This document shows, in pieces, positions 1-64,000 of a stretch of DNA of 64,000 bases. The translations under genes were made by a program, and so were the position numbers. The stretch spans positions 9,852 to 73,851 of the forward strand of contig CAZNOH010000001.1 of the NCBI GenBank assembly GCA_964574655.1, read 5' to 3'. The notes below the pieces were generated by a model. That model was not told where the DNA came from and did no database searches. It saw only the letters and a program-made list of their open reading frames with translations. Origin of the DNA: an uncultured Candidatus Saccharibacteria bacterium. Its GTDB lineage: Bacteria > Patescibacteriota > JABMPQ01 > JAQVVF01. How positions within the stretch are numbered: position 1 is the first letter of the stretch; each line of letters begins with the position of its first letter.

Positions 1-1684
1 CAGAGTTGCTGGCGAGCCTTCAATGGAAGCAGCTGGTAGAATTGATTATATGGATGTTTCTCCAAAACAAATCGTATCAATTACGACTGCATTGATTCCA
101 TTCTTGGAACATGATGATGCGAATCGTGCTTTGATGGGTTCAAATATGCAACGTCAAGCAGTGCCATGTATTAATCCAGATTCTCCGATTGTTGGAACAG
201 GTTGTGAAGAAAGAGCAGCTAAGGATTCTGGCGTAGCTATTGTATGTAAAAAAGATGGAGAGATTATTGAGGTGTCAGGAAAAAGAATAAAAGTATTGGA
301 AGTTAACAAAAATATTAGAGAATATAAATTATTGAATTTCTTAAGATCGAATACTTCAACTTGTATTGATCAAAGGCCGATTGTATCTGTTGGTGAAAAA
401 GTAAAAAAAGGACAAATTATTGCTGATGGATCTTCGACTGATAACGGCGAATTAGCTTTAGGTAAAAATGTTGTAGTCGCATTTATGGCTTGGCAAGGTG
501 GTAACTTTGAAGATGCTATGTTGATTTCTGATAGATTGGTTAGAGAAGATGTTTATAGCTCAATTCACATTGAGGATTTTTCTATTGATGTTCGTGATAC
601 AAAATTAGGTCCAGAAGTAGTGACTCGCGATATTCCAAACGTTGGCGAGGAAAAATTAAAAGATTTGGATGAAGAAGGCGTTGTCAGAGTTGGAGCTCAA
701 GTTACATCCGGAGATATTTTGGTAGGAAAGATTACACCAAAAGGCGAGACTGAATTGACTGCTGAAGAAAGATTGCTTCGAGCGATTTTTGGTGAGAAAG
801 CAAGAGATGTAAAAGATACTTCTTTGTATTTGCAACATGGTGAACATGGAAAAGTTGTAGATGTCAAAATATTTTCAAGAGAAAAAGGTGATAAATTACC
901 AACTGGAGTAATAAAGACGATTCAAGCTTCTGTTGCTCAATTACGCAAAATTCAAGTTGGCGATAAATTAGCTGGTCGCCATGGTAATAAAGGTGTTATC
1001 TCAAAAATCGTTCCGCAGGAAGATATGCCTTATTTACCAGACGGAAGAACAGTTGATGTGATTTTGAATCCATTAGGCGTGCCATCTCGTATGAATCAAG
1101 GTCAGGTCTTGGAAGTTCATTTGGGTTGGGCTGCAAAACAGTTAGGCTATAAAGTTGCAACTCCAGTATTAGATGGTGTAAAAGAAGAAACAATCAAATC
1201 TGAATTAAAGAGAGCAAATTTACCAGAAAATGGCAAGGTTCAATTATATGATGGAAGAACTGGTAATGCATTTAGTGAAAAAACAACGGTTGGTGTTATG
1301 TATATTTTGAAACTTTATCATTTAGTTGAAGACAAGATCCATCAAAGGTCAATTGGCCCTTACTCTTTGGTTACTCAACAGCCTTTGGGTGGTAAAGCTC
1401 AATTCGGTGGACAAAGATTTGGTGAAATGGAAGTATGGGCGGTTGAAGCTTATGGCGCTGCTCATGTTTTGCAGGAATTGTTAACAATCAAATCTGATGA
1501 TGTTATTGGACGTTCTAAAACATACGAGGCGATTATTAAGGGTGAGCCAATAAGACAGCCAAATGTTCCAGAGTCATTCAATGTTTTGGTTAAAGAATTA
1601 AAAAGTTTAGCTTTGAATGTTGAGATTCTAGATGTATCTGGAAATATTCTGAAAACTGAAGAAAAGAAATTTGATCGCAAATAG
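1..1684 (+). CDS. rpoB: DNA-directed RNA polymerase subunit beta, C-terminal part (5' end lies upstream of the window)
   Basis: ORF 23..1684 is open to the window edge. Conserved RpoB C-terminal motifs are present ([26 protein letters not shown]). rpoC follows directly. Confidence 0.95.
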
Positions 1685-1688
1685 ACGA

Positions 1689-1719
1689 ATATTCGGATAT
1701 TAAGATATTACGGATATTG
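1689..1719. repeat. Word repeat family W1 (ATATTCGGATATTAAGATATTACGGATATTG), copy 1
   Basis: 30/31 identical to 57819..57849. Built from reiterated GGATATT/AGATATT words. rpoB-rpoC intergenic region. Confidence 0.8.
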
Positions 1720-1731
1720 CGAGTTAAATAA

Positions 1732-1822
1732 GTTAGACTGGTTAGATTGGTTAACTAATTGTTCTATTGCTAAATTGTTAACGTCTAACTAGTCGCTAGT
1801 TACTAATTACAAATTTACTAAT
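1732..1822. repeat. Word repeat family W2 (GTTAGACTGG/GTTAGATTGG, CTAAATTGTTAA, CTAACTAGTCGCTAGTTACTAATT)
   Basis: Shares a 13-15 nt core GCTAAATTGTTAA with 37160.. and 49743... CTAAT/TTAAC word style as at 57849..57892. Confidence 0.6.
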
Positions 1823-1830
1823 ATAAATCA

Positions 1831-4800
1831 ATGGCAAATATAACGACTGATTTTAATGCGATAAGATTAAAATTGGCATCTCCAGACGAGATTCTAGACT
1901 GGTCTTTTGGAGAAGTAAAAAAGCCAGAAACAATCAATTATCGTACTCAGCGTCCGGAAAAAGATGGTCTTTTTTCGGAAAGAATTTTTGGTCCAACAAA
2001 AGATTGGGAATGTTATTGCGGAAAATATAAAAGAATTAGATATAAGGGAATCATTTGTGATAAATGCGGTGTTGAAGTTACTAGATCAATTGTTAGACGT
2101 GAAAGAATGGGTCACATTGAATTAGCAGCACCAGTTTCTCACATTTGGTTTCTTAGAGGTGTCCCATCAAAAGTTGGATTGATTTTAGATTTGTCTGCAA
2201 AAAGTTTGGAAAAAGTCGTTTATTTTGCCAGTTATTTAATAACTTCTGTTGACGAAAAAGCAAAGCTAGAAACTTTGAGTGAATTGGAAGATGAATTTAA
2301 ATCAAAGAAGAAAGCAATTGATGATAAATATAAAAATTTAGCTTCTGAATTAAAACAATTGAGAGTCAGACAAAAGTCCGAAAAAGGAAATTCTGCTGAT
2401 GCAGAAAAAAGATTAAAAGTTTTATATTCTGAAAAAGAAAAAGAGCAACAAAAGTTGAATAAGATTTTTAATTTTGAAAAAGAAGAAGTTAAAGACATTA
2501 AAGAATTGAGTATTATTTCGGAATTAAAGTATAGAGACTTGTCTATGAAATATGGACATGTCTTTAAAGCTGGAATTGGAGCTGAAGCAGTTAGAAAAGT
2601 TTTAGTTGAAATTAATTTGGAAAAATTAGTAGCTATTTTAGAAAAAGAATCAACTAATGCTCCAGCCCAAATCAAAAAGAAAATTAAGAGAAGACTAAAA
2701 TTAGTTAAAAATTTGATTAAGGTTGGAATCAGGCCTGAATATACAATTTTGACTGTTTTGCCAGTTATTCCTCCTGATCTTCGTCCGATGGTTCAATTAG
2801 ATGGTGGTAGATATGCAGCTTCTGATTTAAATGATTTATATAGAAGAGTTATCAATAGAAACAATCGTTTAAAAAGATTGATTGAGCTTAATGCGCCAGA
2901 AGTTATTTGTCGAAATGAAAAAAGAATGTTGCAAGAAGCAGTTGATGCATTGTTAGATAATTCTGCAAGATCTGGAAAAGTAACAGCTGCTTCAACTGGT
3001 CAAAAGAGATTATTAAAATCTTTAGCTGATATGTTGAAAGGCAAGCAAGGACGTTTTAGACAGAATCTTTTAGGCAAGCGTGTTGATTATTCTGGACGTT
3101 CAGTAATTGTCGTTGGACCATATTTGAAATTAGGTGAATGTGGTATTCCAAAAATAATGGCATTGGAATTGTTCAAGCCATTTGTTATTCATAGTTTGAT
3201 TAAAAATGAGTTTGCTCATAATGTTAGATCAGCTGGAAAGTTGATTGAAGAAGGCAGACCAGAAGTTTGGGATGCATTGGAAGATATTATTAAAGAAAAA
3301 TACGTTTTGTTAAATCGTGCTCCGACTTTGCATAGATTAGGTATCCAAGCTTTTAAGCCAATTTTGATTGAAGGCAAGGCATTGCAGATTCATCCAATGG
3401 TTTGTTCTGCTTTTAATGCTGACTTCGATGGTGATCAGATGGCTGTTCATGTGCCTTTGACAGATATGGCTCAAAAAGAAGCTAGAGAAATTATGGCTGC
3501 TACTCGTAATTTGTTAAAGCCAGCGACTGGTGTTCCAATTTCTACTCCTTCTCAAGATATTGTTTTGGGTTGTTATTATATTACTAACATGCGAGCTGGT
3601 ATGAAAGGAGAGGGCAAGATTTTCTCTGATTCTGAAGAAGCAATTTTGGCTTATGAAAATGACTTGGTTGATATCAGAGCAAAAATAAAAGTAAGAGTTA
3701 ATGAAGAAATAATTGAAACTTGTGTTGGTAGGATTGTTTTTAATAGAGTTTTACCAAAGGATTTTGGTTTTAGAAATAATGTTATTGATAAAAAAGCATC
3801 ACGTGAATTAATTGGTGAATGTTTGCATAAACATGGTAATGAGGAAACAGTAAAATTAGTTGATGCGATTAAAGAAATCGGCTTTGAATATTTGACTAGA
3901 TCCGGACTTTCTTGGGGCATGGATGATTTGAAATTACCGAAAGAAAAAAAGGGAATGATTGATGAAGCTGCAAAGAAAATTGAAGAAATTAGACAACAAT
4001 ACAAGACTGGACTTTTGACTGACAATGAACGCTATGTCAAAGTTATTGAAACTTGGGCTAATGTAAAAGAAAAAATTACAGAAGTAACAAGAAATACAGT
4101 TGAAGAGTTTGGTCCAGTTTATTCAATGGTTGAGTCTGGTGCTAGAGGTTCATGGCCACAAATTGTACAGATGATGGGTATGAGAGGTTTGATGGCAGCT
4201 CCTTCTGGAAAGACTATTGAGTTGCCAATCAAAAATAGTTTTAAAGAAGGTTTAGGTGTTTTGGAATATTTTATCTCTACTCACGGTGCTAGAAAAGGTT
4301 TAACTGATACAGCCTTGCGTACAGCTAATGCTGGTTATTTGACTCGTAGATTGATTGATGTATCTCAAGACGTTATTGTTCAGGCAGAAGAATGTAGCGA
4401 AACTAAAGGTCTGGAAATTAGCAAAAAAGATAGTCTTGATATGAACACAACAATTGGTGATAGAATCTTAGGAAGAACATTGGCACAAGACATTAAAGAT
4501 AAGGCTGGAAAAGTTGTTATCAAAAAAGGTGAAATCGTTACAAAAATATATGGAAAATTGATTGATAGTTTAGATTTAGATGGAGTTAGAATTTTTTCAA
4601 TAACTACTTGCAAGATGGAAAGAGGAATCTGTCAAAAATGTTATGGTTGGGATTTGGGTGTAAATGATAAGGTAAAAATTGGACAAGCTGTTGGTATTAT
4701 TGCTGCTCAATCGATTGGTGAGCCTGGAACACAGTTGACGATGAGAACCTTCCATACTGGTGGTGTTGCAAGTGAAGGCGATATTACTCAAGGTTTGCCT

Positions 4801-5655
4801 AGAGTTGAAGAATTATTCGAAGCTCGAGGAATCAAAAAACCAGCAGTATTTGCAGAAAATGATGGCATTGCATCAATTGAGGAAGGAAAAGATAGTAAGA
4901 TTTTGAGAATAGTTGCTTCAAATGTTAGCAAGGATTTATATCAATTTGAGGCAAATGACAAGCTTGTTATTTCAGATGGAACTGATGTTGAAAAAGGAAG
5001 CGTCTTAATTAAGACGGAAAAAGGCAAGGATATAAAAGCAAAAGCTTCTGGCTTTGTGAAAATTGAAGGACAGAATTTGATAATTGTTAAAGAAGGCGAT
5101 GTTGAAAAAGAATATATTTTGCCAGGCAATACTGTTTTCTTGGTCAAAAATAAAGATTTGGTTAGTAGCGGACAGCAATTGACAGAAGGCACGTTGGATT
5201 TACAACATTTGTTTAAATCCTGTGGACGCGTAGCTGTTCAAAAATATATTTTGAAAGAAGTACAATATATTTATTCAAGCCAAGGTCAAGATGTAGATGA
5301 TAAGCACGTTGAATTGATTATCAGACAGATGTTGAATTGGGTTAGAATTAAAAAATCTGGCAAAAGTAATTTTATTACTGGCGATGTTGTGACTAGAGTT
5401 AAATTCTTGGCGGTACAAGAGAAATTAAAAAAAGAAGGAAAAGAATTTCCAGAAGCTGAAGAATTGTTACTTGGTATTACGAAATCTTCATTATCAACTG
5501 ATAGTTTCTTATCTGCTGCTTCCTTTCAGGAAACTGCAAGAGTATTGATAGATGCTTCTATTACTGGCAAGGTTGATGAATTGAAAGGTCTGAAAGAAAA
5601 TGTAATTCTTGGTAAGTTAATTCCAGCTGGAACTGGATATAAGAGGAAGGTATAA
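1831..5655 (+). CDS. rpoC: DNA-directed RNA polymerase subunit beta'
   Basis: 1274 aa. N-terminal zinc-binding CxxC cluster, NADFDGD catalytic motif (SAFNADFDGDQMAVHVP), trigger-loop and C-terminal regions. Classic rpoB-rpoC order. Confidence 0.97.
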   Translation: MANITTDFNAIRLKLASPDEILDWSFGEVKKPETINYRTQRPEKDGLFSERIFGPTKDWECYCGKYKRIRYKGIICDKCGVEVTRSIVRRERMGHIELAAPVSHIWFLRGVPSKVGLILDLSAKSLEKVVYFASYLITSVDEKAKLETLSELEDEFKSKKKAIDDKYKNLASELKQLRVRQKSEKGNSADAEKRLKVLYSEKEKEQQKLNKIFNFEKEEVKDIKELSIISELKYRDLSMKYGHVFKAGIGAEAVRKVLVEINLEKLVAILEKESTNAPAQIKKKIKRRLKLVKNLIKVGIRPEYTILTVLPVIPPDLRPMVQLDGGRYAASDLNDLYRRVINRNNRLKRLIELNAPEVICRNEKRMLQEAVDALLDNSARSGKVTAASTGQKRLLKSLADMLKGKQGRFRQNLLGKRVDYSGRSVIVVGPYLKLGECGIPKIMALELFKPFVIHSLIKNEFAHNVRSAGKLIEEGRPEVWDALEDIIKEKYVLLNRAPTLHRLGIQAFKPILIEGKALQIHPMVCSAFNADFDGDQMAVHVPLTDMAQKEAREIMAATRNLLKPATGVPISTPSQDIVLGCYYITNMRAGMKGEGKIFSDSEEAILAYENDLVDIRAKIKVRVNEEIIETCVGRIVFNRVLPKDFGFRNNVIDKKASRELIGECLHKHGNEETVKLVDAIKEIGFEYLTRSGLSWGMDDLKLPKEKKGMIDEAAKKIEEIRQQYKTGLLTDNERYVKVIETWANVKEKITEVTRNTVEEFGPVYSMVESGARGSWPQIVQMMGMRGLMAAPSGKTIELPIKNSFKEGLGVLEYFISTHGARKGLTDTALRTANAGYLTRRLIDVSQDVIVQAEECSETKGLEISKKDSLDMNTTIGDRILGRTLAQDIKDKAGKVVIKKGEIVTKIYGKLIDSLDLDGVRIFSITTCKMERGICQKCYGWDLGVNDKVKIGQAVGIIAAQSIGEPGTQLTMRTFHTGGVASEGDITQGLPRVEELFEARGIKKPAVFAENDGIASIEEGKDSKILRIVASNVSKDLYQFEANDKLVISDGTDVEKGSVLIKTEKGKDIKAKASGFVKIEGQNLIIVKEGDVEKEYILPGNTVFLVKNKDLVSSGQQLTEGTLDLQHLFKSCGRVAVQKYILKEVQYIYSSQGQDVDDKHVELIIRQMLNWVRIKKSGKSNFITGDVVTRVKFLAVQEKLKKEGKEFPEAEELLLGITKSSLSTDSFLSAASFQETARVLIDASITGKVDELKGLKENVILGKLIPAGTGYKRKV

Positions 5656-5673
5656 AAGGATTGGAAATATAGA

Positions 5674-5704
5674 AAGAAGGCTTTAAATGGGCCTTCTTTT
5701 TTTA
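5674..5704 (+). terminator. Rho-independent terminator after rpoC
   Basis: AAGAAGGC-TTTAAATGG-GCCTTCTT hairpin followed by a T-run. Confidence 0.7.
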
Positions 5705-5809
5705 TTGTTGCAAAGGTTAAATTATAGTATAATTAAAGTATCCTATTTGTTAGGACCTTGTCATTCGATAGGGCAAGAATTTTTATTTGTAAAATAAATA
5801 TAAAATAAG

Positions 5810-8068
5810 ATGGCACAAAGAGGACGTCCGCCAAAGGTAAAAAATTTGGCTTCAACGACAATTTTGAGAGGGCAACAAAAAAGAAGACCTGGGAGACCGC
5901 CAAAATTACGTGGACGAAAAAGAAAAGGTTCGATGGGTTTTTTGTTTAATATTGGCATGCAACCAGAAGTTGTGAGAGGCATAATGCTTGTTGTTTTTTT
6001 TATTGTTGGTCTTTTAAGTCTTTTGGCATTAATTGGTTTGGCAGGAAAAATGGGTGATTTTTTGAGCTTAGGTTTAAGACAAGCTTTTGGCAGGCCTGCT
6101 TATATTTTTCCATTTTTATTAATTGGTTTAGCGATTGCGATATTTAGGTCAGAGAGATTAGAAGATCCTAATTTTAGCAAATATAATTTAGTCGGTGCAG
6201 TCATGCTTTTGGTTGGCTTATGCGGTATTTTTCATGTCAAATATAACGGTGAAGCAGCCTTGAGCGTGATAAAGGATGGAGTTGGCGGTGGATATTTGGG
6301 CTATGCTTTTTCTTATCCAGCACAGCTTTTTATGGGATTTTGGGCAACAGGTGTTATTTTATTAGCGATCTTTATTGTAGGGACAATAATGACTTTTAAT
6401 ATTTCCTTGAAAGATGTTATTGAAAGTTTCAAAAGATTAAGGTTATTGATTCTAAAATTATTACATAAGCAACCAATAGAAGGAGAATTAACAATCAAGG
6501 GAATGAATGAAAGATCTGCTGTACCAGTTGAGGCTGAAAATAATTCTGAATTGCAAGCTAAAGATATGGAAGATGGAAAAGCAAAAAGCGTGTTACGGTC
6601 AAAAAAATGGGGAGATTGGAAACCTTATCCTTTAGAGCTTTTAAATAATCAGAGTACAACGCCAATGGCTGGCGATGTAAAAAATAATGCAAGAGTTATT
6701 CAGCAGACTTTGAAGAGTTTTAATATTAATGTAAAGATGCATGAAGTTAATGTTGGTCCAACAGTTACTCAATATACTTTTAAGCCGACAGAAGGTGTAA
6801 AATTAAGTCAAATCGTAACTTTGAATAATGATTTAGCACTAGCTTTGGCGGCTCATCCAATAAGAATTGAAGCGCCGATTCCTGGTAAATCATTAGTTGG
6901 CGTGGAGGTGCCAAATCAAAAAGTGGCGATTGTTAGATTGCGGGAAATTTTGGAGAGCAAAGAGTTTGCAGATGATAAATCTAATTTGACTATGGTTTTG
7001 GGCAGAAACGTTGCTGGCAGTCCGACAATTTGTGAGCTTGATAAGATGCCTCATCTTTTGATTTCTGGCGCGACTGGTTCTGGCAAGTCAATTTGTCTGA
7101 ACACAATTATTATGAGTTTGTTATATAAAAATTCTCCTGATGATTTGAGATTAATACTGGTTGATCCGAAGAAAGTAGAAATGACTAATTATGCAGATAT
7201 CCCTCATTTGTTGACGCCAGTGATTACAGAAGTTGATAAAACTGTTAATGCATTGCGTTGGACTGTTTCAGAAATGGAAAAGCGTTTTACTCTGTTTGCA
7301 GAATGCAAGAAAAGAGATATTCATTCATACAATGCGTCAGTTGGAAAGGATAGATTGCCTTTCATTGTTGTAGTTATTGATGAGTTGGCGGATCTTATGG
7401 CTGTTGCTTCAAAAGAAGTTGAAGCTGCAATTGTTAGACTTTCGCAAATGGCTAGAGCAACTGGTATTCATTTAGTTTTGGCAACACAAAGACCTTCGGT
7501 TAATGTTATTACTGGTTTAATTAAAGCTAATATTACGGCAAGAATTGCATTCGCAGTTGCTTCACAGATTGATTCTAGAACTATAATTGATTCTGCTGGC
7601 GCGGAAAAATTATTAGGCAATGGTGATATGCTTTTCATTTCTTCGGACTTAGGAAAGCCGAGAAGAATTCAAGGTTCATTTGTGACTGAAAAAGATATTC
7701 ATTCTGTTTGTAAATTCTTAAAAGATAAAGGTCAGCCAGAATATGATGAAGCAATCGTTCAAAGACAGCAGATGATGGCGTCAAACGGGATAATAGCTAA
7801 TGGCGAGGTTGATGATGAATTGTATGAAGAAGCCAAAGAGACAGTGATGATGTCTGGAAAAGCATCAGCGTCGTTATTACAAAGAAGATTAAGAGTTGGT
7901 TATGCAAGAGCTGCTCGGCTTTTGGATATTTTGGAAGAAAGAGGAATTGTTGGACCGGCAAACGGAGCAAAGCCAAGAGATATTTTGGTAGTGCCAAGTG
8001 ATAATATGATGGGGTTGCCGAGCAAGGAAGATTTAGCCAACAAGCAATTTAATAATAATCAGTTATGA
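5810..8068 (+). CDS. ftsK: DNA translocase FtsK/SpoIIIE
   Basis: N-terminal TM helices, Walker A GATGSGKS, FtsK motor domain, C-terminal gamma winged helix (LLQRRLRVGYARAARLLD). R/K-rich N-terminus carries two RGRP/GRPPK AT-hook-like motifs. The true start could be the later Met near 5932. Confidence 0.9.
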   Translation: MAQRGRPPKVKNLASTTILRGQQKRRPGRPPKLRGRKRKGSMGFLFNIGMQPEVVRGIMLVVFFIVGLLSLLALIGLAGKMGDFLSLGLRQAFGRPAYIFPFLLIGLAIAIFRSERLEDPNFSKYNLVGAVMLLVGLCGIFHVKYNGEAALSVIKDGVGGGYLGYAFSYPAQLFMGFWATGVILLAIFIVGTIMTFNISLKDVIESFKRLRLLILKLLHKQPIEGELTIKGMNERSAVPVEAENNSELQAKDMEDGKAKSVLRSKKWGDWKPYPLELLNNQSTTPMAGDVKNNARVIQQTLKSFNINVKMHEVNVGPTVTQYTFKPTEGVKLSQIVTLNNDLALALAAHPIRIEAPIPGKSLVGVEVPNQKVAIVRLREILESKEFADDKSNLTMVLGRNVAGSPTICELDKMPHLLISGATGSGKSICLNTIIMSLLYKNSPDDLRLILVDPKKVEMTNYADIPHLLTPVITEVDKTVNALRWTVSEMEKRFTLFAECKKRDIHSYNASVGKDRLPFIVVVIDELADLMAVASKEVEAAIVRLSQMARATGIHLVLATQRPSVNVITGLIKANITARIAFAVASQIDSRTIIDSAGAEKLLGNGDMLFISSDLGKPRRIQGSFVTEKDIHSVCKFLKDKGQPEYDEAIVQRQQMMASNGIIANGEVDDELYEEAKETVMMSGKASASLLQRRLRVGYARAARLLDILEERGIVGPANGAKPRDILVVPSDNMMGLPSKEDLANKQFNNNQL

Positions 8069-9105
8069 AATTAGGTGAAGGTTTTACCACTCATCGCCTA
8101 AAGACGGCAGAGACTTTGGGTGAAAGATTGCAGAACGCAAGAGAAGAGGCTAATTTGACATTAAAGGAAATATCACAAAGTATAAGAGTTCGAGAAACAT
8201 ACATTAGATATTTGGAGGAAGGCAGATATAGTGAATTACCGGCTGATGTTTATGTCAGAGGTTTTTTGAGGAGTTATTGTAATTATGTTGGGACTGATTT
8301 TCAAGGATCATTAGATATATATAAAAATGAAAGAGGTATTCAGGAAAATATTAAGAAATCAAAGGAGCCGATTCCTTTGTCATCGTATAAATCTAATTCG
8401 TTTGTGATTACGCCGAGATTGATAAAAATTTGTTTAACAGTTTTGGCTGTTTTTGTGGTATTTTTATATATTTGGTTTCAGTTAAGTGGATTATCAAAAC
8501 CGCCAGTATTAACTATTCTGGATCCATCAGAAGATAAGACAATTAATGATGATGTAATTGTGCTGGTTGGCGAGACTGATTTAGAAGCAGAAGTAAAAAT
8601 TAATGATCAATCAATTCAGGTTGATGGCAGTGGAAAATTTAAAGAAACTATTGCTTTGCAGGACGGATTGAATGTTTTAAATATTGTTGCCAATAATAAA
8701 TTTGGCAAGAGTACTGAAGTGAAAAGAAATATCATGGTTGAGTTGACTGGCGATTTAGAAAGACAAAAAGAAAATGAAAAGTTGGCTTTGAAGGGTGAAT
8801 ATAAAAAAGAAGTAGTGGCAGTGGATAAAAATGTAAAAGATAAAAATGTAAAAGTAACTATAAAGCCGGAATTTGAGTTGGTAGTGACAGTTTTAGATAA
8901 AGTAGCGTGGATACAAGTAAAGGCTGATGATCGGTTGATTTATTCTGGCATGATGTTGCCAGATGCATCACAGACATTTAAGGCAAAAGAAAAATTTCTC
9001 GTGTCTTCAGGAAAAGCAGACAAGACAAAAGTTGTTTTGAATGGCAAGGATTTGGGTTTTCTTGGGAAAGAAGGAGAAGTTGTGAGGGATAAAGAAATAA
9101 AATAA
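8065..9105 (+). CDS. RodZ-like membrane protein (XRE-type HTH, single TM, DUF4115-like C-terminus)
   Basis: N-terminal HTH with the RodZ-like signature (LKEISQSIRVRETYIRYLEEG...YVRGFLRSY), one TM helix, and a C-terminal beta-rich domain. Its ATG overlaps the ftsK stop (ATGA), so the two are translationally coupled. Confidence 0.6.
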   Translation: MKLGEGFTTHRLKTAETLGERLQNAREEANLTLKEISQSIRVRETYIRYLEEGRYSELPADVYVRGFLRSYCNYVGTDFQGSLDIYKNERGIQENIKKSKEPIPLSSYKSNSFVITPRLIKICLTVLAVFVVFLYIWFQLSGLSKPPVLTILDPSEDKTINDDVIVLVGETDLEAEVKINDQSIQVDGSGKFKETIALQDGLNVLNIVANNKFGKSTEVKRNIMVELTGDLERQKENEKLALKGEYKKEVVAVDKNVKDKNVKVTIKPEFELVVTVLDKVAWIQVKADDRLIYSGMMLPDASQTFKAKEKFLVSSGKADKTKVVLNGKDLGFLGKEGEVVRDKEIK

Positions 9106-9218
9106 TCGCTAATCATTTGCGAATATATGCGAATAGTTTGCTAATAAAGTAAAAAAGTATGACAGAAAAGTAATTTTTATTTGCAAATTATTAGCAAATA
9201 TTTGCAAACTATTAGCGA
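9106..9218. repeat. Word repeat W3: ~40-nt inverted repeat of TTTGCGAAT/TTTGCTAAT/TTTGCAAAT words upstream of recA
   Basis: Left arm 9106..9148 is TCGCTAATCATTTGCGAATATATGCGAATAGTTTGCTAATAAA. Right arm 9179..9218 is the reverse complement of TCGCTAATAGTTTGCAAATATTTGCTAATAATTTGCAAAT. Confidence 0.8.
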
Positions 9219-9245
9219 GAGTTTAAAAAAAGTAATTTAAAAAAT

Positions 9246-10268
9246 ATGGCTAAAGACACAAAAAAAGAGATGATGGAGGGAAAGAACAAGGCTGTTGAAT
9301 CAGCGATTGATCAGATCAAAGATCGTTTTGGCGAGGGAGCTATTATGAAGCTTGGAGAAGTGAAGACAATGGAAATTGATGCAATTACAACTGGATCAAT
9401 TTCTTTAGATATTGCTTTAGGTATTGGCGGAGTGCCAAGAGGCAGAGTCATTGAAATATTCGGCATGGAGAGTTCAGGTAAGACAACGTTGGCCCAGCAT
9501 ATTATTGCGAGCGTTCAAAGAAAAGGCGGATTGGCTGCTTTTATTGATGCTGAACATGCTTTGGATCCTGATTATGCAAAAGTAATTGGCATTGATATCA
9601 ATGATATGTTGATTTCTCAGCCAGAAACAGGCGAGCAGGCATTAGAAATTGTAGAGACATTAGTCAGATCAAATGCAGTTGATGTAATTGTGATTGATTC
9701 TGTGGCAGCTTTGACGCCGCGCGCAGAAATTGAAGGCGATATGGGTGATTCTCATATGGGTTTGCATGCAAGATTAATGTCGCAGGCTTTGCGAAAATTA
9801 ACTGCAGCTATTTCTAGTTCAAAAACAACTGTTATATTTTTGAATCAAATAAGAATGAAAATTGGCGTGGTGTTTGGTAATCCAGAAGAGACAACAGGTG
9901 GCAAGGCTTTGAAATTTTATTCTTCTGTCAGAATTGAATTAAGGCGCGCTGCTCAAATTAAAATGGGCGATAAAATTATTGGAAATCGTGTTAAAGTCAA
10001 AGTTGTCAAAAATAAAGTTGCACCGCCGTTTCAGACAACAGAATTTGATATTATGTATAATGAAGGAATTTCCAGAGTTGGCGATTTGTTAGATACTGGT
10101 GTTGTTTATAAAGTTTTGGGCAAATCTGGATCTTGGTATACTTTTGGCGATTCTCAGATGGGTCAGGGCAGAGAAGCTTCCAAGCAATATTTGAGAGATA
10201 ATCCAAAAGTTGCAAATACAATTGAAAAGAAAATTTGGGAAATCGTGGAGGCGGGGAAGGTGGATTAG
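9246..10268 (+). CDS. recA: Recombinase RecA
   Basis: Walker [10 protein letters not shown] and highly conserved RecA core; 340 aa. Confidence 0.97.
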
Positions 10269-10271
10269 TAC

Positions 10272-10307
10272 GAAAGTTTATAAAGTTTTTAAAGTTATAA
10301 AGTAAAA
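10272..10307. repeat. Word repeat W4 (GAAAGTTTATAAAGTTTTTAAAGTTATAAAGTAAAA)
   Basis: Shared with 49711..49744 and 39339..39375. Confidence 0.75.
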
Positions 10308-10330
10308 ACGAGCTTTAATGCTCGTTTTTT
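10304..10330. terminator. Bidirectional terminator between recA and efp
   Basis: AAAACGAGC-TTTAAT-GCTCGTTTTTTT; A-run upstream and T-run downstream. Confidence 0.7.
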
Positions 10331-10352
10331 TATGTTTAATTATTTTATAACG

Positions 10353-10910
10353 TTAGACTCTTTCTAAATATTCTCCTGTTCTACTGTCTATTGTAACAGA
10401 ATCTCCTTCTTTAACAAAAGGTGGGACTTGAATTTTTTTGCCAGTTTCAAGAGTAGCTTCTTTCATAGTATTGGTTGCAGAATTTCCTTTTACACCTGGC
10501 GCTGTTTCAACAATTTTGAAATCCATTTTGATTGGCAGTTCAATATTGATTGGATCATTATTGTAATAAACAATTTTGACTGTGCCATTTTCTAAAAGTA
10601 AATTTGTTTTGTTGTTTAGAATGTCTTTTGATAAAGAGAATTGCTCGTAGGTTTCGCCATCCATAAAATTATAATTTCCATTGTTTTCATACATATATTG
10701 AGCATCTTTCTTGATGACATCAGACTCTTTTAGGCGGTCACTTTGTTGAAAGGAATGTTCTACTATTTTTCCGGAAATCAAATTTTTTAATTTGGTGAAC
10801 ATCACTGGTCGTCTTTGAGCGTTTTTAACAAATTCTTTTGATAAAACTTCATAAGGATGGTCTTCGTAATCAATAATTGAGCCAATCTTTAGGTCGTTCA
10901 TAGATAGCAT
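10353..10910 (-). CDS. efp: Elongation factor P
   Basis: 185 aa with the three-domain EF-P pattern (KxGKG-like loop region, OB domains), similar throughout to EF-P. Confidence 0.9.
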   Translation of the reverse strand: MLSMNDLKIGSIIDYEDHPYEVLSKEFVKNAQRRPVMFTKLKNLISGKIVEHSFQQSDRLKESDVIKKDAQYMYENNGNYNFMDGETYEQFSLSKDILNNKTNLLLENGTVKIVYYNNDPINIELPIKMDFKIVETAPGVKGNSATNTMKEATLETGKKIQVPPFVKEGDSVTIDSRTGEYLERV

Positions 10911-10974
10911 CGTTTTTTAAGTTAAAAGTAAAAATTTAAAAGTAAAAAGCTGCAAGTAAAAAGTAAAAAAATTA

Positions 10975-12042
10975 CTACTGGCCGATTCTGAAATAAGCGG
11001 TATCTCCGTCTTTTATGATGTATTTTTTTCCCTCTACGCGCATTTTGCCTTTTTCTTTAGCTTTTGTTTCTCCATCTGATGTTATGTAATCGTTGAATGC
11101 AATTATTTCGGCTCTAATAAATTTGTTATAGAAATCAGTGTGAATTCGGCCGGCGGCTTGTTGGGCATTAGAGCCATTTTTTATTGTCCAAGCATGGGTT
11201 TCAGTTGGGCCAGAAGTAAAAAAAGTGATCAAGTTCAAAAGTTCGTAAGATGCTTTAATAAATTTGTTTAGGCTTGTTTCTTTTAGGTTATATTCTTGCA
11301 AATATTCTTTGACTTCTTCGGAAGATAATTGAACCAACTCTGATTCTATTTTGGCAGCGATTGGAATACAAGGTTGTTTTGGGCAATTTATTTCTTTGCC
11401 AATTTCGCTTTCATCAATATTCAAAACATAAAGAATCGGCTTGGTTGTCAAAAGCTGGACATCTTTGATTGATTTTTTTTCATCTTTTTCTAAATTGACA
11501 GTTCTGGCAAGTTCGTTTTTTTCTAAAGCTTGTTTTATTTTATCTAATGCAGAAGCTCTAGCAATTATTTCTTTATCACCTGATTTTGAATTTCTTTTAG
11601 CAAGTTCTAGTAATTTTGTGACTAGATCAAGATCGGCTAAAATCAGTTCTAATTCTACTGTATCGGCATCCTCTTTGGGGTCAATTTTTCCATGAACGTG
11701 GGTAACATTTTTATCTGAAAAATTTCTTAAAACATGCACTATAGCGTCAACTTCTTTGATGTGAGTCAAAAATTTATTACCCAAGCCTTCGCCTTTGTGA
11801 GCGCCCCGAACTAATCCGGCAATATCAACAAATTCAACAACAGCAGGAACAATTTTTGCTGGATGATCAATCTTTACTAATTGATCAATTCTTTCATCAG
11901 GTACGCTAACGATCCCGACATTAGGGTCGATTGTGCAAAAAGGATAGTTAGAAGCATCAACTTGTTTTTTGGTCAAAGCGTTGAAAAGGGTTGACTTGCC
12001 AACATTTGGAAGACCGACGATTCCTACTTTCATATGATACAA
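10975..12042 (-). CDS. ychF: Ribosome-binding ATPase YchF (Obg-family GTPase)
   Basis: G1 motif GIVGLPNVGKSTLFNALT, TGS/YchF C-terminal domain. The start may be the fourth codon (MKVGIV, 12033). Confidence 0.9.
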   Translation of the reverse strand: MYHMKVGIVGLPNVGKSTLFNALTKKQVDASNYPFCTIDPNVGIVSVPDERIDQLVKIDHPAKIVPAVVEFVDIAGLVRGAHKGEGLGNKFLTHIKEVDAIVHVLRNFSDKNVTHVHGKIDPKEDADTVELELILADLDLVTKLLELAKRNSKSGDKEIIARASALDKIKQALEKNELARTVNLEKDEKKSIKDVQLLTTKPILYVLNIDESEIGKEINCPKQPCIPIAAKIESELVQLSSEEVKEYLQEYNLKETSLNKFIKASYELLNLITFFTSGPTETHAWTIKNGSNAQQAAGRIHTDFYNKFIRAEIIAFNDYITSDGETKAKEKGKMRVEGKKYIIKDGDTAYFRIGQ

Positions 12043-12154
12043 ATTATAAACAAATTTATTACAGATTATGGACAGATTACACAGATTATAAACTAAATTT
12101 TAGCTTATTCTCTTGTTTTTTGCAAGGATAAAATAAAAAACGGCGATCGGCCGC

Positions 12155-12931
12155 TTAGGAAAGAGCAACGAAACCTTGGGTTATTTTTTCTGGCGGTAGT
12201 TCCAGAAGTGTGCTAGCTAAATTTGATTGATTGCAGTTTAGTGAATTTTTAAAACTATCAAGCCAATGGGTTGCAAATCGAGAGGTTTTTATAAAGTGAT
12301 AGGCAATTAGATCGCAGAGAAATTCGATATCTTCGTGAGTCAAAGCAAAAGAATTATTTTCGTGCAACCAAGCATGGAAAAGTTCGTGGACAAAAATAGC
12401 AATAAATTGTTCTTTAGGCAGGCCGAAAAGGATAAAGATTTTGTGGCAGGAAATTGTTTTTTTCCCATTGGGGAAAACTTGAAATTGAGTTTGGCATTGG
12501 CCTAGAACTGTTTTGCTAATAACGCCATTGTGTTTTCTTAATTTTAATAATGTATTTAGATCAACTATTTCATAAGAGAGCGGTTTTCTGACGACTATTT
12601 TCCATTGAGATAAGATTTTGAAAACAAAGTTAATAATTGATTGATCTAAAATATAAATGGCATTGGAAAAACAGTTTGAACAGACAAGGCGATGATCTGA
12701 TAATGGGAATGTAGTTTTTTCATCTAGCTGTTTGGTGCAAGAAAAACAGCAGAGATTTGGTTTATAACAGGTTTCGCAGACATTGCCCCAATCTGTTTTG
12801 AGAAAAGATGTGGTGACTGGTTGATGGCAAACAATGCATTTTGGCGCTTGATGGTTTCGACAAAAAATACAAAATTTTCTATCTTCAATTCGATAGATTG
12901 TGTTTACTTCCATACCGCAGTCGCAACGCAT
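12155..12931 (-). CDS. DA1-like zinc metallopeptidase with three N-terminal LIM-like/zinc-ribbon CxxC pairs
   Basis: N-terminus has repeated CxxC...CxxC pairs (CDCG...CIFC, CIVC...CETC, CFSC...CSNC). C-terminus has HELFHAWLHE...E, closely resembling the DA1-like peptidase HEMMHAW motif. Confidence 0.5.
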   Translation of the reverse strand: MRCDCGMEVNTIYRIEDRKFCIFCRNHQAPKCIVCHQPVTTSFLKTDWGNVCETCYKPNLCCFSCTKQLDEKTTFPLSDHRLVCSNCFSNAIYILDQSIINFVFKILSQWKIVVRKPLSYEIVDLNTLLKLRKHNGVISKTVLGQCQTQFQVFPNGKKTISCHKIFILFGLPKEQFIAIFVHELFHAWLHENNSFALTHEDIEFLCDLIAYHFIKTSRFATHWLDSFKNSLNCNQSNLASTLLELPPEKITQGFVALS

Positions 12932-13061
12932 GGCTTCCTCCTTTTTTTAAAGAGCGAATTTATGTTTTTAGAATATACTTTTTTTGAGAGGAAAAATATT
13001 GAAAAAGTTAAGAAAATAAAATATGGCTTATTCAAGCCATATTTTTAGTATTTCTTTATAT

Positions 13062-14888
13062 TTAGATTATTTTGTCAATAATGCTTATTTTAAGATCGTC
13101 TAGATTTATTTTTAAATAAAATTTAATTAGAGTTCCGTTGGTTTTTAGATCTAGGTCTTTTTTAGTATATTTTTTAACAAGTTTTTTTAAAGGGCCGATG
13201 ATTTTTCCTTGCATATCATTTCTATTGGTGCTGTAAGAAGAGCGGGGCAATTTATTGCTGGTAATACTGGATTGTTGATTTTCCAATAATATTTTTAATA
13301 TTTCAATGGCTGTTTTTTGGGAAGGAAGTTGTTTGGAAGTCAGAGTTTTGCCTTTGATAAAAATTTTATGATTGATATTATCTAGGAGTAAATCAATTTC
13401 TTCTTTCTTAATTTTTTCTTCCAGCAGTAATTGAATTGATGTTTCAGAGGATGTAAAAGTTTTTTGAATAAGGGTATCTTTTTGGACATATTTTGAATAA
13501 ATTCCTTGCAACCAAGATTGTTCAATTTTTAATCCTTGTTCTTGAGAAGAATTATCCAGCCAAGAGGCAAAATCTAGATTAATATCTGGATTAAATTTGC
13601 TTTTTAATTCTGCAACAATCTGATCAATTTTGTTTCTCAATTGATAGGAATTAGCAACAAACAAAATATCGCCTCGGCGAACGGTGCCGGAGATCTTAGC
13701 AGCAGCTAAAATGTCTTCTTGGCCAGATTTTTTAGCTAGCAATCTAAAAGACGAAATTAAACGATCGCAATTTGGCGAGGAAAGATTAAGGAGGTTGAAG
13801 AGATACTGCTCTTTATTTAATAGTTCGACAAGATTTTTTAGCAAATCGGAAGAGAATCCTTGGCTAAAGATTTTTTTGAAAGCAATATAAGATTGAAAAG
13901 AATTGATGGGCAAGCAATCAGTATATTTATTCCAAAGCTCATTATTTTCTTGGTAAATTTTTCCGATCAGAGTTTTTGATTTGCCTAAATATTTTTTTAG
14001 ATCGATGAAGCAGTTTTGAGAATCCTTAATCAGTTTAGTTTTAAATTCTTTAATTTGAGCTTGTGAATCATGGACATCTCTGTTTTCTCCCGTATAAATT
14101 AGGCCATAGTCAAAAGGCCAAGACCAGCTGGTTAGATGATTGGTTATTTCATCTAATTTAATGATTTGATAAAAGCTGGAATCGATAGAATCAAGCTCTT
14201 CTAATCTAGGCTGATTTTGAGCTGGATTAGATTTGGTTTTTTTGCTGAAAAATAGAACAGGAACAGAAGATGGCAAAATGCTAGTAAGATTGCTGCCGCT
14301 AGCATTTGGAAAAAGAAAGCTTTCCCATTTCCAAATGGTTTTGAAAAGAAAATCAAATTTTAAATCTTTATTTTCTTTTAACTCAAGGCAATTTTTATTT
14401 TTCCAGCTAATAACGTCTTGTTGGTCTAATTTTTGGTTAAGAATCAAAGCACTAGTTAACAAGGCAACTAAAATAGCGCCACTGCCTAAGCCTCTTTCTA
14501 AAGGCAGTTCATTAAGAATATGAATATTAAAACCAATAGGCTTTTTAATTTGGCAAACATCTGTTAAAAATTTAAGGAAATATTTTTCAGTTTTTTCTGT
14601 TAAATACGGATCAAAATCATCCTTGTGGAAGGTTTGTGAATTAGGATCAAAATAAGCATAGCTGGTGATTCTAATGTTTTGTTTTTTATTGGGAATTAGG
14701 CCGACATAAGTTTTGAGAGGCAGATTTTGACGCAAAGTTAATCCGTCGTATTTGACAGCTTGCTCGCCAAACCAAGTGAAAGATCGCGGGGAAGAACAAA
14801 CTAAAGGGCATTGTGAAAAGAAATCTCGGTAGATTTTAGGGAATGTCTTTTGTAAAGACAATGAATTCATTGTAATGCGATTAGCCAT
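13062..14888 (-). CDS. GHMP-kinase family protein, unusually long (608 aa)
   Basis: GHMP motif I-like SPRSFTWFGEQAVKYDG (compare APGKVILFGEHAVVYG) and motif II PLERGLGSGAILVALL (PxGSGLGSSAA-like). The C-terminal ~350 aa match nothing recognisable. Confidence 0.55.
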   Translation of the reverse strand: MANRITMNSLSLQKTFPKIYRDFFSQCPLVCSSPRSFTWFGEQAVKYDGLTLRQNLPLKTYVGLIPNKKQNIRITSYAYFDPNSQTFHKDDFDPYLTEKTEKYFLKFLTDVCQIKKPIGFNIHILNELPLERGLGSGAILVALLTSALILNQKLDQQDVISWKNKNCLELKENKDLKFDFLFKTIWKWESFLFPNASGSNLTSILPSSVPVLFFSKKTKSNPAQNQPRLEELDSIDSSFYQIIKLDEITNHLTSWSWPFDYGLIYTGENRDVHDSQAQIKEFKTKLIKDSQNCFIDLKKYLGKSKTLIGKIYQENNELWNKYTDCLPINSFQSYIAFKKIFSQGFSSDLLKNLVELLNKEQYLFNLLNLSSPNCDRLISSFRLLAKKSGQEDILAAAKISGTVRRGDILFVANSYQLRNKIDQIVAELKSKFNPDINLDFASWLDNSSQEQGLKIEQSWLQGIYSKYVQKDTLIQKTFTSSETSIQLLLEEKIKKEEIDLLLDNINHKIFIKGKTLTSKQLPSQKTAIEILKILLENQQSSITSNKLPRSSYSTNRNDMQGKIIGPLKKLVKKYTKKDLDLKTNGTLIKFYLKINLDDLKISIIDKII

Positions 14889-14949
14889 AGGTTTGTTTAA
14901 GTTCGAGTTATTATAACAGAAAACTTATTTTTTTGCAAGGGATTTTGTC

Positions 14950-14978
14950 TTGACAATATTGTTTTTCTTAATTATAGT
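14950..14978 (+). promoter_or_regulatory. Putative promoter TTGACA-N17-TATAGT for the P-loop kinase-like gene
   Basis: Consensus -35, 17-nt spacer, then a leader containing GATTGTTCTTTGACAAAG and the SD. Confidence 0.5.
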
Positions 14979-15030
14979 AAAAAGAAATATTGATTGTTCT
15001 TTGACAAAGACAAAGAAAGGAGGGAAGGCA

Positions 15031-16080
15031 ATGGTAATGGAAAATCTGATGCCTGAACAAGAAAAAGTAAAATTGGAACCATTAACAGCTTGGATGATGC
15101 GGGAACGGCGAGATTTTATAGCCAAATCTTCTTTGGCAGTGAGAGCTTTAGTTGTAGAGTTTTTGGGAATGGGCGGTTGTTGGAAAAGCACTTTGATCAA
15201 TGAATTGGTAACAAAATATTTCTATCCATTTGGCATTGAATTAGTGACTTATGAAGAGCCTGATAAAAAGATTCCGGAAGTTTCTCGAGAAAGGGAGCCA
15301 AAGAAGTTTCGCATCGCTACATATAGAAGAACTTTGGCTAATCTTGATGAAGCTTTGGGTTCAGTAAAAGATTTGGCTTTGTTTGATCGCGGACTTTTTG
15401 ATTTTATTGTTTGGTTTAATTTGGATTTTACCGGAGGGCTGTTGAGCGAAGAAGAATGCAGAAGAGGCATTGCTGATATCATGTTGCGTGGTTACGGAAA
15501 GGTTGACTTGATGTTTGTACATACAGATCAGGTTGCTTCTTGCTTGAAAAGCACTCCATCAATGGGTTCAACATCTTTAATGGATTCTTTTTATCTGTCT
15601 CGGCGGAATGCAGGAGAAAGGCAAATTCGTTTCCAGCTTTATCAAAGAATGTACCAAGAAATGTTTTTGGGCGATGAAAAAAAGTTAGTCAAAAAGGCTG
15701 TCAAATTTATGTTTGACATGAATTTGGGAAAGTTTAATCGTAATTTTGCTGAAGTTTTTTGGCAGGCAGTAGTGCTGATTGATCTGTATCTGGTCTTTCA
15801 GACTTGGGAAAGCCTTTTCTTGGATCGTTTTGGAGATGAATTGAAGCAAAATGAGCGCACATCTGATTTGGAAAAAAGGATTATGAAGTTAGGCGAGGCC
15901 TTGTTTTCGTCGCTAGAGCATTTGCGGAGGATTAAAGTTTATGAATTGCATGCAGATATAGTAAAGATCTTGGATTCATACGCGCAGACAGAATTTGTTA
16001 TTGCTCGGTGCGATGGATGGCGGGTGGTGGTTTCGGATATTTTCGGGTCTCCGCCAAAGTTTCGTATCTTGGAAGGTTAA
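15031..16080 (+). CDS. P-loop NTPase, deoxynucleoside/nucleotide-kinase-like
   Basis: Walker A-like VVEFLGMGGCWKSTLINEL followed by a DRGLFD motif. The start is set at the ATG 8 nt after AAAGGAGGG; the in-frame upstream Met at 14950 lies inside the promoter/leader. Confidence 0.45.
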   Translation: MVMENLMPEQEKVKLEPLTAWMMRERRDFIAKSSLAVRALVVEFLGMGGCWKSTLINELVTKYFYPFGIELVTYEEPDKKIPEVSREREPKKFRIATYRRTLANLDEALGSVKDLALFDRGLFDFIVWFNLDFTGGLLSEEECRRGIADIMLRGYGKVDLMFVHTDQVASCLKSTPSMGSTSLMDSFYLSRRNAGERQIRFQLYQRMYQEMFLGDEKKLVKKAVKFMFDMNLGKFNRNFAEVFWQAVVLIDLYLVFQTWESLFLDRFGDELKQNERTSDLEKRIMKLGEALFSSLEHLRRIKVYELHADIVKILDSYAQTEFVIARCDGWRVVVSDIFGSPPKFRILEG

Positions 16081-16105
16081 CTCCTCTTTTTGGGGAGTTT
16101 TTTAT
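16079..16105 (+). terminator. Terminator after the kinase-like gene
   Basis: AACTCCTCTTTTTGGGGAGTT followed by a T-run. It is near-identical to the terminator at 18470. Confidence 0.65.
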
Positions 16106-16185
16106 TGACAAAAAGTAATTATTTTATTATTATTGAGTAAGTTCTTTTATTGAGCGAGTTCTTTCAAAACTAGGAGGAGGAAGAA

Positions 16186-16986
16186 ATGGATGAAAAAAAG
16201 ACATTTAAGGTTGTATTGCCTTCGGGTGATGTGAAGGTTTGGGAATTTGATATTAAAACAAAGCCAAGTGAAGGATTGAATCAAAAAGCAGGAATTGGGA
16301 ATTTATTTTTTAAGTTTGGGAAGATAGCAGGAAAGATAATAGGATTATTTTTCTATTGGTTGGGACATGGATTTGTGTTGATGTTTAAGAAAATTCTAAA
16401 GGCGATTTCTGTCTTTGCAATATTGATTAAAAAAGTAGTGAAAAGAATTTATAGAAAAATGGAATTTCATGGTTTTTTGAGAGTCTTTTTGAATTTCTTT
16501 GTTTTGTTTATTTTAGGATTGGTCAGTTTTTGTTATTGGAAATGGCTAGTTCCTTGGATTCTGTCTGTTGAAGAGATAGCTTATCGTCATTCTGCAACTG
16601 TGTATTTTATTTATTTAGGGGTGTGTTTGTTAGTGACACTTGTATGGCTTTTTAGAAATCTGAATTCAAAAAAACGTAGTGAAATTACAGTTTTATATCT
16701 TGCTTTGATCTTGATTGTAATAGCAATAGCAATGTCAGGTTTTTTTGCTTTTCTAGCAATATCATTTTCTATTTATATCTTTGAAAATGTTGTTTTATCA
16801 GCGATTGTTCATGGGATTTTGCTCCTTTTAGCGATGATATTTGGTATTAGAGAAGCTGAATGGTTAAAACCGGATAAAAAAGAACAACTTGTAATGATTG
16901 ATAGAAACTTAATTGGATTGAAGCGTTTTGCCTCAGATAGCTTAAGAAAATTGGAAAGAATTGAGAAAGAACGTTCAAAAAAATAA
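16186..16986 (+). CDS. Paralog-family protein P1 (conserved N-terminal module MDEKKTFKVVLPSGDVKVWEF, polytopic membrane protein)
   Basis: N-terminal module shared with six downstream paralogs, at least five hydrophobic helices, strong SD AGGAGGAGG, leader motif GTTCTTTCAAAA. Confidence 0.6.
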   Translation: MDEKKTFKVVLPSGDVKVWEFDIKTKPSEGLNQKAGIGNLFFKFGKIAGKIIGLFFYWLGHGFVLMFKKILKAISVFAILIKKVVKRIYRKMEFHGFLRVFLNFFVLFILGLVSFCYWKWLVPWILSVEEIAYRHSATVYFIYLGVCLLVTLVWLFRNLNSKKRSEITVLYLALILIVIAIAMSGFFAFLAISFSIYIFENVVLSAIVHGILLLLAMIFGIREAEWLKPDKKEQLVMIDRNLIGLKRFASDSLRKLERIEKERSKK

Positions 16987-16993
16987 ATTTTAG

Positions 16994-17021
16994 TCCCAAT
17001 AAACAAGATTGGGATTTTTTC
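16994..17021 (+). terminator. Terminator after P1
   Basis: TCCCAAT-AAACAAG-ATTGGGA followed by TTTTTT. Confidence 0.7.
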
Positions 17022-17093
17022 TTAATTTTTTCTCTAGTAAAAAGTTTTAATAGTTAGATAATGGAGTTGTTCTTTGACAAAAAGGAGGAGAAA

Positions 17094-18452
17094 ATGAGCA
17101 AGTCTGTAGTACCGATTATTTTGCAGTCCATGAGACATGAGCAGGATTTATTTAAATGGAATCCAGAATTTGATTTGAATGTAGTTAATTTTGATCAGTT
17201 TAACAGGCCTTACATTAGGCAAAGAGGCAATGATGATCATGAGACTAGTTTTGTTCAAGTTTTGGATGACAGTGGAAAATTGGTAAAGTATGGTTTTGTG
17301 AAGGCAATTAAGGAAAGTTTTTCTGATTTTACAAAGACACTTTTAGGAGCTGGATCGCAGATGGCAAGGATTGTGTTTGATAAAGATAACCATGCTTATA
17401 CTTTAGTACGAATTGCTTGTGGCTTGGGAACGAAAGAAGTCCAGATAGGTTTGTTGCTTTATTCAAGAGATCAATGCAGAACTTGGCAAGTTTATAAGTT
17501 GCCGATTAATGGTGTGGCAACGATGGAATATTTTACCGGACATAATCAGATTAATGGACCGCCAATGATTGCTGTTTTTGAGAAAACAAAGGTGAAGGTG
17601 GCAAAATGGGCGACAATTCATAAATTATATGTTGTGGTGGTTAAAAAAACTAAGACAGGTCTTGAGTTTGAGCAGATAATAAAAGTGACAGAGAAATCTT
17701 TTGGTCTTTCAGCGCATTCTGGTGGGGCATCAGTCTTGGCTAGTTTAGATAGTAAAACGTATGTTATTTGGACAGAAGTAACTAATAACCCTAGTCATTT
17801 GGGATCGCCGACATTTGTAGCGACTTTTGATCATAGTTCCAAGAGATTAATCAATAAATCATTTGTTGGTTGTACATCAAAGCCGAAAAATGATATGCAC
17901 AATACTCCAGGGATTTGTTTGGATAGCCGAGGATTTTTAAATGTAATGCTTGGAGCGCACGCTGGTAGTTTTTTTTATGGCAGGAGCCAGATTTCTAACT
18001 CAGTAGAAAGAGGATGGACTTTGTTGCATGAAACATATTCGTCTGTCGGTCAAACTTATATTGCTTTGGTTTGTGATCAGGTAGATAATTTACATCTTGT
18101 TTTTCGGGATCATAGATATGGCAAAAGAGATTTTCACGCTAGCCATTTTCATTATTGCGCGCTTTGTTATCAAAGAATGTTAAAAGACGGATATTGGGAA
18201 GTTTCAAGACTATTGGTTGTGCCGCCATTGCCAGATTACAGCATCTATTATCATCAGTTGTCGATTGATCGATTAGGAAGATTGTTTTTATCTTACAATT
18301 ACTATAGCGAAAGTGAACCATACAAGAGTTGGATTGAGAAAAATGGCAGATATAATAAGAAATTTCGCGCTATGCTTTTTAGTGGAGATGGCGGTATGAC
18401 TTGGCAAATGGCGACAACGAGAATTTTTTTGGATGGATTTGTGAAGACTTGA
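17094..18452 (+). CDS. Hypothetical protein with two BNR/Asp-box-like motifs (possible beta-propeller)
   Basis: SRDQCRTW and SGDGGMTW match SxDxGxTW. SD AAAGGAGGAG and leader motif TTGTTCTTTGACAAA. The upstream in-frame Met at 17061 is in the leader. Confidence 0.4.
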   Translation: MSKSVVPIILQSMRHEQDLFKWNPEFDLNVVNFDQFNRPYIRQRGNDDHETSFVQVLDDSGKLVKYGFVKAIKESFSDFTKTLLGAGSQMARIVFDKDNHAYTLVRIACGLGTKEVQIGLLLYSRDQCRTWQVYKLPINGVATMEYFTGHNQINGPPMIAVFEKTKVKVAKWATIHKLYVVVVKKTKTGLEFEQIIKVTEKSFGLSAHSGGASVLASLDSKTYVIWTEVTNNPSHLGSPTFVATFDHSSKRLINKSFVGCTSKPKNDMHNTPGICLDSRGFLNVMLGAHAGSFFYGRSQISNSVERGWTLLHETYSSVGQTYIALVCDQVDNLHLVFRDHRYGKRDFHASHFHYCALCYQRMLKDGYWEVSRLLVVPPLPDYSIYYHQLSIDRLGRLFLSYNYYSESEPYKSWIEKNGRYNKKFRAMLFSGDGGMTWQMATTRIFLDGFVKT

Positions 18453-18469
18453 ACTTTGTTAGCTAGGTT

Positions 18470-18497
18470 AACTCTTCTTTTGGGGAGTTTTTTTATT
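18470..18497 (+). terminator. Terminator after the 17094 gene
   Basis: AACTCTTCTTTTGGGGAGTT followed by a T-run; a duplicate of the 16079 terminator. Confidence 0.65.
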
Positions 18498-18627
18498 TTT
18501 CCTAGTTTTTTCAATTTTTTTCTTTTTGATAAGAGATAATAATGAAAGTGGAAAGTAAAAGATAGGACTTTACAACTAGGACATGATCCGCTTTCGCTAA
18601 AGCTACGGCGGACAAAGGAGAACAGCC

Positions 18628-19653
18628 ATGAAGAATATCGGATCAAAATTGTTTGTGCTACTGGGGATGCTTTTGATCGTTATTGGAGCAATTTCGCTTT
18701 TGGTAGCAATTCTTTACGGCAAGTATTTTGCTTTTTTGGCCTTGTATCCTGATTTGGTAGATATGGTGGCGGATTTTGGAGTTAATATTTATCTGTCAAG
18801 AATTGTAGCAGTCTTTGTAACGATTGGATTGTGGGTAGCGATTTTCAAATTCTTGTTGAGCTTCAGCCAGAAAAAGAGAGAAATTGGTTTTTTCATTTTG
18901 TTAGGATTGTTTGTTCTGCATACCTTTTGTTTGTATATTATTAATTTGAATCGGTCTGTTTCTGTTGATGGGCAGGTGGGATTTTGCACGCGAGACCAAA
19001 TTACTGGACGAGTGGAATATTTCGATCGGTCTTTGTATGATGCTTCTGGCCAGAAAGCGGAAAAATGCACAAAAGATGAAATTCGGCAGCTCCGTGTTCA
19101 GGATAAATATCCCAATAATGAGATTCCTTTGATAGCGATTGGCAACTGGTTTGATGAGAATGGTAGTTCGTTGGTTTATTACTATAAAGATAGTCAAGGC
19201 GTACTTCATTTTCGTTATATGGGAGGTTTTGCTCAAACAGGAGAGATGTGGCAACAGGTAACAAAGGAAGTGCTTGGAAAAATCAGTCCAAATTTGCAGT
19301 CGCAGTTTCAGCAAACGAAAGGTGATGTTGTATTGAGGCATAATTTTGATGATCGACCGAATTTAAAGACTCTGTATAGAAATTCTTTGGCGGGATATCT
19401 GATTTTCTTTGTCTTTCTGAATATTGTTTTTTGGGTGGTGTTTTTGAAGATAGCAAGTCTTTCTTTTGGTACGAGGGCTAGTTTAATAGGTTTGGCTGGT
19501 TTGGTTAATCTGGTTGGTTTTTGCGGTATTGATTATGCATCAAGTTGGTCAGGATTGGCAGTTGCGGTTTTAATGATCAGCTTGGCATCGCCGTTTGTAA
19601 TTTCTTTCGTCAAAGGTTTCTGGACAGGAATGAGAGAGAGCAGGCCCGTCTAA
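18628..19653 (+). CDS. Membrane protein, unknown function
   Basis: N- and C-terminal TM clusters flank a ~170 aa hydrophilic domain. SD AAAGGAGAACAGCC precedes the ATG. Confidence 0.55.
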   Translation: MKNIGSKLFVLLGMLLIVIGAISLLVAILYGKYFAFLALYPDLVDMVADFGVNIYLSRIVAVFVTIGLWVAIFKFLLSFSQKKREIGFFILLGLFVLHTFCLYIINLNRSVSVDGQVGFCTRDQITGRVEYFDRSLYDASGQKAEKCTKDEIRQLRVQDKYPNNEIPLIAIGNWFDENGSSLVYYYKDSQGVLHFRYMGGFAQTGEMWQQVTKEVLGKISPNLQSQFQQTKGDVVLRHNFDDRPNLKTLYRNSLAGYLIFFVFLNIVFWVVFLKIASLSFGTRASLIGLAGLVNLVGFCGIDYASSWSGLAVAVLMISLASPFVISFVKGFWTGMRESRPV

Positions 19654-19696
19654 TTAAGGGCGGGAGGTCAACCAACTGGAAGAGGAGGAGACGGTC

Positions 19697-19927
19697 ATGA
19701 CAGGATACACAATCGCAATGTTGATTACTGGCGGGATTTTGCTGATTGTCGGTGTTTTGATTGTAACAGGCGTTTGGAATCCATTTTCTAAGAAGGATGC
19801 AGATGGCAAGAAGGAGCCGTTGTCCCGAAAGGAAAAAGGGATGGTGGCAGGCTTCTTTGCAATGCTGATTCTGGCAATCGTGAATTTCTTCTACGCCATT
19901 TTTCCGATGCAGAAGCGAAAGTCCTAA
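19697..19927 (+). CDS. Small 2-TM protein (paralog of 28448..28696)
   Basis: 76 aa with two hydrophobic helices, shares the W-x-PF...K-x-PL-x-KEK pattern with the 28448 ORF, SD GAGGAGGAG, followed by terminator hairpin CCCGA/TCGGG. Confidence 0.55.
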   Translation: MTGYTIAMLITGGILLIVGVLIVTGVWNPFSKKDADGKKEPLSRKEKGMVAGFFAMLILAIVNFFYAIFPMQKRKS

Positions 19928-19945
19928 AATATCATTCGTTCATTC

Positions 19946-19969
19946 ATCCCGATTTATTCGGGATTTTTA
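19946..19969 (+). terminator. Terminator after the small 2-TM gene
   Basis: CCCGA-TTTAT-TCGGG followed by ATTTTTAT. Confidence 0.55.
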
Positions 19970-20047
19970 TTTAATTGACAATAAGATTCTTTTATACTAT
20001 GTTGGAGAGAATGTTCTTTTCAAAATAGAAGAAAGGAGGAAAAAAGG

Positions 20048-20794
20048 ATGTCTAAGGGAGAGAAATTTAAAGTAATTGATCCATCGGGGGAATTGAAGGA
20101 ATGGTCATTTAAAGAAAAGCCAAAAAGTGCTGAACCAATGGTTTGTGAGGAAAAGAGAATAGAAACAAAGCCAAGTGTATTTTTCGAACTTGGAAAAATG
20201 TTTGGAAAAAAAATGAAGTTCTTGAAGTTATACGGAGTATGGATTATTTTTTGCATTTTGGGTATTCTCGCTGTTTTTTTTATTTGGGTATTGGCAATTT
20301 TTGTGCATGGAAGCGATTTTCTTTCTCAGACCATTCCAATACAGTCTAGGTCGCAACAGAAGCAAAGTATTGTCACACAAAATACCAAAGTGGTACAAAG
20401 ATCATGGCCACTGGGAAGCAAAGCAGAAGTATTGGTAGAAGATGTGGAGTGGAATTATTCAAGAAATGAGTTTTACTGTAATTTACATGAGATTAAGGGA
20501 TGGAGTGTTGTTTTTGATCGGGTAGAGACGCGGATCTGGAAATTACAGAAAAGTGATGAATCACCACAAGTTTTTAAACAAAGAGAGCCTCATTATTGGA
20601 CCCGAAACGTGCATCTTAATATTAGGCCTTTTCAACGTTATTGTGGAAAAGATAGACGGTCAGATCGTTGCGTGATAACTTTGGAAAACTATCGAGCATG
20701 GCTACAAGAAATAGAATGGATTGAGGTGAAACTTTTAGGTAAAGATGCACGAGGAAATGAAGTGAGTGTGGTTTTAGAGACTTATGATCATTGA
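20048..20794 (+). CDS. Paralog-family protein P2 (N-module + 1 TM + C-terminal domain shared with P6)
   Basis: MSKGEKFKVIDPSGELKEWSF, one TM. The C-terminal ~115 aa are alignable with the C-terminus of P6 (RIWKLQ..ESPQ.FKQR.P..WTR.VH...LENYRAWLQ..EWIE.KL.GKD.RGNE). Confidence 0.6.
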   Translation: MSKGEKFKVIDPSGELKEWSFKEKPKSAEPMVCEEKRIETKPSVFFELGKMFGKKMKFLKLYGVWIIFCILGILAVFFIWVLAIFVHGSDFLSQTIPIQSRSQQKQSIVTQNTKVVQRSWPLGSKAEVLVEDVEWNYSRNEFYCNLHEIKGWSVVFDRVETRIWKLQKSDESPQVFKQREPHYWTRNVHLNIRPFQRYCGKDRRSDRCVITLENYRAWLQEIEWIEVKLLGKDARGNEVSVVLETYDH

Positions 20795-20952
20795 TATTTA
20801 TACAGTTTTTTGAAGCTGTATTTTTTTTCTTAACTTTTTCAATTTTCTTTTTAAAGATTTGTTCTAATATTAGGTTAGATGATAGTTGACTAATTTTATT
20901 GTTCATGCTATCCTACAGTGATTGTTCTTTGACAAATCAAGGAGGAAGGAAA
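20795..20952 (+). repeat. Array cassette copy A (terminator + CTTAACTTTTTCAATTTTC box + promoter + GTTCTTTGACAAA leader + SD)
   Basis: About 85-95% identical to cassettes B-E over ~130 nt, by direct reading. Confidence 0.8.
20886..20914 (+). promoter_or_regulatory. Cassette promoter (TTGACT-N17-TATCCT) of P3
   Basis: Part of the duplicated cassette; same geometry in all five array copies. Confidence 0.45.
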
Positions 20953-21558
20953 ATGCCAGAAGAAAAGAAAACTTTTCAAGTGATTGCGCCGGATGGAGAG
21001 CTGAAAGAATGGGAAATTGAGAATTCAAAAGAAATAGGATTGGTGGAAAACAAGTTTAAAGAGAGACGAGCGATTTCAGTGAATGTTTTTTTTAGATGTG
21101 GAAGATGGGCAGGAAAAATAATATTGGGTTGGTTTTCTTTTTTCGTTTCAAAATTAGAACTTTTATTAAAACAAAAAGCCGAAAAGAAATTATTGAAAGT
21201 AAAAGAGAAAGTTGAAAGGGAAGAGAGTAAACGGTTAAAAATAAAGAGAATACATGAAGAAAGAATGCATGAAGAAGCAAAGAGAAAAGAATTAATTTTG
21301 CAGAGTATTGATGTTTTGGACAATGCGGGATATCACGAAAAAGCTGCAAGGATTGCTAAGGAGACAGGAAGTTATGAGAGAGCTATTGATATTTTAGATC
21401 GTACTGGACACCATGAAAAAGCTGCAGAGATTGCTGAGGAGGTAGGAAATTATGGGAAAGCTATTGATATTTTGGTACGATCGGGACATCACGGAAAAGC
21501 AGGGAGAATTGGTGAAAGACTTGCTAGAAGATCTAATAATTCTGTAAAAAAAGTTTAA
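20953..21558 (+). CDS. Paralog-family protein P3 (N-module + tandem 19-aa helical repeats)
   Basis: MPEEKKTFQVIAPDGELKEWEI, then three tandem repeats of G[YH]HEKAA.IA.E.G.Y..AIDIL.R.GHH. The start is at the ATG after AAGGAGGAAGGAAA. Confidence 0.6.
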   Translation: MPEEKKTFQVIAPDGELKEWEIENSKEIGLVENKFKERRAISVNVFFRCGRWAGKIILGWFSFFVSKLELLLKQKAEKKLLKVKEKVEREESKRLKIKRIHEERMHEEAKRKELILQSIDVLDNAGYHEKAARIAKETGSYERAIDILDRTGHHEKAAEIAEEVGNYGKAIDILVRSGHHGKAGRIGERLARRSNNSVKKV

Positions 21559-21746
21559 GATTTAAATAAAGATACTATTTTATTAATTTGTACCTTTTCG
21601 GAGTTTTCTCCGATTTTTTTTATTAACTTTTTCAATTCTCTTTTTAATAATTTGTATTAAAATTAGATTAGATGGATAGTTGACCAATCTTATTGTTCAT
21701 GCTATTCTTCAGTGATTGTTCTTTGACAAATCAAGGAGGAAGGAAA
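21559..21746 (+). repeat. Array cassette copy B
   Basis: Hairpin TCGGAG/CTCCGA, the TTAACTTTTTCAATTCTC box, promoter, leader and SD. Confidence 0.8.
21680..21708 (+). promoter_or_regulatory. Cassette promoter (TTGACC-N17-TATTCT) of P4
   Basis: Duplicated cassette copy. Confidence 0.45.
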
Positions 21747-22838
21747 ATGGCAGAAGAAAAGAAAACTTTTCAAGTGATTACGCCGGATGGGGAATTGAAA
21801 GATTGGGAATTAGATGCGCCTAAACTAAAAAAGGCGGATGATAAGCTTAATAAAAAAAATCAGAGTTTGAGATTGGCTTTTGAATGGATGAAGAAAGCAG
21901 GAATGGCAACAGGAAAACATTATAGATTAATCCTGATTGTTGCGAGCTGTGTTTATTTGGCGGTATGGATTTGGCAAGAAAGATCTTTTCGTCTTGAAGA
22001 ACTTCATCGTCAAGAAGTAGTAGCTATGCAGTTACAGCAAAAAGAGAAAGCTAGAATGAGAGTAGGAGAAGAAAAAAAGGAAGAGAAGATTGCAACCACA
22101 AAGGCACAAAAAACTGACGAAAAAACACAAGAGGTTGAAGAAAAAGTTGAAGTTGCAGAACCTGAAAAAGAAAAAGAATGCTATGGTAAAGGGAACAAAT
22201 TGGTGAATGGGGTATGCGTACTAGAACATGTTATAAGAATGCATGAACAGTACGAGCACGAATTACAAAAAGAAAGACAAGCAGACAAAGAGAGACAACG
22301 TGGAGATGAGTTACGCAGGAAAGAAGTGTTTCACAGACAAGAGGAAGCTTGGTTGGTAGAAGAAGCAATGCGAAAGTTAGAAGTGGAGCGGAAAGAGGAG
22401 CACGAAGCTATTTTGGGACAACGACATGAGTATTTGAAAGAGCAACGAAGATTAGAAAGAGAGAGCAATCCTCATGTATATAGATCAAAATATCCAGTAG
22501 TTTTAAAGCCAGATTTATTAATAAAAGGAGCCTCTTCTAGCGTGATAGACGTTCCGGATGACTTTATAATCAGAGAAGTCATTATTGAACTAGATGTGAA
22601 GGTGGATAAACAGTATCTTCCATCTCAAAGTCATTTTGATTGTAATCTCTTGAGATCAGGCAAATTAATTAGTTTAAAAGGTTGTTGTATAGGTGGATGT
22701 GTTTTTAGCGAATTTATTCGTGAATCGTCAAGAGGGGAATGGAAAATATTGAAGAAAAAAATGCCAGGACGATTTCTTAGGTGGAAGATAACAATTGTCC
22801 CGGCAATTGCAGAAGATGGAACAGTGTTAAAACCTTAG
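21747..22838 (+). CDS. Paralog-family protein P4 (N-module + TM + charged coiled-coil + P-domain-like C-terminus)
   Basis: First ~90 aa identical to P5. E/K/R/Q-rich middle section. C-terminal ~95 aa alignable with P5 (VIDVPDDF.IR...CNL.RSGK...GEWKI...ITI.PA.AEDGTVLKP). Confidence 0.6.
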   Translation: MAEEKKTFQVITPDGELKDWELDAPKLKKADDKLNKKNQSLRLAFEWMKKAGMATGKHYRLILIVASCVYLAVWIWQERSFRLEELHRQEVVAMQLQQKEKARMRVGEEKKEEKIATTKAQKTDEKTQEVEEKVEVAEPEKEKECYGKGNKLVNGVCVLEHVIRMHEQYEHELQKERQADKERQRGDELRRKEVFHRQEEAWLVEEAMRKLEVERKEEHEAILGQRHEYLKEQRRLERESNPHVYRSKYPVVLKPDLLIKGASSSVIDVPDDFIIREVIIELDVKVDKQYLPSQSHFDCNLLRSGKLISLKGCCIGGCVFSEFIRESSRGEWKILKKKMPGRFLRWKITIVPAIAEDGTVLKP

Positions 22839-23002
22839 ATCTTTTTTGTTAAAACGCGCATTATTGACGCGTTTTTTTCTTAACTTTTTCAATTTTGTTT
22901 TTGAAGATTTGTTCTAACATTAGGTTAGATGATAGTTGACCAATCTTATTGTTCATGCTATTCTTCAGTGATTGTTCTTTGACAAATCAAGGAGGAAGGA
23001 AA
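22839..23002 (+). repeat. Array cassette copy C
   Basis: Hairpin AACGCG/CGCGTT; the remainder is near-identical to copy B and continues into the identical first ~270 nt of P4/P5. Confidence 0.8.
22936..22964 (+). promoter_or_regulatory. Cassette promoter (TTGACC-N17-TATTCT) of P5
   Basis: Duplicated cassette copy, identical to the P4 copy. Confidence 0.45.
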
Positions 23003-23959
23003 ATGGCAGAAGAAAAGAAAACTTTTCAAGTGATTACGCCGGATGGGGAATTGAAAGATTGGGAATTAGATGCGCCTAAACTAAAAAAGGCGGATGATAA
23101 GCTTAATAAAAAAAATCAGAGTTTGAGATTGGCTTTTGAATGGATGAAGAAAGCAGGAATGGCAACAGGAAAACATTATAGATTAATCCTGATTGTTGCG
23201 AGCTGTGTTTATTTGGCGGTATGGATTTGGCAAGAAAGATCTTTTCGTCTTGAAGAACTTCATCGTCAGCAGGTAGTAGCTAAGCAGTTACTGCAGGTGG
23301 AAGAAGGAAAAAGAGAGAGAATAAGAATACGAACAGATGAAGAAAGAAAACGTCGTGATGAAGTAGAGAGACAACAGTTGGAACGGCAAAGGTTGGAAGA
23401 ACAGCTGTGGGTAGAAGAGGAGCATAGCAGGCAGGCAAAATTACGTCAGACGAAAGATGATAGGAGACGTCGTGATGAAGAGGAAAGACGGCTGATAATG
23501 TTGCGTCGACAAGAGGAAATCAGATTGGCACGAGAGGCAAAGCAAAGAGAGAGGGAAGAACGTGAACCGCATACATATAAAACGAGTCAGCCAATGGTAT
23601 TAAAAGCAGGCGCATCACAAGAAGCTTATTTTAAATTTGCAGAGAGTGTAATTGATGTTCCAGATGATTTTTATATTAGAGGGATTAGGATTTGGTTAAA
23701 GTTGGATGTTAAGAGCTTTTATAGAGATGAATTTTTAAAACCTCGTTATGACGGTTTAGAATGTAATCTCGTGAGATCTGGCAAGGTAACTTTTTTAAGA
23801 GATTGTTGTCTTGATGGATGTCTTTTTGATGAATTTAATAGTGAATCGTCAAAAGGAGAATGGAAGATAAAGGTAAGAGCAGTAGAAGGATGGATTAATT
23901 CGTGGCAGATAACAATTACGCCAGCAGTTGCAGAAGATGGGACAGTATTAAAACCATAG
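23003..23959 (+). CDS. Paralog-family protein P5 (mosaic paralog of P4)
   Basis: Identical to P4 over the promoter, leader and first ~90 codons, diverges into an R/E-rich coiled-coil, then rejoins P4 in the C-terminal beta-domain. Confidence 0.6.
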   Translation: MAEEKKTFQVITPDGELKDWELDAPKLKKADDKLNKKNQSLRLAFEWMKKAGMATGKHYRLILIVASCVYLAVWIWQERSFRLEELHRQQVVAKQLLQVEEGKRERIRIRTDEERKRRDEVERQQLERQRLEEQLWVEEEHSRQAKLRQTKDDRRRRDEEERRLIMLRRQEEIRLAREAKQREREEREPHTYKTSQPMVLKAGASQEAYFKFAESVIDVPDDFYIRGIRIWLKLDVKSFYRDEFLKPRYDGLECNLVRSGKVTFLRDCCLDGCLFDEFNSESSKGEWKIKVRAVEGWINSWQITITPAVAEDGTVLKP

Positions 23960-24125
23960 ATTGTTTTTTGTTAAAACGCGCATGTGTCGCGTTTTTTTTT
24001 TAACTTTTTCAGTTTTCTTTTTAATAATTTGCATTAAAATCAGATTAGACGGATAGTTGACCAATTTTATTGTTCATGCTATCCTGTAGTGATTGTTCTT
24101 TAAACAAAGAAAAGAGGAGGGAAGT
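23960..24125 (+). repeat. Array cassette copy D
   Basis: Same terminator type as copy C, box TTAACTTTTTCAGTTTTC. The leader variant ends GTTCTTTAAACAAAGAAAAGAGGAGGG. Confidence 0.75.
24057..24085 (+). promoter_or_regulatory. Cassette promoter (TTGACC-N17-TATCCT) of P6
   Basis: Duplicated cassette copy. Confidence 0.45.
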
Positions 24126-25271
24126 ATGCCTACAGAAAAGATATTTAGGGTGATTACGCCGGCAGGAGAGAGAAAAGAGTGGGTGATAAAAAATGAAGCT
24201 TGCGAAGTTCAACCTAAATGTTTAGTGCAAGAACAAAAGAAAGATAGATTTGATGGATTTTTAGATGGAGTGAGCAAGAAATTGGGTGAAGCGGGAAAGG
24301 AATTAGCTAAAATAACAGTTTCTTTTATTTCATGGTTGAGAACGAATATTAGAGTGATCTTGCTTGCTATGTTAGTCTTAGCGGCTTGTATAGCGCTATG
24401 GCGCTTAGTAGTTTTTGTAGGCATTCTATACGAGGCATTTGTTGATTGGTTGACGAAAAATAAATCTTCAGATGGAGCATGGTGGATGACTTATTTTCTT
24501 GGCATTGGCATATGGTTGATGATTGCTGTTGTTTATTTTCTGTTGATCTATGTCAAAAGAGAACACAGAATTTGGGGAGTTCGTTATTATGATTTTGCTG
24601 ACTTTTTTTGGTTCTTGGCATTAGGAGTATTTTTAGCATTTGTTGGCGGGTTAATTTCAGCGCAGGTCGCTTCTTGGCTTGCTTCGATTGTACCTTGGTA
24701 CTTGTCAATAATTATTCCATTAGCGGTTTCTTTGTTAGGAATTGGATTGATTAAAAACGGAATTTATCAATGCAATTTTGATGAAAAAGTTTGGTGGATA
24801 GTTATTCTAGCTGTGATATTGTTAGTCTCTGGAGTTAAAGCAGGCTGTGAATTAAGAAAAAAATGGCAGACTGAAAGAGAAGAATCTTTACGACAGCAAG
24901 CAGTTGAGCGTTTGAAATGCAAGGCAAGAATTTTGGTAGAACATTCAAGTTGGGGTTGGTCAAATAATGAATTTCATTTTAGTTTACAGGACATGGGAAA
25001 TTGTGGAGTTGTTTTGAATAAAGCGGAAGTCAGGATTTGGAAATTGCAAGAAGATAATGAATCTCCGCAATCTTTTAAGCAACGCCAGCCGTTTTTTTGG
25101 ACAAGAGATGTTCATTTTGAGGCTGACTCATTTCAATGCATGGAGGGTAGTATAAAATTGGAAAATTATCGGGCTTGGTTGCAAGATAAAGAATGGATTG
25201 AAATTAAACTATTTGGTAAAGATGAGCGTGGAAATGAGTTAATTGTACTTTTGGAAGCATATGATGAATAA
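24126..25271 (+). CDS. Paralog-family protein P6 (N-module + polytopic membrane region + C-terminal domain shared with P2)
   Basis: MPTEKIFRVITPAGERKEWVI, about six hydrophobic helices, C-terminal domain homologous to the P2 C-terminus. Confidence 0.6.
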   Translation: MPTEKIFRVITPAGERKEWVIKNEACEVQPKCLVQEQKKDRFDGFLDGVSKKLGEAGKELAKITVSFISWLRTNIRVILLAMLVLAACIALWRLVVFVGILYEAFVDWLTKNKSSDGAWWMTYFLGIGIWLMIAVVYFLLIYVKREHRIWGVRYYDFADFFWFLALGVFLAFVGGLISAQVASWLASIVPWYLSIIIPLAVSLLGIGLIKNGIYQCNFDEKVWWIVILAVILLVSGVKAGCELRKKWQTEREESLRQQAVERLKCKARILVEHSSWGWSNNEFHFSLQDMGNCGVVLNKAEVRIWKLQEDNESPQSFKQRQPFFWTRDVHFEADSFQCMEGSIKLENYRAWLQDKEWIEIKLFGKDERGNELIVLLEAYDE

Positions 25272-25465
25272 TATTATTACAGCTCTTTAAAGCTGTATTT
25301 TTTTCTTAACTTTTTCAATTTTCTTTTTTATAATTCGTATTAAAATCAGATTAGATGAATAGTTGATCAATTTTATTGTTCATGCTATTCTATAGTGATT
25401 GTTCTTTGACAAATCAATCCGCCTTCATCTCTGCGGAGACTACGGTGGACAGGGGAGGAAGGAAA
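25272..25465 (+). repeat. Array cassette copy E (with a ~40-nt GC-rich leader insertion)
   Basis: Hairpin ACAGCT/AGCTGT, box, promoter TTGATC-N17-TATTCT. The leader GTTCTTTGACAAATCAA is interrupted by TCCGCCTTCATCTCTGCGGAGACTACGGTGGACAGG before GGGAGGAAGGAAA. Confidence 0.75.
25363..25391 (+). promoter_or_regulatory. Cassette promoter (TTGATC-N17-TATTCT) of P7
   Basis: Duplicated cassette copy. Confidence 0.4.
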
Positions 25466-26269
25466 ATGGCAGAAGAAAAGAGGACTTTCAAGGTTGTTGC
25501 GCCGGATGGAGAGTTGAAGGAATGGGAGTTTGGAGCTTCGGAGGCAAAGAAAAGTATCTCTTTAGAATCATGTCAGTCAACTAAAACAGATGAGATTATC
25601 AAACATTCTTCAAATCAGATTCGAGCAGAAGCGTATATAGTTGTTTTTAAGATCGGTAAATGGTTGGGAAATGTGATTAAACATTTTGTTTTGCAACTTA
25701 GGATATTTTGGCAAAAAATGACAGCTAAGAAATATTCTACTTATGATGATTTTCAGAAAGGCAAGTGTCTTATGGTAGTAGAGGAAGACTTGATTATTAG
25801 TGAAAAGGAACTTAGATATGAACAATCATATGGAAGATCGTATTTGAAATTAATTATGGTAATTTCATGTCTAAGGGAAATAAATGTTGTTTTCACAAAA
25901 GGCAAAGTTGTAGGCGAGAGTGAATATGGTCTTGCAGAATTTGATATTACTGGTTGTATTAGGAATTTGGAAATTTTTGTTTTTGTAGACAGAAAAGAAA
26001 TAGTTATCGATTTGAGTTGTTTAATCAGTCTGATTGAAAAATGTGAAGTGTTAAATATAGAACTTTTGGGGAGCGAAACAGATTTGTTTTCAGGGCAAAA
26101 AAGATTGAGAAAAATTCGTTTTGAATTTGCTAAATTAGGAGGTAAATTAGTTAAATATCATTGTACTTTTTGTGATTCTAGTGCTTTCTCTTCTGATTTG
26201 CTTTTTTATTCCCAATTTATTTGGGATTTTTTATTTTTCTTAATTTTTTCAGTATTTTTCTTATTATAA
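25466..26269 (+). CDS. Paralog-family protein P7 (N-module + distinct body + C-terminal hydrophobic tail)
   Basis: MAEEKRTFKVVAPDGELKEWEF. Its leader carries a ~40-nt GC-rich insertion relative to the other cassettes. The C-terminus FLFFLIFSVFFLL is hydrophobic. Confidence 0.55.
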   Translation: MAEEKRTFKVVAPDGELKEWEFGASEAKKSISLESCQSTKTDEIIKHSSNQIRAEAYIVVFKIGKWLGNVIKHFVLQLRIFWQKMTAKKYSTYDDFQKGKCLMVVEEDLIISEKELRYEQSYGRSYLKLIMVISCLREINVVFTKGKVVGESEYGLAEFDITGCIRNLEIFVFVDRKEIVIDLSCLISLIEKCEVLNIELLGSETDLFSGQKRLRKIRFEFAKLGGKLVKYHCTFCDSSAFSSDLLFYSQFIWDFLFFLIFSVFFLL

Positions 26270-26325
26270 AAAAGCAAAAATGAAGCTAGCAGATAGTTCT
26301 TTCACAACAGGCAAAGGAGGACAAA

Positions 26326-27285
26326 ATGTGGGCGAAAATCGGGTTTTTTTTGCTGGCAGTCTTGGCAATTTATATCGGCATTGCGCTTTTAGTAAAGTTT
26401 TTTCCGCAGATTTTTCGGCAAAAAAATCTTGATACTCTGCGGAGGGCAAGCGGAAATATGTTTGTTCCTCAAGGCGCTTTTGGAAGAACTCTTGGATTAA
26501 CATTGGGAATTCCGGTGGCGATAATGGGAGTAACAGCAGTAGTAGAATTTGAACAAAAAAGATTGCTAGGTTTGAAAATTAGAGAACTGGAAAATAAGAT
26601 AGTTGCTAAATTAAGCAAAGGAATTATTTATTTTATTTCGCTTAGAGTTTTTTTGGATGAGAAGTTGAGTTTGTGGAAAAGACAGATTGCAATTGGTGAA
26701 TTTGAGCATCTTAGTTTGTTGGGCGAGGTTGATGATTTGGCGAGAAAATTAAAAGATTTTTGGCCAGTGATTTCAGAAATCGAAGTTTTGCTGGCAGATA
26801 ATTTTCAATTGTTAGAAAAAGTGAAGCAAATGCAGTTGCCTTCGGAAATTAATGGCGAGGTTGGGAAATTGGAGCAGGCTTTGAGGGAATACCAGAAAAT
26901 AACGATAGATTTTGACAGTTTGGCGCCTTTTGTTTCTTTGGGCGATGATTTGAAACAGATCAATACTTTATTAAAGCAAATTATGATGATGGATTCTGAA
27001 TTGCAGAATAAGATTGAGCCTAAAAAAGATTATTATATCATTTTAGGACTTAAAAAAAATGCTTCACAAGAAGAGATAAAGAAAGCTTATCGAGCTTTGG
27101 CGATAAAATTTCATCCTGATAAAAAAAGATCCCAATTGGAAAAAATTGACGATGAGGATATGAAAGCCAGAATTGAAGAAGAATATAATCGGATGCTGGC
27201 GGATATTAATGAAGCTTATGGAATTTTATTAGATGTCCAAAAGAGAGAAGAATATGACCGAACTTTTTCGTCAAGTACTTTTTAG
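26326..27285 (+). CDS. DjlA-like membrane-anchored J-domain co-chaperone
   Basis: Two N-terminal TM helices, a coiled-coil middle, and a C-terminal J domain with HPD (DYYIILGLKKNASQEEIKKAYRALAIKFHPDKK). Confidence 0.7.
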   Translation: MWAKIGFFLLAVLAIYIGIALLVKFFPQIFRQKNLDTLRRASGNMFVPQGAFGRTLGLTLGIPVAIMGVTAVVEFEQKRLLGLKIRELENKIVAKLSKGIIYFISLRVFLDEKLSLWKRQIAIGEFEHLSLLGEVDDLARKLKDFWPVISEIEVLLADNFQLLEKVKQMQLPSEINGEVGKLEQALREYQKITIDFDSLAPFVSLGDDLKQINTLLKQIMMMDSELQNKIEPKKDYYIILGLKKNASQEEIKKAYRALAIKFHPDKKRSQLEKIDDEDMKARIEEEYNRMLADINEAYGILLDVQKREEYDRTFSSSTF

Positions 27286-27364
27286 TATTTGACATTTTTC
27301 TTTTGTTTTGTTTGAACAAGATAAAAGAAAGATAGTTAGCTCTTTAAAAAAAGGAGGGAGAGAC

Positions 27365-28192
27365 ATGGCAAACATAGTCAAGAGGCCAGAATCAGTAACA
27401 GCGCTTTTGACTGATATTCGGAAATTTACAGGCGGTCAATTTTCATCAGTTAGAAAAGAAGATCAGCAGGCAAGTTTTGGCAAAAAACTGCAAGTTGTTT
27501 TTCTGTTTGATACAACTGGAAGCATGTATCCGTATTATGAGCTTGGCAAGAAGCAAATTAGCCAGATAGTTTCGAAGGTCGTAGAAAAACATCGGCAGGC
27601 GCAGTTTTGCTATTTGGCTTATAAGAATCATGGCGATGAAACAGAATTTTTTGACGGCGAGAATCCTTTCTTTGCCTCTTCTTTTACCAGTGATCCAGAA
27701 CAAATCAAGTTGGAATTAGAGAAGGTGAAGAATGGAGGCGGAGGCGATGGTTTGACAGCTTTGGAATGCGTTTTTCATTATCTTAATGTAAATGTCAAAT
27801 GGCAAGATTCGGCAACAAAAATTGTGGTTTTAATTGGCGATATGCCGCCTCATGGAGTGATTGATTCGGTAGCAAAATGTCCAAAAAAGCATAATTATCA
27901 AGATGAGATTGCGCAAATGAAGGCGAAAGGGATAAAGGTTTATTCAGTATTCTGTTTTGAAGAGGGTAATTTGGTTTCATCTCGGATAAAGCAGGTTAAA
28001 ATGTTTTTTAGGGAAACAGCTTCAAGAACTAATGGGCGCTATCTGGAATTGGCAGAGATTGGAGAAATTGTTGATTTGTTGACAGGAATTTGCATGAAGG
28101 AAATTGGTCATTTGGATGAATTTGTCAAGGATTTGGAAAGATTGCAGCAGCTTTCCGATGGGAAGAGAAGACTGTTGCTGGCACTGAAGTAA
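27365..28192 (+). CDS. von Willebrand factor type A (vWA) domain protein
   Basis: MIDAS-like VVFLFDTTGSM with an alpha/beta alternation typical of vWA. Start is the ATG after AAAAAGGAGGGAGAGAC. Confidence 0.6.
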   Translation: MANIVKRPESVTALLTDIRKFTGGQFSSVRKEDQQASFGKKLQVVFLFDTTGSMYPYYELGKKQISQIVSKVVEKHRQAQFCYLAYKNHGDETEFFDGENPFFASSFTSDPEQIKLELEKVKNGGGGDGLTALECVFHYLNVNVKWQDSATKIVVLIGDMPPHGVIDSVAKCPKKHNYQDEIAQMKAKGIKVYSVFCFEEGNLVSSRIKQVKMFFRETASRTNGRYLELAEIGEIVDLLTGICMKEIGHLDEFVKDLERLQQLSDGKRRLLLALK

Positions 28193-28202
28193 GGAGGAAG
28201 CC

Positions 28203-28457
28203 ATGGTAGAAGAACGGAATGAAACAGTTGCAAAAGGAATTAATTTTTTGTTGGATATGGCTGCAAATATGGGCAAGATGGCAGTGAACAATGTTTTTGA
28301 AGTGGAGACAGCGGATGATAGGACAAAAGAAGTGAGCAAAGCGGAGATCAAGAAAAGTTTCAGAAAGCAATTGATAAAAATGGTCTTGGATTTTTTCGGT
28401 GACGAGGAGGATGAGCAGAAACCCGAAGACAAACAAGGAGGCGAGCCATGTGGTTGA
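28203..28457 (+). CDS. Small acidic hypothetical protein
   Basis: 84 aa, SD TAAGGAGGAAGCC, overlaps the next ORF by 10 nt (coupling). Confidence 0.45.
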   Translation: MVEERNETVAKGINFLLDMAANMGKMAVNNVFEVETADDRTKEVSKAEIKKSFRKQLIKMVLDFFGDEEDEQKPEDKQGGEPCG

Positions 28458-28696
28458 CAATTCTTTTGATTGTTTTGTCGGCAATTGCGATGTTGGTTGG
28501 TTCGGCTTTGATTTTGGATTTTTGGACGCCTTTCAAAAATGAACATGGCGAAAAAACGCCGCTGTTGCCAAAAGAAAAAAGTGCAGTCGGAGTGATTGTG
28601 CTAGGAATAGTTGTTTCATTGTTATCATTGATCTTTGTTGCTAATCCGCCTTGGCTTAGTCAGCTTCGCGAGAAGATGAAGTCTAACAAGGCGTGA
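28448..28696 (+). CDS. Small 2-TM protein (paralog of 19697..19927)
   Basis: 82 aa, two hydrophobic helices, shared W.PF...K.PL..KEK pattern, SD AGGAGGCGAGCC, followed by terminator CCCGAA/TTCGGG. Confidence 0.55.
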   Translation: MWLTILLIVLSAIAMLVGSALILDFWTPFKNEHGEKTPLLPKEKSAVGVIVLGIVVSLLSLIFVANPPWLSQLREKMKSNKA

Positions 28697-28710
28697 ACTT
28701 TTGTACTTTA

Positions 28711-28735
28711 CCCGAAAATAACTTCGGGTTTTTTA
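28711..28735 (+). terminator. Terminator after the second small 2-TM gene
   Basis: CCCGAA-AATAAC-TTCGGG followed by TTTTTTA. Confidence 0.65.
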
Positions 28736-28865
28736 TTTAATCGACAAGTTGTTATTAAAAACGTATAATTTAGATAATAAAAATATAAAATTTATATTAA
28801 ATTAAAATAAAAATATTTGTTCTTTGAAAAAAAGGAGGGCGTAAAAATGGCGTGGTTGAAGAAAA

Positions 28866-29618
28866 ATGATTGAATGGATAAAAGTTGTGATTAATAATTT
28901 TATTCCTATTGTAAAAGAATTGCTAAGTGCAAGAATTTCAAAAATGAGGCAAGTGATTGTTAATTTTCGATATTGGAGATTGATGTCATTTGTTTTTGTA
29001 TCTGTTTGTTTGTTGGTAGTCTTTTTGTTTAATGCTAATTTGAGTTATGAAAATTTAGATTCAGACTTTGATGTTAAATCTAATATTGTTGATTTGAATA
29101 AGCGAGATGTTGGAATCTTGAATTATCAAGATGTGATTTTGTCTTCAGGGCCATTTTTGGATTCTGGCAATGTTGTTTTTGATAGGCCACAAAAACAGAT
29201 TGTTGTCGTAGAAAAAAGATTTGAGAAAATAAAAGTGAAGGAAAAATTGAAGAGAGATTTTTGGAGGGTGTTTTTTGTTGTAGATGATAAATCATTGGAT
29301 GCAAAAGCTACGAGATGGAAGGCTGATCTTTCGCAGATGAGATACATATGTAATTCAAATTGGAATAGACGAGCTGATGTTGTTTGCAAGAGACATGATT
29401 ATTTTTGTACTGTTGCATTTGAGATTGTTTTGGACGGACAGAAATATAAAGTTGTTTTTAGATCAGATGTTGCTATGAATGGCTTTGACAGGGTAAGTAA
29501 GATGAAAGTGTATGTTTGGGGACAAGAAAATATGAAAATTGATATAGAAAACAGTAAGGATTTGGTTGGCAAAATAATTGCATTAAGACCAAAGTGTTCG
29601 CCTTTTTCAAGTGATTAG
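28866..29618 (+). CDS. Hypothetical N-terminally anchored protein; start overlaps a 8-codon uORF
   Basis: SD AGGAGGG serves ATG 28847 (MAWLKKND, stop 28871-73). The main ATG at 28866 lies in another frame inside the uORF, so its true start is uncertain. Confidence 0.45.
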   Translation: MIEWIKVVINNFIPIVKELLSARISKMRQVIVNFRYWRLMSFVFVSVCLLVVFLFNANLSYENLDSDFDVKSNIVDLNKRDVGILNYQDVILSSGPFLDSGNVVFDRPQKQIVVVEKRFEKIKVKEKLKRDFWRVFFVVDDKSLDAKATRWKADLSQMRYICNSNWNRRADVVCKRHDYFCTVAFEIVLDGQKYKVVFRSDVAMNGFDRVSKMKVYVWGQENMKIDIENSKDLVGKIIALRPKCSPFSSD

Positions 29619-29761
29619 TTTGTTCTTTTTGGGGTCAAAATGCTATATTCTGGCATTTTTTTATTGATTGTTGTCTTGTTTGTGGCGAAATCTAATTTTT
29701 TCTTGCATTATTTAATATTACGTGGTAAGATAAGAAATACAAATTTTAAAATTATTACATT

Positions 29762-30265
29762 ATGAAGTACGAATTATCAATGTTTTTGTCGCCTAAAATG
29801 ACCGATGAGCAGGCAGAAAAAAAGACAAAAGAATTAGAAAAAATCCTAGCAAAATTTGATGCGAAAATTTTAGAATCAAATTTTTTAGGAATGAAAGATT
29901 TGGCTTATCCAATCAAGCATTTTAATCAAGGATATTATTTTATTGTTAAAATTGAGGCTGATCAGACTAAAATTAAAAAGATAAGATACCAAGTTTGTGA
30001 TGAATTAGAAGCTGTCAGATTATTAGTGACCAAACAAGAAAAAGATATTAAATTAGAAACTGAAAATAAAGTTGAAGGCGAAGTAAAAGAATTAGCAATA
30101 GAAGATAAAGGCGAAGTCATTTCTGAAAAGAAAGAAGAGAAGAAAGAGAAAAAGATGGTTGAAGATAAGGTTGAAGAAAAACCAATTCTTAAAAAAGAAA
30201 AGCCAGAAGAAACAGATATGGATAAAAAATTAGATAAAATTCTGGAAGAAGATATTGTTGATTAA
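29762..30265 (+). CDS. rpsF: 30S ribosomal protein S6 with K/E-rich C-terminal extension
   Basis: S6 fold signature (MKYELSMFLSP...GMKDLAYPIKH) and rpsF-ssb-rpsR synteny. Confidence 0.85.
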   Translation: MKYELSMFLSPKMTDEQAEKKTKELEKILAKFDAKILESNFLGMKDLAYPIKHFNQGYYFIVKIEADQTKIKKIRYQVCDELEAVRLLVTKQEKDIKLETENKVEGEVKELAIEDKGEVISEKKEEKKEKKMVEDKVEEKPILKKEKPEETDMDKKLDKILEEDIVD

Positions 30266-30402
30266 TTAAAAAAGTTATTTTAAAAATAAATATTTGTGAG
30301 TTCATCCTTGCCTTGGCTTACTAAGTTAAGCACTAGGAAACTCTGCTTGATTCCCGCAATATACGGGATTTTGGCGGATAAGGAGTAGAGCTTTAAAAAT
30401 CT

Positions 30403-31026
30403 ATGGATTTGAACAAAGCAATGATTATCGGAAGATTGACTCGTGATCCAGAAACGAAAACTATTCCTACGGGATCAAATGTTTGTACATTTGGAGTTGC
30501 AACTAATTTGATGTGGAAAGATGCATCTGGCCAAAGACAAGAAAAGGTTGAGTACCACAATATTGTTACATGGAGAAAGTTAGCTGATATTTGCAGCCAA
30601 TATTTAACAAAAGGCAAGAAAGTTTATATTGAGGGCAGATTGCAGACTCGCGATTGGGTTGGACAAGATGGAGCAAGGAGAAACAGAACTGAGATAGTTG
30701 CGGAAAATATGATTATGCTTGATTCAAAAGGTATGAACCAAACAGCTAATACAGGAAGTTTTGCAAATCGAAATTCTGTACAAACTCAACCACAAGTAAC
30801 ACCTGCAGTTAGACCAGTTAATCAAAATTCTGAAAGCTTTGGAGCTGTTTCAAAGCCTGTTTCTGAGAATTTACCTTCAATTTCTTTGGAAGAGCCAGCT
30901 AATTCAATAGCGCCAGCTATGCCTGTTCAAAATGTAATGCCAAAAGCAATTCCAAGCCCAACCGTATCAGTTGCAACAGAAGTAAAGAAAGACGAAGAAA
31001 TTAGAGTTGAGGATATTCCATTTTAG
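30403..31026 (+). CDS. ssb: Single-stranded DNA-binding protein
   Basis: OB-fold SSB core (IIGRLTRDPE...YHNIVTWRKLAD), disordered tail ending DIPF. Confidence 0.9.
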   Translation: MDLNKAMIIGRLTRDPETKTIPTGSNVCTFGVATNLMWKDASGQRQEKVEYHNIVTWRKLADICSQYLTKGKKVYIEGRLQTRDWVGQDGARRNRTEIVAENMIMLDSKGMNQTANTGSFANRNSVQTQPQVTPAVRPVNQNSESFGAVSKPVSENLPSISLEEPANSIAPAMPVQNVMPKAIPSPTVSVATEVKKDEEIRVEDIPF

Positions 31027-31060
31027 AGCTTCGGAGCGTAGGAACTTTGGAACTTCGGAA
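31025..31060. repeat. Word repeat W6-like (GAGCTTCGGAGCGTAGGAACTTTGGAACTTCGGAAAA)
   Basis: Shares the GAGCTTCGGA and ACTTCGGAA words with 46682..46764. Confidence 0.5.
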
Positions 31061-31134
31061 AATGAACATTTGAAATCAAAAATTGGATACGAACTAGTAT
31101 TTTTAATTTTTTATTTTTTTATATTTTAAAATGT

Positions 31135-31350
31135 ATGGCGGAGACTATTTTTAGAAAACCGTGTATGCTCTGCGCGGAAAAAATTGAGGTGATTAACTAT
31201 CGAGACGTTAATTTTTTAAAAAAATTTTTAACTCCTTATGTAAAAATTGCCTCTACTAGAAGATCTGGAAATTGCGCAAGACACCAAAGAATGGTGGCAA
31301 AGGCAATCAAAAGAGCAAGAGTATTAGGATTACTTCCTTTTATTAGATAG
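31135..31350 (+). CDS. rpsR: 30S ribosomal protein S18
   Basis: Conserved S18 region (YRDVNFLKKFLTPYVKI...TRRSGNCARHQR). Confidence 0.9.
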   Translation: MAETIFRKPCMLCAEKIEVINYRDVNFLKKFLTPYVKIASTRRSGNCARHQRMVAKAIKRARVLGLLPFIR

Positions 31351-31354
31351 CAAG

Positions 31355-31397
31355 CGCTGATTTTACGCTGATTTCTAACGCTGATTTGACGCTGATA
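31355..31397. repeat. Word repeat W5: four tandem ACGCTGAT(T)T units (CGCTGATTTTACGCTGATTTCTAACGCTGATTTGACGCTGAT)
   Basis: 41/42 identical to 61204..61251. Confidence 0.85.
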
Positions 31398-31438
31398 TTT
31401 TGGTTAACATGTTAATATTGTTCTATAATTTTTTTATT

Positions 31439-33286
31439 ATGGATAAAATAAAATTAAAATTAGAGGAATTAAGAAAGAAGGGTCTGGTTGATTCTGCTTT
31501 TAAAAATATAAATGATTGGCTTTCAAATTCTGATTGCCAATCTTTTTTTGGTGAAATTGAAAAGATGATTTTGGATAGCAATGTTGACGATTTGAATAAT
31601 GCTTTTTTTCAGGTTATTCCTTTTGGGACTGGAGGAAGAAGGGGAATGATGGGCGTAGGTTCTAACAGAATTAACATTCGGACAATTTCTGAATCAGCTC
31701 AAGGTTTTGCAGATTATTTAATTGAATATTTCGGCAGCAAGGTATTGAAAAAGGGTATTGTGGTTACTTATGATGTTCGTCATAATTCACGTCTTTTTGC
31801 AGAAATAGCGGCTTCAGTTTTTGCTGGAAATAATTTTAAGGTTTATTTTTATGAAGGTGTTAGATCAACTCCGCAAATCTCTTTTACAATCAGAAAAATG
31901 AAGGTTGTTGGCGGGGCAATGATTAGTGCTAGTCATAACCCTCCTTCTGATAATGGCATTAAAATATACTTTGATAATGGTGGACAGATTGTTCCGCCTC
32001 ATGACAAAAATATTATTAATAAAGTCATGGCTGTAAAAAAAATAAAAACAATTGATTTTGATAAAGCAAAACAAAGTGGAAAAATAAAAATTTTGGGTAA
32101 AAAAGTTGATCAAGATTTTATTGATACGGTTAGCAAATTGTCATTAGGAAATTATCGTGATGTCCATATTTTGTTTACTCCTTTAAATGGTTGTGCGAGT
32201 ACTTCTTTTTTGCCAGTCTTGAAAAATGTTGGTTTTAAAAAAATAGAAACAGTAAAAAGTCAGATGGCTTGTGATCCAGATTTCAAAGGCGTTGCAAAAC
32301 AGATTCCTAATCCAGAAGTGCCGATTTCTTTAGACATAGCAACTAAGCAGGCTAAAAAAAGCAAAGTTGATGTGCTAGTAGCAGCTGATCCTGATGCTGA
32401 TAGAATTGGCGTTGTCAGTCCTAAGACAATAAAAAAGGAAAATTATGTATTTATGAATGGCAATCAGATTGGCGTTCTGCTTTTAGATTATATTACGAAA
32501 ATATTAAGCAAGAAAACTGACTTGAAAAAATCAATGGTAATTAAGACTGTTGTGACAACTGATTTGTTGACAAAAATTGCAGTTGATAATGGCTGTAAAG
32601 TAATTACTGATTTGCCAGTTGGTTTTAAATATATTGGCAATGCAATTGATGAAAGATTAAAAGGCAATAAATTTTTATTTGGTGCAGAAGAAAGTCATGG
32701 ATATTTGTATGGAGATTATGCTCGAGATAAAGATGGCGCAATTGCAGCATTATTGATTTGTGAGTATGCAGCTTTATTAAAAAAAGAAGGTAAGACTTTA
32801 TTTGAGCAACTAGAGATTATAAAGAAAAAATATGGTTATTATCGAGAATTATTGCAAGCTGTCTTTTATAAAGGTATGGATGGGATGGACAAGATGAAAA
32901 AAATCATGGATAAAATTAGATCAAAATTACCAACTAAAGTTTCTGGCTTGGAAGTTTTTACTGTTCTTGATCAATTAGAAAAGAAGTTTATTGATCCAAA
33001 AACTAGTAAAGTTGTTGGCAAATATATTGGCTTTCCGGATAATGCTTTGATATTTTATTTGAATAAAGAAAAAACAATTAGGGTGGTTGTTAGACCATCC
33101 GGAACTGAACCAAAAATTAAATTTTATGCAGCTTGTGGAATGGAAGTTGGAGAAGAAAAATCTGAAAAGGAGTATAACGAGATTAAATTAAAATGTGATA
33201 AATTGGTGCATGAAATTTTGGAAGACTTTGTTCTAAGAGCAGAGAAAATTTCTGCTGGTGGTGAAAGATTTGAAATACTAGGATAA
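31439..33286 (+). CDS. Phosphoglucomutase/phosphomannomutase family protein (alpha-D-phosphohexomutase)
   Basis: Active-site ISASHNPPSDNGIK, metal-binding DPDADR, sugar-binding GAEESHG. Start taken at MDKIKL; the ORF opens at 31400. Confidence 0.85.
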   Translation: MDKIKLKLEELRKKGLVDSAFKNINDWLSNSDCQSFFGEIEKMILDSNVDDLNNAFFQVIPFGTGGRRGMMGVGSNRINIRTISESAQGFADYLIEYFGSKVLKKGIVVTYDVRHNSRLFAEIAASVFAGNNFKVYFYEGVRSTPQISFTIRKMKVVGGAMISASHNPPSDNGIKIYFDNGGQIVPPHDKNIINKVMAVKKIKTIDFDKAKQSGKIKILGKKVDQDFIDTVSKLSLGNYRDVHILFTPLNGCASTSFLPVLKNVGFKKIETVKSQMACDPDFKGVAKQIPNPEVPISLDIATKQAKKSKVDVLVAADPDADRIGVVSPKTIKKENYVFMNGNQIGVLLLDYITKILSKKTDLKKSMVIKTVVTTDLLTKIAVDNGCKVITDLPVGFKYIGNAIDERLKGNKFLFGAEESHGYLYGDYARDKDGAIAALLICEYAALLKKEGKTLFEQLEIIKKKYGYYRELLQAVFYKGMDGMDKMKKIMDKIRSKLPTKVSGLEVFTVLDQLEKKFIDPKTSKVVGKYIGFPDNALIFYLNKEKTIRVVVRPSGTEPKIKFYAACGMEVGEEKSEKEYNEIKLKCDKLVHEILEDFVLRAEKISAGGERFEILG

Positions 33287-33323
33287 TAAATTTTACACAA
33301 ATTAAAAACTAATTAGATATAAA

Positions 33324-33353
33324 TAAAAAACGAGAATTGAACCTCGTTTTTTT
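33324..33353. terminator. Bidirectional terminator between the phosphohexomutase and 33361 genes
   Basis: AAAAAACGAG-AATTGAAC-CTCGTTTTTTT. Confidence 0.6.
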
Positions 33354-33360
33354 AATTACT

Positions 33361-33837
33361 TTATATTTCTACTAATTTTTTTTCGTAATCTAGGACTAAT
33401 GTTTTTTTATTCTTTTTGATTATTTTTTGTCCTTCTTGCTTTAAAATTTTGGCTTGATTGGCGATTCCGCCTGGATATTTTTCATTCAATTCGCCATCTT
33501 TTTTTAGCGTTCTCCAATATGGTGTAATTTTTTTCTTGCCTTCCTGTCTCGCTTCTTCAGCAGCATGAGCTGATATCCATGTAAAGATGCCACAAGTAAG
33601 CGGACAGCCGATATCAGTGCCATGTTTTTTGGCAACTTTTTGGCGAATGATGTCGGTTGTAATTAATTTTCCTCTCGGGACTTTGGCCATAATATTGTTA
33701 ACTTCCATTGGTGAGGGGACAGTCATTGTCTCTCCTTTCCAATGAGTTTGAGCTTCTTTATCTAGTTTAACAATCTTTGGCAAATCTTTGCTGTCTTTTA
33801 ATTTTTCTTGCCATGATTTTTTCTTTTTAGTTGCCAT
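33361..33837 (-). CDS. Hypothetical conserved protein (possibly MGMT-like DNA-binding fold; uncertain)
   Basis: 158 aa basic protein. VPRGKLITTDIIRQKVAKKHGTDIGCP weakly resembles the O6-alkylguanine-transferase DNA-binding region. Confidence 0.4.
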   Translation of the reverse strand: MATKKKKSWQEKLKDSKDLPKIVKLDKEAQTHWKGETMTVPSPMEVNNIMAKVPRGKLITTDIIRQKVAKKHGTDIGCPLTCGIFTWISAHAAEEARQEGKKKITPYWRTLKKDGELNEKYPGGIANQAKILKQEGQKIIKKNKKTLVLDYEKKLVEI

Positions 33838-33891
33838 GTTTTTACGTTATATTTTTAAAAAAAGACAGAATATTGTTCTGTCTTTTAATTA

Positions 33892-34884
33892 TTAAGCTAG
33901 TCCCATATTTTGTTTAACTTTTTCCATTGTTTTTTTGGCTTGTTCCTGGGCTTTATTTGTACTGTTTTGTAAAATTTTTAAGATTTTTGTTTTATCTTTT
34001 AACAATTCTTGTTTTTTGTTTTGGATTGGTTTTAATAATTTTATTAATTCTTGAGCTAAATCTTTTTTGAAATCAGCATAGCTAGTTGAATCTTTATATT
34101 TATTTTGGATTTGTTGTAAAGTCCAGCCAGTTGCTAAATGATAAATTGATAATAGATTTGAGATAGCTGGCTTTTTTTCAGGATCAAAAAATATTTTATT
34201 ATCAGAATCAGTAACTGCAGACATTATTTTTTTCTTAATATCATCTTCTGAATCTGAAAGAGAAATATATGATTTTGGGTTATGAGATTTGGACATTTTT
34301 TTGGTTGCATCTTGCAATGACATTATTTTTGCTCCAACTTCTGGAATGAAATGTTCTGGAATTGTGAATGTTTGACCAAATTTTGTATTAAACTTGTGGG
34401 CTAAAGTTCTGGTTAGTTCAATATGCTGTTTTTGATCATGACCAACTGGTACAATATTTGTTTGATACAGTAAAATATCAGCAGCCTGCAAAACTGGATA
34501 ATCTAGTAGACCGATATTAATGTTTTTGGCATGTTGAGCTTTTTTGTCTTTGAATTGAGTCATTCTTTCTAATTCAGAAATTGGCGTAATTGTATTAAGA
34601 AGCCAAGCAAGTTCGCTATGTTCTTTGATTTTTGATTGGACAAAAATAATTGATTTTTCTGGATTAATTCCGCAAGCGATGTAGGTTGCTATTGTGTCTA
34701 AGATTTTGTCTTGAAATTGTTTTGGATCATAATCAATTGTAATGGCATGTAAATCAACGACACAAAAATAGCAGAGATTACCTTGTTTTTGGAATTCTAA
34801 CCAATTCTTGATTGCACCAAAATAATTTCCGATGTGTAATTCTCCACTAGGTTGGATGCCAGAAAAAACTATTTTTTTAGACAT
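33892..34884 (-). CDS. trpS: Tryptophan--tRNA ligase
   Basis: Class I HIGH (GELHIGNY) and KMSKS motifs, 330 aa. Confidence 0.92.
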   Translation of the reverse strand: MSKKIVFSGIQPSGELHIGNYFGAIKNWLEFQKQGNLCYFCVVDLHAITIDYDPKQFQDKILDTIATYIACGINPEKSIIFVQSKIKEHSELAWLLNTITPISELERMTQFKDKKAQHAKNINIGLLDYPVLQAADILLYQTNIVPVGHDQKQHIELTRTLAHKFNTKFGQTFTIPEHFIPEVGAKIMSLQDATKKMSKSHNPKSYISLSDSEDDIKKKIMSAVTDSDNKIFFDPEKKPAISNLLSIYHLATGWTLQQIQNKYKDSTSYADFKKDLAQELIKLLKPIQNKKQELLKDKTKILKILQNSTNKAQEQAKKTMEKVKQNMGLA

Positions 34885-34894
34885 AAAATATATT

Positions 34895-35380
34895 TTATTT
34901 TCTTGTAATAATTAAGCCTCCTAGGAATGTGTGGGTAAAAACAATTTTATTTTTAAATAATATTTGTTCGTGTCCGTTAAATTTTGATATATCTCCTTGC
35001 CAATCAGATTTGTATTGCCAGTCTTTATCAATAAATTCTTTTGGGCCACGTGGTTGGAATCGTTTTTTCTTTTCACCAGCTGATAGAGCTTTTTTTAAAA
35101 AATTGAAAGTTAGGTGGGCAAATTCTGTATTATCTTGAAAACTTTTTTCTATTCCGCCTCCGTAAATTTGTGTCCATAATGGTTTTTTGTTATGCCAAAC
35201 AGTTTCACGGCCCCAAGATTGGAAGAAGCCAGCATAGCTATCTTTATAGTACCATTCATTTTCGGTAAATTCCAATTCTTTGAATCCTGGTTCTTCAGGA
35301 TCCATTTCTGGTCCGCCGCCAGCGTATGTAGCAAGAGTTGCTTTTCCTAAAAAAATATTTAGTTCTTTTAATGATAGCAT
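34895..35380 (-). CDS. Hypothetical protein
   Basis: 161 aa W/Y-rich soluble protein immediately downstream of trpS on the same strand. No family recognised. Confidence 0.45.
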   Translation of the reverse strand: MLSLKELNIFLGKATLATYAGGGPEMDPEEPGFKELEFTENEWYYKDSYAGFFQSWGRETVWHNKKPLWTQIYGGGIEKSFQDNTEFAHLTFNFLKKALSAGEKKKRFQPRGPKEFIDKDWQYKSDWQGDISKFNGHEQILFKNKIVFTHTFLGGLIITRK

Positions 35381-35390
35381 ATGTCTTTAT

Positions 35391-37082
35391 TTAAACCTCT
35401 ATTATTACAGGTAAAATCATTGGTCTTCTTTGAGTTTTAGTAAATAGAAATTGGCCAATTTGATCACGAACTTTGTTTCTGATATAAGTATCATTTGATG
35501 AAGTCCTTGGGTCATGATCGATCATAATTCTCTTTATTCTTTCTTTAGTTTGTCCAATCAATCTTTTTGATTCTTTCATAAAGACAAAGCCACGAGAAAT
35601 AATATCTGGATCACTGACTAATTTTCCAGTTTTGCCATCCATGGTTAAGATTATTACAAACATGCCATCTTCGGCCATTGCTTGGCGATCTCTTAGGACA
35701 ATATTTGAAACATCACCAACTCCAAGACCATCAACCATGATATGTCCAGCAGGAACTTTTCGTTTTGTTAGCTCGCCAACTACAGTTTCTCCTTGTTTTT
35801 GATATTCCATGATTTGGCCATTGTCGCAGATGAAAATATTTTTTTCTGGCATAATCTTTGTATTTCTAGCAATATCGCCGTGAAGTTTTAGTAGGAAATG
35901 ATTTCCATGGACAGGAATAAAATATTTTGGTTTGGTTAAAGTAATCATTTCTGTTAGATCATCAATAAAACCATGACCGCTGGAATGGACATCCATCATT
36001 TTGTAATGAAAAATGTCTGCACCTAATCTTGTCAAATTATCTTTTAATCTTTGAACACTTCTTTCGTTACCAGGAATTACAGAAGAGGAAAAGATAATAG
36101 AATCTCCTTTTTCAATTTCTATTTCTTTGTGGTCTTGATTTGCAATACGCATCAAAACAGCTGCTTCTTCGCCTTGAGCGCCGGTACATAGAATAATTAT
36201 TTTATCTTTTGGTAATTTTAAGGCTTGTTTAGTGCTGACAAGAATCTTTTTTCCAGTTTTTAAATAGCCTAATTTTCTGCAGATTTCAACATTTGTTTTC
36301 ATTGAAAAACCTTCGATAGCAACCTTCTTGCCTAATTTTTCAGCAATAAAAATAACTTGTTGAATACGAGTAATAAGGGAAGAAAAAGTGGCTAAGATAA
36401 TTCTACCTTTGGCTTCGGAAATGATTTTGCTCAATGTCTCCATAATCGTTTTTTCGGAAATCGAATGGCCTTGATTTTCAGCACCAGTGCTATCTGACAT
36501 CAAAGCTAAAACGCCTTGTTTTCCCATTTTGGCTAATTTTTCTTTGTTGGCTGGCAGGTCGCCAATTGGTGTTGGATCAAATTTGAAATCGCCAGTATGA
36601 ATTACAGTTCCAACAGGTGAGTGGACGATTACTCCATAGCCATCTGGAATATTGTGATTGACTTTGAAAAATTCAACTTTAAATTGACCAAGTTGAATTT
36701 GGTCTTGTTCGTTAATTGTATAAATTGATAATTTTTCTTTTTTATCAAATTCTTCTTGGCGTTTTTCGATCATTGCCCTTGTTAATTTGGCAGTGAAAAT
36801 TGTTGGATTGCCAATGCGATCCATAATGTGAGGGATAGCGCCAATGTGGTCAAAGTGACCATGAGTAATAATAACGCCTCTAATATAGTTTTCTTTGCCT
36901 TTTAAATAGGCGATGTTTGGAATGATATAATCAATTCCGGGCATATTTTCTTCTGGGAACTGCAAGCCCATATCAATAATGATAATGTCTCTTGCATATT
37001 CGATTAAGGTCATATTTCGACCTATTTCTTCTAATCCGCCTAGTGGAATAATTTTTAATTTCGGTATATATTTGTTGTCCAT
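35391..37082 (-). CDS. rnj: Ribonuclease J (metallo-beta-lactamase / beta-CASP RNase)
   Basis: HGHFDH zinc motif (ITHGHFDHIGAI), beta-CASP and C-terminal domain; 563 aa. Confidence 0.9.
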   Translation of the reverse strand: MDNKYIPKLKIIPLGGLEEIGRNMTLIEYARDIIIIDMGLQFPEENMPGIDYIIPNIAYLKGKENYIRGVIITHGHFDHIGAIPHIMDRIGNPTIFTAKLTRAMIEKRQEEFDKKEKLSIYTINEQDQIQLGQFKVEFFKVNHNIPDGYGVIVHSPVGTVIHTGDFKFDPTPIGDLPANKEKLAKMGKQGVLALMSDSTGAENQGHSISEKTIMETLSKIISEAKGRIILATFSSLITRIQQVIFIAEKLGKKVAIEGFSMKTNVEICRKLGYLKTGKKILVSTKQALKLPKDKIIILCTGAQGEEAAVLMRIANQDHKEIEIEKGDSIIFSSSVIPGNERSVQRLKDNLTRLGADIFHYKMMDVHSSGHGFIDDLTEMITLTKPKYFIPVHGNHFLLKLHGDIARNTKIMPEKNIFICDNGQIMEYQKQGETVVGELTKRKVPAGHIMVDGLGVGDVSNIVLRDRQAMAEDGMFVIILTMDGKTGKLVSDPDIISRGFVFMKESKRLIGQTKERIKRIMIDHDPRTSSNDTYIRNKVRDQIGQFLFTKTQRRPMILPVIIEV

Positions 37083-37140
37083 AATAGTTATAATTTTTAA
37101 GTAAAATAAAAATTTATTTTAAAATGTTTTATTTTTGTTT

Positions 37141-37185
37141 GTTAAATGTTAAATTGTTTAATTGCTAAATTGTTAAAGTATAAAA
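37141..37185. repeat. Word repeat W2 (GTTAAATGTTAAATTGTTTAATTGCTAAATTGTTAAAG)
   Basis: Shares AATTGCTAAATTGTT with 49743..49757. Confidence 0.6.
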
Positions 37186-37188
37186 ATT

Positions 37189-37272
37189 TGCCCTGAGAGA
37201 GATTTGAACTCTCACGCCCTTGCGGGCACTAGCTCCTGAAGCTAGCCTGTATGCCAGTTCCAGCACCAGGGC
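37189..37272 (-). tRNA. tRNA-Leu (anticodon CAG), long variable arm
   Basis: The reverse complement folds as a cloverleaf: acceptor GCCCTGG/TCAGGGC, anticodon loop TTCAGGA (CAG, G37), variable arm TGCCCGCAAGGGCG, T-arm GAGAG-TTCAAAT-CTCTC. No encoded CCA. Confidence 0.85.
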
Positions 37273-37339
37273 TTGGGCTAATAACTAAATTCTAAATTAT
37301 AAATAACAAAATTTAAAAAATGTTAGTGATAAAAATTTT

Positions 37340-37376
37340 TATTTTGTGAGATTTGTGCTGAATTTGTGCAAATTAG
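37340..37376. repeat. Word repeat W7 (ATTTGTG x3, reverse complement of CACAAAT)
   Basis: ATTTTGTGAGATTTGTGCTGAATTTGTGCAAATT, ~70 nt upstream of tRNA-Leu on its strand. Confidence 0.65.
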
Positions 37377-39103
37377 GGATTCTTTATTTTTAATTTTGTT
37401 TTCATGTACCAATTTTCCACATCTGAAAATCGGTCTGATGGAACAAAAGTAAATTTTTGGTTGAAGCCTTTAACTTTTTTATTCTGTCCATATAAATAAG
37501 TTGGACTGTATAAAAATATTGCAGGAGCTTCATTGATTAAAAGTTCTTGAAATTTCTGATAGGTTTTTTTACGTTCTTCAGGATTGATTTGTTGACGGGC
37601 AGTTTCTAAAAGTTTATCAATATTATCTCTTTCTAAAGAAGAAAGATTTAAACCTGGATCTTTAGTTTGAGAAGAATGCCAAAAAGGATAAGGATCTGGA
37701 TCGTGACCTAACAATTGTCCATAAAGAAGAGCTTGATATTTTCTGGGACGAATATAATTAGATTGAAGATCTGTTGCCTCTAAAGCTTCAATATTAACTT
37801 TAGCACCAATACTTTCCCAGTTAGATTTAATAATTTCAGCTATTTTTTGAAATTCTGGCTGGTTAATTATAGTTAGAGTTATTTCGAGCGGTATATCTTC
37901 AAAAGTTAAAACATCATTATTTTTTTTCCAGCCACCTTTTTTTAAAGTTTTCTTTGCTTTTTCAATATCAAAGCTATATTTGTTGATTTCAGGACTATAC
38001 TTATAATAATTTGGTAGCAAAATAGGTGAAGTGATATAGGTTGCTTGCTTATCGGAAAAAACTTCGTTAATTATTTTTTCTTGATCAACAGCATAACTCA
38101 AAGCTTGTCGGACAGGCTTGTATTTTAAAGCATCATTTTCATTAGTATTAAAAAAGATAGCATAATATTGAGGTAAATTGAGAAGATATGAATTAATATC
38201 TTTTTTTATATTCTGTTGCTCTTCAAAAGGAATATAGCTGATGGCATCAATTTGTTTTTTATTGTAGGCAGTTATAAGATCAGGATAATCATTGTAAAAT
38301 TTAAAAATTATTTCAGAAAGATATGGTTTTTTATCGTAATAATCATTAAATTTTTCTAGAGTGTAAGAAACAACTTGGCCATTAGTTTTATCTTTTTTAT
38401 ATTCTTTGAATTTGAAAGGACCTGATCCCACTGGAACTAGATTTTGTTCAGAAAAAGGTGCATTTTTTGGAGGAATGTTTTCCCAAACTTTTTTTGGAAT
38501 AATGCCAAAGAGAGTATTTTCGGTGAGAAATGGAGAATATTTATCTTTTAATAATGTAAATTGAACGGTAAAATCATCAATTTTGCTGATTTCAACACCT
38601 TCAAAATTTATTTGCAAAGGGCTTTGATATTCAGGATTTTTGATTGCTGAAACTGTAAAAGCTACATCATCAGCGGTAAATGGTTCGTTATTGTGCCACT
38701 TAATATTATTTTTTAGTTTGAAAGTATATATTTTTTTATCTTTGGAAATTTCGTAAGATTCAGCGAGATCAGGCACCAGTTCTTGATTACTGTTATATTT
38801 CATTAATCCGCGATAAATTAGCTTGGTTAAATCTGAATCTACATCATTAGTTTGAGAATAGATTGGATTAATAAATTTTGGCGTGCCAACAACGCCTTCT
38901 GTGTATTTTCCTCCATTTGTAGCAATTGCCTCAATTCTTTTTGTGTATTGCTGATAGCCTAAAAATCCTAAACTAATGAATAGAATTATGATTAGGCCAA
39001 TGCTCAAGATTTTTTCTTTTTTGTTTAAGGCTTGTGGAAGATATTTGATTTGAGAAAAACGAGGAAGTTTTTGTTTTTTGTCCTCCGTGTTAAATTTGTT
39101 CAT
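37373..39103 (-). CDS. ABC transporter substrate-binding protein, family 5 (peptide/nickel-type), N-terminally anchored
   Basis: 576 aa with an N-terminal TM anchor and SBP_bac_5-like architecture (..YTFKLK.NIKWHN.EPFTADDV.FT..). Confidence 0.75.
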   Translation of the reverse strand: MNKFNTEDKKQKLPRFSQIKYLPQALNKKEKILSIGLIIILFISLGFLGYQQYTKRIEAIATNGGKYTEGVVGTPKFINPIYSQTNDVDSDLTKLIYRGLMKYNSNQELVPDLAESYEISKDKKIYTFKLKNNIKWHNNEPFTADDVAFTVSAIKNPEYQSPLQINFEGVEISKIDDFTVQFTLLKDKYSPFLTENTLFGIIPKKVWENIPPKNAPFSEQNLVPVGSGPFKFKEYKKDKTNGQVVSYTLEKFNDYYDKKPYLSEIIFKFYNDYPDLITAYNKKQIDAISYIPFEEQQNIKKDINSYLLNLPQYYAIFFNTNENDALKYKPVRQALSYAVDQEKIINEVFSDKQATYITSPILLPNYYKYSPEINKYSFDIEKAKKTLKKGGWKKNNDVLTFEDIPLEITLTIINQPEFQKIAEIIKSNWESIGAKVNIEALEATDLQSNYIRPRKYQALLYGQLLGHDPDPYPFWHSSQTKDPGLNLSSLERDNIDKLLETARQQINPEERKKTYQKFQELLINEAPAIFLYSPTYLYGQNKKVKGFNQKFTFVPSDRFSDVENWYMKTKLKIKNP

Positions 39104-39117
39104 TTAGCTAGTTTGGT

Positions 39118-39333
39118 TTAGAAAAACAGGTTTAGCATTGCCGTAACTAGAAAAAGTACAGCCAAAACTATTGTAGTTATAAAAATGGCTCTTTCTGCAC
39201 CTCTTTTGGTACGGTAAACATTGCCTTCACCGCCAAAGGTGGCAGACAAGCCAACTCCTTTATTTTGAATTAAAATAGTAATCATTAAGAAAACTGCGAT
39301 GATGATTTGAATAACGCTTAAGATATTTGACAT
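39118..39333 (-). CDS. secG: Preprotein translocase subunit SecG
   Basis: 71 aa, two TMs, conserved LLQNKGVGLSATFGG motif. Confidence 0.8.
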   Translation of the reverse strand: MSNILSVIQIIIAVFLMITILIQNKGVGLSATFGGEGNVYRTKRGAERAIFITTIVLAVLFLVTAMLNLFF

Positions 39334-39338
39334 TACGA

Positions 39339-39375
39339 GGTTATAAAGTTATAAAGTTTTTAAAGTAATAAAGTT
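39339..39375. repeat. Word repeat W4 (GGTTATAAAGTTATAAAGTTTTTAAAGTAATAAAGTT)
   Basis: Same TTATAAAG/TTTTTAAAG words in a different order. Confidence 0.7.
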
Positions 39376-39489
39376 GACAGGTAGTATGAAGATGTTTATT
39401 TTTTTAATTACTTTATCTAGCTTTCTGATTTTAGCATTAATCTGGTCAATTGACAATAGATTTTAAAAAAAGCCAGTTTTTGCTGGCTG

Positions 39490-40659
39490 TTATAAAATTT
39501 CTTCAATTGTGACGTTGATTATTCCCGCACTAGTTGTGCCGCCAATTTTTTCAAAATAATCATAGCGAAGATCAATTACTGTCGGCCAGCCAAATCCGCC
39601 GGTATCGTCAACTGTTACCTCAATATTTTGGCCAGTGCTTGTATTTGTGACTCGAAGTCTTGTTCCAGCTGGAAAGATATTGCAGGCAGCAATTGTTGGT
39701 CCATAATAGTAAGTTGCACGACCTCCAGTAATCACTTTGCCAACAGGATGTTTTTTTGTACCATAAACAATAATTTTATTTTGAGGTTTCAAGGTATTTT
39801 TTTCAGAAACTAGTTTTCTGCTGACTTCTTTGTTGTTTTCTAATTTAATTTCATAAACTTTTTCTAAAATTCCATTTTCTCCATTTTGGGTAACTTTTTG
39901 TTCATCTTCATACATTTGGTCTGAATATTCTGTTTCTGTCTCAAAAGCAACTTCGTTTTTAGTAGTTTCATTTTTTTTAGAGACTCGGATAATCTCAATA
40001 TTAGTATTATTTTCTATTTTAGAGTCTTTATTTGGAATAGAATAATCATCTTTGTCTAATTTAATGCCTGCTTGGGCAATAATTTTGTCCACTTTTTTTA
40101 GATGAGTTTTGATATTTCTTTCTTGTCCATCAACTGTGATATTGACTGAATTGGCTCGAGAAATCATTATTTTTCCATTGTCTTCAATTTTTTCATCTAA
40201 ATTTGGAATAATCGTATCTTCTTTAATGAGTTTAATTTTTTGTTCTTTTAAAATATCTTTAACAACATTTTTGTCAGTAATAATTTCTTGTTTATTCTTT
40301 TTATCAATAATGGTAACTGCATATTTTCTTTGAATATCAACTATGAGTAGACTGTATTTTTTAATATTGGTGTCTAATTTCGGTGTTATGATGTCATGTT
40401 GGAAAATAGAAATATTATTATCTGTTAAAGCTTCCTGCAATGATTCTTTATCGGAATTAAATTCCTTTTTTGAATCTTTATCATTGATAATAATTTTAGT
40501 TGTGTTTTGTTGTTGTGGTGTACGAGTGATTTTAGCTAATAGAACATGATTTTCATCTGTAATTACTAGAGTACCAAAAACAATGGTAATAATTAAAATT
40601 ATGATTAAAATGATAAAACGGATTTTGTTTGGTTTTGTTTGCATATCTCTAATTTGCAC
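39490..40659 (-). CDS. YabE-like cell-wall protein (DUF348 repeats + G5 + 3D/RlpA-like DPBB domain)
   Basis: N-terminal TM, repeated DUF348-like segments (..VTVDGQERNIKTH..), a G5-like region, and a C-terminal 3D-domain signature (GRATYYYGPT.AAC..FPAGTRLRVTN..TGQ.IEVTVDDTGGFG). Confidence 0.7.
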   Translation of the reverse strand: MQIRDMQTKPNKIRFIILIIILIITIVFGTLVITDENHVLLAKITRTPQQQNTTKIIINDKDSKKEFNSDKESLQEALTDNNISIFQHDIITPKLDTNIKKYSLLIVDIQRKYAVTIIDKKNKQEIITDKNVVKDILKEQKIKLIKEDTIIPNLDEKIEDNGKIMISRANSVNITVDGQERNIKTHLKKVDKIIAQAGIKLDKDDYSIPNKDSKIENNTNIEIIRVSKKNETTKNEVAFETETEYSDQMYEDEQKVTQNGENGILEKVYEIKLENNKEVSRKLVSEKNTLKPQNKIIVYGTKKHPVGKVITGGRATYYYGPTIAACNIFPAGTRLRVTNTSTGQNIEVTVDDTGGFGWPTVIDLRYDYFEKIGGTTSAGIINVTIEEIL

Positions 40660-40686
40660 GAATTAAGCACAAATGTCACAAATATT
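40651..40686. repeat. Word repeat W7 (AATTTGCACGAATTAAGCACAAATGTCACAAATATT)
   Basis: Lies between the divergent YabE-like gene and the 40735 promoter. Confidence 0.65.
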
Positions 40687-40734
40687 GCTGTATTTTTTAT
40701 TTTAGCAATTGGATATGAAATGTCAATTATTCCT

Positions 40735-40763
40735 ATTGATTTATTATTTAAGATGGTGTATAA
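40735..40763 (+). promoter_or_regulatory. Putative promoter TTGATT-N17-TATAAT for the 40813 gene
   Basis: Exact 17-nt spacing and a perfect -10; ~50 nt upstream of the SD/ATG. Confidence 0.5.
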
Positions 40764-40812
40764 TATGATTGGTTGCCTGAGAGGAGGCAGAATTGCGGAA
40801 GGAGGGTCAGAA

Positions 40813-41319
40813 ATGGACAAGAGGCAGTTGTTGGGAAAAATGCTGGAAGTGTTGCGAAAAGAAATTCCTGTGGAAAGAGTACCAGATAGCATTGAACAGG
40901 CTTGGATGTGTGATTTTGATTATGGCGATGGTGTTCATGAAAGGATGGAAAAGATTTTGGAAGAATGCGCAAGAGCTTTGGCGTTGGCGGTTTCCTTGGA
41001 GGATGATGTTGTCTTTGTTGAATTGACAGAATTGCGTAAACGGAAGGCGTTGCGTTTGGCAAAATACGATTTTGATGATGCTAAGCGACGCATTCTTAAG
41101 AAGAGAGCGATTAGTTCTTTGGAAGATGTTCCAGGTTATTTGGTGATTGCTGGAGCTAAATTGGAAGATATTGGATCTAGTCAGGAAGAGTTTGATAGAC
41201 TGAAAAGAATGTGTTTTGATGAAAGTTATGTTTTTAATGAGGAAGATTGCGTGAAAGGCGGATCAAATTATGACACTCAGGGAAAGGGTCATGACCCTGA
41301 GCGTGATCCTTTTTTCTAG
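40813..41319 (+). CDS. Hypothetical acidic protein
   Basis: Start at the ATG after GGAAGGAGGGTCAGAA; a TTGATT-N17-TATAAT promoter lies upstream. Terminator hairpin follows. Confidence 0.5.
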   Translation: MDKRQLLGKMLEVLRKEIPVERVPDSIEQAWMCDFDYGDGVHERMEKILEECARALALAVSLEDDVVFVELTELRKRKALRLAKYDFDDAKRRILKKRAISSLEDVPGYLVIAGAKLEDIGSSQEEFDRLKRMCFDESYVFNEEDCVKGGSNYDTQGKGHDPERDPFF

Positions 41320-41321
41320 TT

Positions 41322-41347
41322 CCTAAGTTTTACTTAGGATTTTTTTT
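41322..41347 (+). terminator. Terminator after the 40813 gene
   Basis: CCTAAG-TTTTA-CTTAGG followed by ATTTTTTTT. Confidence 0.65.
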
Positions 41348-41483
41348 GGCCTTTTTCTTGAATAATCTTGGCTAATTTTTTGACGCTTTGGCCGGAAATT
41401 TTCATCTTGTCTTTGCGTTTTTCTTTTTTTTCAGCTTTTTTTTCAAGTTCTTCTTGGATTTTAAAGTGATTATTGTTTTGCAT
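41334..41483 (-). CDS. Possible small K/E-rich protein (49 aa), unannotated by the 60-aa ORF cutoff
   Basis: Minus-strand ORF MQNNNHFKIQEELEKKAEKKEKRKDKMKISGQSVKKLAKIIQEKGQKKS. No SD, consistent with local style. It overlaps the terminator hairpin of the upstream gene. Confidence 0.25.
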   Translation of the reverse strand: MQNNNHFKIQEELEKKAEKKEKRKDKMKISGQSVKKLAKIIQEKGQKKS

Positions 41484-41496
41484 ATTCCATAGTTAT

Positions 41497-41581
41497 ATTG
41501 CAACCACTAAGGCACTAAAACGAGTTAAGACACAAAAAATCATTTTGTGTCTTCGTCAGTTTTGTGTTTTTGTGGTTGCAG
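41497..41581. repeat. Nested inverted repeats downstream of uvrC
   Basis: Outer arms TTGCAACCAC...GTGGTTGCA. Inner perfect 10-bp hairpin AGACACAAAA-AATC-ATTTTGTGTCT. Confidence 0.6.
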
Positions 41582-41596
41582 TTGTTTTATTTTAAA

Positions 41597-43396
41597 TTAT
41601 AAACTTTGCTTAATTTGCTGAGCAACTTTTTTGTTCGAGGCTTTTGTTAATTCTTTAATGCTTGCTTTTTTAATATTATCAATATTTCCAAATTTTAAAA
41701 GCAAATTTTTTTTATATTTTGGACCTAATCCTTGTATTTCGTCTAAAGAAGATATGATTGATTTTTTAGATCGAAGTTTTTTGTGATAGGTAATAGCAAA
41801 ACGATGCGCTTCGTCTCTAATTTGCTGGAGCAAATGAAGCTCTTTTGAATCTCTTGGTAAATTGATCGGCTTTTCAGTATTAGGGGTATAAATCTCTTCA
41901 AATCTTTTGGCTAAAGAAATTAAAGAAGTCTGCCAATTATGTTCGCCTAAAATTTCTAGTGCAGCATTAATTTGAGGTTTCCCACCATCAATGATAATTA
42001 GATCTGGTGTTGGCCAGTCGTTATGGACTCTTCGTTCTAAAACTTCTTTGATCATAGCAACGTCATTGGCCTGGAAGACAGTTTTGATTTTGAATAGCCG
42101 ATATTCTTTTTTGGAAGACATACCATTTTCAAAAACAACCATTGATCCAGTCGCAATTTTTCCTTGAATATTGCTGATGTCATAACATTCGATTCTATCT
42201 GGTAAAGTATTCAAATTCAGTATTTTTTGAAGACTTTTTAGAATCGAAATTTTTTCGCCAATTATAGATCCATTAAATTTTCGTCTTGTGTATTCAATAG
42301 CGTTTTTTATGCCTAAATCTAGCATTTGTTTTTTCTTACCAATGCTTGGAATAGTTATTGTTAATTTTAACCATTTCTCAATAAGATCTTGATCATTGAT
42401 TGTTTCTGGCAAGATTAATTCTTCTGGCCGATCAAGTTGTTTTTGATAATATTGTTTAATGAATGATTCTAGTAATTCTGAGTTATTTGAATCCGAATTG
42501 GCTTTTAAAAGGAAATTTTCTTTGCCAATTAGCTTGCCTTCACGAACGATAAAGAGATTAATAACAAAATCGTTTTCTTTACGATAAAGAGAAATATAAT
42601 CTTGGTTTTCTTGTTTTGGTGAGATGACTATTTGTTTTTTGATGATTGTTTTGATATCTTTGAGGCGATCTCTTAGTCTTGCAGCTCGTTCAAAATTTTT
42701 GTTCGCTGACTCTTGTGTCATTTTTTCTTCGAGATCTTTGGCGACCTGATTTTGTTTTCCTTTTAGAAATAGTTCGCATTGTCTGATTGTTTGATCATAT
42801 TCTTCTTTAGTTACTTTGCCAATACATGGAGCAAGACATCTTTTAATATGATATTTAAGACAAGCTCTTTGTCCAAATTTTTTGTTTAGGCCCGCCTGCG
42901 TTCTTTGTTCGGAACTTCGGCGGGTAAAATCTTTTTCGCAATCCCGGTACTTAAAAACCTTTTGTATTAGATCTAAAGTTTGGTTTACTGCATAGCCGTC
43001 AGTAAATGGGCCAAAATATTGTGCAGGTCCTTTTTCAATTTTTCGTACTGAATAGATTTTTGGAAAACTATCTTGATAATCAATTTTGATATACTTGTAA
43101 TTTTTATCATCTTTTAAGATAATATTATATTTGGGACGGTGTTGTTTGATCAAATTTGATTCTAATAACAAAGCTTCCAGTTCATTAGACGTTAAAATGT
43201 AGTCAATATTATTGGCTTGGTTAAGCATTTTTATCTTGTCTAAAGCTAAGCTGGCTGTGTTTTGAAAATAGGAATTTAATCTTTTCTTTAGATCCTTTGC
43301 TTTGCCAACATAAAGAATTTGTTTTTTGGCATCTTTAAAAAGATAAACACCAGGTTTATTGGGAATATTTTTAATTGTGGCTTTGTTGACAGACAT
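41597..43396 (-). CDS. uvrC: Excinuclease ABC subunit C
   Basis: N-terminal GIY-YIG (PGVYLFKDAKKQILYVGKAKDLKKR), UvrBC domain, RNase H-like and C-terminal HhH; 599 aa. Confidence 0.93.
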   Translation of the reverse strand: MSVNKATIKNIPNKPGVYLFKDAKKQILYVGKAKDLKKRLNSYFQNTASLALDKIKMLNQANNIDYILTSNELEALLLESNLIKQHRPKYNIILKDDKNYKYIKIDYQDSFPKIYSVRKIEKGPAQYFGPFTDGYAVNQTLDLIQKVFKYRDCEKDFTRRSSEQRTQAGLNKKFGQRACLKYHIKRCLAPCIGKVTKEEYDQTIRQCELFLKGKQNQVAKDLEEKMTQESANKNFERAARLRDRLKDIKTIIKKQIVISPKQENQDYISLYRKENDFVINLFIVREGKLIGKENFLLKANSDSNNSELLESFIKQYYQKQLDRPEELILPETINDQDLIEKWLKLTITIPSIGKKKQMLDLGIKNAIEYTRRKFNGSIIGEKISILKSLQKILNLNTLPDRIECYDISNIQGKIATGSMVVFENGMSSKKEYRLFKIKTVFQANDVAMIKEVLERRVHNDWPTPDLIIIDGGKPQINAALEILGEHNWQTSLISLAKRFEEIYTPNTEKPINLPRDSKELHLLQQIRDEAHRFAITYHKKLRSKKSIISSLDEIQGLGPKYKKNLLLKFGNIDNIKKASIKELTKASNKKVAQQIKQSL

Positions 43397-43480
43397 ATTT
43401 ACTTACATTATAGTATGATATTGGTTAATTATAAATGTTCTTTTGATAATTTTCAAGAAAAGAAGGAAGGAGGTGGAACA

Positions 43481-44152
43481 ATGCTTTGGGTGGAAGCAGA
43501 TTTGGTTGAAATTTGTTTGGCAAAACGGTTATTGAATTTAGGAAATGAAATATTTGCTTTTGCTTCAGAAAATAGTGACAAAAAATTGGCAATTGAAAGT
43601 CTTCGTTTTTGGGATGATGAGCGAAGAATTGTTCTTCCTTTCCGGACTGGTTCTGTTTTAATTGATTTGTCTTTTTTGTTAGGTGTTGCAAAGTGTTCTT
43701 CAATAAATGTTGTTAGTGCCTGTAAGAAATGGTCATTGCAAAGACGTGGCTATGAATTATTGGGATTAAGAATTGAAGAGAGCGGGTTGATTGTAGCAGA
43801 AAAGCAAGATTTTAGTGGATTTGGCAGTGATAATTGGCAAGTGTTGCGAATCGGAGACGATGGATACAGTATTTGCGTTCATGTTCAAGGAACTGTATCA
43901 GTATGGAGATTCTTTTTTGATCAAACGAGAGTTAAACTAGTTTTAAATCGGAAATTAGTTCTATCATTGAAGGATAAGCGTATTTTTGCCAATGTTGGTA
44001 GTTTGAGAAAAGCAATGTTAAATAAGCAAGGTATTGATGCAGATGACATTGAAAAATTAGCTGATATGATATATACTTGTTATAGAGATATTCAGGGCGT
44101 TCTTGTTCCAAGAGATTCCGTGGCAGACAAAAGCCGCGATGTTGCTCCCTAA
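43481..44152 (+). CDS. Hypothetical protein
   Basis: Start at the ATG after GAAGGAAGGAGGTGGAACA; leader motif TGTTCTTTTGATAA upstream. No family recognised. Confidence 0.5.
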   Translation: MLWVEADLVEICLAKRLLNLGNEIFAFASENSDKKLAIESLRFWDDERRIVLPFRTGSVLIDLSFLLGVAKCSSINVVSACKKWSLQRRGYELLGLRIEESGLIVAEKQDFSGFGSDNWQVLRIGDDGYSICVHVQGTVSVWRFFFDQTRVKLVLNRKLVLSLKDKRIFANVGSLRKAMLNKQGIDADDIEKLADMIYTCYRDIQGVLVPRDSVADKSRDVAP

Positions 44153-44348
44153 GAAAGAGAAGGAGGGAGCCCAAATATTAGCTTCCAAAATGGAAGCAAA
44201 ATTTTGACAGAACACTGACCATTCTTTGGAGAGGCAAGGGGAATGACAACTTGTACATTTCGCATAGACCCCAATTAGGGTCTTTTTGTTTGCCTTAAAT
44301 TAAGGATTTTTGTATAATGATATGTTATATTAGTTAATTTTCAAAACC

Positions 44349-45047
44349 ATGTATAAAACTAATGGCGGAAATAATAATTTTGGAAAAGGTATTTTTTTAG
44401 GATTTGTTGTTGCATCAATTTTGTTTGGTATTATTTTTTTGTTTAGCAGTTGTGGAAATGATGACAGAAAAAATACTGAAGTGAACAATGAAAATAGTTC
44501 TGTTGAAGTATATCGACCAAATGAAATAGCTATTAATTCAAATGAAAATTCTGTGAATGTGAATTCTAATGTTAATGAAACTAATGAGAATTTGAATGTA
44601 AATGAATTAAATAAAGAAGATATTGGTGGAAAAGAATATAGCGATACGTTCAACGGACAAAAATTTGCTTTTACTATTATAGATGGTTTTCAAACAGATG
44701 AAACAGAAAAAAATAAAGTTGGATTAGTTGATTTGTCAGATGGTACAGCAAATAATAAAGGTAATATAGTTTTTACATTTAAGAGTAATAAACAAAATTA
44801 TAATTTTGATAGATATTATGATGGATTAAATGATGTTAACTATTTTTCTGATTCTTCAGGCGGTTTTGAGAAATTAAAAATCAATGGTTTGGATGCATAC
44901 AAGTTTAAAAATGTTGCTGGCTATTCAAGCTCAACAGTAATTTCAGTAAAAACAAATGGCGGATATGTTGAGATTTCTGATTTAAGCAATAAATATCAAA
45001 ATAATGGGACTTTTGATAAGATTGTGCAATCCTTTACTATAAAGTAA
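44349..45047 (+). CDS. Putative lipoprotein, N/S-rich
   Basis: Signal/anchor helix followed by LFSSC (lipobox-like) and a low-complexity Asn-rich region. Confidence 0.5.
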   Translation: MYKTNGGNNNFGKGIFLGFVVASILFGIIFLFSSCGNDDRKNTEVNNENSSVEVYRPNEIAINSNENSVNVNSNVNETNENLNVNELNKEDIGGKEYSDTFNGQKFAFTIIDGFQTDETEKNKVGLVDLSDGTANNKGNIVFTFKSNKQNYNFDRYYDGLNDVNYFSDSSGGFEKLKINGLDAYKFKNVAGYSSSTVISVKTNGGYVEISDLSNKYQNNGTFDKIVQSFTIK

Positions 45048-45146
45048 ATAAAGCAATAAATAGATATTTGTATTGCTTATTTGTGCTTTTTAGATTATTC
45101 TGGGATATTAGTTTGTTCCTTACAATCAGGGGAGGAGGAGGACGAG

Positions 45147-46646
45147 ATGGCAACAAAAGTTTTGGAGTATTCGAAAGAATTTAAGCAGCGAAGAATTTTC
45201 AACTGGCTGATGTTTGGAACGACTTACATGATTGTTTACATGGGTCGGTATAATTTGAATGCAACCAGTCATGATTTGGAAAAACTCTATGGATTTACTC
45301 ATTCTGATTATGCTAGCATTGGACTCTTGGGATTTTTTATTTATGGCGTGTCAATGTTGATTACTGGTCCGTTGTCTGATCGTCTTGGAGCAAAAAAAGC
45401 AATTTTGATTGCAACAGCTGGTTCTGCTGTTTTCAACTTTGCAATCGGTCTATTGTTTTTTAATTCTTGGGTTGCTAATTTGGCGTTGAGTATGTCTCTT
45501 TTGTATGGTTGCAATATGTTGTTCCAATCATTTATTGCTTTGGCTGTGATTAAAGGAAATGCGCCTTGGTTTCATATAACTGAACGTGGCAGATATGGCG
45601 GTTGGTTTGGAGCAATCTTGTCTTGCGGATACTTTATGGCTTTGACTGTCGGTGGATTCATTCTTTCGTATTTGCCAATTTATTGGGTTTTCTTTATTCC
45701 TTCGGCATTGATTGGTTTGATGTTTCTGGTGGATTATCTTTGGTTAAGTAACAAACCAAGTGAAGCAGGCTTGATTAATATTGATCCGGAAGATGCAACT
45801 TCGAAAGAGATTCGTTTTACTGCCAAAGATTTGTTGGATAAAGTATCTCAATGGTTGGAATATCATCGAGACGATAATTATCACGTTATTATTTTCTCTG
45901 AGTATTTGAGATTGCATGAAGCAATGGAAGATCAGGATCTGGAAAGAATTGAGATGTTAACAAGAAACTTGATAGAAACCGCTCAAGTTGTTGGCATTGA
46001 TTGCAAAATTGAAAAGCCGAAGATGTTTGATATTTTGAAATGGGCATGGTCGCAGAAGGTGATCAGGCGTTTGACTTATTCAGAATTTTGCACTGGATTT
46101 GTACGGCAAGGCATTATGTACTGGTTTATTTTGTATCTGGCGAATGTCTGGGAAGTGAAAAAAGGAACTGGTTTGTTTACTGTTGCAACAATGGGGATCA
46201 CTGTTGGCGGTGTTTTGGGAGCAATCATTTGTGGACAAATGTCTGATCGGGTGTTTGGTTCACGGCGGGCGCCAGTGGCATTTATTTTTTATATAATGCA
46301 AGCTGTAAGTTTGGTTTTGTTGGCAAATGCTTCTGGACCAACTATGGCATCGTTGATGATTCCAATTCTGGCGATGTGGATTTTCGGAGTGCATGGAATG
46401 CTGACTGGAACAGCAACAATGGATTTTGGCGGTTCAAGAGGCGCTGCAACGGTTACGGCAATGCTTGATGGCATTCAGTATGTTGCCTCGACAATTTGTG
46501 TTTTTGGAATGGGCAAGTTGCTTGATTTGACGAAAAGTTATGATTATTGGGCATATTCGTTGGTTCCTTTTGCATTGATGGGAGCATTTCTGATGCTGAC
46601 TATTTGGAATGAAAAACCAGCAGGTAAAAAAGTAGGAGCACATTGA
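45147..46646 (+). CDS. MFS transporter (sugar-phosphate/OFA-like) with a large central cytoplasmic insertion
   Basis: 12-TM-like profile, MFS signature GPLSDRLGAKK after TM2, SD GGGGAGGAGGAGGA before the ATG. The upstream in-frame Met at 45081 was rejected. Confidence 0.7.
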   Translation: MATKVLEYSKEFKQRRIFNWLMFGTTYMIVYMGRYNLNATSHDLEKLYGFTHSDYASIGLLGFFIYGVSMLITGPLSDRLGAKKAILIATAGSAVFNFAIGLLFFNSWVANLALSMSLLYGCNMLFQSFIALAVIKGNAPWFHITERGRYGGWFGAILSCGYFMALTVGGFILSYLPIYWVFFIPSALIGLMFLVDYLWLSNKPSEAGLINIDPEDATSKEIRFTAKDLLDKVSQWLEYHRDDNYHVIIFSEYLRLHEAMEDQDLERIEMLTRNLIETAQVVGIDCKIEKPKMFDILKWAWSQKVIRRLTYSEFCTGFVRQGIMYWFILYLANVWEVKKGTGLFTVATMGITVGGVLGAIICGQMSDRVFGSRRAPVAFIFYIMQAVSLVLLANASGPTMASLMIPILAMWIFGVHGMLTGTATMDFGGSRGAATVTAMLDGIQYVASTICVFGMGKLLDLTKSYDYWAYSLVPFALMGAFLMLTIWNEKPAGKKVGAH

Positions 46647-46652
46647 TTTAGT

Positions 46653-46678
46653 ACTCGCTTAGTTTAGCGAGTTTTTTA
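46653..46678 (+). terminator. Terminator after the MFS transporter gene
   Basis: ACTCGCT-TAGTTT-AGCGAGT followed by TTTTTT. Confidence 0.7.
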
Positions 46679-46681
46679 TTT

Positions 46682-46764
46682 CAGAGCGTCAGAGTATTGG
46701 AACGTCGGAGCTTCGGAAGTTCCGACGTTCTGACGTTCTGACGGTCCGAAGTTCTGAAGCTCTG
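46682..46764. repeat. Word repeat W6: ~80-nt compound palindrome of CGTCAGAG / GACGTTCT / CTTCGGAAG words
   Basis: CAGAGCGTCAG...GGAACGTCGGAGCTTCGGAAGTTCCGACGTTCTGACGTTCTGACGGTCCGAAGTTCTGAAGCTCTG. The outer arms, and AACGTCGGA/TCCGACGTT inside, are complementary. Confidence 0.7.
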
Positions 46765-46833
46765 TTTTCAAGCTTGCAACTATTGAAATAATTGGTTATA
46801 CTTATCATTAACTGTTTATAAAATAATTATTTT

Positions 46834-49707
46834 ATGAAAAACGACAAAATCGTAATAAAAGGCGCCAAAGTTCATAATTTAAAAAATATTGATGTTGAGA
46901 TTCCAAGAGATAAAATAGTTGTGATTACTGGAATTTCTGGATCAGGAAAATCCTCGCTTGCTTTTGATACAATCTATGCTGAGGGGCAGAGAAGATATGT
47001 CGAAAGTTTGTCTGCTTATGCAAGGCAATTTTTGGGAGTGATGGACAAGCCAGATGTAGAAAGGATAGATGGAATGAGTCCAGCAATTTCAATTGATCAA
47101 AAAACAGTTTCAAAAAATCCAAGATCTACAGTGGGTACGATTACAGAAATTTATGATTATTTAAGATTGTTATTTGCAAGAATTGGCAAGCCTCATTGTC
47201 CGAAATGCGGAAGATTGGTTTTGAAGCAGACAATTAATCAAATCTTAGATCAAATTTTAAAATTAAAAAAAGGTACAAGAATCAATTTATTAGCTCCGAT
47301 AATTTCTGATAAAAAGGGCGAGCATCAGCATGTTTTGCAAGAAATTTTGAGAGCAGGATATGTGAGAGTGCGATTTGATGGAAAAATTTATCCAATGGAA
47401 GAAGCCTTAGATATGGATGTGGATAAAAATAAAAGGCATAGTATTGAGGTTGTAGTTGATAGGATTGAAATAAGCGGTAATAACGGAGATAAGATTAGGG
47501 TAGCTGATTCTTTAGAAACTGCTTTGGATCTAGGCAATGGAATTATTACTGTAAATTTAGTTGACGAAAATAATCCCCGAACCACTGAAGTGGTACGGGG
47601 CAGGGATATGCTTTTCAGCCAACTTTTTGCTTGTCCGAAATGTGGAATAAATTTAAGAGATTTGGAGCCTAGAAATTTTTCCTTTAATTCTCCTCATGGT
47701 TCTTGCAAAGAATGTACTGGATTGGGCACAAAGCTTGAAGTTGATGAGAATTTAGTAATTCCAAATAAAAAATTGACTTTAGCGCAAGGCGCAATTCGTC
47801 CTTGGTCTTCCTCTGTTTCGATGAGACAGACATGGTTTTCAAGAATATTAGAAAGCTTGGCAGAAAGCTATGGTTTTTCTTTGGACGTACCAGTTAAGGA
47901 TTTGCCAGAAAAATATTTAGAAAAAGTATTATTGGGCACTGGCAGTAAACTAATTGAGGTAAGCGATGGAATGAAGACAATTAAAACAACTTTTGAGGGC
48001 GTTATCCATAATTTAGAAAGGAGATACAAGGAAACTAATTCTGATTATATCAGGTCAGAAATTGAAAGATATATGAGAATACAGGTTTGTCCTAGATGTA
48101 ATGGCAAGAGGTTAAGACCAGAAGTTTTGGCTGTGAAAGTTAATCAAAAATCAATTTCTGATGTTACTGAAATGACAATTGATAATTTAGTGCCATGGTT
48201 TAAGGAATTATATAATGGCAAAAATATTTTAAGTGTAAAAGATCAAAAAATTTCTGGCCAAATTGTTAAAGAAATAGGCGATCGTTTGAAGTTTCTACAG
48301 AATGTTGGCTTGGAATATATTACTTTGGATCGTGCTGCTCATACCTTATCAGGCGGTGAAGCACAAAGAATAAGATTGGCAACTCAAATAGGCTCAGGAT
48401 TGGTTGGCGTTGTCTATATTTTAGATGAGCCGTCAATTGGTTTACACGCTAGGGACAATGATAAATTGATTGAAACTTTAAAAAATTTGAGAGATATGGG
48501 AAATACGGTGATTGTGGTTGAGCATGACAAAAAAACAATTTTAGAAGCTGATCATGTAATTGATATCGGTCCTGGTGCAGGCAAGCATGGCGGTGAATTA
48601 ATCTTTTCTGGCACTCCTTTAAAAATGAAGCAAGATAAAAAATCTTTAACTGGACTTTATTTGTCGGGAAGGAAGAGAATTGAAGCGCCAAAGAAGTATC
48701 GTAAAGGAAATGGCAAGGAATTAAAGGTATTAGGCGCTTCAGAATTTAATTTGAAGAATATTGACGTGTCAATTCCATTAGGGAAGTTTGTTTGCATAAC
48801 CGGTGTTTCTGGATCTGGAAAATCAACTTTAATGGATGAAATTTTAGGCAAGGCTTTAGCAAATAAGTTTTATGGCGCAAAAGATTTGCCAGGAAAGCAT
48901 AAGAGTATTTCTGGAATTGAAAATATTGACAAAGTAATTAGAATTGATCAATCACCGATTGGCAGAACACCGAGATCTAATCCAGCAACATATACTGGCG
49001 TGTTTACTTATATTAGAGATCTATATGCTGCAACTTCAGAAGCAAGGATGAGGGGCTATAAAGCTGGAAGATTTAGTTTTAATGTAAAAGGTGGAAGATG
49101 CGAGGCTTGTCAAGGAGATGGTTTAGTAAAAATTGAAATGTATTTTTTGCCGGATGTTTATGTTGAGTGTGAAGAATGCAAAGGAAAAAGGTATAACAAA
49201 CAAGCTTTAGAAATCAATTATAAAGGAAAAAATATTTCAGAGGTTTTGATGATGACAATTGATGAGGCAATGATGTTTTTTAGAAATATTCCGGCATTAA
49301 AGCAAAAGATAGGAATTTTGCAGGATGTGGGATTAGGATATTTGCAATTAGGCCAATCAGCAACGACTTTATCTGGCGGTGAAGCGCAAAGAATAAAATT
49401 GGCGACCGAATTATCAAGACGGGCAACTGGCAAGACATTATGCATCTTGGATGAACCGACAACTGGTCTTCATTTTGATGATGTGAAGAGATTGCTAAAA
49501 GTTTTGGATAGATTAGTTGACAAGAAGAATACTGTCTTAGTCATTGAGCATAATTTGGATGTAATAAAATGCGCTGATTGGATTATTGATTTGGGGCCGG
49601 AAGGCGGAGATAAAGGCGGTGAAATAGTGGCTTGTGGTACGCCAAAAGATGTGATGAAGGTGAAGAGAAGTTATACTGGGCAATACTTGCGAAAATTATT
49701 AAACTAG
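46834..49707 (+). CDS. uvrA: Excinuclease ABC subunit A
   Basis: Two ABC ATPase modules ([24 protein letters not shown]), zinc-finger CxxC pairs, LSGGEAQR signatures; 957 aa. Confidence 0.95.
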
Positions 49708-49710
49708 TTT

Positions 49711-49744
49711 GAAAGTTATAAAGTTTTTAAAGTTATAAAGTAAA
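49711..49744. repeat. Word repeat W4 (GAAAGTTATAAAGTTTTTAAAGTTATAAAGTAAA)
   Basis: Near-identical to the copy after recA. Confidence 0.75.
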
Positions 49745-49776
49745 TTGCTAAATTGTTCAATTGTTAAATTGTTTTG
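49742..49776. repeat. Word repeat W2 (AAATTGCTAAATTGTTCAATTGTTAAATTGTTTTG)
   Basis: Follows a W4 copy after uvrA. Confidence 0.6.
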
Positions 49777-49815
49777 ATAAGTTCTTTTGACAAATAGGAG
49801 AAGAAGGAGGGAGAA

Positions 49816-50187
49816 ATGCAGGAGTATTCCGAGAAAGAAAGACAGGATTATGTTGATTGGATGAACATAGAGAAAGAAGCCAGAAAAAATTTAATGGATC
49901 AATTAAATGTAGCAAGAGGGACTTCAGAAGAAAGCGGTCTTTTGGAAAAATTAGGAGAACTTTTCAGACTGGGGTCGTCTGGGTCTGGATATTGTTTGCA
50001 TGAACGAAGTCTTTGTTCTAATTGTATAGCTTGTGATGAGTTGAATCGTCTCTGTTTTTCGCGTTATTGTGAATGTGGAAAATTGGCTATCGGTTTGGTG
50101 AATAATTATGGGGCAAAAGATAATGAATTTTTCTGTGAAGAGCATAGTAAAGATGTAGATAATTTTGAGCCTTACGAGGAAGAATAA
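49816..50187 (+). CDS. Small Cys-rich hypothetical protein
   Basis: 123 aa, multiple CxxC motifs (CSNCIACDE...CECGK), strong SD GGAGAAGAAGGAGGGAGAA, leader motif AAGTTCTTTTGACAAA. Confidence 0.5.
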   Translation: MQEYSEKERQDYVDWMNIEKEARKNLMDQLNVARGTSEESGLLEKLGELFRLGSSGSGYCLHERSLCSNCIACDELNRLCFSRYCECGKLAIGLVNNYGAKDNEFFCEEHSKDVDNFEPYEEE

Positions 50188-50210
50188 GGAGAATGAAAGA
50201 TCTTTTTTGA

Positions 50211-50235
50211 AGCATACTTTGAGTGTGCTTTTTTG
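50211..50235 (+). terminator. Terminator after the 49816 gene
   Basis: AGCATAC-TTTGA-GTGTGCT (one G-T pair) followed by TTTTTTG. Confidence 0.5.
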
Positions 50236-50240
50236 TTATT

Positions 50241-50265
50241 AAAAAAAAGACCTAGAATTTGGTCT
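50241..50265 (-). terminator. Terminator after the CDP-alcohol phosphatidyltransferase gene (minus strand)
   Basis: On the minus strand: AAGACC-AAATTCTA-GGTCTT followed by TTTTTTTT. Confidence 0.6.
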
Positions 50266-50835
50266 TTAGTCTGAAAGGACAATTTTTTTGTTGGACTGAA
50301 AGTAATCGTAAAGAGAATAAATGATAATTACAGCAACGAGCCATTGGACGTGAATGAAGTAAGGAATAATGTCAAAGACATTATAGATTTTGAAAATGTA
50401 GAAAAACATGATCAAGCAGGCATTCCAGGCTAGAGCATGGCATTTGATTTTACCTGCGATTCTGGCGGAAAGAACGATTCCAGTAATGAGGCTTTTGTAG
50501 CGAATGCACATTACTGCAATTTCTCGGCTAACCATTAGAAATAGAAGCCAAGGGTTTGCTAGTTCAAGTTGGATCAGGCAAAAGTATACGGTGCCGTGCC
50601 AAAATGCATCGCTTAATGGATCAAGAAGTTTGCCGATTTGGCTGACTTCATTATATTTTCTGGCGACATAACCGTCAAGAATGTCTAATATTTCTGAGAC
50701 AACCATAATGAACAAAGCGATAGGTATAGCAATTTTGTTGCTTGGCCAGAAGTAAATGATGAAAAAGAGCGTTAAAGGACAAATGACCATTCTTGATACA
50801 GTAATCTTGTTAGCACGAGTCATTTTCCCAGCCAT
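50266..50835 (-). CDS. CDP-alcohol phosphatidyltransferase (PgsA-like)
   Basis: Family motif D-x2-DG-x2-AR...G-x3-G-x3-D-x3-D seen as DILDGYVARKYNEVSQIGKLLDPLSD; multi-TM. SD GGGAGGT precedes the ATG. Confidence 0.8.
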   Translation of the reverse strand: MAGKMTRANKITVSRMVICPLTLFFIIYFWPSNKIAIPIALFIMVVSEILDILDGYVARKYNEVSQIGKLLDPLSDAFWHGTVYFCLIQLELANPWLLFLMVSREIAVMCIRYKSLITGIVLSARIAGKIKCHALAWNACLIMFFYIFKIYNVFDIIPYFIHVQWLVAVIIIYSLYDYFQSNKKIVLSD

Positions 50836-50917
50836 TTTGACCTCCCGTCTTTCCGAGTTTGGGGTATAAAACCGTTAAATTAGAATAGCATTTTAGTTTG
50901 GTTTTTACAATAAAATT

Positions 50918-50926
50918 TGGTATAAT
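50918..50926 (+). promoter_or_regulatory. Possible extended -10 (TGGTATAAT) upstream of polX
   Basis: TGnTATAAT lies ~90 nt upstream of the polX ATG. The CACAAAT word array sits between it and the start codon. Confidence 0.3.
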
Positions 50927-50937
50927 AATCTCAAATG

Positions 50938-51008
50938 CTCACAAATGTGCCACAAATTTCACAAATAATTATTCGTGCTATTTGTGCAGAATTTGTGATA
51001 ATTTGAGA
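50938..51008. repeat. Word repeat W7: CACAAAT x3 followed by ATTTGTG x2 in the polX 5' region
   Basis: CTCACAAATGTGCCACAAATTTCACAAATAATTATTCGTGCTATTTGTGCAGAATTTGTGATAATTTGAG. Confidence 0.7.
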
Positions 51009-51013
51009 TTTTT

Positions 51014-52771
51014 ATGTTAAACGAAAAAATTGCCGATATTTTTGATGAGACAGCTGATATGTATGCAATGGAAAATGTACAATTTAAGCCAAGAGCTTAT
51101 CAAAAAGCAGCTATTTCTTTGCGTTCTTTGAATCGTGATGTAAAAGATATTTATAAAGAAGGCGGTTTAAAAGCATTAAATGAAATTTCTGGTGTTGGCG
51201 AATCTATGGCTTTGAAAATTGAAGAAATAATAAAAACTGGCAAGATCAAAGAATATAAGAAGATGAAGGAAAAGATGCCAGCCAGGGTAGAAGAGATGAC
51301 AGCTATTGAAGGAGTCGGTCCAAAATTAGTCAAAGAAGTCTATGAAAAATTAGGAGTTAAAACTGTAAAACAATTAGAAGAGGCAGCGGAAAAAGGGAAA
51401 ATCAGCAAGCTCAAAGGCATGGGAGAAAAAACTGAAGAGAACATTTTGTCAGGAATCAAATTTTTGGAAAAAAGCAAAGGCAGGAAATTATTAGGAGATA
51501 TTTTGCCTGAGGCAAATTCCATAAAAGAAAATTTAATTAGATTAACTTCTGATAAAGATATCGAGGTTGTTGGATCAATAAGACGAGGCAAGGAAACAAT
51601 AGGTGATATAGATCTTTTAGCAGTCTCTAAAGATACAAAAAAATTAATTGATGTTTTTTGCGAATTAGAACAAGTTGAAAAAGTTTATGCTAAAGGAAAT
51701 GATAAGGCATTGGTTCGATTAAAAGTTGGAGTTGATTGTGATTTACGAGTTTTTAAAAAAGAAAGTTATGGAGCTGGACTTCTTTATTTTACGGGATCGA
51801 AATTACATAATATAAAATTGCGGGAAATGGCCATGAAAAAGGGCTGGACGTTGAATGAGTATGGGTTGTATGAAGTCAAAAGTCTAAAGTCAAAAGTCAA
51901 AAGTAAGAATCAAAATTCAAAAATAGCTGGTGAAACTGAAAAAGAAATTTATGCTAAGTTTAAAATGGATTATATTGAGCCAGAATTGCGTGAAGACCAT
52001 GGCGAGATTGAGGCTTCATTGAGCCATAAATTACCAAAACTTGTTGAGAGAAAAGATATTCTAGGAGTTTTTCATGTTCATAGCAATTATAGTTTGGATG
52101 CTGTTGGCAGTATTTCTGATCTAGTGAAAAAGGCAAAAAAGATGGGGTTAAAATATTTAGTAATGGGCGATCATGTTGGAAGTTTAAAAATTGCAGCGAA
52201 GATGGAAGATAAAGATATCTTGGAATATATAAAATATATTGAAAATTTAAATAAAAAATTATCTGGTTTTAGAATTTTGTCTGGAGTGGAGGCAAATATT
52301 TTGAGAGATGGAACTATTGATGTCTCTGACAAAATTTTAGCAAAGCTTGATGTGGTTGTAGCTGGCATTCATTCTGTTTTTAAAATGCCAAAAAAAGAAA
52401 TGACAGAAAGAATGATTAAAGCAATGGAAAATAAAAATGTTGATATTATTTCTCATCCGACTGGAAGATTATTGACTAGACGAGATGAATATAATTTAGA
52501 TATTGAAGAAATCTTGAAAGCTGCAAAAAGGACAAGAACTTGTCTTGAGATTAATGCCTTTCCAGATAGATTAGATTTGAATGATGTGAATATAAAAAGT
52601 GCAATTGATCATGGAGTGAAATTAGCAATCGGACTTGATTCGCATAATATCGATCAGATGGATGTTTTGGATTTTGGAGTAATTACAGCTCGGCGTGGAT
52701 GGGCGGAAAAAGCGGACATTATAAATACTTATAGTTTAGACAAGTTAATGAATTATTTAGGGAATAAATAG
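51014..52771 (+). CDS. Family X DNA polymerase with C-terminal PHP domain (PolX)
   Basis: HhH motifs, Pol-beta NTase motif GSIRRGKETIGDIDLL, PHP histidines (VFHVHSNYSLD...GDH..). Confidence 0.85.
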   Translation: MLNEKIADIFDETADMYAMENVQFKPRAYQKAAISLRSLNRDVKDIYKEGGLKALNEISGVGESMALKIEEIIKTGKIKEYKKMKEKMPARVEEMTAIEGVGPKLVKEVYEKLGVKTVKQLEEAAEKGKISKLKGMGEKTEENILSGIKFLEKSKGRKLLGDILPEANSIKENLIRLTSDKDIEVVGSIRRGKETIGDIDLLAVSKDTKKLIDVFCELEQVEKVYAKGNDKALVRLKVGVDCDLRVFKKESYGAGLLYFTGSKLHNIKLREMAMKKGWTLNEYGLYEVKSLKSKVKSKNQNSKIAGETEKEIYAKFKMDYIEPELREDHGEIEASLSHKLPKLVERKDILGVFHVHSNYSLDAVGSISDLVKKAKKMGLKYLVMGDHVGSLKIAAKMEDKDILEYIKYIENLNKKLSGFRILSGVEANILRDGTIDVSDKILAKLDVVVAGIHSVFKMPKKEMTERMIKAMENKNVDIISHPTGRLLTRRDEYNLDIEEILKAAKRTRTCLEINAFPDRLDLNDVNIKSAIDHGVKLAIGLDSHNIDQMDVLDFGVITARRGWAEKADIINTYSLDKLMNYLGNK

Positions 52772-52789
52772 TTTCTTCTGTAAATTTTT

Positions 52790-52838
52790 TCGCTAATCAT
52801 TTGCGAATATTTGCTAATTGTTTGCTAATAAAATAAAT
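52790..52838. repeat. Word repeat W3, second locus (downstream of polX)
   Basis: TCGCTAATCATTTGCGAATATTTGCTAATTGTTTGCTAATAAA is about 90% identical to the left arm at 9106. Confidence 0.8.
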
Positions 52839-52890
52839 TAAAATTTTCTTTAAAAATAAAAAAACCTAGATTAACTAGGTAAAAGGGCTA

Positions 52891-53181
52891 CTATATTTTT
52901 CCAGAATGAATCCATTTGCGTGAAGGATCTGATGTTGGTTTGGTGAGATTGCGGAGTTGCTTGTGGCAAAGGTAGGTTTGACGGATATACAGAATCATGA
53001 TACCGAAGACTGTACCGGACAAGAAATAGGCAGATGAAATCATTGTTGGTAGATTGTTGGGTGTGTTCAATATGGCAAAACCATAAAAGAAAACGTACGA
53101 GATAACACAGAAGACGATCATTGAGATATTTGTGTAAAGCGTTACTTTTAGTGCTTTCTTTTCGCTCTTTTCGTCCATCAT
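52891..53181 (-). CDS. Small membrane protein, hypothetical
   Basis: 96 aa with two hydrophobic helices, convergent with polX. Weak support. Confidence 0.3.
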   Translation of the reverse strand: MMDEKSEKKALKVTLYTNISMIVFCVISYVFFYGFAILNTPNNLPTMISSAYFLSGTVFGIMILYIRQTYLCHKQLRNLTKPTSDPSRKWIHSGKI

Positions 53182-53339
53182 TGTCCTCCTTTCCTCTTGT
53201 CTATGGTCTTTTCAAGCTTATTTAAGCTTAGCATATATTTATAATCTTGTCAATTGCAAAACAAAAACAGCTTCACACTAATAAATTTTCGAATAACACT
53301 AGTAAGTTTTTAAATACATTTTTGAAACAAAAATAATTT

Positions 53340-54281
53340 ATGCAAGATTTGGAAAAAGCTGTATTATCGGCTGTTTCTTATTATGATATTTTTGAATACC
53401 CACTGACAAGTTGGGAGATTTTTAAGTGGGGATATTGTCGAGTTAAAAGTCCAAAGTCTAAAGTCAAAAATAATTTGAATAGTATAAATGTTGTTTTGAA
53501 TAATTCTGAAATTTTGAAAAAAAATTTAATGCATAAAAATGGATTCTATTTTTTGAAAGGTAGAGAAGACATTGTTGAAATTAGAAGACAAAGATATTTG
53601 TTGGCGCAAAAGAGATGGAAAAAGTTGCAAAGAATTACGACTATTTTGCAAGTTGTGCCTTTTATAAAAATGATTGCTGGATGTAATAATTTATTAATTA
53701 ATAATATCAAGCCTGATTCAGATATTGATGTTTTTATAGTGGTTAAGGCTGGTCGAATGTGGATAACGAGATTTTTGGTGACTAGTTTAGTAAGCCTATT
53801 AGGGCAATGGAGACATAAAGACAGGATTTCTGGTAAATTATGTTTATCATTTTTTGTAACTGATGATAATTTAAATTTAGAGAAAATCTCTAAAAAACCT
53901 TACGATATCTATCTAAATAATTGGATTTTATTAGCAGCGCCTTTATTGGATAGAGGAATTTACTCTAAATTTATGTTAGATAATATTTGGGCAAAAAATT
54001 CTGTGCCAAATGCTTTGGAATATCTGCCAGTTGGTTATGAGAGGAAAATTAAGAAAATATTATTTTTAGATAAAATGAGAGAATTTAGCGAGAAAATTTT
54101 GGCAGGTAAAGTTGGCAATGGTTTGGAAAATATTTTTCGAAAAATTCAAATTAAAAAAATGAGAGGAAAAGGATTAGATGTTATTATTTCTGATAAAATG
54201 TTGAAGTTTCATGAAGTCGATAGACGGGATCAGTTTCGAGAAGAATTCGAGGTTAATTTGAATAAGGCGATGGGAAATTGA
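53340..54281 (+). CDS. Nucleotidyltransferase-fold protein of unknown function
   Basis: hG[GS]-like IAGC...DSDIDVFIV resembles the Pol-beta-superfamily NTase signature (LicD/CD-NTase/MNT-like). No further assignment is possible by eye. Confidence 0.35.
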   Translation: MQDLEKAVLSAVSYYDIFEYPLTSWEIFKWGYCRVKSPKSKVKNNLNSINVVLNNSEILKKNLMHKNGFYFLKGREDIVEIRRQRYLLAQKRWKKLQRITTILQVVPFIKMIAGCNNLLINNIKPDSDIDVFIVVKAGRMWITRFLVTSLVSLLGQWRHKDRISGKLCLSFFVTDDNLNLEKISKKPYDIYLNNWILLAAPLLDRGIYSKFMLDNIWAKNSVPNALEYLPVGYERKIKKILFLDKMREFSEKILAGKVGNGLENIFRKIQIKKMRGKGLDVIISDKMLKFHEVDRRDQFREEFEVNLNKAMGN

Positions 54282-54304
54282 GATATTAAATATTTAATAT
54301 TATT

Positions 54305-54793
54305 ATGAAAATAACACTAAGATATCAAGAAATGTCTGATGCTAAGAGATTTTGTGAAATTTTAAATAATCCAAATTTTATTTATTTTAATGCAAAGCCG
54401 TCAATGAAGGAAGAGATCGAGTGGTTGAAGGCAGTTCTTGAAAAAGCAAAAAATAATTACGAGCATAATTATACGATTCTTTGTGATGAAGAGATAGTTG
54501 GTGGTATTGGAATAAAAATAAATCAACATTGTAAATTTGTTGGCGAAATTGGTTATTTTTTAGATGAGAAATATTGGGGCAAAGGGATAACTTGCGAAGC
54601 TGTAAAATTAGCTGAAGAAATTGCTTTCAAAAAGTTGGATTTAAGGCGGATAGAAATTTTGACAGACGTAAAAAATGAACAAAGCCAAAGAGTAGCAAAA
54701 AAGTGTGGTTACGAAAAAGAAGGAATTCTAAAAAAAAGAATTATGAATCAGAAAAAATACGTTGATGCAATTTTATTTTCAAAAGTTAAATAA
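54305..54793 (+). CDS. GNAT family N-acetyltransferase (RimJ/RimL-like)
   Basis: Acetyl-CoA binding region (GEIGYFLDEKYWGKGITCEAVKLAEEIAFKKLDLRRIEI) and C-terminal GYEKEG. Confidence 0.8.
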   Translation: MKITLRYQEMSDAKRFCEILNNPNFIYFNAKPSMKEEIEWLKAVLEKAKNNYEHNYTILCDEEIVGGIGIKINQHCKFVGEIGYFLDEKYWGKGITCEAVKLAEEIAFKKLDLRRIEILTDVKNEQSQRVAKKCGYEKEGILKKRIMNQKKYVDAILFSKVK

Positions 54794-54805
54794 TAAAAAT
54801 AAAAT

Positions 54806-56251
54806 ATGAGAAAAATAATTGGTGGTTTTATTTTAGCTGTTGGATTATTTTTGGGAGGTTTTTGTTTTGCTGCAAATTTAGGAGATACCTGGACCAAAAC
54901 AGGAAATTTAGATGGAGCAACTACAGTTTATTGTTTAGCACAAGGTCTGGATGGTGCTATTTATGCAGGTACTTATCCAGATGGCGATGTTTATAAATCA
55001 GCTGATGATGGTTTGACGTGGGCGAATACCGGAGATCTTTTAAACGCAACTGGCGTTCATTCTTTGCTGGTTGATTCTTCGGGCGCGATTTATGCTGGAA
55101 CTGCTCCGAATAGCGATTTGTTTAAATCTACTGATAATGGAGCAACTTGGACAAAATTAAAAACATTTGTTGGCGGATCAAATGTTTATAAAATTATTCA
55201 AACGAGCGATGGTTCAATTTTTGCAGCAACAGATCATGACGGGAATATTTATAAATCAGAAGATGCAGGTTTGAATTGGCAGGATACAGGTAATCTTGCA
55301 AACGCAGAAAATGTTTACACAATTATTCAAGCCTCAAGCGAAGTTTTATATGCTGGAACATTTCCAAATGGCAAAGTTTTTAAATCTGTCGATTTAGGAG
55401 CAAATTGGATTGCAACTGGTACATTGACTAATGCATCTTATGTTGATAGTTTGCTAGAAACTGCTGCGGGAGTATTGTATGCAGGAGCGCGCGGAGATAC
55501 TGTTGGCAGAGTTTATAAATCAGTTGATGATGGTAATGCTTGGGGAATAACTGGAAATTTGTCAGATGCTTGGATTGTTGAACATCTGTTGCAATTACCA
55601 TTAGGCTCTGTTTTTACAGCAACGGCAAGCAGTGGAGATATCTTTAAAACTGTTGATTCTGGTCAACTGTGGACTAAAAATGGCGCTTTGAGTGGTGTAT
55701 CTTGGGCATATAATTTGCTTTTTACTTCAAGCAATTCTTTGTTAGCGGCGACTAATAACGGAGTTTTCAGAAGTGTCGGTGATCAGCAAATAGGCAGTGA
55801 TAAAAAAGGGAATCAAGATATTGATAAAAAGAAATTAAAAGACAGCGATAAAAATCAACCAATAATTGGCAAGGATGTAGTAATAATTTTTCAGCAGTTG
55901 CCTACAAATCCAAAAAAATATTATATTAAGGTTAAAAAAGTTAATAAAAATCCAATAAATTTAGCATCAAGCAAGACTTTGCCGTATTACTGGAAATTAA
56001 CAACAAATTTACGTTCAAATTTCAAACTAAAATTAAAATTCAAGTTTAAAAATAATGAAGTAAGATTATTGAAGTATAAACAAACTTTGCAATACAAAAA
56101 GAGCAGATTAAAATTAGTTTTTAGAAAGGGTAAAATTAAAAGTTGGAGCAATATGAATAATGTGGTTTATAAAAAAAATCTTAGAAAATTTGTAGCGACT
56201 TTTACTTATTTTAAAAAAAATAAAAATTATTTTGCAATAACAATGCGTTAA
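54806..56251 (+). CDS. Secreted BNR/Asp-box repeat beta-propeller protein with Lys-rich C-terminal tail
   Basis: Signal peptide, at least six [YF]KS.D.G..W repeats (KSADDGLTW, KSTDNGATW, KSEDAGLNW, KSVDLGANW, KSVDDGNAW, KTVDSGQLW). Confidence 0.75.
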   Translation: MRKIIGGFILAVGLFLGGFCFAANLGDTWTKTGNLDGATTVYCLAQGLDGAIYAGTYPDGDVYKSADDGLTWANTGDLLNATGVHSLLVDSSGAIYAGTAPNSDLFKSTDNGATWTKLKTFVGGSNVYKIIQTSDGSIFAATDHDGNIYKSEDAGLNWQDTGNLANAENVYTIIQASSEVLYAGTFPNGKVFKSVDLGANWIATGTLTNASYVDSLLETAAGVLYAGARGDTVGRVYKSVDDGNAWGITGNLSDAWIVEHLLQLPLGSVFTATASSGDIFKTVDSGQLWTKNGALSGVSWAYNLLFTSSNSLLAATNNGVFRSVGDQQIGSDKKGNQDIDKKKLKDSDKNQPIIGKDVVIIFQQLPTNPKKYYIKVKKVNKNPINLASSKTLPYYWKLTTNLRSNFKLKLKFKFKNNEVRLLKYKQTLQYKKSRLKLVFRKGKIKSWSNMNNVVYKKNLRKFVATFTYFKKNKNYFAITMR

Positions 56252-56256
56252 TCGCG

Positions 56257-56290
56257 AATTTGCACAAATTCTGACACAAATTGCACAAAT
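56257..56290. repeat. Word repeat W7 (AATTTGCACAAATTCTGACACAAATTGCACAAAT)
   Basis: Three CACAAAT words 6 nt after the BNR gene stop. Confidence 0.7.
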
Positions 56291-56319
56291 AAAAAAAGAC
56301 GAGGTATCTCGTCTTTTTG
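56291..56319. terminator. Bidirectional terminator between the BNR gene and the 56335 gene
   Basis: AAAAAAAGACGAG-GTAT-CTCGTCTTTTT. Confidence 0.7.
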
Positions 56320-56334
56320 AATATTATCTAATTT

Positions 56335-56622
56335 TTAAAGCATTTGATCGATTTCGGCTTTGAATTTGTCAATTGTTTTTTTCAAAACTTCGCTGCAATT
56401 TGCAACAATGGATTGCAAATATTCGACTAAGCCTGGTTCATTTTTAGAAATTTTTTCTTGGGCCTCTTGTTTTTTTTCTTCTGGGATTGCCAATGTCAAA
56501 GCGATAATCAGTCTTTTTTCTAAAAGTTCGCCAATTTTTGGCAATAATTTTTCGCGCATTTCTGGAGCAATTTTGTCAGTAATTCCCAAATTTTGCAATA
56601 TATTTTTGGTTTGTTCTAGCAT
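56335..56622 (-). CDS. Hypothetical protein
   Basis: 95 aa helical protein; downstream of and co-oriented with the 56652..57245 ORF. Confidence 0.4.
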   Translation of the reverse strand: MLEQTKNILQNLGITDKIAPEMREKLLPKIGELLEKRLIIALTLAIPEEKKQEAQEKISKNEPGLVEYLQSIVANCSEVLKKTIDKFKAEIDQML

Positions 56623-56651
56623 TTTTATTTTAAAATTTAATTAATAATAAA

Positions 56652-57245
56652 TTAACGGCTAGTTCTTCTTAATTTTTCGCTAGCTGGTGTTGTCTTTGCA
56701 AATTTTTCTCGAGGTTTTTGACCTTCTTGTTCGCTTATCATGACAGCTTGGACGTATTTTCTTCTGGCTTCTTTAACGAAATCAGGATTTATTTCGGAGA
56801 CATTGTAAACATTTTCTAGCTCTACCCCATGTTTTTTGCAGAACATCATCATTCTGGAAAGTTGTTCAATAATAGCGCGGCCGATTTCACCAGCTTCAAC
56901 TGTTTCTTCACCTTGTTCTGCTCTTTGTTCAGTCAAACTTTCTAATTCTTGTCCATAACGATAGACTGTATTTTCGTCGCCTTCCTTAAATCTTTCTAAT
57001 ATTTCTGATTCGCTTTGTTTTACGTTTTCAGGACGTTGATAATAGAATTCGGCTTGAGCTTCTTTGCTTGCTAAAACGCCAGCAGCAAGCAATAAGCCAG
57101 CTAAAGCAACTTCTTTGCTTCTTGATAATCCGTCAAAGATTATTTTTCGATCTTGAGATATTTCAGGAGATTCTTGTAGCCTTGATTCAATTTCAGAAGC
57201 TAATGCTTCTTGTCGCATTTCTGGTCCTCTTTCTAAAGCGGTCAT
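56652..57245 (-). CDS. Hypothetical acidic protein
   Basis: 197 aa, E-rich, one central hydrophobic helix. No family recognised. Confidence 0.45.
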   Translation of the reverse strand: MTALERGPEMRQEALASEIESRLQESPEISQDRKIIFDGLSRSKEVALAGLLLAAGVLASKEAQAEFYYQRPENVKQSESEILERFKEGDENTVYRYGQELESLTEQRAEQGEETVEAGEIGRAIIEQLSRMMMFCKKHGVELENVYNVSEINPDFVKEARRKYVQAVMISEQEGQKPREKFAKTTPASEKLRRTSR

Positions 57246-57401
57246 ATTTTTGTATTAATTTATTAATCTAGCAATAGGTACAAATAGTTTGTAGCTAGTA
57301 GCTAGTTAATTTAGTATAACATAAATTGTTTGAAATTAAAGTGTATAAGTATTGACTTTTGTTCTTGGAATGACTAAACTAAGGTGATGTGGACAAAATT
57401 C

Positions 57402-57428
57402 TTGACATCATACTTTGAGTGTTATAAG
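57402..57428 (+). promoter_or_regulatory. Putative sigma-70-type promoter of groES-groEL
   Basis: TTGACA (57402-57407), a ~15-16 nt spacer, then TATAAG immediately upstream of CIRCE. Confidence 0.5.
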
Positions 57429-57435
57429 ATTGTTA

Positions 57436-57463
57436 TCTAGCACTCATAAGTAGCGAGTGCTAA
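57436..57463 (+). promoter_or_regulatory. CIRCE (HrcA operator) inverted repeat upstream of groES
   Basis: CTAGCACTC-ATAAGTAGC-GAGTGCTAA matches the consensus TTAGCACTC-N9-GAGTGCTAA with one mismatch. It lies ~50 nt upstream of the groES ATG. Confidence 0.85.
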
Positions 57464-57511
57464 TAATGAAATTATAAATAACTAAATAACAAAATAACTA
57501 AATTAAAAAAA

Positions 57512-57808
57512 ATGACTAAAATTAAACCATTAGGCGACAATGTGGTTTTAAAACCGATTGTTGAAAAAGAAGAAAATAAATCAGGAATTGTATTGCCTGA
57601 GACAGTGGCAAAAGAAAAAACAGAAATTGCAGAAGTTATTGCAGTTGGGGAAGGAAAATTATTATCAAATGGAAAGCGTTCTGAAATGGGTGTTAAAGCT
57701 GGAGACAGAGTTTTGTACAAAAAATACGGTTTGGATGAAATAAAAATGGATGAAGAAGATTATTTAGTCGGCAGTATTAATGACGTTTTAGCGGTAATTG
57801 GAAAATAA
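57512..57808 (+). CDS. groES: Co-chaperonin GroES
   Basis: 98 aa, mobile-loop region, Cpn10 fold signature (KPLGDNVVLKP..EKEENKSGIVLPE). CIRCE operator upstream. Confidence 0.93.
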   Translation: MTKIKPLGDNVVLKPIVEKEENKSGIVLPETVAKEKTEIAEVIAVGEGKLLSNGKRSEMGVKAGDRVLYKKYGLDEIKMDEEDYLVGSINDVLAVIGK

Positions 57809-57818
57809 TATTCTGAAG

Positions 57819-57848
57819 ATATTCGGATATTATGATATTACGGATATT

Positions 57849-57849
<1 letters not shown>
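57819..57849. repeat. Word repeat family W1, copy 2 (groES-groEL intergenic)
   Basis: ATATTCGGATATTATGATATTACGGATATTG. Confidence 0.8.
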
Positions 57850-59607
<1,758 letters not shown>

Positions 59608-59657
59608 TCGCACACTAATGCGACACTAATCTAAACGAATAAAACACTAATTCGAAT

Positions 59658-59692
59658 AAAAAAAAGACGGTGTGAAAATGCCGTCTTTTTGT
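59658..59692. terminator. Bidirectional terminator between groEL and the NUDIX gene
   Basis: AAAAAAAAGACGG-TGTGAAAATG-CCGTCTTTTT. Confidence 0.75.
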
Positions 59693-59708
59693 TTGAGTAT
59701 CAATATTT

Positions 59709-60146
59709 TTATCTATTTTTTTCTTGATAAATTTTTTTTGCTTTATAATTATTTAAAACTAATTCTGTTCCTTGAAATATTTTTTTTGGTAATTTTTTTA
59801 AACTAAACCATTTCCATTCTAAGCATTTGTCTTTTTCCATAACTTTTGGAACTCCGCTTTTATATTCTGCTTGGACGCCGATATTAACACAATGCCTGCC
59901 ATTTGATTTTAAATATCTGAATTCTTCAGCTAATGAAATCATTTTGCATTTTTTCACTTTTAGTCCGGTTTCTTCTTTTGTTTCTCTGATTGCGGTTTGA
60001 AAAAGGGTTTCACTAAATTCTAAGTGTCCGCCAGGAAAGCACCATTCTCCAGCGCCATGAGATCCTTGACGCAAGCCAAGTAGAACTTGTCCTTTTTTGT
60101 TTTTGATCATTACGCCAACTCCGACTAACGGTCTTTTTTTATCCAT
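59709..60146 (-). CDS. NUDIX hydrolase
   Basis: Nudix box GGHLEFSETLFQTAIRETKEETGL. Confidence 0.8.
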   Translation of the reverse strand: MDKKRPLVGVGVMIKNKKGQVLLGLRQGSHGAGEWCFPGGHLEFSETLFQTAIRETKEETGLKVKKCKMISLAEEFRYLKSNGRHCVNIGVQAEYKSGVPKVMEKDKCLEWKWFSLKKLPKKIFQGTELVLNNYKAKKIYQEKNR

Positions 60147-60236
60147 AGAATTTATTTAATTTATTAAATTTTAGTATATCAAAATTTTTGTAAATAAAAA
60201 AGCGACAACGTCGTAATTATTTTAAAAATTAAATTA

Positions 60237-61199
60237 CTATTTTTTAACTAAAACGTCTTGTTGCTGGCTTGCCTTTTCATAAACATACCAAAGATAAAGT
60301 CTGATATTAGCTTCGACATTCAGCGGATATTTATTTTGTTCATTATAAGATTGATGAAGACAAAGATAGGTAACTTCTTGTTTTTGTAAATTTAGTTTAT
60401 TAACTTTCTCTAATAATGGCTGACCTGGTTTTTCTTGAATGCTGGCAAGATAATGATTAAGATTACCCATTCCTTCATTGTAGGCGAGCATGGCGAGATC
60501 CCAGCGGCCATATTGGTTGTAGAGTTTTTTCAGATAAATTAATCCAGCGCGAGTATTTTTTGTTGGATCAAGTCGTTCGTCAACTTTTGCGCTAACTTTT
60601 AGGCCTAGTGATTCAGCAGTAGCTTTTTTAATCTGAAATAATCCTGAAGCGCCTTTTATTGAATCATGAGCATCTGGATTGCATCTAGATTCGTGCATGG
60701 CTATGCCTAAGGCAATAGCTATGGGAACTCCCTGTTCTTCTGCTTCTTTTATAATAATTGGAGCAGCGTTTTGGACATGTTCAAATAGCCGATCTAGCTC
60801 TTTGATATTCTGATGATGTGTTTCATAAATTTCTTGTACTTGGATTTGAACGAGTGCTTCAAAATCTTTTTTTGATGCAGGATCTTGATATTCAATTGAT
60901 AATCCTTGTTGTTCAATAAATTCTTTTGGAAAATCAATTGCTTGCTGAAGGATTTCTTCTGGTGTTCCTTGAAATAAGTTTGTTTCTATTTTTTCTGGTG
61001 TTTTTTTAAGATCATCTTTTTTAGGTAAAACTTGGGCAACTGCTTCTTGTTCTTTTGTTAAAAGCCTGGCAGTTGTTCCACCAAGTGCCATTGATAAACC
61101 AAGAAGCCCTAAACCTTTTAGGAATTGTCGTTTGTTTTGATCAACTTGCGGTTCTTCTTCAAGATCTTTTGGACTTGGTCCGTTGATTTCGATTTTCAT
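60237..61199 (-). CDS. Lytic transglycosylase (SLT domain) with Tat-like/N-terminal signal
   Basis: SLT catalytic region (AMHESRCNPDA...ASGLFQIKKATAESLGL). The N-terminus has KRQFLKGLGLLGL preceding a hydrophobic stretch. Confidence 0.75.
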   Translation of the reverse strand: MKIEINGPSPKDLEEEPQVDQNKRQFLKGLGLLGLSMALGGTTARLLTKEQEAVAQVLPKKDDLKKTPEKIETNLFQGTPEEILQQAIDFPKEFIEQQGLSIEYQDPASKKDFEALVQIQVQEIYETHHQNIKELDRLFEHVQNAAPIIIKEAEEQGVPIAIALGIAMHESRCNPDAHDSIKGASGLFQIKKATAESLGLKVSAKVDERLDPTKNTRAGLIYLKKLYNQYGRWDLAMLAYNEGMGNLNHYLASIQEKPGQPLLEKVNKLNLQKQEVTYLCLHQSYNEQNKYPLNVEANIRLYLWYVYEKASQQQDVLVKK

Positions 61200-61203
61200 A
61201 AAT

Positions 61204-61251
61204 CGCTGATTTTACGCTGATTTCTGACGCTGATTTGACGCTGATAGAGCG
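61204..61251. repeat. Word repeat W5, second locus
   Basis: CGCTGATTTTACGCTGATTTCTGACGCTGATTTGACGCTGATAGAGCG, between the glycerate kinase and SLT genes. Confidence 0.85.
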
Positions 61252-61266
61252 TTAAAGATGCTATTT

Positions 61267-62607
61267 TTATTTTAGAATATAGACAACAATATCTCCAACA
61301 TTTGTTCCTGTTAAACCTGTTTCAATTAAAGAATTGTTAATTTGTTTGAAGAAAGAATTGCTGTCGAATTTTTTTAAATATGACTTGAGATCTAGTTTTT
61401 TTTCTTCTGCTTTTTTTGAAGTTTCTTGATCTGCAATTGCACCTGCGATTTCTTTCATAAAATCTGAACCATCAGTTGAGCAACTTGCGATTGTAAATTC
61501 GCCTTCATATTCTTGTTCGATGAAAGCTTGTAATGAAGCTAAAACATAATGTTGATTTCTGCCACCATTTCCATGATCAGTTGGTAACTTTGGTGTTGTT
61601 TCTCCGCCTAAAATTAAACAATTATAATCTTTAAATTTACCTTTTTTAATTTCTGAAGCATAAAGATTAGCTGCTTCTTCCGGACTGCCTTGCATTTGAG
61701 CGGTCAATAAGATTGGTTCTAGTTTAAATTCTTTGGCTTTGTTTTGTATAGCAGAAAGTGCAATTTTGCTATTTCCAATCAAGAAATTATGGCAGTTTTC
61801 TAATTTTTCTGGCTCTAATTCTTCTAATGTAATATTTTTTTCAAACAGAGTGACAATGCTTGGCGGAATTTGATTCATTAATTTATATTTTTCTAAAATT
61901 GAATAAGCTTGTTTGTCGGTTGAAGTATCAGGAACTGTTGGGCCTGAAGCGATTGTTTCTAAATCATCGCCAATTACATCTGATAAAATTAGAGTAATAA
62001 CTGGAATTGGCGAGAAATATAATCCTAATTTTCCGCCTTTGATTTGAGAAACTTTTTTTCTGATAATATTTATTTCTTTGATGTCAGCGCCTGATGAAAT
62101 TAAAACTTTATTCAATTTTTGTTTGTCTTCTAAGGAAACATTTTTAACTGGATTGACCATCAAAGATGATGCGCCACCAGAAAGAAGGCAGATTATTAAA
62201 TCATTTGGATTGATTTTGTATTTAGATTTTAATTCCATCATTTCTTTTGTACCATTCAAGCTATTTTCGTTTGGAATTGGATGGCTGGCTTTATTTACTT
62301 TTATTTTTTCTAATTTGTAATTAGTATTAGGACAATTAATAATTCCAGCTGTAATATTTTCTTTGCCTAAAACTTGTTCTAAACTTTCAGCCATTTTGCC
62401 AGTTGCTTTTCCAGCTCCGATGACAAAGATTCTGTCTTTGACAATAAATTCTTCTTCTTGAATTTTTAAAGTCTTGTTCTTGGTATCAAATTGAACAAAA
62501 TCTTTGATGATTTTGTCTGGCAAAACGCTATTTATGCCAGCTTCTAAAATTTCTAAAGCTTGTTTTTTTGTCTCTGTTGTTGCTAATTGAGCTTTGTTTT
62601 TGATCAT
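61267..62607 (-). CDS. Glycerate kinase, MOFRL family (GckA/TtuD-like)
   Basis: DUF4147-like N-terminus with VIGAGKATGKMAESL (GKAA..MA signature), MOFRL C-terminal region; 446 aa. Confidence 0.7.
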   Translation of the reverse strand: MIKNKAQLATTETKKQALEILEAGINSVLPDKIIKDFVQFDTKNKTLKIQEEEFIVKDRIFVIGAGKATGKMAESLEQVLGKENITAGIINCPNTNYKLEKIKVNKASHPIPNENSLNGTKEMMELKSKYKINPNDLIICLLSGGASSLMVNPVKNVSLEDKQKLNKVLISSGADIKEINIIRKKVSQIKGGKLGLYFSPIPVITLILSDVIGDDLETIASGPTVPDTSTDKQAYSILEKYKLMNQIPPSIVTLFEKNITLEELEPEKLENCHNFLIGNSKIALSAIQNKAKEFKLEPILLTAQMQGSPEEAANLYASEIKKGKFKDYNCLILGGETTPKLPTDHGNGGRNQHYVLASLQAFIEQEYEGEFTIASCSTDGSDFMKEIAGAIADQETSKKAEEKKLDLKSYLKKFDSNSFFKQINNSLIETGLTGTNVGDIVVYILK

Positions 62608-62750
62608 TTGGATTTAAGGTTAAAGATTTAAGATTAAAGTTAGTTTTTATTATTTTTGAAGTAGATTTAAAATTGTTGACTTTTTATTATTATTTTGATA
62701 TTATATTTTGTTGTAGTTTGGCTTTGGCAGAGAGAGAAAAGGAGGAGAAG

Positions 62751-63146
62751 ATGGCTCTACATCTATTTGCAGGAATGGGTAAGGTGGGAGAAAAAGAATC
62801 GACATCTTGTGGAAAGAATCTTTTGGTGAAAAGTATCCAAGCAGTATATTTAGATGATTCTCGTGTGTGTCAAGATTGTCTCAAAGAAGATTGCCTTGCA
62901 CCAGTTGCAGATCCAGCAATGGTTTTTGAAGCCAAAAGGTTGGGAGTGATTACGGGGACAACCGTGATTAACACCGGGATGATTTCTTTCGTATTTTTGC
63001 GTGATTCAGGAGTGTCTTATGATAAGATTTTTGAATTTCTTGGTTATTATGGTCATGCAGAATTGATCAAGGATGATGAAGGCAAACATTGGGAAATCTG
63101 CGTGATGCAATCAGGACATGGACAAGTATTTCATAGTGGGAATTAA
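62751..63146 (+). CDS. Hypothetical Cys-rich protein
   Basis: Start at the ATG after AAAAGGAGGAGAAG; terminator hairpin ACCGCGACGCGGT follows. No family recognised. Confidence 0.45.
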   Translation: MALHLFAGMGKVGEKESTSCGKNLLVKSIQAVYLDDSRVCQDCLKEDCLAPVADPAMVFEAKRLGVITGTTVINTGMISFVFLRDSGVSYDKIFEFLGYYGHAELIKDDEGKHWEICVMQSGHGQVFHSGN

Positions 63147-63306
63147 TTCTCTTTGCAAGAAATTTTACCTGAAGTACCATCATGTAATCTGCTGATGCAA
63201 AGAGATCTTTTTGATGAGTTTGAAAGGGTGTGTCAGAAGGTGGGGATCGAATTGGTCGTCCATCATTTCGATGGAGAATTGCGAACAAGTTGATCTTTTT
63301 TTGTGA

Positions 63307-63328
63307 AACCGCGACGCGGTTTTTTTTA
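63307..63328 (+). terminator. Terminator after the 62751 gene
   Basis: AACCGCGACGCGGTT followed by TTTTTTT. Confidence 0.65.
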
Positions 63329-63340
63329 TTTTCTTTTTCT

Positions 63341-63366
63341 GGACAGAGCAATGCTCTGTCCCTACA
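63341..63366. repeat. REP-like hairpin GGACAGAGCA-A-TGCTCTGTCC followed by CTACA
   Basis: Perfect 10-bp stem. A twin of 63404..63429. Confidence 0.7.
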
Positions 63367-63374
63367 ACGATTTT

Positions 63375-63599
63375 CTATTTTATAAATTTGAATCTTGGAA
63401 TTAGGACAGGACAATGTCCTGTCCCTACATTTATTTTTTCTAGAAAATTATTAATCGGTCTTGCCCAAATTTGTTTTTTGCCATATTGAGCTTGATAAAT
63501 AACTAGATCCTGTAATGTTTCGCTGTGTTTGGCAATGCCAATTATTTTATATTTTTCACCTTTAAAATGCTGGTATAGGTCTAATTTGATTTGAGGCAT
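63375..63599 (-). CDS. DUF1653 family protein
   Basis: 74 aa with the DUF1653-like pattern Y.HFKG..Y..IG.AKHSET..LV.YQ..YG...W.RP...F......PRF. Confidence 0.7.
   Translation of the reverse strand: MPQIKLDLYQHFKGEKYKIIGIAKHSETLQDLVIYQAQYGKKQIWARPINNFLEKINVGTGHCPVLIPRFKFIK
63404..63429. repeat. REP-like hairpin GGACAGGACA-A-TGTCCTGTCC followed by CTACA (inside the DUF1653 CDS 3' end)
   Basis: Perfect 10-bp stem with the same loop and trailing CTACA as 63341..63366. Confidence 0.7.
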
Positions 63600-64000
63600 A
63601 ATAATCTATTTTGATTTGATTTGGAATTTTGTAGCCGAATTTTTTAATATAAATTTTCAAATCTGATTGGCTGGCAATAGTCAATGTTCTTGGATTAATT
63701 TCTTTTAAATTAATCCATTTTATTTGATAACATTTTTCTGGCTCTAATATTTTTGGCTGGCCTGATTTGTATTTGGCAATAAAAGTAGGCGAGACCCAAT
63801 GTTGTTTTTCGTTTGGAATAATATGATTGACAACTTCTAGTAATTCCAAAATTTTTATATTAAAACCATATTCTTCTTTAATTTCTCTGATTACTGCATC
63901 TTCACATTTTTCGTTAAATTCAACTGATCCGCCTGGAAAATCCCAACATCCTTTTTCATTTCTGGCTTTTTTGCCTCTTTGGGCCAAAAATACTTGGCCG
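63562..64000 (-). CDS. NUDIX hydrolase, 5' end beyond window
   Basis: Nudix box GGSVEFNEKCEDAVIREIKEEYGF. The frame stays open to the window edge upstream of the listed start (..GQVFLAQRGKK..). It overlaps the DUF1653 start by 38 nt. Confidence 0.7.
   Translation of the reverse strand, partial: GQVFLAQRGKKARNEKGCWDFPGGSVEFNEKCEDAVIREIKEEYGFNIKILELLEVVNHIIPNEKQHWVSPTFIAKYKSGQPKILEPEKCYQIKWINLKEINPRTLTIASQSDLKIYIKKFGYKIPNQIKIDYYASNQIRPIPAF

Follow-up and report, generated by a model that had tools for sequence, protein, structure and literature searches.

We examined a locus at which seven genes with differing bodies (P1 to P7, Table 1) begin with the same short N-terminal module. The window, that is, the whole 64,000-nt stretch of DNA analysed, carries them as seven confirmed ORFs on the + strand from 16186 to 26269, each at the start assigned by an earlier sequence-only reading, which had proposed the shared N-terminus. 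Scanning the window (64 kb) in six frames with the pattern F.[VI]..P.G..K.W returned exactly seven matches, every one of them an ORF N-terminus, and an N-terminal profile scored P1-P7 at E 1e-20 to 1e-26 in a local search, which confirms that proposal. The core common to all seven is F-x-V-x-x-P-x-G-x-x-K-x-W; the M-[AP]-EEKKTF consensus put forward for the whole family holds in part, as the core is present throughout but the full string is absent from P1, P2, and P6. A polar linker of 15-45 residues lies between this motif and the hydrophobic helix, and a second conserved motif, [FV]F..G[KR]..G[KN] (FFxxGKxxGK, the GK motif), directly precedes the hydrophobic region. The N-termini of the members are charged (MAEEKKTF...), and neither a hydrophobic h-region nor a lipobox occurs in the first 40 residues.

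Table 1. Features of the N-module locus and of its surroundings, in window positions.
Feature	Position	Strand	Basis
P1: N-module, GK motif, polytopic body (about 5-6 TM), basic C-terminus	16186..16986	+	ORF, motif, hydropathy
P2: N-module, GK motif, strong TM (66-84), C-terminal beta-sandwich	20048..20794	+	ORF, motif, hydropathy, AF2
P3: N-module, GK motif, charged helix, 26-aa helical repeats x2.5	20953..21558	+	ORF, hydropathy, TRF
P4: N-module, one TM, long charged helical stalk, Cys-containing beta head	21747..22838	+	ORF, hydropathy
P5: paralogue of P4	23003..23959	+	
P6: N-module, about 5 TM, P2-type C-terminal beta domain	24126..25271	+	ORF, hydropathy
P7: N-module, GK motif, beta-rich body	25466..26269	+	ORF, hydropathy
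P3 cassette: T-rich box, promoter-like site, leader	20821..20940	+	repeat family, alignment, promoter scan
P4 cassette (reference copy)	21615..21734	+	repeat family, alignment, promoter scan
P5 cassette	22871..22990	+	repeat family, alignment, promoter scan
P6 cassette	23992..24111	+	repeat family, alignment, promoter scan
P7 cassette	25298..25417	+	repeat family, alignment
300-nt block, 100% identical to 22931-23230: P4/P5 promoter, leader, first 76 codons	21675..21974	+	
Leader element GTTCTTTGACAA, 5′ of AAA28-like gene	14996..15007	+	
GHMP-kinase-like gene, 608 aa (- strand), and AAA28-like NTPase (+, 15031-16080)	13062..16080		conserved partners
Mem341 (about 6 TM, large Cys-containing loop) and small 2-TM protein	18628..19927	+	conserved cluster partners
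DnaJ-TM: two N-terminal TM helices, helical region, C-terminal J domain	26326..27285	+	Pfam DnaJ 1.2e-17
vWA protein, cytoplasmic, DTTGS MIDAS-like motif	27365..28192	+	Pfam VWA
orf84 and 2TM genes of the vWA-orf84-2TM unit (vWA its first gene)	28203-28457, 28448-28696	+	

A conserved module on dissimilar payloads

Structure prediction gave an N-terminal beta-hairpin of about 22 residues in two independent AF2 models. The module had been said to match no recognised family, and searches of Pfam, NCBIfam, PADLOC, PHROG, and PDB agree, since none yielded a family match: the full proteins had no Pfam match on their N-termini at E <= 0.1, 11 N-terminal fragments gave no more than scattered single matches when Pfam and NCBIfam were searched at E <= 10, and a PDB profile search returned propeller matches only, arising from summed repeats. 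Propellers of the PQQ-like and FG-GAP types do contain the same strand-turn-strand core, h-x-P-x-G-x-h-K-x-W-x-h, as in the AINPNGKLKWKFE repeats of 8prj and the TVLPSGEVKAWRN repeats of P0009. However, single propeller repeats score 5-7 bits, which is not significant, the totals coming from the summing of 4-8 repeats, and each protein has a single N-module hairpin, whereas propellers are built of several tandem, 4-stranded blades of 40-60 residues. The hairpin is new, and the bodies attached to it differ among the seven genes.

The module is under purifying selection at the protein level. Over its 17-codon core, with few codons used, pS is 0.6-0.9 (near saturation) and pN 0.1-0.3 in most pairs. 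P1, P2, and P6 retain the peptide motif with DNA only 68-76% identical (pN 0.2-0.3, pS near saturation, few codons). The motif is also kept in genomes whose SSB is just 55% identical, the N-module and GK motif are both present in two other lineages, and conservation of the GK motif in protein extends beyond the homogenised DNA described below.

Hydropathy (window 19, mean 1.6) places TM helices after the N-module in most members, as had been claimed, but P3 has no hydrophobic segment at this threshold and P7 has none past the GK motif. P1 and P0008 (MAG CSMAG_2461) share 29% identity across 226 aa. The AF2 model of P2 comprises the hairpin (E7-10/E16-19), a helix (42-95), and a beta domain (127-246), for which Foldseek returned Ig-like sandwiches (E 0.01-0.1); four K/R precede its TM and none follow. 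A possible signal-peptidase site (VHG|S) can be read from the sequence after the hydrophobic stretch of P2. The claimed sharing of C-terminal domains within two pairs was borne out, that of P2 and P6 being 54% identical and the beta-rich head of P4 and P5 56% identical; in the latter pair the first 88 codons are identical, the stalk has diverged, and pN about equals pS in the head (few codons). By hhalign the two domain types are unrelated, in keeping with the earlier description of a conserved 5′ expression unit and N-module joined to unrelated payloads. P4 and P5 are predicted to have a stalk of about 130 residues topped by a lectin-like jelly roll. A galactose-binding-like or P-domain jelly roll is a candidate fold for their C-terminal ~100 residues, and a PDB sequence search with the head gave no useful match. 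The deposited P4 gene call begins further upstream (379 aa).

Two other payload descriptions needed correction. The repeats of P3, previously read as 19 aa, have a period of 78 nt (26 aa x 2.5, at 21306-21500) and weak TPR-like matches. The supposed hydrophobic C-tail of P7 is a translated terminator hairpin, T-tail, and T-rich box occupying the last ~20 codons; P7 is thus probably a decaying or 3′-truncated copy. We also considered a diverged P2-type domain in P7 and found it unsupported, as BLASTP of P7 against P2 aligns the N-module only.

Expression cassettes and 5′ homogenisation

Each gene from P3 to P7 is preceded by a terminator/promoter/leader/SD cassette of ~120-130 nt. The five copies form a 120-nt repeat family with 71-92% identity to the reference copy (21615, upstream of P4), which upholds the sequence-only reading on this point. 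Its assignment of a promoter to every cassette stands for P3-P6, where terminator-like hairpins and TTGAC[CT]-N17-TAT[CT]CT with an upstream TG occur at the expected positions; the P7 copy (TTGATC) is visible in alignment only, and the P7 leader has a 37-nt insertion. A further, 79-nt family comprises the SD and first 22 codons of P3, P4, P5, and P7 at 85-100% identity, and in these genes nucleotide identity extends from the cassette to codon ~22 and ends there. Between P4 and P5 it extends over the 300-nt block of Table 1, with dS of 0 over codons 1-60 and saturation beyond (few codons), which points to recent gene conversion or duplication.

The leader was found not to be exclusive to the cassette. 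Besides the copy at 14996, GTTCTTTGACAA occurs with 0-1 mismatch at 17069, 20924, 21718, 22974, 25401, 26296, and 28819, all eight matches in the window being confined to 14996-28830; the genes that they precede include the AAA28-like, BNR_4, DnaJ-TM, and orf250 genes. Variants are found at 16158 (P1), about 20013 (P2), and about 24095 (P6), and 5′ of vWA. An SD-sequestering leader hairpin was rejected, as the leaders fold only weakly (-3 to -10 kcal/mol) and shuffled sequences do as well (z -1.9 to +0.7).

Repetition of this kind invites doubt about the assembly. Independent Logan short-read assemblies (SRR13723393/4) match the window at 100% identity, and their contigs bridge the P5-cassette-P6 junction (23239-25327); the tandem array is therefore no assembly artefact, and the copies are real, as first read. 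Logan contigs end precisely in repeated cassette sequence (20851, 25327), and an exact copy of P6 lies on one of them (L090).

Relatives and the surrounding gene cluster

The window is part of a chromosome from Patescibacteria (CPR), the host being a tiny-celled, uncultured bacterium, and within this group the N-module family is very rare and lineage-restricted. Among 1.84 billion proteins searched with a profile, only P1-P7 and one true relative were recovered. Comparison with related genomes showed that copy number varies: one contig (L005) has, at the syntenic position (2439-3347), one P2-like gene where the window has six, and another contig of the same MAG (L084) bears an independent tandem array of at least four N-module genes, three of them preceded by an identical 12-mer leader. 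A third lineage (L087) has one diverged copy. Pattern scans (P[DSA]G[ED][LRV]K[EDV]W...) of GTDB genomes, JGI metagenomes, and IMG/VR found no relatives, and they rule out close copies only, since the members in a GTDB genome (L005, L084) escaped them. A word-indexed search with the N-terminal profile gave no match either; we discount such negatives because a P6 query returned only P6 and missed P2, which was present in the collection. A search of the literature for comparable CPR families found nothing relevant.

The family sits within a gene cluster that is conserved in other Patescibacteria at different chromosomal sites. An N-module gene lies immediately 5′ of DnaJ-TM, followed by vWA, in the window, L005, and L087. 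Directly upstream of P1 are the GHMP-like and AAA28-like genes, and the order in L087, GHMP-like (-), AAA28-like, N-module gene, DnaJ-TM, vWA, is that of the window. The vWA protein has 64 homologues, of which the source-named ones are all from Patescibacteria; PDB sequence searches with it and with the AAA28-like protein yielded nothing useful. The block at 12-29.7 kb is absent from this site in the closest genome, where an IS200-like transposase gene is found instead, and its base composition is that of the flanks.

Origin and possible role of the family

The reading that we favour, tentatively and at slightly less than even confidence, is that of an N-in membrane-anchored family whose cytoplasmic hairpin acts as a shared docking or sorting handle, and which has grown by tandem duplication and 5′ gene conversion. 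Each member would consist of a cytoplasmic beta-hairpin (K-x-F-x-V-I-x-P-x-G-[ED]-x-K-x-W-x-F), the polar linker, a basic amphipathic FFxxGKxxGK, and the first membrane helix, and the handle would dock or sort different membrane proteins through a common partner from the same cluster. One candidate partner is DnaJ-TM, a membrane J-protein that may recruit DnaK; another is the cytoplasmic vWA protein, which could use its metal site to bind an acidic residue that is invariant at the tip of the hairpin. DnaJ-TM, a neighbour and not a member of the family, resembles DjlA in having its TM helices at the N-terminus and its J domain at the C-terminus, an arrangement with which DjlA recruits DnaK to the membrane. 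Its match is confined to the J domain, that to DjlA being partial (E 9e-7, far below the cut-off). The proposed partner role cannot be an obligatory one, since four vWA-orf84-2TM clusters (L086, L091, L093, L095) have no detectable N-module gene.

The partner, the topology, and surface display are inferred, the topology from hydropathy and the positive-inside rule only. P2 and P6 would expose an Ig-like sandwich on the outer side of the membrane, and in P4 and P5 the stalk would bear the lectin-like jelly roll. P1 would be a body with six TM, P3 is probably a peripheral protein of the cytoplasm, and P7 resembles a decaying copy. A manual reading of K/R-rich loops as inside gives P6 five TM with the C-terminus out and P1 six TM with the C-terminus in, whereas the window-19 scan finds six segments in P6 and five in P1, counts that would reverse the side of both C-termini. 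Display of all payloads outside the cell is not supported, and two members do not suit a display model, P3 being without a TM and P7 without one beyond the N-module. As to origin, the favoured reading is that the ancestor was one P2-like gene, that whole transcription units were tandemly duplicated, that the region after the N-module was replaced, and that the 5′ ends were gene-converted. Each copy would be transcribed independently, and probably co-ordinately with the cluster neighbours through the common leader. A bolder form of the docking hypothesis, which we think unlikely, is that the hairpin and GK motif are an undescribed N-terminal signal read by dedicated Patescibacteria membrane machinery that installs changeable host-facing receptors. 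That machinery would comprise the J-domain membrane protein recruiting Hsp70, the vWA protein binding the acidic tip, and Mem341/2-TM partners, and the receptors would be those used by episymbionts on their hosts.

Two alternatives concern the N-module itself. The shared N-terminus might have no function of its own and simply hitchhike with a promoter, leader, and first codons that are copied as a unit; this is what the run of identity from cassette to codon ~22 in P3, P4, P5, and P7 and the active homogenisation of the P4/P5 block would lead one to expect, but P1, P2, and P6 keep the motif at 68-76% DNA identity, both motifs persist in two further lineages, and the GK motif is conserved in protein outside the homogenised DNA, which leaves hitchhiking improbable. 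Motif-bearing signal peptides (ESPR of autotransporters, YSIRK/GS, KxYKxGKxW) are well established, and the N-module may instead be the conserved n-region of an extended signal peptide or anchor of this type, steering Sec/YidC targeting, timing, or placement, and perhaps cleaved. It resembles them in being a short, charged N-terminal motif with K, aromatic, G, and W residues, followed by basic residues and a hydrophobic helix, and in being common to otherwise unrelated surface proteins, where such motifs are thought to guide targeting and not catalysis; the VHG|S site in P2 would also fit. We nevertheless regard this as doubtful: signal-motif families in Pfam/NCBIfam gave no match at E <= 10, 15-45 polar residues part the motif from the helix, the hydrophobic stretches are of anchor length (19-30 residues), P1 and P6 are polytopic, and P3 and P7 lack a TM after the module. 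The host, a CPR bacterium, is a further difference from the known systems.

A surface-variation system had been suggested by analogy with variable surface proteins; in a phase- or antigen-variable locus one or a few copies would be expressed at once, so that the cell surface changes. Like the tandem families vsp (M. bovis), vlp (M. hyorhinis), and vsa (M. pulmonis) of Mycoplasma, the locus belongs to a reduced-genome, wall-poor bacterium and combines a conserved 5′ non-coding region and a membrane-anchoring N-terminal part of ~25-30 residues with divergent, partly repetitive C-terminal parts, recombination keeping the 5′ ends similar. The pN about equal to pS in the P4/P5 head is compatible with it, a 5′ gene conversion block could shift payloads among expression contexts, and surface variation would be useful to CPR bacteria as episymbionts (PMC12206443). 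In contrast to the Mycoplasma loci, however, the anchor here is a charged hairpin, linker, and TM with no lipoprotein signal peptide, some members are polytopic or without TM, and a promoter-like site, an SD, and a terminator accompany every single copy. The promoter spacers hold no homopolymer (poly-A included) or short tandem repeat, and TRF detects, apart from the 78-nt repeat of P3, just a few rows in coding regions, each with two copies and a low score. The 64 kb contain no recombinase, invertase, or DGR reverse transcriptase, inverted repeats are A/T-rich chance matches with no invertible element among them, the two independent read sets agree in sequence, and surface exposure of P1, P3, and P7 is not obvious. 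The variation system is thus unsupported, and we rate it as quite unlikely. Less credible still, and very improbable in our view, is a polymorphic toxin/effector array or a mobile, phage, or defence island, which would account for a conserved N-terminus with a variable C-terminus and for the block's absence from the closest genome beside an IS200-like transposase gene. Against it, no toxin, immunity, secretion, integrase, or phage families were found, PADLOC was empty, PHROGs gave J-domain matches only, the IMG/VR pattern scan showed no relatives, the genes form a cluster conserved elsewhere in Patescibacteria, and composition equals that of the flanks. The intergenic regions of the array are the cassettes, with no small ORFs (candidate immunity genes) between the genes. 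Defence island, prophage, and DGR readings were dropped, as no marker gene was found.

To our knowledge, little is known beyond type IV pili of how CPR/Patescibacteria build their surfaces and recognise their hosts. The locus is a small, defined example of a reduced genome making new membrane proteins, and the route seen is one in which a transcription unit is copied whole, a constrained N-terminal handle is kept, and the rest is replaced. It also points to a conserved cluster of a J-domain membrane protein, vWA, Mem341, 2-TM proteins, and GHMP-like and AAA28-like genes. If the handle is not a sorting or docking signal, P1-P7 would be a rare orphan family of local interest; if it is, a new targeting route would be defined.

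A constrained N-terminal module on unrelated bodies

The sequence-only reading described seven genes with a common N-terminal module, and an ORF search recovered all of them on the forward strand (P1 to P7; see table). In the six-frame translation of the window, the core pattern F.[VI]..P.G..K.W has exactly seven matches, each heading one of these genes. The full N-terminal string given for the family holds for P3, P4, P5 and P7; P1 (MDEKKTFKVVLPSGDVKVWEF), P2 (MSKGEKFKVIDPSGELKEWSF) and P6 (MPTEKIFRVITPAGERKEWVI) keep the core only. A second conserved motif, [FV]F..G[KR]..G[KN] (the GK motif), follows a polar linker of about 15-45 residues and continues in most members into a hydrophobic helix. 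AlphaFold2 models of P2 and P5, made from shallow alignments and with a mean pLDDT of about 65, both predict a strand-turn-strand hairpin at residues about 7-21 and a long helix containing the GK motif and TM; a beta-sandwich (127-246) comes after it in P2, and in P5 one helix (59-186) precedes a beta domain (210-307). At the motif level only, the core resembles a single blade hairpin of PQQ-like/FG-GAP propellers. Across its 17 codons pS is 0.6-0.9 (near saturation) in most pairs and pN only 0.1-0.3, which indicates that it is the peptide, not the DNA, that is constrained. The unit thus constrained is carried by proteins with unrelated bodies.

Two of these bodies required correction. The repeats of P3, reported as 19 aa long, have a period of 78 nt (26 aa) and number 2.5 copies. 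In a hydropathy scan, no segment of P3 reached the threshold used, nor did any after the GK motif of P7. The hydrophobic C-terminal tail attributed to P7 (ending in FIWDFLFFLIFSVFFLL) is an in-frame reading of non-coding signals: the ORF passes through its own terminator hairpin, T-tail and T-rich box, which yields an F/L-rich end, and stops about 35 nt past the terminator stem. If termination is efficient, the P7 mRNA would have no stop codon. With this read-through end, its weaker -35 and a leader lengthened by a 37-nt insertion, P7 looks like a decaying or 3'-truncated copy.

Coordinates of features in the window (~, approximate)
Feature	Position	Strand	Remark
DA1-like protein	12155-12931	-	LIM-peptidase-type
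Leader 12-mers	14996, 17069, 20924, 21718, 22974, 25401, 26296, 28819		0-1 mismatch
Leader variants	16158, ~20013, ~24095, ~27340		before P1, P2, P6, vWA
AAA28-like NTPase	15031-16080		
Tandem duplication	16130-16164		upstream of P1
P1	16186	+	start
T-rich box	18489-18546		before Mem341
Mini-hairpin	18587-18614		before Mem341
2-TM paralogue	19697-19927		
P2	20048	+	start
P3	20953	+	start
Cassette	21615-21734		reference copy, P4
T-rich boxes	21623-21651, 24000-24028, 25306-25334		with CTTAACTTTTTCAATTTTC
P4	21747	+	start
P5	23003	+	start
P6	24126	+	start
Mini-hairpin	25418-25451		before P7
P7	25466	+	start
P7 3' end	26190-26269		
P7 terminator hairpin	26210-26226		
T-rich box	26227-26284		before DnaJ-TM
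DnaJ-TM	26326-27285		
vWA protein	27365-28192		
vWA-orf84-2TM unit	27365-28696		overlapping
2-TM paralogue	28448-28696		ends the unit
DUF5680 protein	34895-35380	-	

A tandem array and a leader common to its neighbours

Each of the five downstream genes follows a cassette of about 120-130 nt, 71-92% identical to the reference copy and ordered 5' to 3' as a terminator hairpin, a T-rich box, a TTGACC-N17-TATTCT site with an upstream TG, the leader GTTCTTTGACAA and a strong SD. The T-rich box can also be read as promoter-like TTAACT-N17-[AT]ATAAT. At three sites it forms a second promoter-like site ahead of the TTGACC promoter. Mem341 and DnaJ-TM have similar boxes in front of them, as do DnaJ-TM and a 75-aa ORF in L005 (a contig from a relative), which points to a conserved UP-like element or upstream promoter. 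P4 and P5 are 100% identical over 300 nt, from the promoter through codon 76; compared as coding sequences they have 88 codons identical and are saturated beyond, with pN about equal to pS (0.32-0.38) in the head. Logan assemblies from two independent sequencing runs, which break precisely at the start of cassette repeats, are identical to the window and span the P5-cassette-P6 junction, so the array is real and not an assembly artefact. Tandem duplication has copied whole transcription units, and the 5' ends of the array have been homogenised.

The leader is not confined to the family. Allowing 0-1 mismatch, GTTCTTTGACAA(A) occurs eight times in the 64-kb window, all within 14996-28830, before P3, P4, P5 and P7 and also before the AAA28-like, BNR_4, DnaJ-TM and orf250 genes. 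It lies 0-15 nt upstream of the SD in about 12 transcription units of the cluster; that of P7 lies 37 nt further upstream, the distance being its insertion. An identical 12-mer precedes three array genes on a contig of a distant MAG (L084), and leaders related to GTTCTTTGACAA precede an orf250 homologue in the closest genome (L004) and a P2-like gene in L005. The leader, common to the array and neighbouring cluster genes, could act as an operator or as a 5'-UTR element shared by a regulon. Predicted folds of its SD-pairing hairpins were weak and not better than those of shuffles. Upstream of P1, a 17-nt tandem duplication (TTATTGAGCAAGTTCTT, 2.1 copies) creates two GTTCTT leader parts. A GC-rich mini-hairpin, TCCGCYTTC-N-CTACGGYGGACA, immediately precedes the SD of both Mem341 and P7, and in P7 it constitutes the 37-nt insertion; its stem is preserved via wobble changes, and two copies occur in the window vs. 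none expected by chance.

The surrounding cluster and its distribution

The window is bacterial chromosome, with rpoB, rpoC, ftsK, rodZ, recA, efp and ychF upstream of the locus and S6, SSB, phosphoglucomutase, TrpRS and RNase J downstream, followed at some distance by UvrA, UvrC and GroEL. At about 34% GC and with a strongly positive GC skew along its whole length, the window shows no compositional break at the locus. Relatives of SSB assign the host to Patescibacteria/CPR, the top match being MAG JAQVVF01 (80% identity). Interleaved with P1-P7 are genes for a 608-aa GHMP-kinase-like protein, a BNR_4 protein, an AAA28-like NTPase, a DA1-like protein, Mem341 (6-TM with a large loop), two small 2-TM paralogues, DnaJ-TM (a membrane protein ending in a J domain), a vWA protein that is cytoplasmic and carries a DTTGS motif, and the 84-aa acidic orf84; defence and phage family searches of these genes matched only the J-domain ones. 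The two 2-TM paralogues both carry W-x-P-F…G-x-K-x-P-L-x-x-K-E-K.

A profile of the N-terminus, from hairpin through GK motif, was run with HMMER against all 1.84 billion cluster representatives. Besides the seven window proteins (E 1e-15 to 5e-21), the search recovered a single true relative, P0008 (E 1.3e-4), and an FG-GAP-type repeat protein with five summed 'TVLPSGEVKAWxN' blades. P0008 comes from a 2.7-kb contig of MAG CSMAG_2461 (GCA_030611905.1), where it belongs to a tandem array of four or more P1-like genes; at least three of these carry a promoter each, and at least three the identical GTTCTTTGACAA leader with SD. L005, from the same MAG, matches the window in gene order (Mem359, small 2-TM, N-module gene, DnaJ-TM, vWA, S6, SSB); its single N-module gene (302 aa, MSKSKQRFRVVSPSGEAREWTF…) combines the module with the strands found at the C-terminus of P2/P6. 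In a third lineage (Logan SRR27730040-43; L087/L088), a diverged 151-aa member (MEVKVISPEGKLINLKI…KIFRTGKRFGRHL) stands in the order GHMP-like (reverse strand), AAA28-like, N-module gene, DnaJ-TM, vWA, small ORF, Mem334, 2-TM. An N-module gene adjoins DnaJ-TM and vWA in 3/3 family-bearing lineages. Pattern-based scans of GTDB, JGI and IMG/VR found no relatives of the module; since they also overlooked the L005 and L084 members, these negatives exclude close copies only.

The searched collection contains 64 homologues of the vWA protein; all four with an informative source name are from Patescibacteria. Contigs from Falkowbacteria and other Patescibacteria repeat the order DnaJ-TM-vWA-small ORF, frequently accompanied by DA1-like, Mem341-like and 2-TM genes, and no N-module gene was detectable in those contigs. 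The cluster's expanded component differs from lineage to lineage. In L091 (ENA ERZ27250210, 11490-19231), four Mem341-like paralogues, and not the N-module protein, are expanded beside DnaJ-TM-vWA-DA1-like; its vWA protein is identical to one named Falkowbacteria by NCBI. The vWA-orf84-2TM unit is kept in several Patescibacteria contigs (L005, L086, L087, L091, L093), and DA1-like genes again adjoin vWA in L091 and L093. In the closest genome (JAQVVF010000003.1, L004 5900-9900; SSB 80% identical), the ychF-S6 interval is only about 1.6 kb, and its sole contents are an IS200-like Y1 transposase gene and the homologue of orf250. This site lacks about 17 kb of the window (12-29.7 kb).

Possible role of the module

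The N-terminus is probably cytoplasmic, as it is charged, has no signal-peptide features and concentrates K/R ahead of the first TM. The beta domains of P2, P4, P5 and P6 would then lie outside the cell, that of P6 depending on a manual 5-TM reading of a sequence in which an automated scan counted 6. P1 appears to be a 6-TM protein with both termini inside, and P3 to be peripheral.

In logic the locus comes closest to mycoplasma variable lipoprotein loci, but it has neither lipobox nor switch. That it is a phase-variation system is unlikely, as all copies have promoters, and neither a recombinase or reverse transcriptase nor a mutable tract or credible inverted repeat was found. The nearest counterparts of the module itself are motif-bearing signal-peptide n-regions, although no model matched it; a cleavable signal peptide of this kind is possible for P2 only, and it agrees poorly with the linker length, the anchor-length helices, the polytopic members and the negative family searches. 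Gene conversion could also have carried the module along as a functionless hitch-hiker, a view opposed by its protein-level conservation despite diverged DNA and between genomes. No marker in the family searches supports a toxin, defence or phage locus. We rate the locus as a tandem family of membrane proteins that is lineage-specific and built around a new N-terminal module.

We propose that the hairpin and GK motif act as a common cytoplasmic handle, which would dock or sort the N-module proteins via a shared cluster-encoded partner. Two candidates for this partner are the membrane J-protein, together with DnaK, and the vWA protein; the metal site of the latter could accept the invariant Gly-[Glu/Asp] hairpin tip. 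Docking through either protein is offered as a conjecture, and the pairing cannot be obligatory, because vWA clusters exist without N-module genes. The N-module family is rare, having been seen in three lineages to date; the conserved J-protein/vWA cluster in which it lies poses the more general question.

Follow-up and report, generated by a model that had tools for sequence, protein, structure and literature searches.

Evidence for recent gene conversion between two diverged tandem paralogues of a lineage-restricted family in Patescibacteria

P4 and P5, two neighbouring paralogous genes, carry an exact 338-nt repeat that spans promoter, leader, and 5' coding sequence, and recent gene conversion or recombination between the two genes is well supported. 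The best explanation, to which we assign a probability of roughly three in four, is an old tandem duplication of P4 and P5 followed by drift and then by one recent RecA-type conversion tract, in genes for predicted membrane proteins. Throughout, the window denotes the whole 64-kb stretch of DNA that was analysed, and feature coordinates are collected in Table 1.

Table 1. Features of the P4/P5 locus and its surroundings (window coordinates)
Feature	Position	Strand	Description
recA	9246..10268	+	PF00154, E 4e-133
g0	16186..16986	+	outlying seventh family member; N-terminal motif and about 5 TM
g1	20048-20794	+	same N-terminal motif, different C-terminal module
g2	20953-21558	+	same N-terminal motif, different C-terminal module; conserved promoter/leader
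g2 terminator	21598..21621	+	hairpin TCGGAG..CTCCGA and T-run (terminator scan)
P4 upstream element	21610..21674	+	A/T-rich, TTAACTTTTTCAAT...TTAGATTAGATGGATAG; "type II" variant, as in g5/g6; outside the identical block
Block copy 1	21675..22012	+	putative gene-conversion tract; -35, extended -10, 5'UTR, RBS, P4 codons 1-88
P4 promoter	21680..21708	+	predicted, sigma-70 type; TTGACC, 17 nt, TG-n-TATTCT (extended -10)
5'UTR motif	21718..21729	+	GTTCTTTGACAA; common to nine transcription units, 14996-28830
P4 coding sequence	21747..22838	+	363 aa from ATG behind RBS GGAGGAAGG
Transition zone 3' of P4 tract	22013..22040	+	6 mismatches in 28 nt
P4 stalk region	22041..22460	+	K/E-rich; predicted long alpha-helix
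P4 C-terminal linker and beta domain	22461..22835	+	Cys-bearing; 4 Cys conserved with P5
P4 terminator	22851..22878	+	AAAACGCG..CGCGTTTT and T-run; paralogous to P5 terminator
P5 upstream element	22867..22930	+	"type I" variant, as in g2; outside the identical block
Block copy 2	22931..23268	+	promoter core 22936-22964, leader, RBS, P5 codons 1-88
P5 coding sequence	23003..23959	+	318 aa; N-terminal 89 aa same as P4
P5 terminator	23973..24005	+	terminator scan
g5	24126-25271	+	multi-TM; C-terminal domain in common with g1; conserved promoter
g6	25466-26269	+	conserved promoter

Results

The identical block and its borders

The 338-nt match between P4 and P5 (offset 1256) was the only long exact repeat in the 64-kb window by a 31-mer census. 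It comprises the -35/-10 promoter core, the 5'UTR, the RBS, and codons 1-88 of both genes and, since the difference at codon 89 is synonymous, the first 89 amino acids are identical. An earlier note had described P4 and P5 as identical in promoter, leader, and first ~90 codons before diverging, which was borne out as an exact repeat with corrected borders. The start that it placed at ~21640 lies about 35 nt too far upstream, as only 51 of the 65 nt preceding the block are identical (78%, with a 1-nt indel), although the whole core promoter does fall inside the block. Likewise, the divergence that it described as complete after ELHRQ is not instantaneous: six mismatches in the next 28 nt precede the collapse of the P4/P5 alignment. 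This transition zone represents residual ancestral homology and could have carried the end of conversion. Sharp identity boundaries, also claimed earlier, were present on both sides of the block, and divergence along the two genes was not uniform.

Across the block there were no differences in 88 codons (~51 synonymous sites) and 72 noncoding nt, and the C-terminal 118 codons gave a pS of 0.52, a dS of 0.79 to 0.90, and a dN of 0.35. None of 20,000 permutations of mismatch positions produced a run longer than 99, compared with 344 observed in the indel-adjusted alignment, and the probability of the block at flank identity is 0.78^338 (~3e-37). A chance origin is excluded. Purifying selection acting alone might be thought to hold the N-terminal module and promoter identical, these being the most conserved parts across the family; however, other members differ by 6 to 22% (nucleotides) in the leader and first 26 codons, the border is abrupt, and at the C-terminal rate ~25 changes would be expected at the ~51 synonymous sites where none occurred. 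These silent-site data effectively refute such a reading, leaving it a probability close to nil.

Incongruence between block and flanks

Pairwise comparison of the 65 nt upstream of the block placed P4 and P5 among the least similar pairs (51/65), with closer matches between P4 and g6 (57/65), P4 and g5 (56/65), and P5 and g2 (57/65). In this upstream segment (A) P4 therefore groups with g5/g6 and P5 with g2, whereas in segments B and C P4 equals P5. Such a grouping, at odds with the identical block, points to a two-ended recombination patch. Diverged flanks on both sides, low dS within the tract, incongruence of tract and flank, and a recA gene, each a hallmark of gene conversion, occur here. 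P4 and P5 also have paralogous terminators and 3' ends, which argues that the whole unit was duplicated long ago.

We propose that P4 and P5 would have arisen as old tandem duplicates in a lineage-specific array of seven paralogues and then drifted, the C-terminal domain to a dS of ~0.9 and the stalk, by indels and K-to-R shifts in composition, to the point where it can hardly be aligned. A single recent, RecA-type, nonreciprocal exchange would then have overwritten 338 bp in one copy, a stretch that begins 5 nt before the -35 box and reaches the third position of codon 89. The outcome would be two genes whose expression signals and cytoplasmic/TM module are the same and whose stalks differ in length and heads in surface. 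Tentatively, P5 appears to be the donor, since the block is g2-like and in P5 runs on unbroken from an upstream flank that is g2-like too; this direction, like the timing, we infer from one genome.

The reverse history is also conceivable, in which the 5' module and gene copy were duplicated recently, and a diverged allele of another strain or an unseen paralogue later supplied new sequence for the 3' two-thirds and the upstream flank of one copy, making the divergent parts the imported ones. The sequence of a single genome cannot say which segment is new, and the family is modular, g1 and g5 having a common C-terminal domain with a different TM number and g2 and g6 having N-terminal regions in common; module exchange has hence occurred in its history. 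Set against this, at least two replacements would be needed, one per side of the block, in place of one short patch, both copies have flanks similar to other array members rather than to foreign DNA, composition is uniform, and no other relatives of P4 and P5 were found in collections of 5.8 and 1.84 billion proteins. We consider this order of events unlikely and retain conversion within old duplicates as the preferred reading.

Independent assemblies

Exact repeats beyond read length are classic sites of assembly and polishing errors, whereby similar but nonidentical 5' ends are homogenised by consensus polishing or repeat collapse. Independent Logan contigs were compared with the locus. Contig L002 (SRR13723394) was 100% identical to 23239-25327, and its first k-1 = 30 nt are exactly the last 30 of the repeat, this k=31 de Bruijn assembly of another run breaking exactly at 23268/23269. 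A break there requires a second read path that has at least the last 30 nt of the block in common and then diverges, as P4 does at 22013. The same logic correctly predicts the ends of contigs L083 and L084, which stop exactly 30 nt into another repeated 31-mer and so validate this reading of contig ends. Contig L001 (SRR13723397) confirms 22716-24562; however, it is unbroken across the repeat, where an exact repeat in two copies should have caused a break. Junctions of P4 were absent from the independent contigs when queried with full P4, P4 from codon 80, and full or partial g2, and a control look-up with the analogous P5 fragment worked. No publication on the SRA runs turned up in the literature. 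Given the unbroken L001 and the unrecovered 3' junction of P4, the NCBI assembly and the inferred branch at 23268 are what support the identity of the P4 copy. The borders are also clean, identity dropping to 78% directly beyond them, and we judge an artefact highly improbable. As a separate observation, the exact 338-nt repeat fragments short-read assemblies and is thus an annotation hazard.

Architecture of P4 and P5

P4 comprises an N-terminal hairpin motif (TFQVITPDGELKDWE), a TM segment (residues 58-76, the first hydrophobic segment in the hydropathy and flank-charge calculations for both proteins), a charged helix (~77-240), and a beta domain (~265-363). AlphaFold placed helices at residues 24-54, 59-135, and 151-240 of P4 (pLDDT ~90 at residues 170-230), followed by strands. 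The stalk of P5 is shorter than that of P4 and R/E-rich, and the inserts found only in the P4 stalk include a two-Cys loop (C145, C157). The earlier description of both middles as low-complexity and charged was accurate (56% and 71% E/K/R/Q/D), but they are not wholly unrelated in sequence as then supposed: although barely alignable, they gave a collinear Smith-Waterman score of 87 vs. 65.6 ± 7.5 in shuffles (z = 2.9), a score reached by 17 of 2,000 shuffles. The C-terminal parts realign over ~118 codons at 58% amino acid and 67% nucleotide identity, so the reconvergence noted earlier over ~95 aa is real and longer than claimed.

Based on these predictions, P4 and P5 look like N-in single-pass membrane proteins, a topology drawn from models of low confidence (pLDDT 52-60). 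Each would consist of a ~57-aa cytoplasmic N-terminus opening with the family hairpin motif (TFQVIxPDGELKEWE), one TM helix, a strongly charged alpha-helical stalk of 100 to 150 aa, and a ~100-aa beta domain with four conserved Cys that is possibly a very divergent P-domain-type sandwich. The two proteins may be exposed at the surface and may act at the cell surface or in host interaction.

The C-terminal beta domain

The only Pfam match was PF01483 (P_proprotein) in P5, at 12.8 bits (E 0.08-0.14) and below the gathering threshold of 21 bits; P4 alone had no match to PF01483 at E <= 10. In an exhaustive HMMER search of 1.84 billion proteins with a C-terminal profile, the best nonself match was a protein with five P-domains (P0003), whose library-wide E-value of 2.5e-7 overstates the match because the five repeats are ~90% identical to one another. 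A single P0003 repeat scored 18.3 bits against a maximum of 7.5 in 3,000 shuffles, and hhalign against the five bona fide P-domain repeats of this protein returned 88.7% probability over 89 columns. Another match, P0004 (CBM14 repeats), was rejected as a repeat-inflated Cys-pattern match with at most 6.7 bits per repeat. A sequence search of the PDB returned no meaningful match, and the AlphaFold model of the domain was all-beta but of low confidence (pLDDT 52-60), too poor for fold confirmation. Like the P-domain, the head of P4 and P5 is predicted to be a C-terminal, all-beta unit of ~100 aa with similar motif spacing (I-V..D..I.dv.V.vdi / L..sGk...L / G.W.i.v......G.l..W.iti); a difference is that P4 and P5 have no protease domain attached. 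The resemblance to a P-domain-like sandwich raised in the earlier note is therefore suggestive, given the sole Pfam match and the hhalign result, but below threshold and backed by a fold model of low confidence; the head is best described as a candidate divergent member of this type.

A lineage-restricted family of seven

P4 and P5 belong to a family of seven members with a common N-terminal hairpin motif, five of which also have a ~160-nt promoter/leader in common. Surface anchoring is not uniform across the family: no TM segment is present in g2, and the sole hydrophobic stretch of g6 is a C-terminal tail. The context is chromosomal, in a deep-branching Patescibacteria (CPR) genome, among recA, ychF, rpsF, and ssb. 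GC content and skew were uniform across the window, and a foreign island was rejected on these grounds.

A search of 5.8 billion clustered proteins with P4 returned only P4 itself and P5, and a homologue search with g1 returned only g1. Relatives were likewise absent from GTDB genomes, JGI metagenomes, and IMG/VR in searches with N-terminal, full-length, and C-terminal alignments, and the exhaustive HMMER search of 1.84 billion representative proteins with the C-terminal profile found no other relatives of P4 and P5. A search with the N-terminal family profile gave no matches, a weak negative because the query proteins were missed too. The family is lineage-restricted.

Transcription units and the case for programmed variation

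P4 and P5 each form their own transcription unit, with a terminator, a conserved A/T-rich upstream element, an extended -10 promoter, a short leader, and a strong RBS. The 34-nt promoter core occurred five times in the window, with zero copies expected by chance, and the GTTCTTTGACAA motif nine times vs. 0.24 expected. Predicted pairing of this motif with the RBS was not significant, a leader RNA hairpin was no better than in shuffles (z = -0.37), and an Rfam scan of the window found no known RNA family. Independently of these results, the deposited annotation probably sets the start codons 5' of the -10 promoter box, a further annotation hazard.

Tandem paralogues with highly conserved 5'UTRs and N-termini and variable C-termini superficially recall vpma loci, and the conserved 5' ends could accordingly be substrates for programmed variation, be it switching, cassette exchange, or a diversity-generating retroelement. 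However, all genes lie on one strand, five full promoters take the place of one expression site, and gene-flanking inverted repeats were not found. Neither a tyrosine/serine recombinase nor a reverse transcriptase was present in the 64 kb, with no recombinase domain in any window ORF of at least 150 aa. A retroelement target was rejected, as 22 of 61 C-terminal mismatches fell at A on either side, evenly over codon positions and without adenine bias. The polymorphic toxin or orphan-cassette locus was likewise rejected: toxin/immunity domains were absent, and the genes adjoin terminator-promoter units, small ORFs being absent from the intervals. Defence-system and phage-protein readings were rejected too, as there were no PADLOC or PHROG matches. 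Programmed variation thus carries only a very small probability. Where the earlier note saw recombination between cassettes and "active shuffling", the recombination itself holds, on zero silent change, sharp borders, and flank conflict. Cassettes and active shuffling find no support: only one tract is visible, each member of the array has a promoter and a terminator of its own and makes up a complete plus-strand transcription unit, and silent cassettes are absent.

Discussion

Partial conversion between tandem paralogues is a textbook process; what is new is the substrate, a family without detectable relatives in the collections searched, and its modular build, in which membrane, stalk, and head modules vary behind a promoter, leader, and N-terminal tag that members have in common. 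Should the heads be exposed at the surface, the locus would be a candidate for host interaction or envelope variation in a group whose surface biology is largely unknown, and would also show RecA-driven concerted evolution in such reduced genomes. A broader and rather doubtful possibility, which we offer as speculation, is that 14.9-28.9 kb constitutes a co-regulated, lineage-specific cell-envelope island of a CPR episymbiont, its tag-plus-promoter module kept uniform by recurrent gene conversion. Nine units have a 5'UTR motif, or putative operator, in common, and the cytoplasmic N-terminal hairpin "tag" of seven proteins may dock them to a common partner or sorting route. Stalk lengths and heads may diversify, by analogy making the locus a chromosomal, TM-anchored counterpart of the Erp and Mycoplasma systems for host attachment or phage evasion.

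Comparison with known systems

In Borrelia burgdorferi, the Erp proteins (OspE/F/Elp, with their "upstream homology box") have a common promoter/operator, leader, and first residues, the rest of the ORF being diverse through recombination of paralogues, and members are co-expressed rather than switched (PMC10016077). The five units here with a common ~160-nt promoter/leader, N-terminal motif, and own promoters are similarly organised, an analogy and not a homology, P4 and P5 having no sequence similarity to Erp. Being lipoproteins, Erp proteins carry a signal peptide and lipobox, and their genes lie on cp32 prophage plasmids. P4 and P5, by contrast, have neither signal peptide nor lipobox and instead a predicted 57-aa cytoplasmic N-terminus and TM anchor, and lie in tandem on the chromosome among ordinary genes without PHROG matches.

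The variable surface lipoproteins of Mycoplasma are likewise tandem paralogues, in which 5'UTRs and N-termini are highly conserved and the C-terminal parts vary and are often charged or repetitive, and vpma loci have recombination sites in their 5'UTRs (PMC2268961). The P4/P5 array resembles them in its setting in a small-genome bacterium, its tandem paralogues, its conserved 5' ends, and its variable C-terminal parts. Vpma, Vsp, and Vsa loci have one promoter, inverted gene orientations, and an adjacent Xer-like recombinase, and Vlp, a variable surface lipoprotein locus of the same kind, has a poly-A tract in the promoter spacer. In the P4/P5 array there is one promoter per gene (five complete copies), all genes are on the plus strand, a recombinase was not found in the window, and the poly-A spacer tract of Vlp is not present.

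Partial gene conversion between tandem bacterial paralogues is known from tuf, rRNA operons, and adhesin/porin families, among others. The P4/P5 locus matches these cases of concerted evolution, with a perfect tract of a few hundred bp in diverged duplicates, bounds on two sides, and RecA; nothing essential differs, and the tract here spans regulatory DNA and the 5' coding region of an uncharacterised family.

An Exact Repeat Shared by P4 and P5

The earlier note described the paralogs P4 and P5 as a mosaic of near-identical 5' parts, divergent middles and a re-converging C-terminal region. They lie in tandem on the + strand within the flagged interval, and global alignment with sliding identity and a direct offset comparison confirmed the mosaic and refined its borders. 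All 338 positions were equal between 21675-22012 and 22931-23268 (the block), the sole long exact repeat of the 64-kb window in a 31-mer census. Codon 89 differs only synonymously, giving 89 identical residues. The left edge had been placed near 21640, ~35 nt too far upstream, since the 65 nt reaching back to the preceding terminator were merely 51/65 identical, with one indel. Divergence beyond ELHRQ, said to be complete, begins with 28 nt carrying 6 mismatches, after which the alignment does collapse. At NCBI the deposited products (P4, 379 aa; P5, 334 aa) begin ahead of the -10 box predicted for their own promoter; the true start is more likely the ATG 48 nt downstream, behind the RBS GGAGGAAGG (21693-21747, 22949-23003).

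Coordinates of genes and elements in the window
Feature	Position	Strand	Description
recA	9246-10268		encoded in the window
g0	16186-16986		outlier of the family
g1	20048-20794		array member
g2	20953-21558		array member
P4	21747 (ATG) to 22838 (stop)	+	363 aa
P5	23003 (ATG) to 23959 (stop)	+	318 aa
g5	24126-25271		array member
g6	25466-26269		array member
Promoter inside block	-35 box begins 5 nt after block start		TTGACC, 17 nt, TG-n-TATTCT
Leader inside block			~32 nt
RBS inside block			GGAGGAAGG
Coding part of block			codons 1-88
GTTCTTTSAMAA sites	14996, 16158, 17069, 20924, 21718, 22974, 25401, 26296, 28819	+	

Evidence for Recent Gene Conversion

When mismatch positions were permuted, the longest run never exceeded 99 in 20,000 trials. 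By the Nei-Gojobori method, dS was 0 over the 51 synonymous sites of codons 1-88 vs. 0.90 in the C-terminal domain (pS 0.52, dN 0.35). Constraint does not demand this identity, because other family members depart from P4/P5 by 6 to 22% across this leader and codons 1-26. Over the 65 nt directly upstream of the block, P4 was nearest to g6 (57/65) and g5 (56/65) and P5 to g2 (57/65); P4-P5 was among the least similar pairs there and identical from the next nucleotide on. Flank incongruence of this kind, combined with a border on either side, is the signature of a short nonreciprocal exchange; a single unequal crossover would give one border only. Recent gene conversion between P4 and P5, as the sharp borders had earlier been read, is thus supported. 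RecA-type concerted evolution between tandem duplicates is an ordinary process.

That the identity was created during assembly is highly improbable. Other runs of this project supplied Logan contigs that matched the window at 100%, and one from SRR13723394 (L002; 23239-25327) begins exactly 30 nt before the block's 3' end, equal to k-1 for k = 31, its other end falling within a different repeated 31-mer. The ends of two others (L083, L084) likewise fall exactly 30 nt into a repeated 31-mer, the one at 20822-20852, which validates reading such ends as graph branches. Because the L002 start marks a branch, the SRR13723394 reads hold a second path, with a common block end and divergence at 23269, as in P4 at 22013. 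In favor of an artefact, contig L001 (SRR13723397; 22716-24562) spans the block without a break, possibly owing to low coverage. P4's own junctions were not recovered among Logan contigs, though the look-up indexes partial products; the 3' fragment of P4 is not on record there, and the analogous one of P5 is. Low coverage or sample-to-sample differences in P4 could explain both the unbroken contig and the missing fragment.

Middles, C-Terminal Domains, and Predicted Architecture

E/K/R/Q/D content of the middles was 56% in P4 (K-rich) and 71% in P5 (R-rich). Their collinear Smith-Waterman score was 87 against 65.6 ± 7.5 in shuffles, 17 of 2,000 of which reached it; this weak signal argues that the middles, previously called unrelated, are most likely homologous and strongly diverged through indels. 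A stalk insertion in P4, absent from P5 (22170-22220, residues ~142-158), bears two Cys (C145, C157; ECYGKGNKLVNGVC) and breaks the predicted long helix. The C-terminal re-alignment held, with 58% amino acid and 67% nucleotide identity across 118 aligned codons, and the similarity extends beyond the stop, the two terminators being paralogous as well.

Hydropathy gave one TM segment (residues 58-76), whose flanking charges (N side +3/-1, C side +3/-4) fit a predicted N-in topology. AlphaFold on the P4+P5 alignment placed helices at 24-54, 59-135 and 151-240 (pLDDT ~90 at residues 170-230), followed by a linker and a low-confidence beta domain of 5 to 8 strands, a stalk-plus-beta-head layout common to both proteins. 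Four conserved Cys in the beta domain are compatible with an extracytoplasmic location; we infer both topology and surface exposure.

The suggested resemblance of the C-terminal domain to a proprotein-convertase P domain is suggestive only. Pfam returned PF01483 alone, in P5 only, at 12.8 bits vs. a cut-off of 21 (E 0.08-0.14). HMMER without prefilter, run with the P4/P5 C-terminal profile against 1.84 billion representatives, matched, besides P4/P5, a CBM14 repeat protein and a protein of 712 aa carrying PF01483 five times (E 2.5e-7, a repeat-inflated value, the best single domain re-scoring at 10.8 bits). An isolated repeat of the latter reached 18.3 bits vs. a maximum of 7.5 in 3,000 shuffles, and hhalign against the five repeats, spanning 89 columns at the characteristic spacing of motifs, returned a probability of 88.7%. 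Searching PDB sequences, or running Foldseek with the poor model, added nothing on the beta domain. A very divergent P-domain-like sandwich is plausible and somewhat favored, as a candidate rather than an established member.

A Modular Family, Five Members with a Common Leader

P4 and P5 are the third and fourth of six genes arrayed head-to-tail. The motif (K)TF(Q/K)V(I/V)xP(D/S)GE(L)K(E/D)WE, a low-confidence beta hairpin in AlphaFold, opens 7/7 family proteins, and g2, P4, P5, g5 and g6 have in common ~160 nt comprising an A/T-rich terminator-proximal element, promoter and leader (34-nt promoter core, five found vs. 0 expected by chance). C-terminal modules differ among array members and the family is thus modular over evolutionary time, the grain of truth in the proposed shuffling. 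One domain (52% amino acid identity) is common to g1 and g5, preceded by one TM segment in g1 and ~6 in g5; it spans ~125 aa (20411-20791, 24912-25268) and had no Pfam match. g2 has TPR-like 26-aa repeats behind the family motif and no predicted TM segment, and g6 only a C-terminal hydrophobic tail. The g2 repeats are in tandem (78 nt, 77% identity, 21306-21461), with weak TPR-like Pfam matches. Paralogy between g1 and g5 also covers their 3' ends, their terminators and the upstream element of the gene that follows (179 nt, 75%; 20675-20853 vs. 25152-25330), which suggests that a g1-g2-like pair underwent an older segmental duplication.

The 12-mer GTTCTTTSAMAA occurred nine times vs. 0.24 expected, always on the + strand within 14996-28830 and always with a GGAGG RBS 10 to 25 nt downstream. 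The genes behind it are otherwise unrelated (P-loop, BNR, TM-DnaJ and TM proteins, and family members). Its candidate roles are those of a common operator (TTGT-N6-ACAA, close to where transcription starts) and of an anti-SD element; a predicted RBS-sequestering hairpin of the leader was no better than shuffles (z -0.37). The genes directly 3' of the array (26326-28192) encode a vWA-domain protein and a TM protein whose C-terminal part is a DnaJ (J) domain (E 1e-17), the gene of the latter having this leader motif; a partnership with the family's cytoplasmic N-terminal tag is pure speculation. Two BNR/Asp-box (sialidase-like propeller) proteins are encoded at 17061-18452, within the stretch of these sites and with the leader motif, and at 54806-56251.

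Source Lineage and Comparison with Known Systems

The window (GC 33.7%; deposited contig 654 kb) encodes rpoB, rpoC, ftsK, recA, efp, ychF, rpsF, ssb, trpS, RNase J, uvrA, uvrC, polX and groEL. RpoC (1831-5655), a singleton at 90% clustering, reached at most 56-57% identity among the 600 GTDB representative matches listed, the best of them mostly Patescibacteria and Saccharibacteria MAGs, and the source is a deep, very sparsely sampled CPR (Patescibacteria) lineage. Neither P4/P5 nor g1 nor the N-terminal motif found a relative in the searched collections; for the family's N-terminal profile, the word-indexed search missed even the query proteins, a weak negative. Because the lineage is so sparsely sampled, the absence may in part reflect sampling. 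P4/P5 are a new orphan family that shows a known evolutionary process, and interest would rise only with population data revealing ongoing exchange, or should the island, the 14-kb stretch of units with the common leader motif, prove to be a surface system under common regulation in a CPR symbiont.

Active cassette shuffling, as earlier proposed, was unsupported: the array genes are co-oriented complete units, each with promoter and terminator, and no recombinase, integrase or reverse transcriptase was found among the sizeable ORFs of the window. These features also fail those defining Vpma/Vsa-type inversion switching (PMC2268961). DGR mutagenesis was rejected, the mismatches having no adenine specificity and reverse transcriptase being absent from those ORFs; polymorphic-toxin cassette exchange and prophage origin likewise lacked their defining features. 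Searches of the window gave no Rfam families, no PADLOC or PHROG matches and no compositional anomaly.

Nearest in organization is the Borrelia Erp/UHB family, although the proteins show no homology, P4/P5 lack a lipoprotein signal, and their genes are chromosomal and tandem, unlike erp genes on prophage plasmids. In that family, one ancestral promoter/operator/leader module is fused to diverse exterior-coding sequences, paralogs recombine frequently, and members are co-expressed (PMC10016077).

Follow-up and report, generated by a model that had tools for sequence, protein, structure and literature searches.

The stretch of DNA analysed here, 64,000 nucleotides in full length and hereafter called the window, carries between positions 26326 and 28696 four open reading frames (g1 to g4), all on the plus strand, which follow an array of paralogous genes (Table 1). 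The gene contents given in the first-pass annotation, as well as its picture of four co-oriented and tightly spaced genes of which the last two overlap by 10 nt, proved correct, since the spacers measure 79 nt (g1-g2) and 10 nt (g2-g3) and the overlap of g3 and g4 is exactly 10 nt. The unit is delimited by terminator-like hairpins on both sides, and a weaker hairpin between g1 and g2 may act as an attenuator or an mRNA-processing site.

Table 1. Coordinates of the four-gene unit, its flanking signals and the related genes of the island (positions in the window).
Feature	Position	Strand	Evidence or remark
DA1-like LIM/HExxH metallopeptidase	12155-12931	-	Pfam PF12315, 34.6 bits; far end of island
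608-aa protein, weak GHMP-kinase N-terminal match	13062-14888	-	36% identity over 605 aa to a gene of locus L005
a3, polytopic membrane protein of the array	18628-19653	+	At least 8 distinct Patescibacteria loci have a family member beside the J-vWA pair
Terminator-like hairpin	26210-26226	+	Ends the upstream paralog-array gene; 5' boundary of the four-gene unit
Degenerate leader-motif copy GTTCTTTCACAAC	26296-26308	+	2 mismatches to GTTCTTTGACAAA; 18 nt 5' of the g1 ATG, just ahead of the Shine-Dalgarno
g1, membrane-anchored J-domain protein, 319 aa	26326-27285	+	Pfam DnaJ, hydropathy, alignment, AF2 model
Weak AT-rich hairpin	27270-27293	+	Overlaps the g1 stop codon
g2 leader: degenerate leader motif and AAAGGAGGG Shine-Dalgarno	27322-27358	+	76% identity to 28803-28839, the leader of the next gene
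g2, cytoplasmic vWA protein, 275 aa	27365-28192	+	Pfam, family alignment, AlphaFold, Foldseek
g3, small acidic helical protein, 84 aa, pI 4.7	28203-28457	+	Acidic C-terminal tail FFGDEEDEQ...
g4, small 2-TM protein, 82 aa	28448-28696	+	Two TM-like segments by hydropathy
Intrinsic-terminator-like hairpin and T-run	28710-28729	+	3' end of the g1-g4 unit

The leader motif of the surrounding island, GTTCTTTGACAAA, is present in exactly six copies, all within positions 14996-25413, and was not found 5' of rpsF or ssb. The earlier observation that g1 and g2 carry it holds in the form of degenerate copies, with two mismatches in the case of g1, and a copy with one mismatch lies at 28819, ahead of the gene downstream of g4. 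One 5' leader motif common to the genes of the island suggests that they are co-regulated. On folding of the 5' leaders the UUCUUU of the motif is able to pair with the Shine-Dalgarno sequence; it dominates the fold of seven leaders, whose energies are no better than those of shuffled sequences (z from +0.07 to -1.2), while the lower value of the g2 leader (z = -3.0) stems mainly from a separate upstream hairpin. With pairing energies at the level of shuffles, no RNA switch is claimed; a search of the whole window against Rfam gave zero matches.

The ATG of g1 is preceded by AAAGGAGG, and its product combines an N-terminal TM anchor (residues 5-23, hydropathy peak 2.86, followed by basic residues) with a C-terminal J domain (residues 235-311) that scores 64.1 bits against Pfam DnaJ (PF00226, cutoff 27.8). 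The HPD motif is intact, as KFHPDKK, with about 14 inserted residues after it. In an alignment of 13 sequences of the g1 family, all 12 members with a J domain retain H263, P264 and D265, the thirteenth (L004) lacking this domain. Between anchor and J domain lie a second, weaker hydrophobic helix (residues 55-73) and an all-helical region, predicted to be cytoplasmic, that extends over residues 56-229 approximately. The AF2 model (pLDDT 83.5) retrieved with Foldseek only J domains, including those of Tid1 and Thermus thermophilus DnaJ, and no match to the helical region. A search of the representative library was performed with residues 1-228 alone, as the full-length query was swamped by generic DnaJ proteins, and recovered 13 representatives of the non-J region among 1.84 billion proteins, all of about 305-329 aa.

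Translation of g2 is placed at ATG 27365 and not at TTG 27308, because AAAGGAGGG precedes the former and the resulting N-terminus, MANIVKRP, aligns with those of the homologues. The Pfam vWA models PF00092, PF25106 and PF13519 give 23.3-25.5 bits, just under the curated cutoffs, which many of the homologues pass. Structure prediction bears out the vWA assignment: the AF2 model (pLDDT 87.5, pTM 0.82) adopts the vWA fold, and all 270 PDB chains matched by Foldseek at E up to 0.001 are vWA or I-domains, among them integrin beta-I, TFIIH p44, vWF-A1 and BatB. A sequence profile search of the PDB with the vWA alignment returned generic integrin and collagen vWA matches only. Residues of the MIDAS (metal-ion-dependent adhesion site) type, D49-x-T51-x-S53, D128 in GGGD and D159 in GDMPPHGV, are invariant in the family alignment. 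The position of the canonical middle Thr of the MIDAS is variable in the family, and the invariant Asp of GGGD may substitute for it. The domain is preceded by an N-terminal helix and a disordered linker (residues 1-40), and followed by an extension of three helices with a near-invariant GICMKE motif. Together, DTTGSM, GGGD, GD[MA]PPHGV and the C-terminal GICMKE helix form the signature of a vWA clade, to which g2 belongs with its DTTGSM and GD[MA]PPHGV motifs. Hydropathy reveals neither a signal peptide nor a TM segment in g2; the protein is therefore cytoplasmic, which makes an adhesion role, one of several first suggested for the module, unlikely.

Homologues of g3 are found directly 3' of the vWA gene in Patescibacteria loci. 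The loop of g4 is marked by an invariant W-x-P-x-K ... KEK, and its C-terminus by a PW motif. As homologues occupy the same positions in several divergent Patescibacteria loci, both are taken as real genes.

In order to follow the pairing across genomes, loci were retrieved via two peptide motifs, and 80 of the 369 GTDB proteins with DTTGSM and GD[MA]PPHGV were inspected. This yielded, among the matches listed, 57 unique loci of the vWA clade, defined by a score of at least 200 bits against an HMM itself built on clade members; flanks were readable in 50 of these, the other seven being cut by contig ends, and genes in the loci of relatives were delimited by crude ORF calls. A J-domain gene lies on the same strand immediately adjacent to the vWA gene in 42 of the 50 evaluable loci listed, directly upstream in 24 and directly downstream in 18; overlaps of the two genes, or spacers of about 11 nt between them, are common. 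Another five of the loci listed show a link to Hsp70 in place of J (four fusions and one adjacent Hsp70 gene), so that 47 of the 50 have a J or Hsp70 link and three have none. Among the matches listed, only 3 of 129 more distant vWA relatives show such a link. The J-adjacent loci belong to Patescibacteria, Cyanobacteria, Planctomycetota, Verrucomicrobiota, Chlorobiaceae, Bacteroidota and one archaeon (Ca. Argoarchaeum), and the record titles of linked loci also name Sericytochromatia, Paludibacter, Armatimonadota and Myxococcota. All complete J partners of the upstream type have an N-terminal TM segment, and several of the downstream type have C-terminal TM segments. In one close relative (L003) vWA, g3 and g4 occur with no J gene nearby. 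Genes next to members of the distant vWA clade have unrelated housekeeping functions (ligA, nadE, radical SAM, histidine kinase), which indicates that no conserved system surrounds it. None of the forty distant relatives listed on contigs of jumbo-phage or giant-virus size is accompanied by Hsp70 or a J domain, which gives no support to a phage origin of the pair; a tblastn search of plasmids gave distant, partial vWA matches only. The adjacency of J and vWA genes, which the first-pass annotation had noticed at this one locus, is thus strongly conserved and no local accident.

The identity of the ATPase partner is suggested by the fusions, in which Pfam detects HSP70 and VWA in a single polypeptide (L025, L029, L030 and L040). 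The Hsp70 profile match in these proteins ends at about position 490 of 599, from which it follows that the vWA domain occupies the place of the helical lid. In L025 and L030 the fusion is followed by GrpE and a second Hsp70, GrpE being present in at least two Hsp70-linked loci, and the second Hsp70 at the fusion loci matches the nucleotide-binding part of the profile only. No dnaK gene was found in the 64-kb window. A MoxR-type AAA+ ATPase had initially been suggested as a partner to look for; no such gene was found in the island or in the homologous loci examined, and the fusions point instead to Hsp70 itself as the ATPase, making a MoxR protein unneeded.

The proposed tie between the pair and the neighbouring array of membrane proteins gained support, as array homologues lie next to J-vWA pairs in loci of Falkowbacteria, Magasanikbacteria, Uhrbacteria and further Patescibacteria. 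Besides the a3 family, homologues of the C-terminal domain of the proteins encoded at 20048-20794 and 24126-25271 are found in this position in Patescibacteria, and the 13062-14888 protein has its homologue immediately upstream of the J-vWA pair on a Magasanikbacteria contig (L005). The DA1-like peptidase, whose homologues share 33-36% identity by tblastn, is encoded between g3 and g4 in L007, L016 and L131, and in L136 the order is vWA-DA1-g4. The Patescibacteria gene order can be written J-vWA-g3-(DA1)-g4-a3, and it is only in Patescibacteria loci that g3, g4, the DA1-like peptidase and the a3-like family are associated with the pair. The sole P-loop protein of the island (14950-16080) has a weak AAA_28 match. 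A search with the 18628-19653 protein returned a self-match only, its word index being saturated by hydrophobic words. The N-terminal motif of the array proteins, F-x-V-I-x-P-D-G-E-L-K-x-W, was considered as a general ligand of the MIDAS and rejected, as it is restricted to the window and L009 and a lineage-specific motif cannot fill that role. A 300-nt repeat of 100% identity within the array reflects recent duplication, and the cluster adjoins rpsF-ssb-rpsR at the same chromosomal position in two divergent genomes (the window and L009).

The explanation which we regard as best, and on balance as probable, is that g1 to g4 constitute one transcription unit and that the J protein and the vWA protein form a conserved two-component module working with Hsp70 (DnaK). 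The N-terminal anchor of g1 would hold the J protein at the cytoplasmic face of the membrane, the soluble vWA protein, as a putative adaptor, would attach, via its metal-ion-dependent adhesion site, to an acidic residue in a specific partner, and the J domain would recruit DnaK and trigger ATP hydrolysis. The partner bound by the vWA protein could then be captured and remodelled, be it for assembly, disassembly or handover to proteolysis, the vWA protein being for Hsp70 what vWA co-chaperones are for MoxR AAA+ ATPases. The Patescibacteria version of the module further comprises g3, g4, the DA1-like zinc peptidase and the a3-like membrane family; with its acidic tail, g3 could sit in the metal site as a regulator, and the neighbouring membrane proteins of the island would be the most likely clients. 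The J and vWA proteins would be in physical contact, and the module may act in folding or assembly of the array proteins. Counted in favour of the module are the conserved pairing, the intact HPD and vWA residues, the fusions, the recurrent membrane theme, the accessory set and the shared leader, and counted against it are the lack of a dnaK gene in the window, the variable MIDAS Thr, the restriction of the array motif to one lineage and the two exceptions noted above, the L003 locus without J and the L004 protein without its J domain.

One alternative is that g1 is simply an orthologue of DjlA, the proteobacterial membrane-anchored type III J-protein, in its usual role as a membrane DnaK co-chaperone in envelope-stress signalling, with the vWA gene merely adjacent. 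The first-pass annotation had called g1 DjlA-like, which stands as regards the layout, both proteins having an N-terminal TM anchor, a cytoplasmic C-terminal J domain with HPD and a presumed capacity to recruit DnaK to the membrane, but fails as regards family membership. With the NCBIfam DjlA model (NF006948, cutoff 162 bits) g1 reaches 28.7 bits, the alignment covering only profile positions 194-233, in the J domain, and no TerB-like domain was detected in g1 by Pfam at E up to 0.1, the middle of the protein being instead a novel helical bundle of a family as narrow as described above. DjlA is, moreover, not known to be paired with a vWA gene, whereas the adjacency in the g1 family is conserved across phyla. 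Taken together this sets g1 apart from canonical DjlA and makes orthology highly improbable.

A more serious contender, although an unlikely one, is a conflict (anti-phage or anti-invader) system comparable to the MoxR-vWA 'ternary' and GTPase-centred systems, where Hsp70 and J would serve as the NTP-dependent switch, the vWA protein would sense an invader peptide, Hsp70 would free or activate membrane effectors (such as g4 or the polytopic proteins), and the fast-evolving array would reflect an arms race. Conflict systems with HSP70, GrpE, a second HSP70 devoid of the peptide-binding domain and DnaJ/TPR-fused components have been described (Kaur et al. 2020, PMC7159879), and these match the partners around the Hsp70-vWA fusions; in addition, a protein with an FGE-sulfatase (FGS) domain, an effector type of those systems, adjoins the L029 fusion, accessory genes differ by lineage, and the paralog array has duplicated recently. 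Cyanobacterial loci add a VirD4/TraG-like ATPase with a weak match to PADLOC mad8 (41 bits), yet this neighbour is the sole match in PADLOC-DB 2.0, no model of which recognises g1 to g4, the Hsp70-vWA fusions or any other core component, and PADLOC, NCBIfam and PHROGs together offer no informative family beyond DnaJ. Neither a recognisable toxin or nuclease effector nor GAP1-type GTPase, MoxR or VMAP components were found, and the constant position beside rpsF-ssb-rpsR in the window and L009 is more like that of a housekeeping locus than of a mobile defence island. Still less probable in our opinion is that the vWA protein is the regulated product rather than an adaptor, Hsp70 controlling via J how a vWA scaffold below the membrane, in which g3 and g4 take part, is assembled or taken apart. 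There is a precedent in the tellurite-resistance (Ter) system, whose vWA proteins have been proposed to build sub-membrane structures (PMC7824862), and the conserved N-terminal helix with its flexible linker, the conserved C-terminal helical extension, the near-universal membrane anchoring of the J partners and the persistence of vWA-g3-g4 in L003 would all suit such an assembly. A vWA domain fused to the C-terminus of the Hsp70 substrate-binding domain, however, looks more like a client-binding extension than like a client, and TerB, TerD and TelA genes are absent from the neighbourhood. An Hsp70-coupled vWA adaptor at the membrane, the Hsp70 counterpart of the MoxR-vWA pairs, is the reading that we consider somewhat likelier than its negation.

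In line with the initial remark that the combination was not known as a described system, no description of a J-vWA or Hsp70-vWA module was found in the searchable literature or in PADLOC, and the pairing points to an apparently undescribed way of aiming Hsp70 at specific targets. More tentatively, and with rather less than even confidence, the vWA clade as a whole may be an unrecognised class of Hsp70 client-specifying co-chaperone, ranging across bacteria from Patescibacteria to cyanobacteria and into at least one archaeon, that directs Hsp70 to defined membrane targets in three interchangeable forms: a TM-anchored J protein with vWA, vWA with a J-TPR protein, and an Hsp70 whose lid is replaced by vWA, together with GrpE. 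In Patescibacteria it would serve the rapidly diversifying membrane and surface proteins on which these episymbionts depend, and the fast-evolving paralog array beside the cluster may mediate host contact. The breadth of the association makes it testable in culturable cyanobacteria, planctomycetes and myxobacteria. For the Patescibacteria, whose genomes are tiny and whose membrane proteomes are mostly unannotated, it offers a working hypothesis for a conserved cluster of hypothetical genes comprising g1 to g4 together with those of the DA1-like peptidase and the polytopic membrane family.

Specificity of Hsp70 is generally attributed to J-domain proteins, and E. coli HscC with DjlB/DjlC exemplifies a specialised Hsp70 module with dedicated J partners. 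As in the present loci, the J protein of such modules is encoded beside its system and is sometimes membrane-anchored or TPR-fused, but they have not been described with the present vWA clade as a constant partner. If the proposed module is real, a MIDAS-type vWA partner, sometimes replacing the Hsp70 lid, would be another route to client selection. The GAP1-N2 GTPase systems, with their HSP70-GrpE-HSP70(NBD)-DnaJ/TPR theme (PMC7159879), resemble the Hsp70-vWA fusion loci in combining Hsp70 and GrpE with a second Hsp70 that matches only in its nucleotide-binding domain; no GAP1 GTPase or FNIII-repeat component was detected in the minority of loci whose neighbours were scanned with Pfam. The TerY-P triad, which joins a vWA gene to a PP2C phosphatase and a Ser/Thr kinase, finds no parallel here: no kinase or phosphatase domain was found in the neighbouring genes of the window, nor in those called at related loci. 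The Bat/aerotolerance operons (MoxR, DUF58, BatA/BatB vWA, TPR) likewise bring vWA, TPR and membrane components together at the cytoplasmic membrane, and BatB is one of the structural matches of g2, but the Bat vWA proteins are membrane-anchored and paired with MoxR, whereas the vWA protein here is soluble and paired with a J domain or Hsp70. The closest likeness is to the MoxR-vWA pairs (RavA-ViaA, CbbQ-CbbO, NorQ-NorD and the 'ternary' systems, PMC7159879), where an ATP-driven chaperone is coupled genetically to a MIDAS-bearing vWA protein, often adjacent or fused, the vWA protein is thought to supply target binding, and accessory or effector genes vary with lineage. The vWA clade described here differs from these in its own signature and in its presumed ATPase, Hsp70, reached via a J domain or by direct fusion, MoxR, VMAP and DUF58 genes being absent; the module would, if confirmed, provide a conceptual link between the Hsp70 and the MoxR-vWA chaperone systems.

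All four plus-strand open reading frames that the first-pass annotation had placed at 26326-28696, directly downstream of the paralog array, are present, and encode a J-domain protein (g1), a vWA protein (g2), a small acidic protein (g3) and a small membrane protein (g4). The start chosen for g2 yields an N-terminus (MANIVKRP) that lines up with those of its homologues in the family alignment, and a weaker hairpin spans the g1 stop codon. The window has a GC content of ~33% and a strongly positive GC skew, and the nearest homologues of its proteins are found in MAGs of Patescibacteria (CPR; Falkowbacteria, Uhrbacteria, Magasanikbacteria and 'Patescibacteria group'). With the DA1-like gene and the 608-aa gene included, the functional island extends from about 12155 to about 29618, its borders being formed by ychF/efp and, at the opposite end, rpsF-ssb; a location beside rpsF-ssb-rpsR is shared with a related locus (L009). 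The public NCBI protein for g1 (275 aa) starts 44 codons downstream of the ATG backed by a Shine-Dalgarno (SD) sequence, and so lacks the membrane anchor. For g4, the exact protein is on record only from a Logan assembly and not from NCBI, and g4 may thus be unannotated in the deposited genome. A scan of the whole window at Rfam gathering thresholds gave no match, tRNA families included, despite the tRNA-Leu(CAG) identified by ARAGORN.

Features of the island and of the remaining window
Feature	Position	Strand	Remarks
g1, J-domain protein	26326-27285	+	319 aa; ATG behind AAAGGAGG
g2, vWA protein	ATG at 27365 (best start)	+	275 aa; start behind AAAGGAGGG
g3, acidic protein	28203-28457	+	84 aa; pI 4.7
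g4, small membrane protein	28448-28696	+	82 aa; two TM-like segments; 10-nt overlap with g3
Terminator-like hairpins	26210-26226; 28710-28729		flank g1-g4 on both sides
DA1-like LIM/HExxH peptidase	12155-12931	-	Pfam PF12315, 34.6 bits
608-aa gene	13062-14888		next to DA1-like gene; homologous to gene just upstream of Magasanikbacteria J-vWA pair
P-loop NTPase-like protein	14950-16080		weak AAA_28 match; leader motif present
BNR_4 beta-propeller-like protein	17061-18452		leader motif present
Polytopic membrane protein	18628-19653		
Leader GTTCTTTGACAAA, exact copies	14996; 17069; 20924; 21718; 22974; 25401		
Leader, near copies	26296; 28819		range of all copies 14996-28831
Array N-terminal peptide	16204; 20066; 20974; 21768; 23024; 24144; 25487	+	
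5' regions of two neighbouring array genes	21675-21974; 22931-23230		300 nt (promoter, leader, first codons); 100% identical
Tandem duplication	21306-21461		78 nt, 77% identity; inside array gene 20953-21558
tRNA-Leu(CAG)	37189-37272	-	ARAGORN

A DnaJ-domain gene lies directly upstream of the vWA homologue in three Patescibacteria contigs (Falkowbacteria, Magasanikbacteria and metagenome contig L007), while in a non-CPR contig a J-TPR gene lies directly downstream. Loci were retrieved with two signature peptides of the clade from GTDB species representatives, JGI metagenomes and IMG/VR, with at most 80 loci per scan, and the six-frame ORFs of 209 loci among the matches listed were searched with custom-built J-domain, Hsp70 and vWA HMMs. 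The clade close to g2 was set at 200 bits or more, a threshold resting on an HMM made from the clade members themselves, and comprises 57 unique loci among the matches listed, with neighbours defined by crude ORF calling: the J gene is upstream in 24 and downstream in 18, Hsp70 is fused in four and adjacent in one, seven are at contig ends and three show no link. Among the 129 unique distant loci listed (below 200 bits), one has a J gene nearby (orientation not recorded), two carry an Hsp70 fusion, none an adjacent Hsp70, and 126 have no link, contig-end cases not being separated. Co-location of J and vWA genes is conserved in other genomes, 47 of the 50 evaluable clade loci listed (duplicates removed) being linked to J or Hsp70. 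The hosts of the linked loci are Patescibacteria, several cyanobacterial genera, Sericytochromatia/Tanganyikabacteria, Phycisphaerales, Brocadiia and other planctomycetes, Verrucomicrobiota, a Chlorobiaceae MAG, Paludibacter, Chthonomonadales and Myxococcota, as well as the archaeon Ca. Argoarchaeum.

In many loci the J and vWA genes overlap or are ~11 nt apart. Four loci (L025, L029, L030, L040) encode HSP70 (224-434 bits) followed by a vWA domain in a single, Pfam-confirmed polypeptide; the Hsp70 match breaks off at about position 490 of the 599 in the profile, which puts the vWA domain in place of the helical lid. In L025 and L030 the fusion is followed by GrpE and a second Hsp70. Fusion in some genomes and tight operonic adjacency in others is a classic mark of physical or functional partnership, and points to a conserved pairing directed to Hsp70. 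All complete upstream-type J partners, including those of Chlorobiaceae, Brocadiia, Paludibacter and Argoarchaeum, have an N-terminal TM segment, and several of the downstream type have one to five C-terminal TM-like segments.

In filamentous cyanobacteria (L019, L034, L042, L057) the J-vWA core is extended in another lineage-specific way: two genes come after the vWA and J-TPR pair, one for a conserved protein of 151-159 aa and one for a VirD4/TraG-like coupling ATPase (Pfam PF02534; PADLOC mad8, 41 bits). Distant superfamily members with DTTGSM and PPHGV motifs, usually with an extra ~100-aa C-terminal region, occur on IMG/VR contigs (L090-L129), many of them 100-530 kb long, the size of jumbo phages or giant viruses, and no adjacent J-domain or Hsp70 gene was found in these. 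The distant vWA clade is also present in Asgard archaea (Thor-, Prometheo- and Hermodarchaeota) and unclassified archaeal MAGs (L033, L036, L037, L039, L045, L048, L051, L059, L067, L076), with a few conserved, function-unassigned neighbours in common.

According to BLAST, jackhmmer and HMM searches of all loci, g3, g4, the DA1-like peptidase and the polytopic membrane family recur in Patescibacteria J-vWA loci only, and none was detected in the other loci searched. The usual order is J-vWA-g3-(DA1)-g4, to which several loci (L001, L016) add at least one gene of the membrane family at the end, and L009 holds the same genes rearranged. The P-loop NTPase-like and beta-propeller-like products have no homologues in any related locus.

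Most island genes, the gene after g4 among them, are preceded by the leader GTTCTTTGACAAA and then a Shine-Dalgarno sequence, the motif being absent at the flanking housekeeping genes. The leader had been assigned to both g1 and g2; it precedes g1 as described, and g2 in a degenerate form. It lies 3-15 nt upstream of the SD, and up to ~45 nt for the gene at 25466. Its UUCUUU could pair with the SD AAGGAG in the manner of a fourU thermometer, but the fold energies of most leaders are not better than those of shuffled controls. Seven array proteins open with a common cytoplasmic peptide, (K)TF-x-V-[IV]-x-P-x-G-E-x-K-x-W, which in most precedes the first TM segment and beyond the window is found in one related locus only (L009 2421-3344). 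Since the identical 5' regions of two neighbouring array genes are joined to diverged 3' parts (~52% protein identity), recent duplication or gene conversion is suggested. The 78-nt tandem duplication encodes a repeated helical unit (GHHEKAA.IA.E.G.Y..AIDIL).

The g1 protein had been described as DjlA-like. Residues 235-311 are a Pfam DnaJ domain (64.1 bits, cutoff 27.8) with an intact HPD motif, and hydrophobic segments are found at residues 5-23 (strong) and 55-73 (weaker). This J-domain protein is however not DjlA: with the NCBIfam DjlA equivalog it reaches 28.7 bits (cutoff 162), in an alignment confined to the J domain, and Pfam detects no TerB domain. Residues 1-228 retrieved just 13 relatives (305-329 aa) from 1.84 billion representative proteins, and the non-J region therefore represents a narrow, fast-evolving family. 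The AlphaFold model from these relatives is wholly helical (pLDDT 83.5), and Foldseek against the PDB matched the J domain alone. In the aligned Patescibacteria J proteins a TM anchor leads into a ~150-residue helical region, then a linker and the HPD-bearing J domain; those most closely related to g1 have, in addition, ~14 residues inserted after HPD. The g2 protein scores slightly under the curated Pfam vWA cutoffs (23.3-25.5 bits), and its AlphaFold model has a clear vWA fold (pLDDT 87.5, pTM 0.82) matching integrin beta-I domains, TFIIH p44, vWF-A1 and BatB. Invariant in the family alignment are D49-x-T51-x-S53, G126-G127-D128, E134 and D159-x-P-P-H-G-V, and a C-terminal GICMKE helix is near-invariant. 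The g2 protein lacks any hydrophobic segment and is therefore cytoplasmic.

The most economical reading is that the vWA protein would be an adaptor that binds clients or ligands for Hsp70, to which it is coupled through a J domain (in trans) or by being fused to it (in cis), and that it usually works on the cytoplasmic side of the membrane. For Patescibacteria, the conserved gene neighbourhood suggests the island membrane proteins as clients and a part for the zinc peptidase, and the acidic g3 tail (FFGDEEDEQ...) may act as a pseudo-ligand of the metal site. Less likely are a plain DjlA function of g1 and a scaffold model with the vWA protein itself as the Hsp70 client. A role in a conflict system deserves weight, as HSP70-GrpE-HSP70(NBD)-DnaJ/TPR themes occur in GTPase-centred conflict systems (Kaur et al., PMC7159879) and an FGS-domain protein lies beside one Hsp70-vWA fusion; however, PADLOC gave no match for the core components, a toxin-like effector is not evident and divergent genomes show synteny at the Patescibacteria locus. 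Full-text literature with few subscription journals among it yielded no earlier account of such a J-vWA or Hsp70-vWA module, and one may exist elsewhere. The J/Hsp70-vWA association is broad, clean and testable. The proposed adaptor scheme has a parallel in the pairing of MoxR chaperones with vWA co-chaperones (Kaur et al. 2020, PMC7159879), and we rate the J-vWA module as an NTPase chaperone with a vWA co-chaperone in which Hsp70 replaces MoxR.
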